Shown in pieces: positions 1 through 64,000 of a DNA stretch of 64,000 nucleotides; within the stretch, counting starts at the first letter, position 1; the number at the start of each line of letters is the position of its first letter. Location of the stretch: the NCBI RefSeq assembly GCF_964204645.1, contig NC_134026.1:23098150-23162149 (forward strand). The letters are read 5' to 3'. The DNA comes from Tubulanus polymorphus (Eukaryota; Animalia; Nemertea). Under the pieces are notes generated by a model. The model saw nothing but the letters and a program-made list of their open reading frames with translations, was not told the origin of the DNA and did not search any database. A program made the position numbers and the translations under genes.

Positions 1-2781
1 CGTTGGAAACGTAGCGACTGCCAGTCTAATTCAATATCTTAAGAAAAGCTGTGGAAACTGTCGTTAAAGACAAATGACACAATGTTTCTTCCTCATGACC
101 AGACAAATTGAAACTTTTAGTCGCCTTGGTCAATATGGTCAATACCGGGGTCAATATATAAACCATCGCTAACGAAGAACTCTCCCTCATACTATGGTTA
201 CCTGAAACAGTAAACCTGATTTTGGATAAACGAATACATGAGATTATGGCGAACGATTTCAGTAGCAGCAGGTGTGGTAAATTCCAGACTAGGCTAATTC
301 GTCCCGTGAGCCGTGACTGTGACACTGACCACAGCTGATACTCCGTGGTTCGTTTCGTTCCGAAAGAGAATTGTTGGTCGTTAATTATTCGCTCGTCGTG
401 TTGTGTTTGATACATGTGTACCCACCTGTACCCAGAGCGACATCGCCGAATACACTATTGGTGAGCTACCAAGCTGACTAATTTAGAACATATCGTTATG
501 TCAGACAACCAGTCGGTCTGAAAACATCCTTCGAAAAGAATATATAAACATTTCCAATGAACAAAAGGAAAGTTTTATCTTTTGAAATACAATCTTAATA
601 TTCAGAGTAAATTTAGACTCGTTAACATTTCGTATTACGTCAAATGTTAATACCGATCCCGAATACTGTGACGTGCATATCCTCAACAGCGGCATACTGC
701 TTTCCTAAGACGATCGGCGCACTTGCTTCATCCCCACGCAAACCATTGCGATGGCTGATTTGATTAAACGTCATCGAGTGCAATAATTTCAAATTGATTG
801 AGTGATTAATTACAGTCGCGGAGTTCGCTATATCGATAGTTTCTTTTCTTATAGCGTAGACGTCGACGTCTGGGACTGAAACCAAAATCAAACAGCTTAG
901 CGCACTTATGCAGCTTATTGATAATTCATTAACGCTGTCGAGATGATCAGATGAAGAAAGAATGAAGTCGGGATATCGTATAATCTCGTGGGATGAATAG
1001 CAAACCTAAACCGATTCGCGGGACAAATAGCAACCCACAACTGATATTGAAGGTCCCTGATATTTCTAATCTGAACATTTTGGCCGTTTGATATTTTCAT
1101 GTTTCGTACTCATGTGCCGTGAAAACTCTAACTCTTCAAAGTTTATGCCCGCATGTTTAGTGTAATTTTCGCGTTATCAACTCGGTGTGATTGAATGACA
1201 ATATGTTGTTCTTAATATGACTTAACATTGATTTCCTGGCAACTGGAACGATGCAATTGAGGGTGATTGTGAAATGCCTAGCATCACCATTTTAGACGAT
1301 TATTACAATAAAAAGTAAGATTAGGCATAACGTCTGTTAAACTCGATTTTGATGGGAAATTGATTTATGTATTCAACTGGCTAGAAGATTCAACGCTGTA
1401 TCCAATTCATGTCCGTTCAATATCTGATTTAGTGAAACGGATTGCTACCAGTCAGAATCACGATGACGTTCATCATCGTTGTCGGTGGGTGGCATTTTTC
1501 ACTTTTGAAATCACCATGGCCACTGCCTCCTGATGCGAGACGTGAAAACAGTATTCACGACCGATGAGAAAAAAATGATTTATTAATTGCAAAGTATGCG
1601 TACATTGACCATTACTAGCTAAACATTTAGTATCAGTATTTGTTTTTAACGATTCCTTTAGAGTTGGAAATGAATTTTCAAGCTGTAAATATAATGTACG
1701 GACTAGCCGGTTTTAAAAATGAACTTACAAAAATTTACCATTCGCTTGGTTCGCGCTTGGAGTTCACGTTTAGAAATGCAATCATCGTAATATAGGCGAA
1801 CGTAAAGACTTAGATAATTGGCTTAGTTTTTAACTTCACAAGTCATATAATTATACTTGTAGCCGCACTTTTGCCATCGACTCACATATCTAATCTCTAA
1901 GTCACTTCAGAAATATATAATAAGAACCAGCAGATACGATATGCGATGCTATAACTATAAAAATCGTATCGGTATCATCATTTTCGATTCCAAGATCAAA
2001 TTAAGTATGCAGAAAAATATTAACTTACCGATGGAACATTAACCTTTCGATTTGCGCACTGAATTCGGGAAAAATTCTGTAGCAATCACGTACCGAAAAT
2101 GAACAGATCATTAAATAAACTGCCCAAAGTTAACTGCAAACGTGTATCTCACATAGATTCTGCGTTCTGTTATGCAAATTAGTCCATTTAAAGTAAAGAA
2201 ATGGCATGCTTGATAAATTCAAGGCTGTACACGTCGCGACATGGACTTCGATATAACCCAATACGGCTCTTTATGAGATGGTAATTCGTCATATTAGCTT
2301 TGCCTGGAACGTCGCAGCATTTTCTGTTAATGATTTTCTATTTGTGTGTGTGTGGCGCAAGAAAATAATACTCAGCAGCGGCCGGGGCAAATTAAAGTTG
2401 GGCTGTTAGTATTTCCATGCATCCAGTATTATTAGGGTACATTGAACTCATCATACATTTTTTGGAAGTATCATGGTACCATGCACAAACGCACACATTC
2501 CGTATGGACGATCTCATCAATAGGTTATAGCTTCGTCAATGAACGTTTTAACACTGGTTTTAGAAAACTTGGTAACTTATTGCCAGCTAACGTAATGAAG
2601 TCGATCTTGCCTTTGTTGTTAGTCTCCCGGATAGATTAGAATCACTAATTCCGAGATAGGAGGGAATACGCGAAAAGCAGTGTCGTTGATCAAGGGTATG
2701 TCTTACAGCCGTTTCTCCATACACATTCCGATATCAAATGAGAAGTAAAAAATCGATCGTTTATCAATACATGTACATTTT

Positions 2782-2787
2782 TTTATT
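2782..2787 (-). terminator. Candidate polyadenylation signal (AATAAA) of NXN, implying a 3' UTR of about 1.35 kb
   Basis: tttatt on the + strand, at the end of a minus-strand U-rich stretch that starts at the NXN stop; composition becomes more CpG-rich left of about 2760. Confidence 0.4.
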
Positions 2788-3851
2788 CAAAAGATTCCTT
2801 ACAGATACATTATCATACATTTACAATTGTTTGCAGCGCGAGCAGAAAAAATCTATTTGCATAGAGAACATTTTCGAAGCAATATATACAAAAAAGGTTG
2901 CACAGCAGGCTTTTAGATAGGTCCTACAAAAGGTACAATATTTTCATTACAATATCAGCATAGTAAACACATTCATCTATATTTCAGTATTTCAGTCATA
3001 TAACACAAGTCGAACTAATCTCATTTGAAGTATTTGTATTTGATGTTGTAGTAAAAGCTGTAGATGTTTCGAACAGCAGTTTTTTACCATAAGCCATTAT
3101 CAATTACGATTATCACTTTCCGAGACTCCTTACAAGTCAAAAGTAAATGAAAAAATATGAGCAGCACTGAACATAAATGGCAAAACTTACAACGCGAGAC
3201 ATTAGTCTTATATGGTTCTGCATTAACTGGTAAAACTCACCAATAAGTCAATAAACCACCAATTTCCATTGGACTTTCTTTTATTAACGGGTCAGCTGTA
3301 TATTATCGTGTTTTAGACAGACTGCTAAAAATAACTTCAGTTATGAATTGTAAACGGTTTAAGTATAATTAAAAAGAAAAAAAAAACAAAGTTGACAAAA
3401 CAAACGAGCTATAAATATGATCAGCTGGCATAGCCAAAATACATGTACCTTTAGTGATATCTAAAAGCAGCATGATTCTGTAGCGAGTGAGACCATGATG
3501 GTGAGACCAGGCACAGTAAAATGATTCACTGAATCCATACCGGTAGTTAAATGCAGTTGAGCACAGAAACAAATAGCACAGAAAAATAAATCCATTGAAA
3601 AACACATTTCAGATCTTGATCGGGATTCTAATAACAAAATAATCTTTAAAAAAACCCTAGTAAACCTTTTTTAAGAAATATTGGAAATTGAAATAAGGCC
3701 GTGTTTTCACAAAATAAAACAATGAGACACTTCTTAATTTGTATTTTACATTCTGATATCGATTTCTTGAATTTTTCAGAAAGGCTCATACATCGAATAC
3801 ACAGCCTCAACCTTCAAGGACCAAGCACAATTCAGCAAAAACTATAATTCA

Positions 3852-4004
3852 TAACGTAGTAACCGCTTAATTCAGATCATTTGGGACCAAAAAATTAATC
3901 CGGTTTACGGGAAATCCTGTCATTTTCTTCTTTATATATGAACAAATGGACAGCAAATAATGTGCGGATTAGACCAAAATCCAGATTAAGCGGATTAGGC
4001 TGTA
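3852..4004. mobile_element. MITE-like (Tc1/mariner/pogo-type) remnant in the NXN 3' UTR
   Basis: Inverted repeats ccgcttaattcagat (3863) and atccagattaagcgg (3979-3993); right end ...ctgTA. Confidence 0.5.
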
Positions 4005-4132
4005 GTACTACGAACATGAGTTTGAAGACGCATATACACATAGGACGCACCAATAGCAAAAACTACATTCTCCTTTTTGGTTACTAGCTATCAATATTTA
4101 CACTTAAACTTATTAATCTCATTCATCGTTTG

Positions 4133-4354
4133 TTATACGTTGTTATCATCGACGCCATTTTTATCATCAACATCGATAATTCGTGGTTGTAACTGTCCAG
4201 CTTCGTATTTTCGTATAAAATCCCGCACGTCCTGCTGAGCGATTGTACAAGCTTCAGAAACATACAGTTTCCTCTCTGGAATGTCTGTGATAACTAAAAT
4301 TGGGTTGCGGTCTTCGAGCGCAATGAAGTCTCGTAAAGTATCGCACACTTCATC
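4133..4354 (-). CDS. NXN: NXN exon 7 (last coding exon)
   Basis: ctccag|DEVCDTLRDF...KNGVDDNNV, then TAA. Confidence 0.9.
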   Translation of the reverse strand, partial: DEVCDTLRDFIALEDRNPILVITDIPERKLYVSEACTIAQQDVRDFIRKYEAGQLQPRIIDVDDKNGVDDNNV

Positions 4355-7300
4355 CTGGAGAAAAAAATAATTAAACACCAGGTATCAAGAACCTTTTTTA
4401 TCAATAAATTAACACTTATACAATTTTAACTAATGGTCCAGAGACAGCATGGTCATTTAGTGAAATGCCTGACAATTTCTATATTTAATGCTCCTGCTGA
4501 ACAAACAAAGTAATTATTGACCTAAAATCTCACCACAATTCATTAAGTTAACAAAATATACATAAGGTACAGACATGTATGGAAATACCATGCTATCCTT
4601 GACTTTTTGAACAAAAAGGCCAGAAGACCCATCCCACAAAAACTTAACAAATGCGTAAGTGCTAAATTTGAAGTCCGCCATCTTGTGCAAGTGGGTTTAA
4701 AAATCTTACATCTCCTCCATAGAAAAAGAATAGCTCCTGGTCTTGTCCCTTAGTGTGATGTTCATCAGCAATTTCTTTAAGAGTTGACATAGCCATTCGT
4801 TTATCATCTTCCTCGCCATCTACAACATCAAGATTATATCGATAAACATCAAGCATTGTTTCAACGAGCCAGAATTCTAATGACATAAGGCTAATTTGTG
4901 CGATTATGTAGGAGAAGGAAAACCTACCAGTGAATAAAATCAAGCAAGCAGCCTCATTCACTTGTGGTACCAAGAAATCGTTCAATTCATAAAGCGATTT
5001 TGAATGCCAGGGAAAATCCTGTAAAAATTAGATATTATAAAGACATTTTTCAATATAAACCATTCATATACATATATATGTACCACACACATACTTCAGA
5101 CTTCATTTTTATCTATCAATTGTGTACAGCATTTCATACTTATAGAATGCACCTATTAACGCCAAGTGTTTAAGATCTACTTGACTGAAAATTGAACGAT
5201 GAAATAAAATTCGCTGACGTCAAACGGTGAATATGGTACATTTGCAATACGCAGATCGATCGGTCGGTCATATAGGAATCAATCGAAATAACGATGTATC
5301 TATTAATTTCACTTATCGTCAGCATCTATCTACGCGAGTTAATTAATTAAAATTAATCCGATAACCAACCGAACAGTCTCATTTGTGATCTAATCAGTAA
5401 ATTACCTTTCCTTCCGGATCCATCGTCACCGCGACGCGGCCATTTTTTGTTATCACTTTATCATTTTCATCCACTATTACTAGTGACGGTATACCTGAAT
5501 AATGTATACATGCAAAACAACTTAATGGACTCCAGAAAGTCTGATGGAATATCATGATCGACAATCATATGAAATCAACTTGGTAGTTAGTAAGCCGTCA
5601 TCATTTGTTCTATTGAATGTAACTCGAGTCACTCAATCAGCGGGTTGTAAGGACCTAACTTAGGCTTACGATCCTCAATTCTGTTTCATTATATGTGGAA
5701 AAACTTTCGTGATGATAACTGTTTCAATGAGGAACCTCCAATGCTCCGGTGGCAGACAAGGATGCGCCAGGTTCACTAGTAGTTACTCGGTCTTCGGGGT
5801 TCAATTTCTTCTACATTTCCATAAAAACCGAATGAACTTTTCTCTAAGATAGATCAATCATTCATGAAAACTATTATACCCATATACGAGCAGAAAAATG
5901 AATTGAAAGTATATTTGGTGGGTCATATGATAATGTATGGATTCAGGAGCCTAAAATTTCAGTTAGAAGTTCATTAACAATGACCTAATTTTGACAATGA
6001 ATAGCTGGGGGATTAACTTGTGTTGCAGCACCCCATTGCTCTGATGCGTAACAGATACAAGAGCTTAACAAAATATCTTTTAAAAATTTCTTTATTCTCA
6101 ACGAGTTGATTGTAGGATCTATCACTTCGTGTCATCGATCATCTTCTCTTCGAGATGATAAAACATTGACTGCTTGCATTTTGACTATTGATTCAAGTAC
6201 CTGCAATGTAATCGTAACTATTATCGAAATATCAAAACCCATCAATCACTCACCACTTATCGTAAACATTGTCGTCAATTTTTTACACCTCTCATCACCG
6301 AACGGTATCGCCAGCCAGGGCATCGTTGAGAAATATTCATCGAATGAACTTTCGCTTCGATCCGACGACACGAAAATTATTTCGAAGTTTAAACCATCTT
6401 CTTTCAGTTTGTTGTACGTTCGACATAGATTCGGAGTCAATGCTTTACACGGCGGACACTGAAAATGAACATGACAAAAACCACTCTTAAACCGAAATAA
6501 ATGTAAATGTTATTAGTAACACAAAAGCATTTTATGATGGTAATAAATAAACTAATGGTTGCGGCAGAGCAAAGCCCCTCACATGATGTACCCGATTTTT
6601 CCCATTGCTACCAATGAATCTCATAGCGGCAGAGAATGCTTTTCTTTATGCATACTAGCCATTTAAAATAAATGCTCTCCACACTTCCTAGGGTTCTTAG
6701 TAAAGTGCGAACTATTTTGTTATCAGTTGAATTCACAGATGCATCAGGTGTACACACAGAAACCCATCAGATATATCTGCAGTACTGTAACGAACCATCC
6801 AACCGATAAAATAGTGAGAGAGAGACCTTCCGCAGCAATGCTTTGTGCGATTACGCAATTAGATTTTTGACTGAATTAATCTTCTACAGCGACATATCTC
6901 CAGTAGACAAATCGCTTTAACTTAACAAAATCTAAGACGCATAATCTGCCGTGTAAATGCGTTTCTTTGATAAAATGCCATGCACAGTGCCGTGCCATGT
7001 TTAACAGAATGCAACTTGCATTTTCGAGAAAGTAAAAACAGCTAATGCCAGCTATAAATATACGGCAATACCCACCAACAAACCTCTGAATGGCCAATAG
7101 GGAGGAAGGAGTCAATGTGGTTTTAATCCACTTAAGATTATTTTTGATGAGTAATTGCCTTTATTGATTCAGTGGCTTCATCAACATCAAAGGCAGCATA
7201 TTACAATTCTACTTTATACTTGTCATTGAGACAGTACATTAGTTGTCTGTGAGGTCGAAGTAGGTTGATTAAATGAAGCATCTCCATGTAGATTTGTGTG

Positions 7301-10300
7301 CAAGTCTCTTCATCATAATTTTAAGTACGAGTACCAAATAACAGTCTTTTGTTATGGGAGTCACTGGAACTTTGAGAGTATATTTTCTTTGAAAGGCCTA
7401 GGTTATCAATACTCTCGCAGTATAGTTGTTGGGAAGTATATTCCTTGCCAATTCCAAACTGAATATGAATTTATCCTTCCTTCTACTCAAATTCAATGAG
7501 CGACTAATACTTTTCTTCTGATCCAGGACCCAGGTTGATTTACAAACATATGTACTACTAGTGTGTGGAGGCCTTTATACTTCAAAACTTACCCAATTGG
7601 CTGAAAAATAAATTCCTTTTACTTTTCCTTGAAGAGTCCGAGATTCGACAAGTTCTCTTTTATCATTCAGTAGTGGTCCCGAGATTGTCTCCATCAATGG
7701 TTTTGGTTTCCATGGATACTGTTTCCCGTCTGGGTCATTAAGTACGATACTGCGGCCATCATCAGTCAGTTTGGCACCAGAGGCGCCGTCCAGTAATATT
7801 AAAGTTGGAATGCCTTGGACTTTGAATTTCTTATTCAACTTTGCCTGAAATCATAGTAAAATTCATAATGATAATAGATACTTCAAACAAAACATCACCA
7901 TATTCAGCCGGAACTGGGAATATTTTCCAAAAAAATACTTTCGAAGTCATTAACATTGGCATTAATGAGGAGGTGAAATGGCTTCATAATTTGTAAATTC
8001 AGGTGTAACTCTACTGTGTATTCCATCATGTGTGATCAGTTTGTACACCATCTGGTACACATCACTGCAGACTGCAAGTTTGTTTAGTAAAATGAAAGTT
8101 GTTTTTAAGCAAAGCCTCGAAGAAAAGGAAGCCATCAAAAATAACAATACCGACAAAACTACGATACATAAAACGACTATCAATGACACGAAATGAGGGC
8201 CTGCCAAATATCTGCCCAGCTCAATCACTGGGATTTTTGGTAAGAAAACAGGCCACAATGGCTATGATTCGAGCAAAAGATTCTTAATTATTCATACTTT
8301 GCACAGTTTCAATGATTTATTTGTCACGTATAATTGGACTTCTATATTCAAAAGCACAAGTTAAAAGCCTATTCATAATTCAACAACATCAAATTGCATG
8401 CGTCCCGGCTGGAAACTTGAGCACAACTTACCACTGACCTAACTGAATTGTGAGAGAAGAGAGAAATCATGAAAAATCATCACATAAAATAACACTTAAA
8501 TTGTCTATTTTTGTGAAAGAAAATAAATCAAATTGAAGTCTGATAGGCCTTTGGCTTGAATGCATGATTTGAAATAGGACACACTGATCACCAAATAATC
8601 CTCATCCAATTCTAACTGACTTGAACTTGTAACTTCTAGTTGATTACGTCATAATCAATTTTGCCTTAACTGATGCAGAACTCTCAATCTGCAACAGGTC
8701 CGAAATCCCAGCACATGTACACATGATGTAAATTAAAAGCAAAGCAATTAGGATAAGAAAGGTGGATGGAGATGATAAGGAAATTATCAGCAGGTAGAAG
8801 TAAGCAAAGATAACATACTGACAACCAGTGAAATTGAAACATATAGGGCTTCGTACTAACATCCCATTTCAGACTACAAACATCCCATTTCAAACTCAGT
8901 TTATTCATCTTCACTGTACTTCGCCAAGAGAATTTAAGTTTAATAAGTACAGATTTGGTAAATTTCTAGGAAGATTCTGAACTAAAGGATAGCACAGTAC
9001 AGGCCTACAGCTACTTGTAACTTTTAACAATCGCAACTACTCAAAAGAACTGATTTTTAAGAACAAAATATGCTTTCACGTTCAATGAATGCTGCAGAGT
9101 ACGGCTGGATTTTTATTTCGACGTGGAAACAAAATCGATTCGCACACATTGCAAAGAATTTAGCAAAAATGCCACGGAAATGTTGCCCTTTTTTATGAAC
9201 ATATGTCGAAACAATACTGAAGCAAACCCCTGCCGTATCAATCAGTCAGTCTAGACTTGCCAACTCACCTGACTTACACAGCTCATTTCTACCCCTTTGG
9301 CTCTTATTATATGTATATATACATAGTTGCAATTCACCAACGCCAAGATTCTTAATATTATTGTAAGAAATTTCCTAACTGCCATTTCATTTGCATAAAC
9401 AGGTTAACCGCTCTATACCAACTGATACTTAATGCAATCGTTAATCAGTCTGCTTAATACTCGATGTAATTAAGTAGAAGGGGAGCCAATGATGAGATGA
9501 AAAGATGACATCAAAAGCCCTCATGAAGAAAAGAATGTTGGGATAATTGGCTAGACTGCAACATCTGGAATTGTAAGTTAAGTTCCTATTAAGTATCTGC
9601 ATTAGCTTGAAAACAACATCAGGCTACTCTGTGTGTACGCATCTCTGTCCAGTGGTAAATCCACTTGACTGGTGTTACTCTTTTAGTACTGTAAACCTAT
9701 CAGCACTGCACAAACATCGGAAACTCACTAAGACTCACTTAGAGACTCAGGCGCTTGAAAATTCTAAACCTTTTCGATAGGATGAAATGTCTACAAAAAG
9801 TAGAATAAGGCCTAACATAAGCATATGAGTAGGATGGCGTAGGCTAACTCTGAATATCTTGGAATAGCTTGGTTTCATACATCTTGATTCTGGTAAAATA
9901 GCGGCTGAACTACCGTTTCCATCTAGAAGCCTACAGGAATGGTGTCATAACATTTCCATTCAATTGTAGTTAGGCCTAATTGGGATTCAAACATGCAAGC
10001 ACTGCATCCCGCTACAATGCTACAACCAATAAGGCCAGATATGGACTCATATAGGCCTAGGCCTATAGGCAACATAACTTTTTTAAGCTCTTCCACTTTT
10101 TTAGCTTCTAACGTATTAACGCATAGGCCTAACCCTATGCTAACCCTAATCCTCAACCTAACCCGTCTGTCGTCTGGACCGTAGCCCTTATTTTTTGCAG
10201 TTGAAAAAGCCGCCATTTTGTTTACTTACAACGTGTGAGACAACGCCACAATCATACTGCTGGGTCCAGTTTCTCGAAAAAGTAAGGCCTTTTCGCCTTT

Positions 10301-11115
10301 AAAGTAAATTTTCGGTTTAATTGCTATTGGTTATTTCATATTTTCAATGAGGACAACAATTCAAACTTAGGGCCTTACCGTTTTAAGCTTCAACTATTTT
10401 ATGAAAATGAACCCTCAAGATGGAAACATACGCCAGGTTTGATTTTGACCGGCATGGACCAATTGACGTCATGGTGAACAGTATGTGTCACACTTACTTC
10501 CAGAATACCAGTAGGCCTATCTACCAAGATATTCAAACTTTTTTCCTTCTTTTGGAAGATATCTGGCAGATGGATATTTTGTCATTGATGTTTCCCACAA
10601 TTAAAATTATCAGTTGGCCTACAGCATTGCAGGGAACACTGCAAGACAGGTAAAATTGCTAAGATAGAACTGAGAACCATGAAGGGCATATGTTGCAATC
10701 ACATCAGCTGAAATTGTGTCAAAAATTGTATCTTTTTTCAAACCTAAGTTTGTAAAAGTTCTTCGTTTTGCCATGGCACTTTTTTAAGTGTACCTTGCAA
10801 TCTATGTTGCATTACCTTACGATCACGGTCTACATACGGCAAAACCAACCACGGCATTTCATCATAATATTCCAGAAAGTCATCTTCCGATTTATCCCAA
10901 CTTATATAGATTATCTCTAAACTTCTATCACTGTGATTCTGTCTGAAATTTTCGTAGAAATCCACCAACTGAGGGGTGAAAATTCTACACGGCGCACACC
11001 AATCTGCAGAAAAATACAGGCCAACAATTTTGCCCTCACCGAACAGTTTATTCACGGGAATCTGGTCGCCGTTTTTGTTTTGAACATAATCTCCAAGTAT
11101 ATCCAAACAAGCCAT
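4133..11115 (-). CDS. NXN: Nucleoredoxin (three thioredoxin-fold domains), 7 coding exons, about 422 aa: complement join(10816..11115,7593..7844,6254..6458,5406..5494,4928..5018,4710..4819,4133..4354)
   Basis: Exons join in phase through GT-AG introns to 1269 nt. Motifs: GLYFSADWCAPC, LEIIYISWD, MPWLVLPY, QGIPTLILLD, YPWKPKP, GIYFSANW|CPPC, FEIIFVSSDRSE, MPWLAIPF, FPWHSK, and a C-terminal b'-like domain (CLILFTD...LFFFYGG...LRDF). The order is collinear with vertebrate NXN as recalled. Confidence 0.95.
4710..4819 (-). CDS. NXN: NXN exon 6
   Basis: ttgtag|AT GGC..., encoding DGEEDDKRMA...LFFFYGGD; donor GTAAGA. Confidence 0.88.
4928..5018 (-). CDS. NXN: NXN exon 5
   Basis: ttttacag|DFPWHSKSLYELNDFLVPQVNEAACLILFT; donor G|GTAGGT. 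Confidence 0.9.
5406..5494 (-). CDS. NXN: NXN exon 4 (not in the ORF track)
   Basis: attcag|GT ATA CCG..., encoding GIPSLVIVDENDKVITKNGRVAVTMDPEGK; donor AAG|GTAATT. Confidence 0.92.
6254..6458 (-). CDS. NXN: NXN exon 3 (catalytic CPPC)
   Basis: Acceptor ttttcag|TGT CCG CCG TGT; donor G|GTGAGT, phase 1. Confidence 0.93.
7593..7844 (-). CDS. NXN: NXN exon 2
   Basis: Acceptor tttcag|GCA; AKLNKKFKVQGIPTL...YFSANW; donor GTAAGT. Confidence 0.93.
10163..10216 (-). CDS. NXN: Candidate alternative first exon of NXN (MAAFSTAKNKGYGPDDRR)
   Basis: ATG lies within a perfect YY1-type CAAAATGGCGGC; phase-0 donor CGG|GTTAGG is compatible with exon 2. Confidence 0.45.
10262..10414. mobile_element. Degenerate MITE-like element
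   Basis: Imperfect terminal inverted repeats gggtccagtttctcgaaaa and ttttatgaaaatgaaccc. Confidence 0.4.
10816..11115 (-). CDS. NXN: NXN exon 1 (first Trx domain, WCAPC)
   Basis: ATG at 11115; ends DRDRK with donor AAG|GTAATG; 100 codons. Confidence 0.93.
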
Positions 11116-11223
11116 GACAGAATATATGGCCAGACATTCACGAATAACGCCTCAATTGGGCCACAATTTATGGAGCCGGTTGAACAAGCAGCTCTTCGCG
11201 CACGGTTTAGGTCGTCTAATGGA

Positions 11224-11368
11224 TCAGGTGGTGGCGCCACCACGTGGCCTCAACAGTAACTATAAAACTGTCACCTCGCTCAAATTCATGGCTAGAAGGT
11301 GGCGTCGTCTACGGTGAATCTTCCTACTAAATTGAGTTGAAAAACTAGATGGCAAAACCACTGACTCA
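11224..11368. promoter_or_regulatory. NXN proximal promoter/boundary with clustered CTCF-like motifs
   Basis: CCACGTGGTGGCGC (minus, 11234-11247), CTAGAAGGTGGCGT (11292-11305), AAACTAGATGGCAA (11342-11355), and an AP-1 site TGACTCA (11362-11368). Confidence 0.45.
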
Positions 11369-13022
11369 GTAATAAAACGGCCATGGCAAAACAAATGATG
11401 CTTTTCGGGTTTTCTATCGTTAACGAGTTTTTTTTTACCAGTGATAGAGCTTAATTGGCACTTGAAAATAATTTGATGCGTTAGAAAATTGAATGAAGCA
11501 TTTTATAGTAACTATTAGGAATAAAATTTTAGGGAAATTCACATGGCAGAATCAGAATACCCGTAACTATTATTCAATTTAGCCTATGTATAGTTTGAAG
11601 TCCTATTTGTGAATTCTAACTATGTCAACAACCAGAGTCGGTGCAGTGTGATCGCGTTGTAAAGTGGGATCTCATCTAGCTTCACCCTCTCCGAATTTTT
11701 TTTTGTTCTGTTAAAAGTTGGAAACGAAATGTCAAAGTTTTTACGAATTGCAATTTTCTTGACGCCGTAATTAACCTGTTACAATGATATTTTTTGTGGG
11801 GAGTCGATATGAAGTACGTCGACGCGTTCAAGAAAACAAAATACACAATTTATGAGTATATCAAGCGTTGTGATTTAGATATTTCATGACTAATTCTATT
11901 GAATTTATGTCTTTAATCGAGCTGAATTTTTGAGTGGATGTGCATCGCACTTTACATCATCAAGCTTGACTGGTTTAAATCAATTATCGATGTTCCAAAG
12001 AATTGAATTGTAACCTTTGATATTTGTCATATGCATCAGCAATGTTGGGTTATTTTTCAAGGCAACGTTAATGAACTTAATTTCAAGTTAATTTCTAGCG
12101 TTGTCTTCTTGTTAAATGTGTTTGACGAGAGTGAAGCTACTAGTAGATTCCACAGAGAAAATGGATTCGGATTAAAATAAATGATTTAAAAAATGTTCCT
12201 GTAAAAGGAAAGGTTTCGTATTTTATGTTGTAGAATACATATTTGATGGATATACATTTTAGGCCTATAATCCGTATCAGGTACTAGGATTTGAAATCAA
12301 TTTTGAAGAACATGGAATTGAGTCGGCCCTCGGATTTTACCCCATGAAAATAAAGATCTATCAAAAGTTTAAAAGCGATATATCTTTTGATAACTTTATT
12401 TAACAATAAAGATTATGTTTAAATGATTTAGGTTTATGTATTTTATGCTGCGCTGAGGAGATGGGGAACGTAATTTCCTGATTTAGCAAATTCATAATAG
12501 CGGAAATTACTCATCAAAATACGTGTTGCAATATATAGCCAATGGGAAGGAACGTAACGAAACATTTCTATTTCCTGGAAATTCAATCGATTGTACGTCC
12601 TCCTGTTAGGATCTAGCGCACCTATTGTCCGCACTTAAATTTGACAAACACCAGTCGTGCATAGATAGAATTTTTATTCGAACAGCTTGTTACTCAAAGA
12701 AAGTATATGTGTATTTTGTTATTCGAAGCGTAATAAAGGAAACCTCACAGCGCCGAATTAAACCCGAAAATACGTACGAAAGGAGGGATGAAGCCGCATC
12801 CCAACACAGCCTCCCTATGCTGCAATACATTGTCAGCCATGACTGAGATAGTGAAGTGATGTTTTGACCGGCTACGGAGTAGAAAGGGAAACTGTCTATC
12901 TAATACAACATCGGTACGGATTCTTCATTGGGCCATGTTCATTCGGAAGGCCGATAACCATTTTCGGTATTTCTTACACATCAAGCGCTTGGTGTCAGCC
13001 TTCATTTAGATTTCGTTAGTGG

Positions 13023-13212
13023 ATGCAACTGCAGCATCCGCGTCATCAGTACAGCAGTACAGACGCCTTTCGTTTCGGAGAGACCATGGATTATAAAATG
13101 TACGACCCGGTTTACGAATATAAGCAACTTCATGTCGACCTTAGGGAGTTACAGATGCCCCTATGCATCTTACAGCTTGATCCAGCTGATAGAGCAGTAC
13201 TGAGAATTGCTG
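13023..13212 (+). CDS. MACF1: Spectraplakin alternative first exon A (ends [12 protein letters not shown])
   Basis: Conserved plakin N-terminal motif DPA(D/E)RAV(L/I)RIA; phase-1 donor G|GTAAGT. Confidence 0.9.
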
Positions 13213-16200
13213 GTAAGTTTTCAATACTTAGTCTGGGGCCAGCTGTCAAATAGTGGCAGCTGATAAAAAGGGTTGGGCAATAAATCGTGATGACACTGTC
13301 ATAGATTTAATGGTTTTCTGAGCCGATTGTTTGATTACAATGCCATCTACATCATCATCAAACCCATATGACGTCCTATAGTGTAGCATGTATTACAAAT
13401 ACCTGCCTTAATGAATGGATTGATTCCCATATAGAATCACTATGTTACTCATGCTTTCATGGGTGGAGGCTTAGAGTCTCGTCAGATTTGTGATGACTGT
13501 ATGCTCTTACACATAGGAATACTCGAATCCTGACGCGCTACATCCATCATAGTCTCACATTGATAGGAAAAGGGACGTTTTTTACGTAGCGAATAATCGG
13601 AATATCAAATGAGCCGATGTCTGCACACATTTTCCAATGATGTCACTATTTTTGTAAGGTCAAGGTCTCGGGAGTGAGGATGAGGCTGTAAACACTGAAG
13701 ACACGTGTATGTCCGTTCTATATTTGACGGAATGATTCACCTGTACTGATACGAATCGCATTTTAAAACATCTTGCATTTTCGTCCAAGGGAATTGCATT
13801 GACGAGAGCATTACTAGTAAGATATACAGCGGCTGTCTACATTGTGCATATGGAATAACGATTCTCTTTTAAGACGAACCATTGAAACGATTTGCATTAA
13901 AAAGTGACCATTTCAGGTTCGGAAAGTTTTCTATTCAGTTTGCGGTCCTGTTTTCGTATTGTTGGCAACAATTTGAATGGTACTGCCAGTCATATGTCTG
14001 TGACATTTCAGGTCCTGTTCACCCTTCAGTGATTATTCCATATTTAGGAAGCCGAACCGGTTTGATTGTTTGTTGTTATTAATATATACTTAAATACCGG
14101 ATTTTGTTTCACCGTGTATGATCTCGTGCTTAATAATATTTCTTTCGTCAGTCGAGTTGGAAATTGTCGTAACTACGAGCCGTTAGTTTAGGGCACCTCC
14201 TCGAACTTGTGAATATTACATTCGAATGTTCACATCGACATCAACGCGAACATCGGATATCGCAGAAACGTTAATTTGTTGGCGGAATTTTGAGAGATAG
14301 GTACTGTGTAGTTGAGGTAGGGATGACAATTTTCCAGCGACCTCGGTATCCTAATCGTATACTTCTGAAGTCGTTAGAACGCGCAGTACAGTGTCTTGGA
14401 CATATTCCAAAGTAGGAAAACGCGTCTGTGGATCTCACTTTCACCCAAAAAGACAAATATTGAGTTTACAGAACGTATTCACACACGTAGTAAGGTTATA
14501 GTATAATAATCATTGCGAAATCCTGATAGATGGAACGCTAGGACGATGGAATTGTATGTAGATCCTCCGCTGGAAGACTTAGATCAAAATCCGTTCTCAT
14601 TTTATGAACAAAACCGTCGCAGAGATACTGGTAAGTATGAGTCATTTGGTTACATGTCAAAGGTTGTGACACTTCCAGTATATTAAGTATATGGCGAGGT
14701 GAAATATACAGTATTTTCGAGTGGCTTCAGGTTTGATATGGAAATCACAATTAGGCTTCAGTGCAATATCTGGTTGCCTGATAAATCATCACAAATGACA
14801 CACTTGTCTTCAATGTGGGTCAGATTAGTGATCGATACGATTAGTACTACTATTATTAGTACACTAATATGATAGTCAGACTGAGATTGTACCAATTGAT
14901 GATTGTGGTTGATATTTTCAGATTCATTTTCACATTCTTAAAGAATATGCCTATATATCATGAAGTTCGTCTACAAAATGCAAAAACCTTACATTTCAGA
15001 CCTTGTCTTCTGTTTCAAACCACCACTTCGAGGTCCACACTGTTTGGTGTCCATGATTCTATTGAAGCATGAGTGGTTCCACTGTGCTATGCTCTATACT
15101 ATGAAGTACAGTGGTCTTTTCTCATTGTATTTCTCTTTTGTCACTTGTTGACTAATTCTACTGATACTCAATTATATGGCTTTCATGTTTATATATAATA
15201 ATTTTATAGTTTTGAAATGAAGTCAGTTCACTGGATTTAACAAGCAATGATTGCTTATAATGTACTTTATCTAAGACTATGTTTGTTTGTGCTTAGCGAC
15301 TTCTTGGCATTAGCGAATTATAAGTTGAATTTAGAAATAGTGGCCAATACAATTCTGATCAAGCTTTTAAGGGGAATGTCCAAGACCACTCTCCATCAAT
15401 AAAGGATAACTGCAAGACATTATCCTATTCAACTCAGAAACAATCACCTTCAATGCCTTCAAGTAATTGGTATTTGATTTTAGATTGAAGCCTGACAATT
15501 TTGAAATATTTGCCACTAATGTCCAAATGTCCAAATTGAACACAAAGCATTTTGAATACAATGCCAAATACAAAACGTCATTTGATTACATAATGGCAAC
15601 TTAAAAGGTCTTTCTGGTAGAGACTCCAGCAGCATTAAATATGTGAAGTGTTCACATGGTTGAATGATTCAAGACTTATCAAAACCGGGCTAAGTAAGCA
15701 TGGAAAGTGATTCTGCACCGAAAACCTGACCCAAGTATGTTACTAAAGTGGCTGATTTTTGAAGCATGGATGCAGATTTGGCGTTTAACAAGTAGTACAT
15801 TATATTTGACATTCGCTATCATCAGGATAAAAGTGTTTCACACATGTTTTGCAAGGAAATGAAGTACAGTTTTAATGTACGATTCAAACTATCCTTTGAA
15901 ATGGCAGGATATCAGATTAAGCATGAATTGAAAATACAAGAAAACGAAGATAGCATGCAAACTCCACACATTGGCCAGACATCAGCATACCGAATGACTA
16001 ACTAAAGCTTAATAGAAGCGCTGAATTACAAGTGACAACTTGCTCTGTAAGCGCAGCATTCTGGTAAATTCGATACCACATAAGCTCAGTACTTCCTGAG
16101 CCCAGAACAACTAAACTTTGTTGAATCTGGTATAGATTTATCAATGAAGCACTTATTACCTTGAAAGACTGTTAATCTGTCTGAAATGTATGACTTAATA

Positions 16201-19200
16201 GAAGCGCTGTAAGAACAGACCTGCATTTGACACCATCTGTCCATTTATTTACTGATCATAGACATGTCTATGCAGTTATTAATTGCTATAGCTTTGGGCA
16301 TTAACCCTTTCACTTCTAGACCCTCTAGTTGACACATTATCAGACAAATCCAATATGTTTATATCTTGTGGTTTAGAAACATAAACCCAGTACGAACTAG
16401 GTTGTCATATTATACCAATTTAGCCTCTATAGCGCATTTGTTCTGTTATCTATAATTCATCTCCCATCAACTGGTAAGAAAGGGGCAAACTGTGGGTAAA
16501 GCAAAGTATAAATCTTAAGGATATGTGTTAGGGGATGAAACTCTACTTTATTGTTATTCACTATTAAGAACCATGACTACTGCATTTTGGGAAGAAAATT
16601 CATCGATACAAGATTACGGCAGTCACTAATATGGACAGGGTGAATGAAATGCCTTTTAGGAGATAATTGTGATAATATTGAATGCTGTATTTGTTTATTT
16701 GTTTGTAGATGAAAGAGATGCTGTCCAAAAGAAAACCTTTACCAAATGGGTGAACAAACATTTAAAGAAGGTGAGTTTGCTTAACAGTCTGCATTCGTTC
16801 TTTGGACATGGAAAATGGTATTTAGCTAGGTTTTTGTATCACCTTGAAGACATTCTATTGTTAGATCATCTCAACCTGTCAACTATTGAATATTGAATAT
16901 GTAGGAGAGTGGTAACTGGTAAAAATCCCCCCCCCCGATAAATATGCCCCTGGTAAAATCCCCCCATATTCTCGATACTATCAAACTAGAGTATAAAAAC
17001 TAGATTTAAAAGAATATTAGGAATACATAAGTACATAGATATTTGCTTCACTTTTAAAATAAAGGCCGATTTATCTTTTTTAAAGAAGTGACCGCTAGGA
17101 ATGGTCAATTTCTATAAAGACCAGGGGGATTTTTACTGAGGGAATTTTTACCTGGGGGGATTTTTACCTTGCGAGATTTTTACCGGGGGGGATTTTTACC
17201 TTTATTCTAGGAAAGTATATCTAGCTGAATACTGTTTACGAATTAATCCTGTCTTTGCTATTCTCTCTTTCTTGCCCGTCATGTAATAAAGATTTACATA
17301 CGCAATAAAAAGAAAACCTGACTTCTATAGTCACGAGGAATTGTTGAATTTGAAAACTAGCATTCTTAGAAACTAACCAATGACTTGTGCAAACATGAAA
17401 ATCAGACCTTTCAAATAGAAATTGAATTTCTCGTACAAAATATCTCATCGAATTCAAAATTGAAATCCATTTATCATTATCTAAATTACATCGCCGTGTG
17501 GTTTTTATTCACGTTGCAATTTGAGCGCTGAACATAAAATCTTTCAGTAGAATGGCGTCTCCGTAGTTCTGTCACAGTCAAAGAAAAGAATGTTTGGCTA
17601 TACATTCAAATCATTAATACATGTCGTGAAGATATATATTCTCATTCACGCATTTACATTTCGGGATGAGGTCCCGTTTCTTTGTTTCCTGAAAGGAGAC
17701 ATTGTCCATAGAATATCCAGGGTTTTCGTTCTTCGTGCTGATATTGTGCTGATATTTTGCGCGGTAAGAAAGAAACAAACAAGACCAGTTCTGTTGTATA
17801 AGGTAGTCTAAATTTGATTCTCGAATGAGTCGGTTCAATGATAAAAAAGGTCAGACAAGAATTTGTCCATTTAAAGTTTTTAACCCTTATATTTCTGTAC
17901 TTCTTTTTCTCTCGTCGTTGTATATAAATACATGTATACCTGTTTTGATATAAGTCCTACATATATACATATGATTTGGGCTTTATTACCAACTTACTTC
18001 GCTTTCACATTTGAATTTCCCGATACTGAATAGGTACATAGTTATATCGAAAAATGTATCGATGAAATAGGATGGATGATGAATAAGTAATTGCTGATCA
18101 ATACGTTTCTAATTACTGGATTAAGTGTTTGTTTTTTGATCAAGTATTTTAACCCCTCTCCCCTTTCGTACTGTATGAAAATATTTTAATGGTAGATCTA
18201 TGATTCCAATACCCCTGTATGACCACAGACGTCTAGTTTATACGGCCATGGTGTGGCTGCATAGAAAGTCTCTGATCGAACTCCTATTTGCTGTTTGTAT
18301 TGGATAGATTACCATTAGTTTTGACTCTTCATCTGATATCCCCAATGATGTCATCGTATTGACATTGATCTATCTTCATTTTTCGAGCGGAAGAGCTTCA
18401 GCTTCGATGCTGCATACATGTTCAACTCACTGAGATAACAGGCCCATTAAGTTTCTCAGTCATCAGATTTATGAGCGTCTCATGCTGATGATGACTGAGG
18501 GTGAAAGTCACTCGATGGTACTTCTTATGTCTGCCAGACTGACCCCAGAAATGGAGAATAAGCACTTTCTCAGTTTTCATTCTTTAGAATCAATTTGTGT
18601 ATACATTTATGTGGAACTCTTCAATATTCTTAAAAATCCAGTTAAAAGTCGGTTGCTGCTCAAATTCAACAAAAGAAATTCTGGTTAACTCTAAAATGAC
18701 CTTGAGGTTTTATCACCTGAAGGAGTGTTTCTTTAAGAGCCACACACAGCATATTTCTGCAGGTGTATAATCATCTATTCTAGCTTCACCTGTGCATCTG
18801 AGTGGCTGAACCCACATATATCGCATTAGGCTTTGTTAGAAAAATCTGAAAGATCTTTTGGAATCCTAGTTAATATTAGTTTTGAAGTGGATGAATGACT
18901 CATGAATTGGGGGTAATGAAAGATATCATTATCTTACTTTCACTTTCGATATTTTTTCCTTTGACGCACTTCTGTTACCCCTAGGTGCTGTTCGAAACCG
19001 TCTCGGAATGTTAGACATTCAACCTGTATACAGATCATGAATACCGAAACAAAAAATCTTAAAACTTGTTGACATTTCTACAAAATGATATCAACATTTT
19101 TCGCCTATGACTCATTTTGAATAAGAGCTTGTTTATTCTAGTTATTTCGTAATTTTCTACGTTTTGAATCTCAATTTTCACCATTTTTGAGTATTTCACA

Positions 19201-22200
19201 GTAATTCAGTTACGAAGCAATATGTATGCTGTGTATTCCCAAAATACGCTACAATCGATATACATCGGTCAGCCACGTAATGTCTCTGTGGTAATGCAGT
19301 ATAATCATTTTTTGCATTTATCGGACTATAATGTTTAGCTGTAAGGAAAGGGGAGCTCGATGCGTTCATGTGTATAGAATACAGCCATGTTTTATCAAAC
19401 CAATCATTTCTGCATCAGATACAATGTATCCCTCATTTGATTTCTTATCCACCCATGATATCGATGGAATTTTGGTTAGTATTTGCTGCGGCGTTGATAA
19501 GGAATCTCGGGGTCTTGTATAACCATTGAGGAATCTGTAAAGGATTGAAATCATTTGGAGCCATCTTTCTGGGTTAATCCATAACTGAACTCCTGGTAAC
19601 GTTTCATGAAAGCTAACCAACGGGCCCTTCCTTGACTTTTAAAACAACCCGAACATGACTTTAATGCCATTTGGAAATTTGATATTGGTCTCAATTCTTT
19701 TATAGAATGCACTGACTTATTGTGACTCTTGATATATTTCCTGATTTAACTACTCAGGGTTATGATTTATAGGCATAAACAAACAAATTCACTTACATGA
19801 AATTCTTTTTAGCTGAATAGAACTACATATATATTTTGTCGGGTTGATGGTGCCTTTTCATATTGCCGTAAATGGTTACTATAGTCGACAGCTGTGATCC
19901 ACAATTTAAATGGAAATCTTTGAGCTTAATATTTAGGGACCAGTTTCAATGTAACCTGATTGACAATGAGTATAGAATGTTGATTTTATTGAAAAAGATG
20001 GTTTTTGCTGCTGTATATACCCCTACATATAGTACCTGACTATTTTTCAACCCAGTTTATTACCTAATTATGTAAGCTATAAGTATCGAGGTAAATATTT
20101 GTTCAAGCAATACATTTTGAAGTCCCTGAGTGTTTTGAGTAATAGCTAAGACTGTTAAAGTACTGAAAACACAACCAGTAGCTCATGACCTGTAAGCACC
20201 TAAAACTTAAATCCTTACGTCAAGCGATTAGCTTTGATATTTCAATATTTATCTCGATATCTTCTATGCATATTTGGCGAATTTGTTTTCATGAGTTGGT
20301 GACCGCACAATAAAATGTGTTCAAATGTGTGATATACAAAGCACGCTGGAAGCTTATGTGCACAGTCACAGATGACACACAATATGCACTACTGAAATAT
20401 AAACAGCTGTTCCTTATATGTAGATTTACTATGCCTGGATCACGAAGCCCCTCCCCGGCCCTCCCACATATAGATATAGTACTGTGAGGGGCGGGGTCGA
20501 ACCCAACCGGACCCAAACATGTATAAAATGTCTAAAATGTCGAATCGTAAATCACATGCTATTTATAATTAAAGATCGGTATCACAAAAGAAATCTCAAT
20601 GTGGTTTTCAACGCAATTTGTTAAGATTGATAGAGGCTTTGAAAAACAAGTCTGTGCCATATTGAGAATAGCATTGTCAATTGAACTGTAGGATATATTT
20701 TATTTCGTTTAGACGATTGAAGAGTTTCTTTTGTCGAATAATGATATTTATTCTGAAAGGCCTTTTCAATATCAGTACAAAGTTCTATTATGAAAATAGC
20801 CTACTTGAAATAACAATCTAGGGGATTTTCTGTCCTGACATGCGTTGGGAATAATCAGTTTTTGTCAAGCTACGTGCATGATTGATTATTATGTTAGATT
20901 TTAAAAAGCTGGACTTTTTGGTGACTCATTTAGATAATTTAAACATTTGGGGCCAGTAATTCTTAGGTTCTTAAACTTGTTGCGGTATTATATCCTTATG
21001 AAGGTGTGGGCACTGCAAAATGAAAGAATGGAACTGATCCCAACCAGCTTACCAACTCGGCCAGTCCATCAAAGCCAAAGAAAATTATCACGCAATAACC
21101 TCTAGAATAAATTCCAACTAATGTCATTATTCAATACGGATTGTTGGCTAGACATCAATAAATTGACATTTATGACTTGGCAACAGGTAAGTCTCCTCTG
21201 ACTCCACACACAACCTGGTTTATCAGATATCGCAGCGTATGATGTATCAGCTGTACGATTTGAGTTATAAAGTATACGTTACACCTTATTCTATTCCAAA
21301 TCAAATCATGATGTTTGGTGAACTACTGATACTTAGCCGGCATGCAAATACTCGACTTTTTAGAAGTTACGACGCTCTGTTGTTATAACAACCATTGAAC
21401 TATTTATCCAGGTTTACTGCCTTTTTGAAGCCACTATATTTCATTAGATTTGATCGATTTAAATGGACTGAGGTCTCTATATACGGTGCAGGGTTTAAAC
21501 ATATGGTGTCCGCCCGTGCGGCTCATTCAATGAAATGTGATAAGTTCACAGTACTGAAAACTACAATTAAACATCTGAGTACACTCCATTGAAGCTGAGT
21601 AGAATGTATATAATATAATATTGAGAAATAAATACTTTCTTTTCAAATGCAATATGAATGTTAATTTGACTCCTTTTATGGTATAATCAGGTCGGGTAAA
21701 ATAATCACGTCGTCCTCATAAAACTATAACTACAAATTATAACACATCATATGACATTATGTAATGACCCTTGTTGGATAATTACCTAGTCCAGACAATT
21801 ACTGTGTTTAATTTATTAAGTAGCGTTTTAACTGTATATTATACATTATATATTCATATAGTGATCAGCTAAGTTCTTAGTACATGGTATTTGGCATATT
21901 TGACTATTTGACTGGCAAACTGCTACATTAGACCTATGTATCCACCACATCTGAGTGTGACGTTTTGGTTCCAGTCCGGTGGACATATGTGTGCTGTATA
22001 ATATATATGATACATTTTGCCTGATTCCCAGTAATATATTCACCAATAGATTTGTGAACAGGTGTGAACTGATATTTAGAAGGGACATATGTGCCGATAC
22101 AGAGTATGGAAAACACTATTTACCTGACATATTTCATTTCACTGATGAAATGTTTTTTTGCCATAAGAACATAATTTTGTTTCAACTCCCGATATATGAA

Positions 22201-25200
22201 AAAGATATTGCAATTATTGGAATGATGTTTCGAGAATCATGTGGTATATACTCGGAACACAGGTACCAGATTAACCCTAATCATGACTTGAGGATATGAC
22301 AATTTTGTCCAGTTGTTTGGCCACAATGATACTCATATCTAAAGTTCTTGATTGGAAGCAAGGGTTAATCAATACTGAGTTTAATGATTGTCATTTAATC
22401 ATAAAATGATTTTGCAACTGAAGATCTAGTCCGGTCTGAACCAGTTAAAACTTACACACCATATTTCTAAGAATATAGAAAAGTCTGTATTCAAGCATAT
22501 CGTTCAGAGAGAAGTGAAAATGTCAAAGTTGAGGTCATCTTCAGGGCCCCCTCTGAGTTCCCATGTCTAGCTTAAGTAGCTGGTATATAGAAAAAGGACA
22601 AATGATTTCAAAGGGTCTTCAATTTGTCATGCACTAATTTTATGAATGAAATGATGTTTCGGCCAACTAATGTAGTTCATGGTCTTTGTCCATAATTAGT
22701 TAAAATATTTGCCTGAGCAGGTGAACAGAGAAGTCTTCAGAGTGTGGTACATGATTACCTTTACATTCAGCTGAGTTCATTCCACGTAAAAGTAGGGCTC
22801 CTTGTCCTAATTGTGGTTAGTCCTCGTCATTCAATTTGAAGTAATTTTTTGGAATTGAATTGGTCGCATAAAACGTATATTCATGATAATTCATTGCTCT
22901 ATTATAGGGGAACTTCTGGGGTCATGTCAATTGTAATCTATACAGTTGGTATTATTTTTGGTTTTCAAATGGCTGCTCTTCGGTTTATTTCCAAAGTCTT
23001 GGATGGAAGTTATGCGTCAGAAAAGTTTTTTCATTCTGGTATCTCTAAGCAGGTACTAGCAGAATTAAGGATCAATATCTAGTGATTGATGATATAAGCT
23101 TCGTTGGGATTGGTTTGTGGATATGTATCTCAAAGCCAACCGATCAAACCAACCAGTGATGCGTGCCATGGCACATACTTTGCCAGACGTAATAAATTAC
23201 TTGCCCTGTATATACACCATGTAGAGGGTAATATAATTATAGCTAATGATGACATAATTTGTTTTAATCACAGACACAAAAATTCTGATAAATTGTTTTG
23301 GATTCCGTCTCTTACTTCCCCGCTCTATATGCACTAATAGAAACAGGATTCTCCCCAAAAATGCGAGGATGCCATCATTGCTATCATCACAATGTCGAGG
23401 ATGCAACATAATAACATATTGGTTTGAATTTATCCCGAAACTTTAAGGCATTTTCCAAGAATGTGTTCTTTTCATGTCATTTATGATATGCTGCTCTTAA
23501 TATTCGGCTAAGAGATATCAAAATCTTTATAAGAAGTTAAATATTTATGGTTAGATATAGAGCATTATGGGTGCATCGTATTCATGTATGCAGGAACTGA
23601 ACCACAAGTTCTATAGCTACTACATGAAGTAATGTTTTCAACACTGCTCGGCATATAATATTTATTGGACATTTGTAATGTTTTTATTGTTTGTGCAAGT
23701 TTTATGACATCTAATGATCTATAACACGTGCGATGGGGTTTGTCACACTGAATGGTATAGCGTCACAAATGATTACCACAATCTTAATAATGCATTACAT
23801 GAATTATTGAACCGGGTTTCTTGAAGAAAATTATCTAATTGACTCTTATGCGAATGATAATGATTTTATTTCTATTATGCAGCATTGGATTTATCAAAGG
23901 GTTTGTAAAAATGCACTTTATCCACCACCCTTCTTTCCCTTTCCCTTTACATGTCCTAACTGCATGCCTTCCGTTTGAAACCATTGGCATTCATTACTTG
24001 TTATTTAGCATATGACCTTTCAATATTATCAAATGATTTCCATTTAATCATTAAATACCCTTTTCTTGGACTTTGATTTTGAGTGCGTGTCTCTATTTTA
24101 CAGCGTTATGACATTGATTTTCTTTATGAACATCCACTCGATATGATGTATATATTGATATTGTATTCCTTTCATCAGATGCATAAAATACTGATGATTA
24201 TTAACAGATGCTTTTTGGTTGATTTTTGGATATTTTTCAGTGTTTTATTTTTTTTGCATGAGTGTCCTTCACCCTTGTTGAAATGAATGTTATCAATATC
24301 TGATTGTTAATATCTTCAAATTTCCTTTAATGATCAAATCAACATGATAAGTATTTAGGCTACCTGTTATTGTGCTGAATCATTTAGGTTATAAATTTAC
24401 GAAACATCTGACATATTCATGAAGAAAAAAGTATAGAATGATGAATTTATGAAACTGAAAATGATCAATCCTACATTAATTCTGGTTTTGGAAATTGAAA
24501 CTGTGATTCTGGGATCCCATGCTTTTCACCAGCTTTTCATAATGGAGATTCCAAAATACATTTTTATATCAGAATATATGTTTGCATGATAGTTGTCAAG
24601 CTGTTGCTTCATGATTCTGAAATTTATCAGTGTAATTTTTGTGTTCGACATATAATATAGTCAGGGATTTTGTTATGCAATGAATGTTAATAGATATCTA
24701 GGGACCAGATTAAATTGTCTCATGGTTGCTTGCCGGTTTGTTCGTAGTTCATGTTTATATCGTATGGTGGCAGCAGTTTCTATGTCATCCCGTTTAACCT
24801 TGTCTTTAGAGGACTGATTAAGTGTAATTATCAAACGTGGTTTGAAGTATTGGGTCACTGTATAAAAAAGCCTAGTCCTCTTTTGATGTTATGTAGTAAA
24901 TAATCGGCCCAATTTATTTTGGTGTAAACCTACTGAAATATTTTCCAAGAATAGAAAGCCAGGGAAATTCATCATAATGCATGTGAATGATACAATATGT
25001 AATTCTTTTGGTCTTTCCTTTTCTACTGATGATTCTTAATGAAGAAATTAATTTCGAGACATGTTTTTATATGAAATATTTCTGTGATCAAGCACATGGA
25101 ATCAAAAGTTATCTACATGTATGCTGGTATTATGTTTTCTAGGTGAAACTTGAAATCAAAGAGCTATATGAAGATTTACGTGATGGCAACGGTCTTTTGT

Positions 25201-28200
25201 CTCTGCTTGAGGTGTTATCTGGAGAAACATTGGTAAGCAACCTCCAGGGCCGTCGGAACAGGGGCGGCCAAAGCCGCCCCACTTTTTTGCTTAACAAAAT
25301 TTTTTTCAAAAGCACGCTGTACCCCGTAGCAGCTCGTCGTTCTCTGTACTAGGTGGTTGGCTCATGACTCATGCTTCTGTGAATGAGACCGTGAAATGGC
25401 CCCAAAACGCATCTCTGGCGATTGAATTTTCAAAATTTTTCTAGGGGAGGGCCCCAGACCACCCTTCAGAAATAAGCCTCGCCACTGAAAAATTCCTTCT
25501 GATGGCTCTGACCTCAACAGCATAACTAAAAGAGTGTACTAATAAGAAATAAACGTAATTTTAGGTGAAATTTCTACTGATTCTTCTATTCATCGAAGTA
25601 GAATTATTATCTATATTCAATGAGTTCATAAATTGCCTGGTTTTAATGAATTACGATTTATGTTTTTCAGCCGAGAGAACGAGGGCATATGCGTTTCCAC
25701 AGGTTACAGAATGTTCAAATAGTACTGGATTTTCTACGCTATCGAGGGGTTTGTATATGAAATTACCTTCAACTTTCTGTTTAAGATTTCAATCTTCATC
25801 TTCAACTTTCTGTTCAAGATATTATTGATTATACGCTCAAATTCGAAATGGAGGACCGGCACACAAGCTATCCCGTCAGATAGTGCCACTGAGATATCAG
25901 ACGCACTCGATGAAAATTAGTTCATTTTCAAGTAACTTTGATCTCAATTTTCTTCCAATCCAAAAATTGGGCAAATCACGCATCAGAATAAACTCTAATT
26001 AGTCTTTTCATATGTCATGCATAGAATTTGAGAAATTATTGTTAGATTTTAATTGAGTTAGAGAAGAAATCCAGCATCGATGTCATATTGTACATTGGCG
26101 GATTATGGTGGAATTCTGCTTACCACAGAAGCATTGCCGGTCCCCCGTTAGGCTCAGTGGATTTTGATGTGGCGCTCACGCCATCAGACAGTGGTGCCCT
26201 CTTCAGTTACTATAGATGACTAGATATTGATTTAGATATGAATTTTACAAGATAAGTGTATTATACAGAGGGGTGTGTGTTACTGTTGGCAAGAAGTTGA
26301 AATCTGAAAAAAGACATGACTTTTGTTTACGCAGTATGAAGACAATTTAGGTTATACTGTCATTGGCAAAACCAGTAATTGTTCCGCATATAGCTATTTC
26401 TCTCTGACAGGGCTATAATGTCAATTTCAAATGCTATATATATACCCAGATAATCTTTTGTTTTGTTCATAGTATGTGCTATGTTTTGTAGTCAATAGCT
26501 CATAAATGATATCTCCGTCATTCGGGAATTTTAATCAGGATTTAAGATTTTCTTTCATTACATGTATAGGCCTATAGGTAAGGGCATAAAATATATTATT
26601 GCATCAAAGATTTCATGACATGTCACCATTAATAGAATGTGCATGTTCCGTTTTCATCTATGTATCGATGAATTGACTATGATTTATGTATTGATCCGAG
26701 AAGACTAGTTAAGTCTTCATGAATTTTTGTACAAACCCTGATATGAAATGAGTTTCATAAACATCTTAAGACAAGTTCTTTACTTAGTTTATGGCTTCAT
26801 ATTTTTCAGATCAAGATTGTGAACATTCGCGCTGATGAAATTGTTGATGGCAATCCAAAACTTACTCTTGGCTTGATATGGACTATCATCTTACATTTCC
26901 AGGTAAAATATACACTTTTTCCTTTAAGCAATCTCTTTGTATGTTAGATTATACATTTCATTCAAACTATGTTTATTATTCGAAAATACCAAGGATTGCA
27001 GATCTTTTTATGAGGAACTTATGGGAACTATCTGTTGTTGATAATTGATGTGTTCTGCTAGTGCCCAGTAGGAAATCTTCAATAATTCACGTGTTTTTCT
27101 ACCTATGTGCCTTCATATGTGACTTTCTTGTAATCAAACAATGATATACATCATAGTCATCGATTGTATCGTGTGAATTAATTATGCTCATTACCACTCT
27201 CATTTATAGCAGTCATATCTATATACATAACAATCACTTGGATACATGCTTGATTCTTGTTTAACAGTCTATAAGTTTTATCAGGAGTAGTAGTGTCTTA
27301 TGTTTATTGCATACAAAATTGTTTGTTTTTTGCTGCGGTTTATGAATCTGCGGTGGATACTGCTAAGCGTTGAAGGAGTCTACAGCCAATATTTGATTTG
27401 TTAAAAGCCTCGATTCTGCTACAGTGCAGTTATCAAACTCATTTTTACTGACTTCAAGATCTAAGCATATTATGGTTTCATACACCAGTTGTGATCGTTA
27501 ATGACAGATAAGCATTTTGAATGGGTGATCGCTGACATTAATTCATGTTCATGAAACTTCGCCGAAAAGAGTAATTTTACATTTATGTATGGAAAATATT
27601 ATTGACCTGACTTAATACCAATGTCATTTTATGTGAAACTGTTCTGGAGGAAAAGTACTTCAATTTTACCGACATACCTACTTATTTGTGCTTGAAATGA
27701 TATCAATGCTGTCGTATTTGAATAATTCATGGTAGTATTTGTAGAAATGCCGATTCTGCGGTACTTTTTATGTTCCAGTCAAATTGCTCGATGTAGGCCT
27801 ATTTGGACCCTCCTGGATTTTCTGTGATATATTGTCCTCGTTTGTAGGAAGTTTTTACTTCGCCTGGACTAGTGTATTGGTACTTTTTTGCTCTCGAATA
27901 ATTGCGAAATTATTTGCGTATAAATGACTACTTGACGATTGGCAATTTTTACATGAGCTCTGTACTGGATTTTGATGTGGGCTAATGGTCGCTTCCCCTG
28001 AGTCGTCGATTGTACGAAATATTCCACAATGCCGCGACGAGTTATTCAAAATTTGCTGCAGAGTTGTCATCGATCTCCTCGTACTTTGAGTCCAACAAGA
28101 TCGTCGACCGACGCTCTGGGTCGCGTGTCTGACAGACCCAACAAACAAGTACGATTTCATCCAGCTACATCGGCGGTGGCTCTATCTTCTTCCCATGAAG

Positions 28201-31200
28201 ATGAAGAAGAGGCTGAAATACGACAAGGGCTCTGTTGCAATCGATGCGTAAAAACAAAAACTAAGACTACAAGCTCATCCCAATATGAGGTAAGAATGGT
28301 GATACGATGATTCTGAGATTGAAATTTTTGAAATGATCGCCTCAACGAGAGGCATATAGAGATACATCAAGTAGTATTTACAATTATATATCACAACATC
28401 AAACAAAGAATTAAAATAATATTTGACTAAAACAACAACTATACACTGATTATATGTTATGTACAAAGAAAATACCATAGATTGTTATGTACAGTTACCT
28501 CTGAAATTACAGAAAAATCTATGTATTTATACAAGAGCCCGGAATGATAAATAAATGCGTTTCGAATCATTGGGGTTGTTAAGCCGAATTATAGTTTTAC
28601 AAAATATTCCTAATTTCCTAGGGTAGTTGTACGAACTGAATAGGGTTCCATGTATGTTCCAAACTAGTTTTCTAATGAGTCAAGCTTGTGTCGCCATCTG
28701 TGATAATCTGTTAACGTTATTATACATGTAGTATATAATACATTGTTATACATACAAACTAGGTCAAATAGAAATGTGTTCTTTATAGGCAAATTTAGAC
28801 ATCCTTGCAATTTTTGCTGGAATCTGTATTTGAATTTGTCATATTTTGCAAATAATATACTTATATATAAGTGTTATTTCAATTCAGTGGGAATTTATGA
28901 TGCTGGTATGGTTCTGGATATGAAAACAGCGCAATTAACATCTTCAGCATACAAAATCAATCTTGACAGATTCATATCGCTACCTGAAATTATGAATATG
29001 ATTAATAAACCAAAATCTGCCGCGATGATCTGTTGATTCAGTGTGTTTTATGGGCTGCATTGTCTTTATATGAAGCAGCACCTGGTGTGGGCCCTAGAAC
29101 AGCCTGCCTTTGTGTGATCTAGCAAGATCGATAAAATTACACAATTGATTCGGCGTGTCTCCTTATGTGAAAAACTCATCGTTTTTGAAAACTACAACAT
29201 TTTCAGTGTTATTCACGTTGCTTGGAAAGGGACAACACATTCCGATATCAGTTTACTCTGCCTAGTTTGAAATCTATATCTCTGGACACTTCAGTTTAGT
29301 TTTTGGCATCGAATTTTCCGATGATCGTGCAACAGATGCCGCGAAGCATGTATTTTGTTGTGACGAAACTTGAATGGAGATATACATTTGTAAAGCTCGC
29401 AGTCGCGTTATCTTCGGGAATAAATGAGTCAGAGGACAAGGAGCTAGCTTTTGAAGGAACCTCGAATGTGTTACTGTGTAAACAATTGATCAGATAAGAA
29501 AGTGTTAATTGATGACCAGAATGGACCGGTCCTATTACTATATCTTGCAAGTGCTATGCTGTCGCATATTTGTCGAAATCACTGTTTCTAACTGAGTAGA
29601 ATCTGAATCTGGAAGTAACATGGATGTATGTATTTGCAGTTGATTGTATTGGTACATACATTTAGATAATTAGGTGTATATACGAAAACAAAAACTGTGT
29701 CACCGTGTGATAGCCGATGATTTGGTATAAAAAAGAAAAGCATAGTAGTTACACAGACAAGGAAATGAGTGGAAGTTTGCATGAGCTACTGAATCATATA
29801 TAGAAATATTGATGTGGATACATTGATACATGATTTGAGTTCAAATTCGCTGTTTTTTCATCTCTTGTGAGAAGTGAAAGGATTTTTTCGACTGGATACA
29901 TCTTTATTGCGGCAGTTTTAGGAAAAAACATCTATTAGAAATAGTTACGTGGCTGACTTTGAGCAGGTTGTTCCAGTAGTAAGAAGTACCGCGTAAGCCT
30001 ATAGATAACATACGTATGTATTGCCTATTACCAGGGATAGCAGTGTCAGAGTCTTATTCCTACATTAGTTTAAAGTTGAATGTTATTTGTTTGAAGAATG
30101 TCTCATATTTATATTAACTGATTATGTATCTTGCCAATTGATTGCAAAATTATTATCTGGCTGACGCTGTTGAATAAAACCATATTTTGATACAGGTGAA
30201 CTAATTCAGTATGAATCATCAAAATTATCCGCTCTCCTAAAAGCCTGATTAAATAGATGAATTCGTTGACTGAAAATCGTAGTATGTATTCAATATAGTC
30301 TGGCTTACATTTGGCCCATCCATATTACCTGCTACGTGTTGTACTTTATTGATACTCTTAAACATTAGATAATGATTTTATTTGATAAAAAATAATGGCG
30401 ATCTGAAAGAATAACGCATGTGCGTAACATATACCTAGTGACAATAATAATATATTGGGGTGTTTTTGATTTAGAATGACTAAGTATTATTATTGGTAAT
30501 AATCATATTCAAGTTGAACAGCTGGTGTACAGCACTGGCCTGGCGCATGCATGGTGTAGGCAACAGCGTAGCTTATATATAGGCTTATCGTTGATTTTAT
30601 GTTATAGATACGGTGCGTGCCGTCCTCGGCTCTATATAAGCCGAGCTTTCGTCGATCAATTTTTTCATTTTTTGATCGGGTACAACTGCGCGACAATCGG
30701 AGGCAAACATTCGACGATGAAAAAGCTGTGCTGCGGGTGTGCCTGTGGCAAGCGACCGCCGCAAGATTCAAAATTAGAACCGTTCCGACCGTGGAAGAAA
30801 CGCAAATGGAAACGCAAAGACAAGGGTGACAAAAAGAAAAAGAAAAAAGGTGATAAAGAAACAGACGATAGTGAGAATGAAGAAGAAGGATTACTGAATG
30901 GATCTGGAACATTCTTGGTAAATGATGCTCACGTACATATTGAAGAAGAGGAATGTGAGCCGGATATTTGTGGAGTTACATTCTCAGCTCCAGCTTCTAG
31001 TGTAGAACTTTGTAAGGGACAAGATGATCTTGATTCGCCTACAGCAGGACAGGATGAACTGCCGGCTGTACTTTCGCAGACTAGTGTAGATGACGATTTC
31101 CAAACGGCTTGTAGCTTTAAAAGTGAAACTTATTTTTCGTGTAGTTCAGATACTAGTGATAAATATACTAACAAAGATGATCACCCTTATTCTGAGGTGA

Positions 31201-34200
31201 GTTTTCTAAAGAGTCTTAATTTTATCTTTCATAATCATTGTGATCGAACATCTGACTGAATGCTACCATCACGGGGAGTCCTGGTATAAAGTCTATTGAA
31301 TTCATAAAATGATATGTACCATCGAATGATCCAACAGATTTTCCAACTTGGAATTTTCTATTGCTTCTTTATAGCAAAATACTGCTGTTACCCGTAATTA
31401 TTACCACTCGCATTTAATAAAACTTTGTCAATATTGTCGCGTGGATCTTTGTGGCCAGGCCTGATTAGTATTCATCTTTTCAGAGTTATAATTTTGCTTG
31501 AAAAAATTCGACATGGAAGGGTTAAACCTTATCAACGTCGCTTTATTTTTACCGTATTGCTGTGGTTTGTACAGCAACAATTTTCCCAATCAAGTCAAAC
31601 AGTAATCAGAGAGACAAAATAGTCAAATATATCGTATCTATGACCAGACTCATGTTAGGAAAGTTTAATGTATTGCTTATAATGACAATACATGTACATA
31701 TGTGTATTGGGTGCTACCGTGACAGATGGAAATTAAATTTAGATTTTTTTCATTCCATGTGATATATACACATTGTGCGGCCATTCCATTTGATTAATGT
31801 AGCGCTCATCTGAAAAATATCAATACTCATACATGGTGTCCGCACTTGCTGTGGTGTTCACACCCTGGAAATGAGAAATATGTGGGCTACACATAATTCT
31901 TTAATTTAATTAGTTATAGATGGATTGAAATAAAATCAATATTGAAATATAATATTAACAGTGTGAAGTCAGGGATTTCATACACCATATGATTTGGACC
32001 TCAAATTCGAATGGATTTCAAATTTAATAGCATTATTTCAACTTCACGTTTCTTCAATTCTTACCATTAGTCAGGTTTGGTCAAAATTACTTCCGCCTCT
32101 TAAATGGCTTGGTTTAAGAAACATATTCTCAAATATGGCTTTATCGAGAATACTTTAACTGAATCTCGTGCTGAATCTTGTCATTTCAGATCTCCGATGT
32201 GGTCGTACCTGGACAGGCGGACGATTTGTCGGCAAGAGATGCTCTGTTGCTATGGAGTAGACGTACAGTCGAAGGCTATCCTGATCTCAAAATACGAGAT
32301 TTCACTGATAGCTGGAGGGACGGACGTGCATTCCTCTCCATTATCCATAGACACAGGTAAGATCCTATGAAGGAAATCCTATGAAGCAAATTTCACTCTG
32401 ATTTGCACAGATTAGTGACAATTGATTTAGTCCGAGAAGAAAATTGTGAAAAAAGTGTTATTTTCCCATGATGAGTAGTATTATAAAATCAATCTGATTC
32501 TGTCAAATATGAGTCAGAACAGGAAGATCGAGGTGCCCTCTCTCTTTTATTACCAGTACCTTGGCTAAAACTGTAGAGGCACCTACGTCCAACTCTTCAA
32601 GCAACAGTTGGGCGCGAGGATAAAACAAAACGTCTCAATTTTGAACAATACCTTATAAACTGTGTGTTATCCATTCCATTTAAGATGCATATTTTCAAAA
32701 CCCCTGCAATGCTGTAATGATGATTTCATTGTCTGCGTAGCTAGAAATGGATCATAAAAACAGTAAATCAATTCATCATTCATAATCCAAACAGATTCAT
32801 CATTATTCCAGAGACAAACATAGGATAATTGATGTATTTGCATGTTCTCTCTATATCGCTCCATCCCTTGTGCTTACTTTAGAAGGTAGGCCCTTATTTG
32901 ATGATGCGTCTGCTATTGTATTCATCTATTTATTGAGAATTTTGCTAATAAGAGGCAGCATGCCAAAACAAAACGTTTTTCATACGTATCTATTTGTTGC
33001 CATCGCTTGTCTTTATGTTGATTTCACTCTAGAGACTCTATGTGTTGAGAATGCAGTTATCTAATAAAAAGATGCATCATCTTTGAGGGCTTTAACATTT
33101 ATATGCTCGAAAAGTTAGATCCTCGGTAAGACTTGCTGTTAACCTTATCTTTTCAATTTGCTGCTTCCAAAAGAGTTTAAGACTTGTATTTGATATTCAC
33201 ACTTGCATTTATTATTTGAGAATCTGAAAGAAAAGGTTACACTGCCTATGGACCACAACATCTATATTCTTTTGAAATTCGTACATGTACATGTATATGA
33301 TATTTTACAGTGATCTATCTAATGTTGAAGAAGTCAACCGAATAGTATATAAAGGCTGATTCATCAGGAACAAAATGTTCTATTGTTGAATGAGCTGTAG
33401 TCCTGGGAACAGGTGGACACATACGTATAACTGTTTCTATAGATCTTATGTCTGTATGCGTAGTGTTTCTCTGAAAACAGAAATATATATGTTGTTATGA
33501 AATATTGTTAGGTTTTTATCATTTTGATCCATCTGTTGGCTCATTATTAACACTTTCTTGCTTGAAAACCAAGAGTTTCGTGGATTGTTTAAAACCAGAA
33601 TATTTCTGATAGAACTTGGGGTTAACAAGTACGCAATGACTGGCAGGGGATATCCTACAGCTGTAGGATAAAACTAAATCGATTTATTCCAGACTAATTA
33701 AACTGCAATTGAAAATTTCTGATTAATCATTGAGTCAACCACATCCAATTCAGCAGCAGTTTCTTGTCTGGAGTGTTATGATTCACCATAAAACAAAATG
33801 CATATGATATCAAACAAAATTGAAATGGTAAACACCCATTCAAGTACCAATCTCTAGAGGGTTGCCTCTTTTGATGGAAATAAAGGCTGTAAATGAAATG
33901 AAGACATTTTTATCTAAATATTTGCTGATCAGTGACAATGAAATGATCTATTAGCCCTGTTTACCCATTGGATATCTCAGTACACTTTATATTTAGACGG
34001 GTGTTTAAGTAGGGTTGGGCAAACAGGCTTCTACTATTGGTTAACATAAATCTCCCAACAATGTCCAGCTTGAGATTAGTTAGATACATTGCAAGTTGTT
34101 CATAAGAAAGATAGCTGAAATGTCTAAAAAATTTATGATTGTTGAATTAGTCATAGTGTTCATGTCAGAACTGCAAAAATGCATTTATGATTGTGATGTC

Positions 34201-37200
34201 CAGGGTTGTTTGAAACTGTTTAAAGCAGATTGAGCAGATTTAGGCACATTTTAGCTTGTTTTTATACAGTAATGCAGAACAAGTTTGATAGATTTTTACA
34301 GCATTTCATACCGTTCTTCATTTTAGACCGGATCTTGTTGATTTTCGAACCGTTCGCCATCAAACAACAAAAGAGAATTTAGACATGGCATTCGATATTG
34401 CTGAAAAAGAACTTGGTGTCACAAGGTTACTAGAAGCTGAAGGTATGTTGAACATTATATTTGAATGAGGTCATTACTTCATTTTCCAGGGGAAATTTAC
34501 TTCATCAGTGTGTGTATAATGACCTTGATTGTTTTGTAGATGTAGATGTAGCAAGTCCCGATGAGAAGTCACTATTGACATATGTGTCTTCTCTGTACGA
34601 TGTCTTCCCAGCCGTTCCCACATTAGAACAGTCCATTCAAGATAACGTAAGTTTATCGTTACCGGTTTTAGGGATGAAAACCGCGTATCAGTACTAGATT
34701 GAATTATGCTATCGAAAAAACTGCTCGATATTGATTGTTGTAAATATATGGAGGATCCGGTGCGCACAATGCCACATGTTCATATTGATTCTATAGTTTA
34801 TATAATGGTACCTGGACAGTCTATCGTTAGTCCATAAATACCATATGTCTGTTATTAGAATATATGCTGCTGGTTTGAAAGCTTCCACTTTTCTAAATCA
34901 TTAGATGCTTTACTTTCAGGAGCAGCAGTTGAAATGGGAAGAATACAATGACGTGGCATCTTCATTCCTAAATTGGGTTAGACATTCCACTGATTTTATG
35001 TTAGACAGAAACTTTCCAAACACATTACCTGAATTAAGGGTAAGGATGTATTTCATTGGATTGAATATATTTCCATAAACCCCAGGGCCCAGTTGCACAG
35101 ACAAGGGTTAAATCTAAGACCAGTCCAATAAGCCCATATCATGTATCAATGGCATCACTGTAAAACTAAATTGTTTAGAGGTTTTTGTCATTGATGCGGT
35201 CAAGTCATAAATTGAAATTGTTAGCGACAGGTTTTATAGCAACAGCTGATTCTAAATGACGAATTTGATATGAATCGCATATATAGATAAGTACACGGGT
35301 CACATTTATATTAGGAGGGCTGTTAGTAAGGATTCAATTTCATTTGTTTTTAATGTATTTTACATGCGGATTAATATCATCGTGAATCTGCTCAGGAGAA
35401 ATATTCTTGGATTGGATGTGAAATGAGTCGCTATTAAGTTTCAGTGAAGGACAGTTTTTTGGAAAACACTGAAGTGACAATAGTCAGGATTAAAGTGGTT
35501 CACATGCATTACTAGTATTTTTCTGTTAATGAACATACTGTGTGAAACATATGAAAACTCGTTGGTCGAAGTTTATGGTCATATCAGATATAATATACTG
35601 ATATATGGTTAGATAATCATAGAATTATGAAAAAAGCTTGATACATATGACTTTTGGTCCCATTAAATATCAGATCTTTTTATTCCAACAATTCATGCTA
35701 TGTGGAATTTTGAAGTGTGCTGAAGTGCTGAATTCGTGTGTGCTTTATATTGGGTTCACGGAATCGTGGTTTGATGGTGTAAAGAGTAGTGTATGTAATT
35801 GGATTATAAAACTGAATTTATGAGTCAATAATGCATCAAACGATTCTGGGACTAGTTGACATAGTTGTATATTACTTCATAATCATTTGTGGTTTGTTTT
35901 GGGTAAGTTGATGTCATTCAGTCTACATTTTCACAGAATTGGCTTTGGATATTGATTGAGGAAGATCAAATTTCTCAATATTGAATTGAATAAAACTCTA
36001 TATTGACTTTATTCCAAAGCATGCTTAGTGGGAATTGTTTCTCGGCTGTTTTTAAGTGAAATTCCTAAATTGAAATTAATGTTTAATCACGTTATAACCA
36101 ATTGAAGTTAGTTGTGCAGTTAGTGACCATCAGATTATGCATTTGATAAGAAAGTTAAGCACAATATTTATAGGATATTTTAGATTAGTATAAAGGCTTG
36201 ATCTTTCAAACTACATATTTATGTGCAACCCTGGTGTTGACTTATTATCATACCTGGGGTACTCTCAATGTATATGTTCTATATCTTATCTAGTGTAGAA
36301 CATACAAAAGTGACAATATAAAAAATGTTCAGAATTCATTCGAGAAATGCTAGATTGATTCAGTCGTGATCACTTGGGATAAACTTCTGGTATAAAAATT
36401 CCATCATTGATTATGGGCAACAGCTGTCTAGACGTGGATTAGACTTGCATATTCCTAGAATGGTTATATTTCACTAGATGCATATATTTGTGTAAGAATC
36501 GACATCAATTGGAATATGGGGAAGGATGTATCCCCATCATAGATGTAATTGTACTTGGATATATCCGAGCACTCCTACATATGAAACACGATTTATGTAT
36601 GGTCTAGCTATCATACGTGAATACTAATCAGTATTATTGACTCGGCAATGGTTCAGGCAGACGATGGAGGATGACAAATGGTGGACAAACTATTTGGTAT
36701 ACACTTTTTACTAGATAGATATTAGGCCCTTTAGATTTTTTTCCATTTTCTAAGCATTGAACATCTACATACATTTAATTTATACATCACATTTGCCAGT
36801 TCAGGTATTGATTGTAATCGATTACCAGCAGCTTCTTGTCTAGACGAAGGGATATTGATACAATTTGATTTTCAGAGTCGATTGAAATGAAATCATTTTC
36901 AGAAGTTTAAAATATATGTAAATTGATGATTTATTTTCAGGCACTTTTGAAAGAATTCAATCGTTTTCGATCTGATGATGTTCCACGCAGACTGCAGGAT
37001 AAAAGCCATTTAGAAGAACTGTTCCATGAACTACAGGTAAAACTCGCGTGATTGATCAGTTATTAGTTTGTTTTATCATCGGAAGCAGATGTAGTTGATA
37101 GATTATCATTATTAGAGTACTGATTAATCATTAAACCGCTACCTGTACACGTCATGAAATAGATTTATTATTGAAAAGCACATTTCAGTGAATGGTAACT

Positions 37201-40200
37201 TGTCATTGGTAGTGCTTTTGAGATACTCATATAAACTTGATAAATGTATCATGTTTTATGTTACCTGCAAATGAAGCTGGTGTAATTTGTTGTATGATTA
37301 GAATGATTCTTTCACCTACAGGGCCTTTCTAACAATGGGAAATTTCCAATTGATGACAAGTTACACTTAGACAATATATTGCGATTATGGCAGAGGTTTA
37401 CATTAGCACAGCAAGAGAAAGAAATGGCTCTACAGGCAGAAATAGCAAAGTAGGCAAAATTTGGTTTTTTTTTCAATATGGTTGAATTCAATAGCCCATC
37501 ATTCTAAATGAGTTTTGATGATTTATAGGCTAGAAAGACTACAACGTTTAGCAGAGAAATTATTACGTGATGCAAATGGCTCGGAAGATCGTCTGAATGA
37601 GATCGAGCGTAAATTACGAGATTTAGAGTCGAACGTTGAACACCTCCATCCTGTAGATGCCAAAAGAGCCTGTGATCCTATTGACTATGCCCTCCGATCT
37701 GAGGAAATGACCTTACGAAACCTCTTCAGCGATGCTCAAATTCTTCGAGAAGGACGTTTCCATAATGGTGAACAGATGTATCAAAGGTACATTTAAATCC
37801 ACCACAAACAATCTGCCATTACAATTACTTCCCCTTTCATTCTTAGTGACTTATATTAGTGAATTATGGTATTATATATTTATATATAAGGTACAAACAT
37901 ATAAAAAAGTCTTATCCCAAATTGCTTCTTTCTGTTTATAAGAGTTAATCAGCTACATCAAACATGGATGACGCTGAAGGCACGTTTGCACAATGACCTG
38001 TACAATCGGCTTACTACCCGCTCATTCGTCCAAGAGGGTACCACTGTCACAAGGAGGCGTGAGGTCGTCACGGAGGTTCGCCTCGTTGAAACTAATCCTG
38101 CATTTAAGAACATTCAAGAATGCATTGATTGGGTTCAAGGAAAACAGGTAATTAAAGATGAAAATCGTAGGAAACTAAATTCATTACAATTACCTACAAA
38201 TTTTTTTCTTCACTCTGTTCGTCTGAAATCATTTCAGGTTTCCCTAGACAACTTTGAATTTGGTAACGATCTCCAATCAGTCCAGACAAACATCGAAGCT
38301 CATACGCGACTTCACAGAGAAATTGTTGACTTCCAGCGAAAAATTGACAGATGTATGGCTGACAAGGTAAGAAATTATCATACCAGTTATCTGCATGTAA
38401 AAGAGAAACAGCATTGAATTAATGCAGTATGTTTTTGTGTTGCAGAGAACACTATCGCAAGAGGAACAAAAGATATATATGCAAATGCTGAATAAATTAG
38501 AAACGTCTTATGCCCACCTGATGGTAAGGAAATACTTGATTATACTTTTCAAATAATCATAGGGATGTTGTGTTCATGTTCTGCTTCTTATCATGCAGGC
38601 TACCTCATCTCGAGTCCTTAAATCACTGGAATCATTGTTGGAGTTTATTCAAGCGGCAACGAAAGAATTGATGTGGCTCAATGATAAAGAAGAATCAGAG
38701 ATTTCGAGAGATTGGACGTCGAAAAATCTTCAAATCAGTGAAATAGAGAAATACTATGAGGTATATTGATTTGCTGATAGGCTAATGAAGAAAATTGTTA
38801 TGCATCTAGTTAATAGTATTAGAATTTCTTCAATTCACTTGGAAATTTACTCCCTTACTTTGCTATTGGTGGAACAAGTTAGATACCTGCCTTGTGGAAT
38901 ATGGAACTAGTATGGAATTAGTATTCTTTAACCTAAGCCGAAGTTGTGATTAGGTCTGGCACATGGGTATCATTGTCACTTGAGTAATCCATGATATACA
39001 TATCTCAAAGAAATTAGTTTAAACAATTTATTCTAAAGTTTTCAACACAGTTAACTATAATATCCTAGATTATACAGAATGCCTTATTAAATGATTTTGA
39101 GTTAAATGTGCCACTTAATATGTTTGTTTTAATTGCTTCTTTAGTTTAACAAGCAACTAACACAAGAATATCAGGTTTTAATCTTAATCTTATATCTATT
39201 ATTTGTATCAATTATATATAACTATTGAAACAATCATGTGGATTATATATACCACAGGGAGTGCTGTGATTTCTCTTTTGCTTTAATTTGCTTTCTGACC
39301 TGACATTTCACATTTCTAGATCATTCATCAAAAACAGTTCTAATTTTTCAAATTGATGATTTGCTATATTACTGAGTTGGCAATCTGGTTTGGTGATAGC
39401 TGTTTTTAGAGTTTTTTGATGACTTTTGACTTATTTTTGAACTGTAAGAGGTTTCTTATCATGTTAAGGAAATGAGATTTTTTGGTAATTTGTATTTTCT
39501 ATTTCAACCATTTTAGCACGGATTCCCATGGACAAAGGTGTGGACAAGTATAAATGATATATTATGTTGTTACAATATGGAGCATGTTAAAATGTTTGAA
39601 TTTATTATCAGTTTTGCATGTAGTTTTCAAACCATTGCATGTCGTCTAGAAATTGATATACACAAATACTGAAGCCACCAGACCAAAAAATGTGATTCAC
39701 GGGGTAGTTTATTTAAACCTCTAATCCTTAATTCTTGAAGCCAGTTCTATGCATTGCTTTTGGCACTTAAATTATGTGGTTGTATCAGTTCTCATTTCTC
39801 TTTCACTGTATGTAGTCCAGAACTTGAACTTCAATGTGGTATTTGGCATTTAGTTTCCAAATCGAATTAGCATGTTGATAGACACCAATCATGAAATTGA
39901 ATGAAATCTCATTTACCGGTACTTGTATTTATGACACCCATTTGTATATAATTTTTTCTTATTGGAATTATGGATTCTTAAAGTTACTGATTTCATCTTT
40001 ATTACATTTATTTCTTACAGCTGCTACCTGTTTTAACTATTCATTTGGCCAATTGCTATACTAATTAATAAGCTATGAATCTAATGTATATTTAGCATAA
40101 TAATCATCTTATATGCACATAGTTTGACTTCATTGATTCTGTACTTCGTGGATTGATAAAATGTAAAGGGCAGATCCAGGGGTTTCTTAGTCAAAAATTC

Positions 40201-43200
40201 TGAAGAAAATTCATTTTCCAGTCAAAACAGCACTGCCAGAATGTTGTATACTTTAGTAAAACCTTTAGATCTTGCCTCTGGATCCACCTCTGTAGATGTA
40301 GCTCTGAACTAGCTTTAGTCTGATTTTGTAATATTTGTGTGCCCTCATACATAACCTTTCACAAATGATCACGATTGTTAATTTGAATTGCAACAGATGA
40401 TTATCAAAGTTTCAGAATATACCAATGATTCATGTTGTATACTGAGTGTATGACTACTCTTCCATTTGGTGTACAGTTTTGTGTATCATTGCAGTCCTTG
40501 ATGAGTGATCTTGAAAATCGGGAGGTACAGTTTAATGCTGTTCAAGACCAAGGGGAATCGATGGTTATGGATCGCCATCCAGCTGCTAAGACCATTGAGG
40601 TATGTTACATCCTACTTATATGAATATGGAATGAAATCATAAAATGTATGGATGTATGCTTTGTATTATTGTGTTCTGAATTTTAGGCATATATGGCTGC
40701 AATGCAGACTCAGTGGTCATGGCTGCTTCAACTAACCATGTGTCTAGAAACCCACCTAAAGCATGCTACAGCATACCATCATTTCTTTGGTGAAGCAACT
40801 GACTGTGAGAAGTGGATGAGAAAACAATCCGATTGGTTGAATTCACAATTCTCCCGGGCAGAAATCAGTCTTGATGAAGGTGAACGATTGATTAGAGAGA
40901 TGCAGGTTTGTATTGCCGAATGATATGAATCATTGCCCCTAGATCTGGGAACACATGTTACACTGATATCATTTGATTTCAGGAACTACGGGAAGCTTTA
41001 AACAACTATCAAAGTACCGTCGAAAATTTGGTTAGCCGCAGTCATGAAATTGTTCCCATGAAATTACGAAGGCAGAGAATGCTTGCTCCCATCAAAACTA
41101 CATCTCTTTGCTCATATAAACAGCTTAATGTAAGTCGTCATGATGTTGTTAATTAGTTTTTTTATTGCATATTGTCAGAACTTGAGTCATAAGTTAAATC
41201 ATTCTTATTGATAGATGAGTATCTCTAAGAACGAACATTGCATCTTGCTGGATAACAGTCAGAACATAAAATGGCAAATTCGCAATTCATCTGGTCAAGA
41301 AGGATTAGTGCCAGCTGTCTGTTTACTTATTCCACCTCCAAACCAAGAAGCCATTGCCCTTGCTGATCGGTAAGCTAAGAGATGAAAACATTCTATAGAG
41401 CGAATCCTGTAAGATTGCATATATCATTTTATGAATATATCATATATCAAAATATGATTTTATTTTCTTGCTAGACTGCGGGCTCAGTTTGAACAGCTTG
41501 TATCTCTATGGAGAAGTCGACAACGTCAACTGAAACAGATGATGATATTCGCCACAATCAAAGTAGTCAAGAACTGGGATCTCACTCAGTTTATGGCCCT
41601 CGATCCAGCTCAACGTGAAGCTATTATAAGAGCTCTCAATCAAGATGCGGAGAAACTAATGTCAGAGTATGCGGCGAATAATCAGACTTATGAACATGAT
41701 CGATTGTCTCGTGAGATGGATGAGTGTAACAGAATATTCCGTGAATTGTCCGAGAGAGCTCAACTAGAAGGTTAGTATTTTTGCTGCCACCTGAGTGCCA
41801 GGCCTGAAGCTCTTGCGGCCACAGCCCATTGGAATCCTTACAATCCCAACTAGCCGGTTTTTTTTGGCTTTTGTCCTCCCATTTTACAGGCAAGGGGACG
41901 TATTTTATTGCAAGGTTAAGGAACCTGTTCTGAGCCTCTCGTGAAGTGACCTGAGCAAATTAAATAGGCCTGGTACCAAACCCTCTCCTGAGGATCGAAG
42001 CCAGGTGCCCTGATGAAATGTGGAAATGATGATGTATATATGGAAATGATGATATATAGTTAGATACAACATATAAATAATGTTATATTATTACCTAGCT
42101 TTTCTAGAATTTGTAACATAACTCCCACTTCTAAGTGCAATATTAACTGTTAATGTTTCAGAGCAAATGGCACGTGGTCCACCAAAACAAATGTTGGCAC
42201 AGCTCGAACAGTTCAAACAAGCTATGAAACAGTTGGAGCAGGGTCTTACTGAACGACAAAAAGAAGCCATTCCCCGTGACCTTGATGAACTCAACCAAAA
42301 GGTTCAAGCACACAAAGTAAGCAAAAAAGCTATGGCTTTGCTAGATAGCGAATGGTGTTATCAAGGAGACTAAAGTTCTTTTTTGCATTATATCAGGAAT
42401 TTGAGAAGTTAATTCAATCCCATGAACCTCTTCTGGAATCAATTCAGCAACATTTTAATACGCAGAAAGTACGACACCCAGATACGGAGACATTACATCA
42501 ACAAGCAATCGACCGTTGGGATCGTTTGTGGTCTATGTCGCATCTCTATGTTGAGAGGTTGGATTTTACTAAAATACTGTTTGTCTGTAAAGGGTCATCA
42601 TATAGATTTTGATAAATTTGACCCAACCTTTTTTAGATTAAAGGCAATGGAGATTTTACTGAATGGTATTGACGAAGCTACTGATTTAGTTACTGATTAT
42701 GAAAACACTCTACTGGCTCAGGAATGTATGACCTCAGATCCAGAATCATTGCGTCAGAGTATATCAGAGTACCAGGTACCATCAATTATCCACTTTATAA
42801 AGAAAAAATTGAATTGATTTGAATTATATTTATATTATACTTTAAATGCAGTTTACAAATCTAACAATTTATACCATACATACAATATAGAATTTATACA
42901 ATGTTATACAGTAAATGATGTAATGATGTGACAGATAGCACAATGAAGGACATGGTACCGGCCTGAAGGCTGTGCCCAGCAAGTGGGAGGTACTGTGTCC
43001 TAACAAAAAGGATAAATGGATGAGATCGCTGAGGTGAAATGAGGGTGGAATGATTATACAAATCCTGGAAATAAATTAAAAATTTTGTTGCAGGAATTGC
43101 AGTCATCGCTAGCTCCCCACCAGTCCCTCTTTGATCAACTCAAAGAAGACCTGGTAGCGGTGCACAAGTTCCTTGAACATGGTAGACCTGGTGAGGTGAA

Positions 43201-46200
43201 TCATCCAGATCTTGATAGGGTCAACAAAGATGTCCAACAACTTCACAAACGTTGGCAGAAAATTCATAATCAAATCGCTGATAGGTATTAATTTCAACAA
43301 GAGATTTTTAGATTGTTCAAACTACTTCTTTAACTAACGCAACTCCTCACTTTCTTTTTCCTTAGGATACGGACCTCTGAAAGTATTTCTCAATTGCTCT
43401 CTGACTACCATACAACAATGCGTGTTGAGAAGCATTGGTCATCACAGATGGAAAACAAAGTATACATGCAGCCACGTGTCAAAGATGACTTGTCTCCCAG
43501 TGAGCTACAACGTCTACTTGAATCAACTATGGTATGTACTTTAACTTTATGCACCGTAGTTTACAAACCTTTGGTGGAAAATATTTCATATGCATGTTAA
43601 TGAAATATCTTCTATTTCATGCAGAATTGTAATATGCAGCATTCACTGGATTACTATGTATTATGTTGAATCAACTTGAAATTGTTGCAAATTACAAATC
43701 TCATATGTTAAGGAAACTATGGCATGTGCATGATTGGGAAAGTTTTTAATTGATTGGGTTAAGGTTCTAAATTTAAATTTGGTATTTTAACATGAATATG
43801 ACTTAAACATGACAGTCTTAGGTTGACTATTGATAATTTGATAATTTCAACATCAAATCTGAATTACTAGCATTAACATCGTCCTTTTTCTGCTTCATAA
43901 TACTTTGGCTTTTAGAAACAAGTGAATATGCCAGAATATTCCTGTAGTGTTTTAGATTAGAGTCTCTTTTTCAGCATTACAATTAGGTACTCATCATGTT
44001 CAAGTCACTGGTTTATGGAAACCTCATTTTGTGCAGATTTTCCTTTTACTCTTTTCAATTCTTTGGCATATTACATATTTTGGAAAGTCTGCTGTAAATG
44101 AGGAGTTTGTTTTGATGTTGTATCTTATCTGTATATCTCACTGTGTGATTTGGTGTGAGTGTAACACAATTTCTTTTCTTTCTCTTTGTCATTTCCATTT
44201 AACAATACACTATAGAAACTCTACACCACACTCTACGAACAAAAGCCACAGATAGAGAAGGTCAACCACAGTGGATCAAAGTTTGTTGCTGAAGCACATG
44301 TATTTGATAATCACCTGAAGAAGTACAAAAAAGTGTTGGAAGAAGTCCACCCAGTAGATATCCAGAAATCAAAGCGTGCTCGTACTCAGTCTGGGGTTGA
44401 ACGAGTTGAGAATGAACTAGACATGCTAAACCGAACATACACCGACATGATCACTGCTACAAATGATAGGATTCGTCGTATCAAAGATCTATTAGAAAGA
44501 GCTGGCCGAACAGTTCAGGTTAGCATTGATACGTATTTGATCTATCATTGAATAAATTTAATTGAATTCCAATGCCATAATGATTTTGATAATTTTTTTT
44601 CCAGCTACCAAAACTACTCGAAGATGACATTCCACAAATAACATCTTACAGAGATCTGCTTAGTAAACGGCACCTTCCATCATCAGAAAGTGAAGAAGGC
44701 ATGGATTTTTCTGACCATGATAGTCTAATCAGTCCATTATCACCGAGACGCGATCCACTGATTGATTCAACAATTGGCGAAGTGTCTGAACCATTACAGC
44801 ATTCTCCAACAAAGACAGAAGCCCCAGCTTATGATAGTTTACGACGTAAACAACCTGGTCGTTCGGAGCATTATTCACTCTCGATGAATACAGAAGGAAA
44901 TATATCAGGAATGCAGACAATTGAAAGTAGATCCGCTTTCAGCTCAGTATCTTCAACAGTTACAAGACCAATTGCACCACCTGACTATTCCAGTGTTGCT
45001 AGCATTTCTCAAACATCTGACTTCTTGCGGCGGGCTGATGCAAGACCTCCGATCTCCACAACAGACAACCGTTTATCGGCAAGGTCTGCTGTACAAACGG
45101 TTGTTACATCAAAACATGAAAAGCTCAAGTATTCCACTAGCCCTATTGATCATGCTGGAATTACTGATTTTCAAAAAGGTAAAGCGATGAATCTGAAACA
45201 AGCGCTCCAAAATGGCTTTTTGGATCTACAAAATGAACGCTTTATGGATCCAAATACTGGAAAATACATTCCTTTGTCTGAAGCTGTTCAGAAAGGATAC
45301 ATTGATGATCAACTTGTAAAAGAGCTTAATCGTGATATTGGACTAAAAGATCCGAATACTGGACAGACTTTATCATTGCTAGAAGCAATACAGAAGGGAT
45401 TGTATAATCCAGTGAGTGAATGTGTGACTGACCCAAGAACTGGCAAAACATTATCAGTGCAGGATGCTGCTAGACGAGGCTTAATTTCTCAGGATGCCGC
45501 ATCACGCCTTTCACCACCTGTAACCACAACATCTTCAACGACAGAATCACGTGCCTATTATGGTCTTCCTGATATTCAGTCAGCTGTTCCTAGTGGATTT
45601 GGTATCAGTGAGGTTATTGAAAAGGGTTTGTATGATGAGGCAACTGGAAAATTTATCGATCCTATCACCCATGAAAAACTTACGCTTGGTGAGGCTATCG
45701 ATCGTGGCTTGATAGATCCAAATAGTCGTGAAATTTATAATCCTCTTACTAATCAACGGATAACAATAGCTGATGGTATTGCTCAAGGTATAATTGACTC
45801 CGACACTGGCCAGTTCATTGATAGGCGTCAAAACCGCAGAATGAGCTTGTTCGATGCTTTAAAAGAAAAGAACATAGATAAACCAGCTAGTTTACATGAC
45901 GCATTAACAGAGGGATTGATTGATGAAAAAGGCAAAATTACAGAAGCCCGAAGTGCCCAAAAATACTCTTTACAGGAGGCTATAAGTAATGGTCTCCTTG
46001 ATATTGATACTAAATGCATCATTGATTCAAGATCGGGAGAAGTTCTTTCTCTTGCTGAAGCTGTTGACCGTGGACTTATTGATGGTTCTGGACAATTTGT
46101 GGATTCTAGATCTGGCCGAAGGGTATCATTACAACAAGCAGTCAGTGAAGGTAAAATGAAAGTTGTGAAGCGAGATATTTGCTTTGCCCAGACTGGTATT

Positions 46201-49200
46201 CATGACCCTTCAACTGGTGATCGTCTAAGTCTTCCTGAAGCCATCCAGCGTGGAGTCATTGATCCTAACACTGGTATTTATTGTGATCGGAAGACTGGTG
46301 AAAAAATAAAGATGGATGAAGCAATGAAACGGGGCTACATTGATGCAAATTTAGGTGGAAAACTGCTGAGCGATTCTGGTTTACATGACACTCGTGGACA
46401 ACCGGTATCAGTCATTGGTGCTATAACAAAAGGTTACCTTGATCCTGAAACCGGAAGAATCTCGGACCCAGAAACTGGCCGTGCAATGACATTGCAAGAT
46501 GCAGCTTCACTGAACTATATTAGTAGTGAAAAAGCTCAAATGATGATGGAAGTAACCAGTCCCATGATGGCAACTACAACAATAACTAGTAAAGTAGAAC
46601 CAGCTGAAAGGGCATTAGAAATAGGTACCGTAGATATTCATGGATCGCAAACATCAAAAGCACATGCACCAAACACTCTCACATTCCCGGAAGCTCAGAA
46701 ACTTGGACTAATCGATTCACGTTCAGGCACATTCCTAGATACCAAAAGTGGTACATTATTACCTGTTGAAAAGGCCATCAGCCAAGGCCTAGTCACACCA
46801 GAATGGGTAGGAAAACCTAGAATGGAAGACCATCCTGAAGAAATGCAACCTCCACCATCATTCCGTCATGTGAAACCAGGTGAAAGAGTTACAGTAGAAC
46901 GGAAACTTTCTGAAAGTCAACAAATAACACTTGCCCATGCCATAGACCAAGGTCTTTTAAGTCAAACAACTGGTTTTTATCGAGATCCAAATACTGGTGT
47001 TAGAATGCCCCTTGAACAAGCTATTTCTCGTGGATTAATCAATCCAGAATCTGCTTCATTCACTGATCCACAAACTGGCGATACAGTTGACCTCCAGGAA
47101 GCAATTGAGAGAGGACTGCTAGGAGCAACTGGACAAGTTCCATCTCCCGATAGAGCTACGCGGACTTCACTCAAGGAAGCTCTGGAGACAGGAGTTCTTA
47201 AGACATATGCACCCGGAGAAGGTCCATCACTACGCAAACCACCACCAGTACCACTAAAGCCAACTCGCACGGTTATATTTGAACAAAAACATCTTGATGT
47301 TCAAGCATATAGAGATCCAGCAACAGGTAAAGAGTTAACTGTTGAGGAAGCTGAATCTAAGGGTCTTATTGATACAAAATCAGGCACTTGTGTGGATCCA
47401 CACACTGGTGAAACAATTCCAATAAGTGAAGGAGTAAGAAGAGGTTTAATTAAGGCACAAGAGGTCTCTTCTGTATCAAAAGTAGCCACAGTTAATGAAT
47501 CGAAAGCCTTTACCATCACTGGTGCTATTGATCCCCAAACTGGTGAAGAGTTGAATGTTAGTGAAGCTGTGAAGGCAGGAATAATTGACCAAAAATCAGG
47601 CTCATATGTCACCCATGATAGTCTTGGTAAAAAGGTACATATACCTTTAGAGGAAGCAATAAGGCAGGAATTAGTCATCACAAAAGTTGCCCCAGAACCG
47701 CCTACAGAAGGCGAAACAAAGACACTGAAAATTGAATCTGTGATAGATCCAAAAAGTGGTCAAGAACTATCCATCAATGAGGCAATAAACCGTGGTATTA
47801 TTGATCACAAAACTGGATCCTACATTGATCAGAATACGGGAAAGAAAATTCCGATATCAGAGGCCGTGAGTAAAGGGTTAGTAAAAGGTGAAGTAACAAC
47901 TCCTAAACCACTTCCAAAAGGGGTTTTATCACAGAGTGAAATAAAGGTTATTGCTAAATCTGTTATAGATCCTAAAACAGGAAATGAAGTTCCAATTTCT
48001 GAGGCAGTTGCCAAAGGTTGGATCGATGCAACTACAGGGGTTTACACTAACCCTATCTCAGGGGAACAGATGGCTTTGAAAGAAGCAATTGACAAAGGCC
48101 TTGTTAAATCATCTGAAAGCAGTGATGGACTGACAAAAACATTAAGTATCAAGACTGTAGTTGACCCAAAAACTGGGTATGATGTTAACATAACTGATGC
48201 GATCAAGAAAGGAATCATTGATCCAAAATCTGGCACATATAATGATACAGTTAGTGGGGAAAGTATACCTATATCTGACGCTGTAAGTAAAGGGATTGTG
48301 AAAGCAGAATTTGCGGCTCCTAAACCTCTACCTCCCGGCGTTTCATCGGAAAGTGATTTGACTGCTTCAAAAGAAGTGAAATTAGCTGTCAAGTCAGTCA
48401 TTGATCCACGGTCTGGAAATGAAATTCCTGTTGATGATGCAATTGCTGAAGGTCTCGTTGACCTGACATCTGGACTTTTTATCAATCCGTCGAGTGGAGA
48501 GCGTTTACGACTTACAGAAGCTATCGATCGAGGATTTGTGAAAACACATCCCGTCGCGGACACAATGGAAAGTGCAGGCCGCAAGGCAATCACCAGCATC
48601 CACATTGAAGATGATGAAATTCCATTTAGTGAAATCAAGGAAGAAGATATGTCTGAAGAAACTCGTAAATTTGACATAACAGGTGTCATTGATCCGACTA
48701 CAATGAAAATAGTTTCTCTTGATGAGGCAGTTCAGTTGGGAATTGTTGATCAAGAAAGAGGAATATACCGAAATCCTACTACTGGCCAAACCTTACCAAT
48801 ATCTGAAGCATTACAGAATGGTCTTATTCATGGGGAATTGACGAGCCAAAAAATGGAACAGGCGAAGGTACGTAGCGTATTCGAAGCTAGTCCAAGCATA
48901 AGATCGTCAACAAAGGAAACAGATTTCCATCAAGAATATCAAACATCTAATGACCCATCAGTTGAAATCATAAAATCACCACCACCCTCAGAGCGCCACC
49001 GTACTGGTAGTATTCACTTTGACTCAGACAGACCATTGATCAAAACTGAAGAAGCTTTCAAAGAAGAAAGTAGTGAGTTGAAGATTTCTGAGGTAACAGA
49101 TCCTCGAACAGGGATAAAAATTGATTTTGAAACAGCTGTAGATGAAGGCATCATTGATCAAGAGCGAGGCCTCTTTTTGAATCCAGTGACTGGTGAAGAA

Positions 49201-52200
49201 GTTCCCATTTCAGTTGCAATGAACAAAGGCTTTATCGACGCCCAAGTGACATTGACTGGAGTTGAAGAAAGTGTAGTTGTAAGCAATGGTTCAGATGCAA
49301 GACTTGCTCCTGATCATCCTGACTTGACACCTCCAGATCAAGGAACCAATCAGAAGGATTCTGATGCTGCATTGCTTGCTGAACCTCATTTTGACAAGCG
49401 ACCTGCAGTTGATCAGGAACACCCAAATGTCATTTCTTTTGAACAAGCAATGCAACTGGGATTAGTTGATACTGACGCCGGATTGTTCCGTGATCCCTCG
49501 ACTGGGAAATCAATCCCATTAGCACAAGCCATTTCTCAAGGTTTACTTGATGTTAAAGCCCCTGCCTTGACTGATCTGAATACTGGGGACACATTTTCAC
49601 TTCAAGATGCCATTCATAAGAAGCTCATTGATCCAAAATCAGGGAAGTTGAATCAGTTTAGGGCTCAATCAATGAATTTAAACATTGCTGATGAGTTCAA
49701 GCCAGGATCAGCTGAGCAGAAAGCCATGAATGTTGAGGATGCTGTCAAATGTAACTTATTAGATCCCATTTCTGGTAAATTCACTGATCCTCAATCTGGT
49801 AGAATTATGGATCTTAAAGATGCAGTAGACCAAGGTTTCATTGACGGTAAATCAGTTGTCATTGAGGATCCAACAAGTGGAAATAAGATGTTCTTGGATG
49901 AGGCCATTGATCAAGGAGTAATTGATGGGACAACTGGACTGTTCCTAGATGAGAAGGGACAACCAATGTTTACACTTGCAGATGCCATGGCATCAGATAT
50001 GGTTGAAAGCACGTTTGACCCTAGCACTGGATTTATTGTTGACAGAAAGTCTGGGAACAAAATTTCATTGGAAGAAGCTATTACGGACAAAGATAAGGTT
50101 GGTGATCAAGTTAAAGTCTATGACACTAAAACAGGACGTCAAATACCCTTAAATGAAGCTGAAAAGAAAGGAATCATAGATAGCGGGCAGTATGTTGACA
50201 AGACAACTGGAAAAACAATGTCAATCGGTAAAGCTGCTGGGCTTGGGTTACTGGCTGTAGTTGGAGCACCGGTACTTTTACCTGCCATGGCAGGAAAGCT
50301 CATATATGATAAAGTCAAAGAAGTAAAAGAGAAGAAAAAAGAGCCTGCTGTAAATGAAAAGCCTCGTGTAGCAAATGGTGATGAAAAATTTGTACTTGAT
50401 CCATTTGAAGTTAAACAATCGCTGCATTCAGAACCAGTTGAGCAGAAAAACGAAACTGATTTCCTACAGAGTAATATTGAGGAAACTGTCTATACAAACC
50501 AGTCCTGGCAAACAACCAAAACAATGGAGATAGATGTAATTCCAGCATCTGCTGCAATATCAGCAACTAGGCCAGGATTTGACAAGGCCAGACAAAGCAG
50601 TGTTGAAAGTGAAGCAGCTCCTAAAGTTGCAAAAATTGATGTTCTCGACAGTCATAAACAAGATATACAGAAAATGGAACTTGAGGGTCATCAAACACCC
50701 ATCTCCCTCCAAGAAGCTATGGATAGCGGTTTGGTAGATTCAGGTTCTGGAACATTTACCGATCCTGTGACTGGAGAAGTGATGTCATTAAAGAGTGCAC
50801 TTCAAGAAGGGCGAGTTACCGGCTTTGGGGGTAAACCTTTATCTCCAGGAAAATCTCCTAAAGATGTGAAAGATGCTTTACAGAGCTTGATTTATAAAGA
50901 TAGTAAAAAACCACTGTCTTTCACACAAGCAGTTGACCACGGATTAATAGATCTAGATGACAATTCATACACTGACCCATTGAGTGGACAAAAGATGACT
51001 GTTGCTGAGGCCATAAGAAAAAATCTAATTGATTCACAGTCAGATCTGAAAGCATTACCAGAAGAAGTCACTGGCCCAATGACATTATACGATGTACTGA
51101 GTCAAAACCTACTTGATCCTGATACAGGTATCATGATTGACCCTTACACAGGACAAAGACTTTCTATACAGGAGGCAATAGATTCTGGTGTACTAGATAA
51201 TTCATCAACTTTGTATGATACAGATTCGGGTCGTCTGATGACGTTACAAGAAGCAATTGATGCAGGTAAAATTGATGGGAAAATAGGTGAATTCATTGAT
51301 ACCAATACTGGTAACAGAATGTCGTTGCAAGATGCTATGAAGCATGGATTAATGGCTGTATTTGGTGCTCCCGTTATTGGTTCAGAAGGCACTGATGATG
51401 ACATGGAAATGAGATTCCGTAAATTGCATCCTGGGTTTGATCCTACACTCGTGCATCCTGTCAATCCAGAAAGCTCTGTAACCTTTGAAAGTGCAATTGT
51501 TTGCCAATTTCCTGAAGATGATATCCTTGAAATTACTTCAATATTTAAATATACTTCAGAGGAAGACACCATTCCCCCAAGTGGTCTACCGATTTTCAAA
51601 GCTATTAATGATGGCTTACTTGATATGATAAGTGGAAAGTACATTGACCCAAAAAGGAAACATTCATTATCACTAGAGGAGGCTATTAAGACCGGTATCC
51701 TTGATCCAGCTTCAGCAGCTTTTGTTGAACCACAGACTGGAACTAGAATTAACATTCGTGAAGCTATCGAGAAAAAACTGGTTGATCCACGTGGTTATTG
51801 TGTAGACCCCAAAACAAAGAGGAAGATTAACATGCAACAAGCTATAAAACGTGGTCTAATTAAACGTGTGAAAACCCCTGAACTACCACGCAAACGAATA
51901 ACAGTTGTCAAAGAAATCACGAGAATCAAAGTTGTATCTGTGATTGACCCAGTGTCGGGTCGAAACATATCTCTAGTAGAGGCTCTTGATGACAAGGTAA
52001 TTGACCAGTCCTCCGGATCATATGTAAACCCAAAAACTGGTGAACAGACCCCAGTTGACATTGCAGTGGAAAGGGGACTTATAAAAGGTTATGTCGTTGG
52101 TACACGTAAAGATAAAGAAGAATATGTTACTGTAGAAAAATCAAACCTTGTTGTTGAGACTAGCTCAAAAGAACTTGTACAACATGTATCCAGAGGTCAG

Positions 52201-55200
52201 TCACCCCATGCGAAAGCAGCTGGGGGAAAAGTTCTGAAGGTAGAACAGCATGGTCCTCCTGAAAGAGTACCAGTTGTTGATCTTGGAAAAGTTACATGTA
52301 CAGATCCCAAAACGGGAGAAGATATACCATTAGACGTAGCAATCAGCAGAGGTATCATTCACATAAAGCCAAAGGATAAAAATGCCATCATTGATGCTAA
52401 ACGAGGGATGTACATTGACCCTGTATCTGGAAAATCTATACCATTGACTGAAGCAATCAAAAACGGACTCATTATCATAACAACAGATAGGCCTGGGGAA
52501 AAACCACTTGTTCTTACTCCGGATGGGGATTATATTAACTTGGAAACTGGAGAGATAATGCCTTTGGAAGAAGCTGCCAGAAGAGGTATTGTTAATTTGC
52601 TGCCCGTGTTTCCCGAAAGTACTGATGGCAAACAACCTCTTATTGACCTCAGAAAAGGTCTGTACCTTGATCCTGTTACTGGGAAATCGATGTCATTAAC
52701 TGAAGCTGTTCAGACAGGACTTTTACTCGAAGCTGTTGACCCAGACAGAAAAGATAAAACTGATGTATTTGAAACTGTTATTGCTAAAATCAAGGATCCT
52801 GTCACTGGTCAAATGATATCTATCAATGAAGCAGTGGCTAGGGGAATTATTGATCCAGAATCAGGAACCTACGTTGACCCAAAAACTGGTGTAACAATGT
52901 CTTTACAAGATGCAACGAATCGAGGATTCATCGAAACTGATATTGTGCCAATTGATGGGGCCAATAATTGGGTGTTGCATTCTCTCACAAATTCCCTGTC
53001 TGGTGAAGAAATATTTTTTACTGAAAACAATATTAAGGACCTTGTTGATTTTGAGAAGAGAACTGTGACTGACCCTACCACTGGTGAAGAAGTTACCTTT
53101 CAAGCAGCCATTGTTAAAGGAATCCTCAATGCCTCTGTTTTGTCAATGAAGGATGGGTGTCTTACATTGGAAATAGCTAAAGAAAAATCAGAAAGCTTCA
53201 ACATTGATAAAGTATATGACTCCCGAACAGGAAAGTATCTTTCTATTGATGATGCAGTGAGCAAAGGGCTTGTTGATCTAAAAACAGGTGAATATATTGA
53301 TCCAACCACTGGAAAACGGAGTCCTCTTATTGATTGCATCTCAGATGGCCGTCTTCGTGCTAGAAGAATCTCTTCACCTGGATTGCTCGCAGAAGCTATT
53401 AGCCATGTGTGTGCAGATATTGTCAGGCAAGATGGGCAAATACATACAGAATATGCCACAATAATAGCTCCCCTAAAACCACTTTCTATTGAAGAAGCTG
53501 AAGCGCATGGATATTTGGACAAAGGTTTATTCATTCATCCTCTGACTGGTGAAAAGATGAGGATAAAAGAAGCCATTGAAAAAGGGATCCTGAAACCTAT
53601 TGAAGGTGGAATTTCATTCTCTGTTGCCATTCAGCGTGGAGCTATTGATTTGACACAAAACACATTCACTGACCCGAAGACAGGAAAAATGATGAGCATA
53701 TCTGAAGCAATTAATTCAGGTGAACTGAAACTTTCTGAGCCTGGAAAACCAATAAGTAGGGAAGAGGCTAAAGTGCTTGGTTTATTGAATAATGGGAAGT
53801 TCACCGACCCTCTAACTGGTGCCAAACTGTCTGAAGAGGATGCTCTGACGCAGGGACTTCTTGCTCCAACAACAGCAGCACTTAGCTTTAATGAAGCTTT
53901 ACAGAAAGGTTTTGTTGATACATGCGCATTAACTTTTGTTGACCCTTTGACTAGGGAAGAGATTCCTATGGCCTTAGCTATTGCACAGGGGAAAATTAAA
54001 TATACTGATAACGATAAGTCATTGTCTACTGAAGAAGCCCTGCTTCGAGGATTGTTGGATACATCATCTGGAAATTTTACTCATCCTGAAACGAAAGAAA
54101 TAATGCCTGTAGAAGATGCTATTCTAAAAGGTTACTTAGAACCAAAAGCTGAAAAAGACTGTGTGAATTTTGAAACATTATTGGAAAAAGGGTTATACGA
54201 TGTTAAAACTGGTATTGTCATTGATCCTCTATCTGGCCAGAAAATGTCACTTGAAGAAGCTGTTAAGTCAGGAAAAGTTCGTCTTACACGGCCTGGCATT
54301 GCAATGGGCCCTGCTGAAGCTATCGCAAGAGGTCTTCTTGATCCTGACACAAATCAATTTACTGACCCACATACAGCTGAAGTAATGCCATTAGATGAAG
54401 CAATTATGAGAGGTTTCATTAAGCCACCAACTAAAGACCATCAGAGTTCAAGTTTTGATGATGCTTTAAAAAGAGGACTGGTAGATGTTGATAGAGGCGT
54501 TTACTTTGACTCGAGCACTGGAAAAACTACATCACTTGATGAAGCCATTCTTACTGGCAAACTTCATCTTACAAATACAGGTGATGGCATGACTGTGGAA
54601 GAAGCCATGGTTCGAGGCCTCATTGATGATTCAGGAAAGTTATTTATTGACCCAATAACAGGTGAGCAAATGATGATTGATGATGCTTTGATGAAAGGAC
54701 TCGTGAAAACCTCTGTTGGTGGTGGAATGTCATTTGACAATGCTGTTGCTTTAGGGGTGTATGATCCTGTGACGGGAATATACACTGATCCAAAAACTGG
54801 TGAGACCCTCAATTTAGAAGATGCTGTTAAACAAGGTAAATTGTCTCTGGCTAATCTTCATGATGGCTTAACATTTGATGAGGCAATAGCACGCGGTCTT
54901 GTCGATCCCAAGTTAAATGAATTTTACCACCCAGTGACTGGCGAGGTGATGACCATGGATTCAGCAGTCGTGAAAGGTTTATTGATTGAACGACCAGAAG
55001 GAAGTGCTCCCAATTTTGAAGATGCACTCAGTAGGGGCTTGTTAGATACAACAACCGGTGAATTTATTGACCCATATACTGGCGATAGAATGACAATAGA
55101 TGAGGCAGTACATTCCGGCCGACTAATGCTGACCAACTTGTCTCAACCATTAAGTGTCACTGAAGCAAAGGCAAGAGGTTTGATTTCTGAACAAAGTGGT

Positions 55201-58200
55201 GAGTTCATTGATCCAGTTTCTGGGGAGAAATACTCATTACAAGAGGCACTTGTAAAGGGATTGCTTTATGATGGAGATAAATCTAAACAAAAGACACCAA
55301 TTTCAATGGATGAGGCAATAGCAGATGGATTACTTGATACAAACACCAATCAATTTCTGGATCCTGTCACGGGGAGAACAATCCCTCTGCAAGAAGCTAT
55401 AGCAGAAGGGTCTTTAGTCGAAAAAGAACCTGCTATCACATTCAGTGCTGCAATCAACAGAGGGTTAGTTGATATGATAAATAAAACTTTTAAAGATCCA
55501 CTTACTGGTGAAGTCATGCCAATATCAGAAGCGATCAATGCCAATAAATTGAAGTTTAGCGAGCCAGGGCAGGTAATTTCATATGAAGAAGCTGAAGCAA
55601 GTGGCTTACTTGATGAGAAAACTGGTATATTTCATGATCCCCAAACTGGCGAAGAGTTGACAATTAAAGAAGGAATAAGGCGTGGTCTTATGAAATGTAA
55701 ACCAGGGGAGGAAATTCTCTCATTTGATGAGGCTTTGAAGAAAGGCTTAATTGATGTAAAAGATGGGACCTATATTGACCCTATAACAGGAAAGCTACTG
55801 TCCCTCGGAGAAGCAGTGCAAGATGGGAAAATAAGTTTATCAACATCCGGTAAAGCTATGTCAATAGATGAAGCTATGGGCCGTGGTTTGATTAATCCAA
55901 AAACTGGTCTATTTACGCATCCTGATTCTGAAGAGGTGATGTCTGTTGAAGATGCCATCATGAAAGGCTTCATAGAACCATTACCAAATAAAGATACAGT
56001 CAGCTTTGAAAGAGCACTTGAAGAGGGTCTCTATGATGCAGGGTCTGGTATTTATACAGATCCTGCCACAGGACAAAAAATGAATCTAGATGAGGCAGTA
56101 AAAGGTGGACGAGTCAGGCTTACTTCTCTTGGGTGTGGAATGATGATTGAAGAAGCCATAGCTCGAGGTCTCCTTGATCCTGATCATAACAAGTTCATTG
56201 ATCCCTCAACAAATGAAAGCATGTCAGTAGAAGATGCAATTATAAGGGGTTTACTTATTCCAAAACCAGATGAAACTGCTATTCCGTTCCACAAAGCTCT
56301 TGAAATGGGATTGATTGATGTTGCAAAACAAATTTTCCGCGATCCAGTGACTGGCCAAAAGATAACCATTGAGGAGGCAATCCTGACTGGTAAACTCCTA
56401 CTAAGTGGTACTGGTGAGTCAATGTCTGTAGAAGAAGCTGAAATGCGTGGCCTGTTGGATAGTGATAGCCGAGTTTTTATTAGTCCACAAACTGGTGAAG
56501 AAATGCTTGTAAGTGAAGCCATAATGCAGGGATTCTTGAAAATATCTGCTGACTCAGCCAATCACTTTGAAGATGTTCTCAATAAAGGACTTTACGATGT
56601 TGAAACTGACACATTCACTGACCCCGCAACAGGTAAAAAAATGACATTGGAAGATGCTGTGAAATCTGGAAAGATAGAATTAACTGAATCAGGAAAAGGC
56701 TTAACAGTTGAAGAAGCATTCTCGCGCGGTCTCATTAATCCAGAGACAAGTGAGTATACGAATCCAGTAACTGGAGATGTCATGACTGTTGATGAAGCAA
56801 TGATGAAAGGTCTTATAAGAGCAAAGAAAGATACATATTGTGTGAGCTTTACTGAAGCGCTCAGATCTGGACAGTTTGATCCCAATACTAAAGAATTCAC
56901 TGACCCAGCTACTGGAGATCAAATGACATTAGATGAGGCAGTTCGGTCTGGAAGATTGATATTAACTGATCCAAGTGAACCAATGACAGTTCAAGAAGCC
57001 ACAGCGCGCAGATTGATAGATACTGCAATTGGCGAATATACTGATCCAGTTTCTGGTAAACGCATGTCAGTCGAAGAGGCTATTAAAAAGGGCCTTTTGG
57101 TTGCTTTGGGTCCACATGGATCTCAAAAGCCCATTCGACCAATAGACATACCAGGTATTGGTGTGACGGATGCAGAAGGGGCTGCAAAGTCTCTTGCCAC
57201 TATTTACAAGACTCAACCTGGTTATCATCTCAGCCCTGGAGGCATGATCACTGATGATGATAAAGTGTTCCCCATCCAGTCTGCAGTTGACTCTGGTATC
57301 ATCACCTTAGAAGAAACAAATAACTTGAAAGTTCAACCTGACAATAGACGCCATAGTTCAAGAAGAATGTCAGACCAGGTAAGCATACATTTGCTATTTT
57401 TTCAATCTTATTGCATCTTTGACTATCCTGGGATATCCTTACAGCTTTTCATATGGTCACTACTTGTAGACGAGGGTTTTCACATTTTAACCTGTGTGCC
57501 AGAGTTTGATTTATTTTGGAGTCCAGATATTCTACGCAATAAGCGCATGGATTAATACGAATTGATTCAAACGTGGCACAAGTTGAAGTGTAAATTTTCA
57601 TATGCCTCATGAAAGAAAGATGCAGAGGTGCCAACCATTTGTGGGCATCCGACGGTCTCCTAAATATGGTTTCCTTGTCCCTGTTTCCTTAGTTATGTCC
57701 AATTCAGATATTCTCAGGTTGGTAACTCTAGTGTTGAATTTTGTAACTACTTATGTGCAACAGAGAAATACTAGATAGGTTTCACATAATCCAAAGATTA
57801 ATTGTTAATGATATCCAGCCAGGACATTTGACCATAATTATAACCAGGAATTTTATATTTCAATTTGTGCTTACAAGATTCAACAGTTTTCTTTCATGCA
57901 GATATATTCTGTCAAATTGATCCTGTGGATATTTTAGGTCTTTGGTGAGGGTATTTCTCTTTGTCTATGGATAAGTGAACCTTCTTTACAGGGAATTAGG
58001 TTCGATGATGTTGACGTTAGCACATTGCTAATTAGAGACCCAGGAACTGGTGAGCTGATGACATTTGGAGATGCTGCACAGAAAAATGTTATTGACTCCA
58101 CAACTGGAGTGATACAAAATACAAAGAGTGGCAAGTGGATGTCATTTGAGGAGGCTGTTGAAAAAGGCTTAGCAATATTCCCTGCATCATTGCTCCCAAA

Positions 58201-61200
58201 ACGAAAAGAGTCTTATGTAGGTCAAGGCCTTACATTGATGGAAGCTATTAACCGAGGTTTATTTGATATAAATAGGGGAGTATTTACTGACCAAAAAACT
58301 GGGGATGTTCATTCCCTAGATCAAGCTATAGCTAGAGGTCTAATTGATGGAAGGGGGACAGAAATTATTAGCTCAAGTACCAATGAAACATTATCCCTTT
58401 CCGAAGCAATTACACGAGGTCTCATTGACCTAAATTCGGGCAAAATTTTAGACACAAGCACTGGGGAACACGTGCACATATTTGATGCTGTAAAACGTGG
58501 TCTTGTAAAAGAGACAAAGCCAATGTCTATAATGGACTTTCTTGAACAAGGTATCCACCATGAGGAATCAGGATTGTTCATTGACCCACGGTCACAACAG
58601 AAGCTTGAAATTCAAGAGGCCCTAGAAAGAAAAATCTTAGACATCAAAAGAACTAAAATCAAAGACACAAAAACTGGGGAAACAATGACAGTCGATGAGG
58701 CTGCTGAAAAGGGTATAATTGATACAAAAACTGGTATGGTTTTTGATCATACTACAGGTGAATCAATGAAATTTGCTGATGCTATAAAAGCTGGCTGGTT
58801 AAAAATAATATATGCACCTGCAGTTGTTCCAATGTTTTTGAAAGAATTGGTTGAAGAATGTTGGGATCACCGACGCTACAAGCTTGTTGACCCTAAGACT
58901 GGACGTAAAGTTACCTTCCTTCAAGCAATTGATTTAGGTATGATCGACCAAGATCGTGTGACTGTTAAGGATCCTAGCACAGGTGAAAGAATCACTCTTC
59001 GAGAGGCACTCCACCAGGGCATTGTGCACCCTATTACTGGTGTTGTCATTGATCGTAGCACTGGTAAGGATGTTTCTTTCAAAGAAGCTGTTGCAGTTGG
59101 TATTATCATGGCTGCACATCAGACATACCAAGAAGGAGGGGAAACAGATTTTGAGACTATAGCCATTTATAAATCTCGTCAGAAGGGATTGAAAGCAATT
59201 CAGAAAAGGTCTGTTGGTTCTGAGACTCAAATAGTTGATCCTAAGACTGGCCGAGTCATGTCTGTATCTGATACAATTGAGCACGCAGTTATGGAATTTG
59301 ACAGAGATGTAGGTGATCTACCACATGACTGTGTATTTAAAGACACTGTAAAATCGAAGGCCATTGGATCACTTTTTGAGTGTTTTAAAGCAGGTTACTT
59401 CAATCCAAATACAGGCCGATTCACTGACCCAAAAACGGCTGATGAAATTTCATTACAAGTAGCTATCAATCATGACTACCTGAACTTAAATGTCAAAGAG
59501 ATCTGTGATGAACAAACCGGGCGTTTACTCACAATGAGAGAGGCCATACTCATGGGTGTAGTTGATCCAGAAACTGGTCAAATCAAAGGTCGTATTGTAC
59601 CACCGTCTACTGCAAAAGATATTAAATATGCACGTGATGAGGGCAAGGGATTGCGCTTAAGAGCTGACCTTGTTTATAGAGAAGCTCTGAGTTTGCATGA
59701 GGCTATCGACCAAGGGTTAGTTGACCCAAAAACTGGCATGTACATTGATCCTAAGGATGGTACTGAAATTAGTCTTGATGAAGCTTTGAAATTAGGATAT
59801 ATTGATGGAACAAGTACAGAATTAGTTATTCCAGGTACAACAAGTACCATTTCATTAACAGATGCCATTCGAGATGGAATGATAGACCCAGTTACAGGTG
59901 AAATAAAAGGAAGTGCTGGCATTCATATTGATCTAGCTGACGCAATCCGAACAGGAGTTATTAAGCAAGCCCGACGACCATCTCTCATTGAACTATTAGA
60001 ACAAGGTATTATGGATGAATCAACAGGCTTGTTCTTCGATCCAGAAACTTGTAAGAAAGTTGATTTTCTGACCGCTGTTGAAAAAGGAGTGCTTGATACT
60101 AAAGCTATGAAGATACGAAATCCAAAGACAGGACAAATTATGACTGTGCAGGAGGCATGCCGGCTTGGAATCATTGACGCTGAAACGGGGTGTATTCCAG
60201 ATCCCAATACTGGGGAAATGGTTCCATTTTCAGATGCTGTCAAAAGAGGACTTTTGACTGTGTTAACAGCACCGGCTGTGGCACCTATGTTTTTGAAGCA
60301 ACTAGTTGAAGAAAATTGGGACCCTTCCCGCAACAAATTCTGCGACAAGAGAACTGGCAGAAAGATGACATTGTTACAAGCTATCGACCTGAAGATCATT
60401 CCACAATTCAAAGTTACTGTAAAAGATCCAGCAACTGGAGATCGCGTTTCTTTACGTGAAGCATTACAGAATGAAATTGTCCATCCTATTTCAGGAACCG
60501 TTATCGATCAAAGTACTGGTCGAACTATATCATTCAAGGAAGCTGTTGCAATTGGTGTTATAATGGCTGCAGATCAATCCTACAAGGAGAATGATGATGG
60601 CATAGAAAATGTTGATGCGCTTGCTGAAACCAAAGACATTGGGCTCATTACAATACGGAAGCAAATGGTGGAAGCAAGTGGATGCGTATTTGACCCAAGA
60701 TCAGGTCAAATGATTACCCTTACAGACACTGTTAAGCACACAGTTCGTGAAACTACTGTTCAGATGTCCCCAAAATCAAAACGAAAGTTTGGAGCTCCCT
60801 TGTCACTTTTTGAACTGGTAAGGTCTGGATCCTATGATCCAAAATCTGGAAAAATAATTGATCCCTTTACTGGAGAATCAATCACAATTCAGGAGGCAAT
60901 TGATAAAGGACTTCTGGATGGTAAAGCTCGAGAAGTGTTTATTCCTGGTCGAAAAGAAAAATTCACACTTAGAGAAGCAATTGATCTCCATCTTCTTGAT
61001 CCAGATTCTGGCACAATTACAGATGATGAAGATGGTGGCAAGGACATCAATTTGGAACAAGCCATGAATCGTGGCATGATCATTGAAGCTATTGAAAAAG
61101 TATCAATGAATGGCACTACATCTCTCAAGGACCAAGATACTCCAATGGAAGTTGACGAAATTCCAATAGATGGTTCTAAACAAACCTCCGGTGCTAACAA

Positions 61201-64000
61201 GGTCAAAGCCTCTACTGAACTTAGAAAAATGACAACACTCTCTGATGCTATAAATGAGGGTTTCTTTGATCCAAAATCAATGAAAATTCATGATCCAATG
61301 TCAGGTCGGGATTTGACTGTTAATGAAGCAATTAAAGCTGGATTAATTAAGAGCCCAGAATTAACACTTGCTCAAGCAGTCGAGCTGGGCATATATGATC
61401 CTGATTCTGGAATCATGAAAGATCCACGAACAGGAAGCAATATCTTACTTAAAGATGCCATTAGAAGTGGAATTTTGAAAAGACCATTGTTAAATTTCAA
61501 TGAAGCACTCCACATGGGCTTGTATGATCCGGAGACAGGTCATTTGTCAGACCCAGTTTCAGGCAGTGATATAAGTATTCAGGAGGCTGTTCATACTGGT
61601 TTAATGCAAAAGCCACTCTTGTCTCTTGATGATGCTATTAGGCTCGGGCTCTATGATCCTGGTAATGGGTTATTAACTGACCCAGCTACTGGTGAACAAA
61701 TTCCCCTGCAAGAGGCCTTGAATACTGACCTTATTGATGCAAATAAGACGCTCATACGAGATCCAAAGACAGGTAACATGATAACATTACAAACTGCTAT
61801 CAGTGAAGGAGTTGTAGATGCTGAAATAGGTACCATGATAGATCCAATTACTGGCGAAACCATACTTCTCTCTGAGGGATTGATCAAAGAAGTTATCAGC
61901 TCTAATACCATGGAAGAACGCAAAAAACAGCTTGCCTCGACATGTCCTGGTTTTACTGTCAATGAAGCAATTACCCAGGGACTCTTCAATCCTAAGACTG
62001 GTACGTTTACACATCCGAGAACAGGAAAACCATATTCTCTCCAAGAAGCAATAGATGCTGGCCTTCTAGATGGCAATGCATCTATCATTCATGATGGAAA
62101 TGAATCATTGACATTCATTGAAGCAATGGAAGTGGGCGTTGTTGATGGAATAACAGGCCGTATTATTGATCAAAATACCGGAGAAGTGATAAACCTTAAT
62201 ACTGCATTAAAGAAAGGTATTGTTTCAGAAGTGAAACCAGTATCACTTCAGGAATATATTGACAGTGAAATGTTTGATGAGTCCTTGGAACAATTCCTTG
62301 ATCCAAGAACTGGACAAGTGATAAGTTTTGCTGAGGCAGTGCGACACGGTATCATTGATGGTGAAGGAACTGTAGTGATTGGACTTGATGGAGAAGAGGT
62401 GAAATTATCAGATGCCTTGGAAAAAGGGATGATTGATAAAAAGACAGGTATGATGAAAGATCGATCCACTGGTGAAGCAATTTCGCTCACAGAACTTGAG
62501 AATAAAGGTTTAATCAAACCCGTATCAAAAATAACCATTGTTCCAGATGCCATTGGGGAGAAAATAGTGGATTGTGAAATTGACCCGGTTAAACCAAATT
62601 CAAAGGAAAGTCCTTGTCAAAAAGTTTCAGGATATGCAAATGGAGAAGAGAGTAAATTTGGTTTATATGATACATCGGTTCAAGCCAGTTCCATCCCTGA
62701 AAGTAAAGATGATACACAAGAGGTTGATACAGAGTCCTCCAAATTCAATTTGCAACCTTTGATGGAAACAACAAGTACTGAGTCAAGTAATGTAGATTTC
62801 TCAAGTGTGAAAGATAAAGCGAAGGACGTTGGTAGAATGGTTGGATTAGGTTTGCTAGGGGCTACGGCTCTTCCTGCAATCGGTATAGCAGCTGCTGTGA
62901 AGAAAGGGCTCGATTATGCAGAGGTTGCAAGTAAAAGCAATATGCCAAATCAAAGCATGGGTGTTGTGAATCTTGAAAGTAAGTTTCCCATTGAGGAAGA
63001 GAATACCAATGATTTTATTAACAACAGAGACAAAAAAGTCTCCCTTCAACAAGCCATTGACGATGGAGGAGTTGATCCCAACGCAGGAAAAGTTGTAGAT
63101 CAAACTAGTGGACACACAATTACATTAGGTGAAGCCATGAAACAAGATTTGATTGTTTCTGATGAAAAGCCTGAAGCGATGACTCTAAATGAAGCTACTG
63201 AGAAGGGAATCTTTAACCCACATACGAATACATTCACTGACCCTAAAACTGGAAATATAATGACACTGGAAGACACTATAAGCAGTGGTTTGATCGATGA
63301 TGAAGAAACAAAAGTAACAACTCCAACAGGCGAGACAATCTCCCTTCAACAGGCTATTGAAGATGGATTGGTTGATCCTAACGCAGGAAAAGTCTTAGAT
63401 CAAACTAGTGGACACACATTAGGTGAAGCGATGAATCAAGATTTGATTGTATCCGATGAAAAGCCTGAAGCGATGACTCTAAATGAAGCTATTGAGAAAG
63501 GAATCTTTTACCCACGTACAAATACATTCACTGATCCTAAAACTGGAAATATAATGACACTGGAAGACGCTATAAGCAGTGGTTTAATCGATGATGAAGA
63601 AACCAAAATCACAACTCCTACAGGTGGAACTATCTCCCTTCAACAGGCTATCGAAAATGGAGTGGTTGATCCTAGTACTGGAAAAGTTGTAGATCAAACT
63701 AGTGGATACACGATTACATTAGGTGAAGCCATGAAACAAGATTTGATTGTATCCGATGAAAAGCCTGCTGCGATGACTTTAAATGAAGCTGCTGAGAAAG
63801 GAATTTTTAACCCACGTACAAATACATTCACTGACCCTAAAACTGGAAATATAATGACACTGGAAGAAGCTATAAGCAGTGGTTTGATCGACGATCAAGA
63901 AACCAAAATCACAACTCCGACAGGTGAAACTATCTCCCTTCAACAGGCTATTGAAGATGGAGTGGTTGATCCTAACACAGGAAAGGTTGTAGATCAAACT
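13023..64000 (+). CDS. MACF1: Spectraplakin (MACF1/dystonin/plectin/Shot/VAB-10 family), 5' part, 3'-truncated; 29 exons and >7600 codons in the window
   Basis: [12 protein letters not shown]|[23 protein letters not shown]1 ([27 protein letters not shown]), CH2 ([27 protein letters not shown]), plakin repeats ([13 protein letters not shown]), SH3 (KWQIRN...[13 protein letters not shown]), then plectin-type repeats. All junctions are GT-AG and in phase. The symbol is given at family level only. Confidence 0.93.
14546..14630 (+). CDS. MACF1: Spectraplakin alternative first exon B ([28 protein letters not shown])
   Basis: ATG-initiated and stop-free; consensus phase-1 donor G|GTAAGT joins exon 16709 to form the D of DERD. 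Confidence 0.7.
16709..16770 (+). CDS. MACF1: CH1 exon ([21 protein letters not shown])
   Basis: tttgtag acceptor, GTGAGT donor, signature actin-binding motif. Confidence 0.95.
16907..17207. mobile_element. Non-autonomous element with multiple subterminal inverted repeats
   Basis: ggtaaaaatcccc-type copies on the left (16918-16955) and five or so gggatttttacc-type copies on the right (17124-17200); flanked by TAGGA at 16902-16906 and 17208-17212. Confidence 0.6.
21121..21186 (+). CDS. MACF1: Candidate alternative exon ([22 protein letters not shown])
   Basis: ATG, 22 codons, perfect donor CAG|GTAAGT, phase 0 matching exon 25143. Confidence 0.45.
23883..23900 (+). CDS. MACF1: 18-nt microexon HWIYQR (equivalent to plectin exon 2-alpha)
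   Basis: tttctattatgcag|CATTGGATTTATCAAAGG|GTTTGT, phase 0/0, between KHLKK and VKLEIK; TGCATG at 23961. Confidence 0.75.
25143..25232 (+). CDS. MACF1: CH1 exon ([15 protein letters not shown]...SGETL)
   Basis: ttctag acceptor, GTAAGC donor. Confidence 0.95.
25245..25510. mobile_element. MITE, 266 bp, with 5-bp target-site duplication ACCTC
   Basis: TIRs cagggccgtcggaa and ttctgatggctctg (11/14 match); ACCTC at 25240-25244 and 25511-25515; GC-rich interior. Confidence 0.8.
25671..25748 (+). CDS. MACF1: CH1 exon ([26 protein letters not shown])
   Basis: ttttcag acceptor, GTTTGT donor, conserved motif. Confidence 0.95.
26810..26902 (+). CDS. MACF1: Last CH1 exon ([31 protein letters not shown])
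   Basis: Canonical end-of-CH1 motif; GT-AG sites. Confidence 0.96.
28029..28289 (+). CDS. MACF1: Alternative first exon C (CH1-less isoform, 87 aa)
   Basis: ATG ORF ending GAG|GTAAGA in phase 0 with the CH2 exon at 32190; TATAAA at 27919-27924. Confidence 0.65.
30633..30640 (+). promoter_or_regulatory. TATA box upstream of alternative first exon D
   Basis: TATATAAG 84 nt before ATG 30717, enclosed by the inverted repeat ctcggct/agccgag. Confidence 0.5.
30717..31196 (+). CDS. MACF1: Alternative first exon D (CH1-less isoform, 160 aa, [12 protein letters not shown]...)
   Basis: Protein-like composition; GAG|GTGAGT phase-0 donor compatible with exon 32190. Confidence 0.78.
32190..32356 (+). 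CDS. MACF1: CH2 exon 1 (ISDVVVPGQ...IIHRH)
   Basis: tttcag acceptor, AG|GTAAGA donor; DFTDSWRDG. Confidence 0.95.
34327..34442 (+). CDS. MACF1: CH2 exon 2 (PDLVDF...[10 protein letters not shown])
   Basis: Phase 2/1 GT-AG; conserved CH2 sequence. Confidence 0.93.
34540..34646 (+). CDS. MACF1: CH2 exon 3 ([21 protein letters not shown]...)
   Basis: Phase 1/0 GT-AG. Confidence 0.93.
34920..35039 (+). CDS. MACF1: Plakin-domain exon (EQQLKWEEY...LPELR)
   Basis: tttcag acceptor, GTAAGG donor, 40 codons. Confidence 0.9.
36941..37036 (+). CDS. MACF1: Plakin-domain exon (ALLKEFNRF...HELQ)
   Basis: GT-AG, phase 0/0. Confidence 0.9.
37322..37449 (+). CDS. MACF1: Plakin-domain exon (GLSNNGKF...QAEIA)
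   Basis: GT-AG, phase 0/2. Confidence 0.88.
37529..37786 (+). CDS. MACF1: Plakin-domain exon ([10 protein letters not shown]...QMYQ)
   Basis: Conserved LERLQ motif; phase 2/2. Confidence 0.92.
37943..38147 (+). CDS. MACF1: Plakin-domain exon (VNQLHQTW...WVQGKQ)
   Basis: Phase 2/0 GT-AG. Confidence 0.9.
38238..38366 (+). CDS. MACF1: Plakin-domain exon ([12 protein letters not shown]...ADK)
   Basis: GT-AG, phase 0/0. Confidence 0.9.
38446..38523 (+). CDS. MACF1: Plakin-domain exon (RTLSQEEQ...AHLM)
   Basis: GT-AG, phase 0/0. Confidence 0.88.
38599..38760 (+). CDS. MACF1: Plakin-domain exon (…[17 protein letters not shown]…RDW…YYE)
   Basis: Conserved plakin spectrin-repeat motif. Confidence 0.93.
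39517..39537 (+). CDS. MACF1: Candidate 21-nt microexon HGFPWTK
   Basis: Polypyrimidine tract and ttttag|, donor AAG|GTGTGG, phase 0/0, two TGCATG downstream. Confidence 0.4.
40165..40292. mobile_element. Degenerate short MITE-like remnant
   Basis: Imperfect inverted ends agggcagatccag and ctggatccacctctg. Confidence 0.35.
40495..40599 (+). CDS. MACF1: Plakin-domain exon (SLMSDLE...HPAAKTIE)
   Basis: Conserved HPA motif; GT-AG. Confidence 0.93.
40687..40905 (+). CDS. MACF1: Plakin-domain exon ([16 protein letters not shown]...REMQ)
   Basis: Signature plakin motif; GT-AG. Confidence 0.95.
40983..41129 (+). CDS. MACF1: Plakin-domain exon (ELREAL...LCSYKQLN), start of SH3
   Basis: GT-AG, phase 0/0. 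Confidence 0.92.
41215..41369 (+). CDS. MACF1: SH3 exon ([15 protein letters not shown]...[15 protein letters not shown])
   Basis: Plakin SH3 motif; phase 0/2. Confidence 0.94.
41475..41770 (+). CDS. MACF1: Plakin-domain exon (LRAQFEQL...AQLE)
   Basis: Phase 2/1 GT-AG. Confidence 0.92.
42162..42316 (+). CDS. MACF1: Plakin-domain exon (QMARG...QAHK)
   Basis: Phase 1/0 GT-AG. Confidence 0.9.
42397..42557 (+). CDS. MACF1: Plakin-domain exon (EFEKLIQ...[10 protein letters not shown])
   Basis: Phase 0/2 GT-AG. Confidence 0.9.
42637..42775 (+). CDS. MACF1: Plakin-domain exon (LKAMEILL...SEYQ)
   Basis: Phase 2/0 GT-AG. Confidence 0.9.
43094..43284 (+). CDS. MACF1: Plakin-domain exon (ELQSSL...QIAD)
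   Basis: Phase 0/2 GT-AG; spectrin-repeat Trp. Confidence 0.9.
43366..43531 (+). CDS. MACF1: Plakin-domain exon (IRTSE...ESTM)
   Basis: Phase 2/0 GT-AG. Confidence 0.88.
44216..44518 (+). CDS. MACF1: Last plakin-domain exon ([10 protein letters not shown]...RTVQ)
   Basis: Phase 0/0 GT-AG, 101 codons. Confidence 0.88.
44605..57378 (+). CDS. MACF1: Giant plectin-repeat exon 1 (12774 nt, 4258 codons)
   Basis: Acceptor ttttttccag|CTA is in frame with the 4284-aa ORF; dozens of DPxTG...(L/I)xEAIxxGL(I/V)D repeats; donor CAG|GTAAGC. Confidence 0.93.
57992..64000 (+). CDS. MACF1: Giant plectin-repeat exon 2 (>6009 nt, runs off the window; absent from the ORF track because it has no stop)
   Basis: Acceptor cttctttacag|GGA ATT AGG, phase 0; reads [23 protein letters not shown]... 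and the same repeats continue in frame to 64000. An in-frame upstream AG at 57937 is a possible alternative acceptor. Confidence 0.92.
63038..64000 (+). repeat. Coding tandem repeat, 300-nt (100-aa) unit, at least 3.2 copies
   Basis: Anchor tcccttcaac at 63041, 63341, 63635 and 63935; one unit has an in-frame 6-nt deletion. Confidence 0.92.

What the first reader, a model, noticed from the sequence alone, without database searches (positions are those of the whole stretch)
30717..31196. CH1-less spectraplakin N-terminus combining a Cys/polybasic membrane anchor with FFAT-like motifs: a possible ER-plasma membrane-cytoskeleton tether
Seen: an ATG-initiated exon with its own TATA box that splices in phase to CH2. 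It encodes [13 protein letters not shown], then a very basic tract ([20 protein letters not shown]), an acidic linker, and two adjacent motifs DDDFQTACS and [10 protein letters not shown] (31089-31151). Established: N-terminal Cys clusters with polybasic tracts are typical S-palmitoylation/plasma-membrane targeting signals; vertebrate dystonin-a3/MACF1-a3 also replace CH1 with a lipidation-type N-terminus; FFAT motifs (EFFDAxE core, tolerating Y, S/T and C) bind the ER protein VAP. Inference: this isoform may link plasma membrane, ER and the giant plakin rod at membrane contact sites, a combination I do not know to be described for spectraplakins.
Basis: partly seen in the sequence, partly recalled or inferred. 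Interest (0 to 1): 0.8.

Follow-up and report, generated by a model that had tools for sequence, protein, structure and literature searches.

The report
Membrane-anchored spectraplakin start with ER hooks
An invertebrate's giant cytoskeleton-linker gene carries an extra protein-coding exon that likely starts a version lacking half of the actin-binding domain, with a predicted fat anchor and two near-ideal predicted docking motifs for the ER protein VAP, so it would likely tie the ER to the cell surface when phosphorylated; no transcript, binding or conservation has been shown yet.

Summary
Exon 30717-31196 (160 codons) lies in the CH1-CH2 intron of a spectraplakin-type gene. It has coding-like codon use, the second-best splice donor of 318 GT sites in that intron, TATA- and Inr-like elements and promoter-level CpG, and it joins CH2 in frame. 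CH2-only first exons are known in all spectraplakins, and a putative lipid anchor is known for dystonin-a3.

The new part is the motif pair. These are phospho-FFATs (Thr/Ser at position 4), not conventional FFATs, and score 0.5 and 1-1.5 on the published matrix. Only 8 of 20,373 human proteins reach 0.5, none with so good a second motif. Such a pair arose in 6 of 200,000 shuffles of the acidic part.

Best reading: a palmitoyl/polybasic anchor plus a phosphorylation-switched VAP tether, like Kv2.1 (about 40%).

Weak points: no RNA run is listed, no orthologous exon was found (the test had little power), and at least half of the top human scorers cannot reach VAP. A second CH1-less first exon (28029-28289) was also found. 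This scan had noted only a different, vertebrate lipid-anchor exon on other DNA.

The parts
30633..30640 (+). TATA-like box of the predicted internal promoter
   Evidence: 32-34 nt before the A of an Inr-like hexamer; CpG o/e 1.45 upstream
30665..30670 (+). Inr-like element, predicted start site near 30667
   Evidence: consensus recalled; no CAGE data
30717..31196 (+). Alternative first coding exon C2, 160 codons, phase-0 donor
30729..30746 (+). Cys cluster (Cys5, 6, 8, 10), predicted S-palmitoylation sites; no Gly2
   Evidence: 4 or more Cys in residues 2-10 in 109 of 200,000 shuffles
30786..30857 (+). Polybasic tract with two Trp (residues 24-47), predicted acidic-lipid binding; could also act as a nuclear signal
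31095..31115 (+). Phospho-FFAT core 1 (Asp127-Ser133, phospho-acceptor Thr130), score 1.0-1.5
   Evidence: matrix; scored
31128..31148 (+). Phospho-FFAT core 2 (Thr138-Ser144, phospho-acceptor Ser141), score 0.5
   Evidence: matrix; scored
32190..32356 (+). First CH2 exon, shared acceptor
   Evidence: Pfam CH E 6e-8; 75% identical to mollusc spectraplakins
28029..28289 (+).
13086..13212 (+). First exon A of the CH1+CH2 form
   Evidence: its end matches the A-type leads of P0004 and P0006
14546..14630 (+). First exon B of the CH1+CH2 form
16709..26902 (+). CH1 exons skipped by this isoform (16709-16770, 25143-25232, 25671-25748, 26810-26902)
44593..57555 (+). Giant plakin-repeat open frame of the same gene (a second runs from 57938 to the window end)
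   Evidence: Pfam Plectin E 3e-117 on the first 1,136 residues

Best explanation
This coding exon sits between the CH1 and CH2 exons of a spectraplakin-type gene and likely starts a CH2-only isoform whose predicted-disordered head would be held at the plasma membrane by predicted palmitoylated cysteines and a lysine-rich tract, and would bind the ER protein VAP through two predicted phospho-FFAT motifs once Thr130 and Ser141 are phosphorylated. Shown by the sequence: exon, phase, motifs and their scores. Inferred steps: (1) an internal promoter makes the transcript; (2) losing CH1 weakens actin binding, and the lipid anchor replaces it as the cortical attachment; (3) an 80-100-residue acidic linker spans the 10-20 nm ER-membrane gap; (4) a kinase switches on VAP binding, and the two motifs may add avidity for a VAP dimer; (5) the downstream plakin domain, and whatever rod and microtubule-binding tail the transcript carries, couples the contact site to junctions or microtubules.
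For: Exon statistics. Scores of 0.5 and 1-1.5 on the Table EV4 matrix of PMC7705450. In Table EV1, 8 of 20,373 human proteins reach 0.5 or better and their second motifs score 3-5.5 (part 1 of 36 read, sorted by score). The validated binders Kv2.1 and PTPIP51 score 1 there. Shuffles gave a pair at <=0.5 and <=1 in 0 of 200,000 (whole exon), 6 of 200,000 (acidic part) and 6 of 200,000 (local 41 residues). No window scores <=1 in the other 7,369 residues of this gene modelled here. The single-sequence model has mean pLDDT 39 and no fold, compatible with disorder (weak without an alignment). No hydrophobic signal or transmembrane stretch is evident in the translation. C-type isoforms exist in all spectraplakins, and dystonin leads carry potential myristoyl/palmitoyl sites (10.1101/122010, passages). 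Most tested phospho-FFAT proteins are anchored in a second membrane.
Against: No orthologous exon was found: 0 hits in 1.84 billion representatives, 0 of 341 candidates, and none upstream of CH2 in 38 metagenome loci. These tests had little power, because full-length spectraplakins exceed the searchable lengths and the CH1-CH2 intron was complete in only 2 of those loci. The matrix is permissive: 2,079 human proteins score below 3, and at least 4 of the top 8 (SDHA, RELN, AOC3, ADAM5; locations recalled) cannot reach VAP. The exon was picked from a very large scan partly for these motifs, so the shuffle figures overstate the odds. The one spliced CH1-less lead recovered from another animal (amphioxus, 23 residues) has neither Cys nor FFAT. 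Palmitoylation rests on a recalled resemblance to GAP-43-type N-termini; no predictor was run.
Confidence: 0.4

Rival explanations
1. An ordinary C-type isoform that works like dystonin-a3: the head is a lipid/polybasic membrane anchor and the FFAT-like stretch is an incidental Ser/Thr/acid-rich spacer or phospho-site cluster that does not bind VAP.
For: Known architecture. High false-positive rate of the matrix. No conservation shown. The exon is rich in D/E/S/T/C, which raises scores; one motif at <=1 arose in 4,304 of 200,000 shuffles of the acidic part.
Against: The pair is rare even with composition fixed (6 of 200,000). The two motifs are not copies of each other at DNA level (12 of 33 bases alike), so both aromatic, S/T and A/C positions arose separately.
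Confidence: 0.3
2. The phospho-FFATs are real, but the other end is not a plasma-membrane anchor. The basic tract acts as a nuclear signal or binds actin, microtubules or endomembranes, and the cysteines bind metal, so the isoform links ER or nuclear envelope to the cytoskeleton, a VAP-based parallel to the transmembrane dystonin-a2.
For: The K/R tract fits a nuclear localisation signal equally well (general knowledge). Dystonin-a2 links the cytoskeleton to ER and nuclear envelope (PMC3352338, passages). MACF1a3 was reported at the outer nuclear envelope (PMC3352950, passage).
Against: Four Cys within the first ten residues, flanked by basic residues, is the usual layout of acylated N-termini (recalled), and the clustering is rare by chance (109 of 200,000).
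Confidence: 0.17
3. The exon is not a first exon of an expressed isoform: it is silent, decaying, or an internal cassette spliced in after CH1.
For: The frame is also open for 79 codons upstream of the ATG. Synonymous codon signal is neutral.
Against: No phase-0 acceptor scoring above 0 lies in 30480-30900 (only 30583, phase 2, score 0.4, and 30608, phase 1, score 2.7). The coding signal begins at the ATG. TATA/Inr and CpG enrichment resemble the other three starts. An open run of 160 or more codons is expected 0.005 times in this intron.
Confidence: 0.1

Closest known systems
C-type / isoform-3 spectraplakins (Drosophila Shot C, MACF1a3, dystonin/BPAG1-a3)
   Same: An internal first exon replaces CH1 and joins CH2. 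BPAG1a3 has a putative lipid anchor said to aid plasma-membrane attachment.
   Different: No Gly2, so palmitoyl/polybasic rather than myristoyl. Twin phospho-FFATs. No sequence homology to those leads was shown; I could not fetch them.
Kv2.1/Kv2.2 phospho-FFAT ER-plasma membrane tethers (PMC7705450, passages; PMC10460453, passages)
   Same: Ser/Thr at position 4 and Cys at position 5 of the core; a protein anchored in the other membrane recruits VAP when phosphorylated.
   Different: Kv2 is an integral channel with one validated motif. Here the anchor would be reversible acylation on a cytoskeletal linker, and binding is untested.
PTPIP51/RMDN3 (two FFATs, ER-mitochondria tether)
   Same: An N-terminal membrane anchor followed by two closely spaced FFAT-type motifs.
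   Different: Transmembrane mitochondrial anchor; one motif is conventional.
Dystonin-a2
   Same: A spectraplakin isoform tied to ER/nuclear-envelope membranes by its lead sequence (the localisation was disputed).
   Different: It uses a transmembrane segment and keeps CH1+CH2; no VAP link in the passages read.

Membership tests
Spectraplakin gene | CH1+CH2 actin-binding domain followed by a plakin domain | tested here: met
   58% identity over 653 residues to a bivalve protein, 52% over 788 to a hemichordate plectin-like protein; Pfam CH
Spectraplakin gene | Plakin repeat region | tested here: met
   Pfam Plectin E 3e-117
Spectraplakin gene | Spectrin rod, EF hands, GAS2-related domain | not testable with these tools
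   The window ends inside the plakin repeats and no genome is held
C-type (isoform 3) spectraplakin | Own first exon in the CH1-CH2 intron, in phase with CH2 | tested here: met
   (DNA evidence only)
C-type (isoform 3) spectraplakin | Transcript joining that exon to CH2 | not testable with these tools
   No RNA holder listed
Dystonin-a3-type myristoylated lead | Gly at position 2 | tested here: not met
   Residue 2 is Lys
Conventional FFAT | Asp/Glu at core position 4 | tested here: not met
   Thr130 and Ser141
Phospho-FFAT | F/Y at 2, S/T at 4, A/C at 5, acidic or S/T flanks; score below 3 | tested here: met
   0.5 and 1.0-1.5
Phospho-FFAT | Cytosolic, unstructured setting | tested here: inconclusive
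   pLDDT 39 from a single sequence; no Pfam family above cut-off
Phospho-FFAT | Conserved across species (criterion in PMC8306308, passage) | tested here: inconclusive
   No orthologous exon reached
Phospho-FFAT | Phosphorylation-dependent binding to a VAP MSP domain | not testable with these tools
S-palmitoylated polybasic membrane anchor | N-terminal Cys cluster next to basic residues | tested here: met
   (layout recalled from general knowledge)
S-palmitoylated polybasic membrane anchor | Actual acylation and membrane targeting | not testable with these tools
   No predictor or data available

The most novel reading that the evidence does not exclude
A spectraplakin isoform is itself a kinase-switched ER-plasma membrane tether: a palmitoyl/polybasic foot, twin phospho-FFATs that grip a VAP dimer, and a giant plakin body that fastens the contact site to junctions and microtubules. 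Promoter choice would decide whether the protein is an actin linker or a contact-site organiser, giving a first function for an invertebrate C-type lead sequence.
Probability: 0.35. Interest if true: 0.72.

Novelty: new variant of a known kind. Interest (0 to 1): 0.5.

Why it matters
A 2017 review states that no function was known for the alternative lead sequences of Drosophila Shot. Five searches of the held library found no paper joining a spectraplakin to FFAT or VAP (0 papers each; 48 papers, of which the 25 listed showed no such link by title or start of abstract). If the motifs work, this is a direct route by which a cytolinker positions ER-plasma membrane contacts, and two peptides and a GFP fusion can test it cheaply. 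If they do not, it is an ordinary C-type isoform of one invertebrate.

Tried and rejected
Expression: no RNA holder listed. The three runs show no spliced joint, and X3 contigs read through both splice sites. X2/X3 pieces often end at GATC/GANTC sites (11 of 24 ends within 20 nt against 28% at random) and carry a constant loose end, so they look like proximity-ligation DNA libraries (inference). Their depth was not used.

Homologues of the exon: none (Atlas, no usable hit; PDB, 0; only a sub-threshold compositional Pfam match).

CH2-anchored conservation test: 591 pattern matches, 298 confirmed, 80 kept, 42 spectraplakin-like by eye. Of these, 38 were scanned by tblastn and the FFAT matrix and 25 for ATG-to-donor exons. 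Best tblastn E for the exon was 5.5, and one unrelated-looking frame scored 2. Only L041/L042 hold the whole intron (567 nt), without such an exon.

Protein route: (best 120 of 936 listed, 98-2,000 residues only). Of 143 proteins examined, CH1-less ones looked like intron read-through gene calls except amphioxus isoform X5 and its five cluster mates. Full-length giant isoforms could not be searched.

Rejected: conventional FFAT; myristoylation; tandem duplication of one motif; homology between exons C1 and C2 (E 25); internal cassette. No co-fold with VAP was run because no VAP sequence was held. The Slee and Levine 2019 paper was not held, so the conventional matrix was not applied. Supplements of the bioRxiv review (its isoform figure) could not be seen and may bear on Shot C leads.

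Full report
Setting. The window holds the 5' two-thirds of an animal spectraplakin-type gene on the + strand. I modelled four alternative first exons. A (13086-13212) and B (14546-14630) splice in phase 1 to the CH1 exons. C1 (28029-28289) and C2 (30717-31196, the finding) lie in the 5.3-kb intron between the last CH1 exon (ends 26902) and the first CH2 exon (starts 32190), and splice in phase 0. All four join the downstream exons without a stop over about 1,000 codons. The actin-binding domain is 75-78% identical to those of a bivalve and an octopus and 65-69% to deuterostome ones, which points loosely to a spiralian; no tree was built. Giant plakin-repeat frames follow. The rod and GAS2 domain lie outside the window and no genome is held.

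Is the exon real? A donor matrix built from the gene's 23 other donors ranks the ends of C1 and C2 first and second among 318 GT sites in the intron (10.4 and 8.6 bits; leave-one-out median of true donors 7.3). A codon model trained on this gene gives C2 +0.234 bits per codon, close to a held-out exon (+0.28) and above all 344 intron windows (mean -0.28, max -0.06). The open frame before the ATG and the bases after the donor score like intron. The synonymous-only part of this score is neutral, so the signal is amino-acid composition. A stop-free run of 160 codons is expected 0.005 times in this intron. A TATA-like box at 30633, an Inr-like hexamer at 30665 and an A at -3 of the ATG fit a start near 30667 (consensus patterns recalled). 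CpG o/e in the 500 nt around and before each of the four starts is 1.06-1.46, against 0.50 +/- 0.21 in 24 gene-body windows, as expected for unmethylated promoters (inference); some intronic windows upstream also reach 0.9-1.1. No phase-0 acceptor scoring above zero precedes or enters the start of C2, so an internal cassette is unlikely. No RNA holder was listed, so the junction remains unseen. I put the isoform at about 90%.

The head. Residues 1-46 carry Cys5, 6, 8, 10 and a net charge of +15; residues 47-160 carry -24. Four Cys in residues 2-10 occurred in 109 of 200,000 shuffles. There is no Gly2, so the myristoylation proposed for dystonin-a3 (PMC3352338 and PMC3352950, passages) does not apply. 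S-palmitoylation with polybasic lipid binding is the likely anchor, by a resemblance to GAP-43-type N-termini that I recall and did not test. A single-sequence AlphaFold model has mean pLDDT 39 and no fold.

The motifs. Both have Thr or Ser at core position 4, so they belong to the phospho-FFAT class, whose six tested peptides bound VAP only when phosphorylated (PMC7705450, passages). With that paper's Table EV4 matrix, core 138-144 scores 0.5 and core 127-133 scores 1.5. The sheet's rule for positions 7-8 reproduced only 2 of 6 Table EV1 rows that I checked by hand; a looser reading reproduced 6 of 6 and gives 1.0 for the first motif. In Table EV1 (part 1 of 36 read), 8 of 20,373 human proteins score 0.5 or better and none of the 8 has a second motif under 3. 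Kv2.1, Kv2.2 and PTPIP51 score 1. Human dystonin, MACF1 and plectin (canonical sequences only) score 2-2.5, at sites far from the N-terminus. Composition-preserving shuffles gave an equally good pair in 0 of 200,000 (whole exon) and 6 of 200,000 (acidic part), and a single motif at 0.5 in 79 and 306 of 200,000. No other window among 7,369 modelled residues of the gene scores 1 or better. Against this, the matrix is permissive (2,079 human proteins under 3), at least 4 of its top 8 are lumenal, extracellular or mitochondrial-matrix proteins (locations recalled), and this exon was selected from a huge scan partly for these motifs.

Conservation, the deciding test, was not reached. The exon has no detectable relative. 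Anchoring on CH2 gave 80 loci, 42 spectraplakin-like, mostly short contigs whose CH1-CH2 intron is incomplete; 38 were scanned with no match. Protein searches were limited to 2,000 residues. Among 143 proteins the only convincing spliced CH1-less lead was a 23-residue amphioxus one without Cys or FFAT. This neither supports nor refutes the motifs.

Mechanism. Most likely (0.4): promoter C2 makes a CH2-only isoform with weak actin binding (PMC3352950, passage). Its acylated, basic foot holds the plasma membrane. An 80-100-residue acidic linker lets two phospho-FFATs reach VAP across a 10-20 nm gap (gap size from PMC8306308, passage; the reach is my estimate). Phosphorylation switches the ER link on, as for Kv2.1. 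Rivals: lipid anchor only, motifs incidental (0.3); VAP binding with a nuclear or other target for the basic end (0.17); no expressed first exon (0.1).

Comparison and novelty. CH2-only isoforms occur in all spectraplakins, dystonin leads have potential lipidation sites, and no function was reported for Shot leads (10.1101/122010, passages). For MACF1a3 the reviews read mention no lipid motif. Searches for spectraplakin+FFAT, Short stop+Vap33+ER, spectraplakin+contact sites+VAPA and FFAT motif+MACF1 each returned 0 papers. Plakin+FFAT+ER returned 48; the 25 listed looked incidental, judged from the listing only. A looser search (20 of 67 listed) showed none either. Most subscription papers are not covered. 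Also seen: PMC10460453 (passages) and PMC4171495 (one passage). An earlier unchecked note of this scan describes a different lipid-anchor exon of vertebrate MACF1/dystonin. Verdict: a real-looking C-type first exon, a new variant of a known kind, with an unusually strong but unproven phospho-FFAT pair. Interest 0.5.

Noticed in passing
window 28029-28289 (+): Second CH1-less first exon (87 codons) with the best donor of the intron, a TATA-like site at 27919, CpG o/e 1.28, an internal Cys cluster followed by basic residues, and no FFAT. The gene thus has two predicted C-type starts.
   Followed up: partly
window 44593-64000 (+): Plakin-repeat region of at least 6,300 codons in two giant open frames, with near-identical tandem units at the window end.
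   Followed up: no
window 10744-11151 and 4662-5027 (-): Exons that look like a nucleoredoxin/thioredoxin-like gene (label recalled from the WCAPC motif), head to head with spectraplakin exon A about 2 kb away.
   Followed up: no
window 25245-25510 and about 25870-26130: High-copy repeat elements in CH1 introns (very high summed depth and many loose ends in run X1).
   Followed up: no
P0048, P0144-P0148: Amphioxus RefSeq plectin-like isoforms X4-X9 are short (385-400 residues), CH2-only, and end in a Cys-Cys-containing tail; possibly a truncated gene model.
   Followed up: no
P0005 and its cluster: The octopus model P0005 has a short insert between CH1 and CH2 and another inside CH1 that P0004 lacks, suggesting micro-exons in this region in molluscs.
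   Followed up: no
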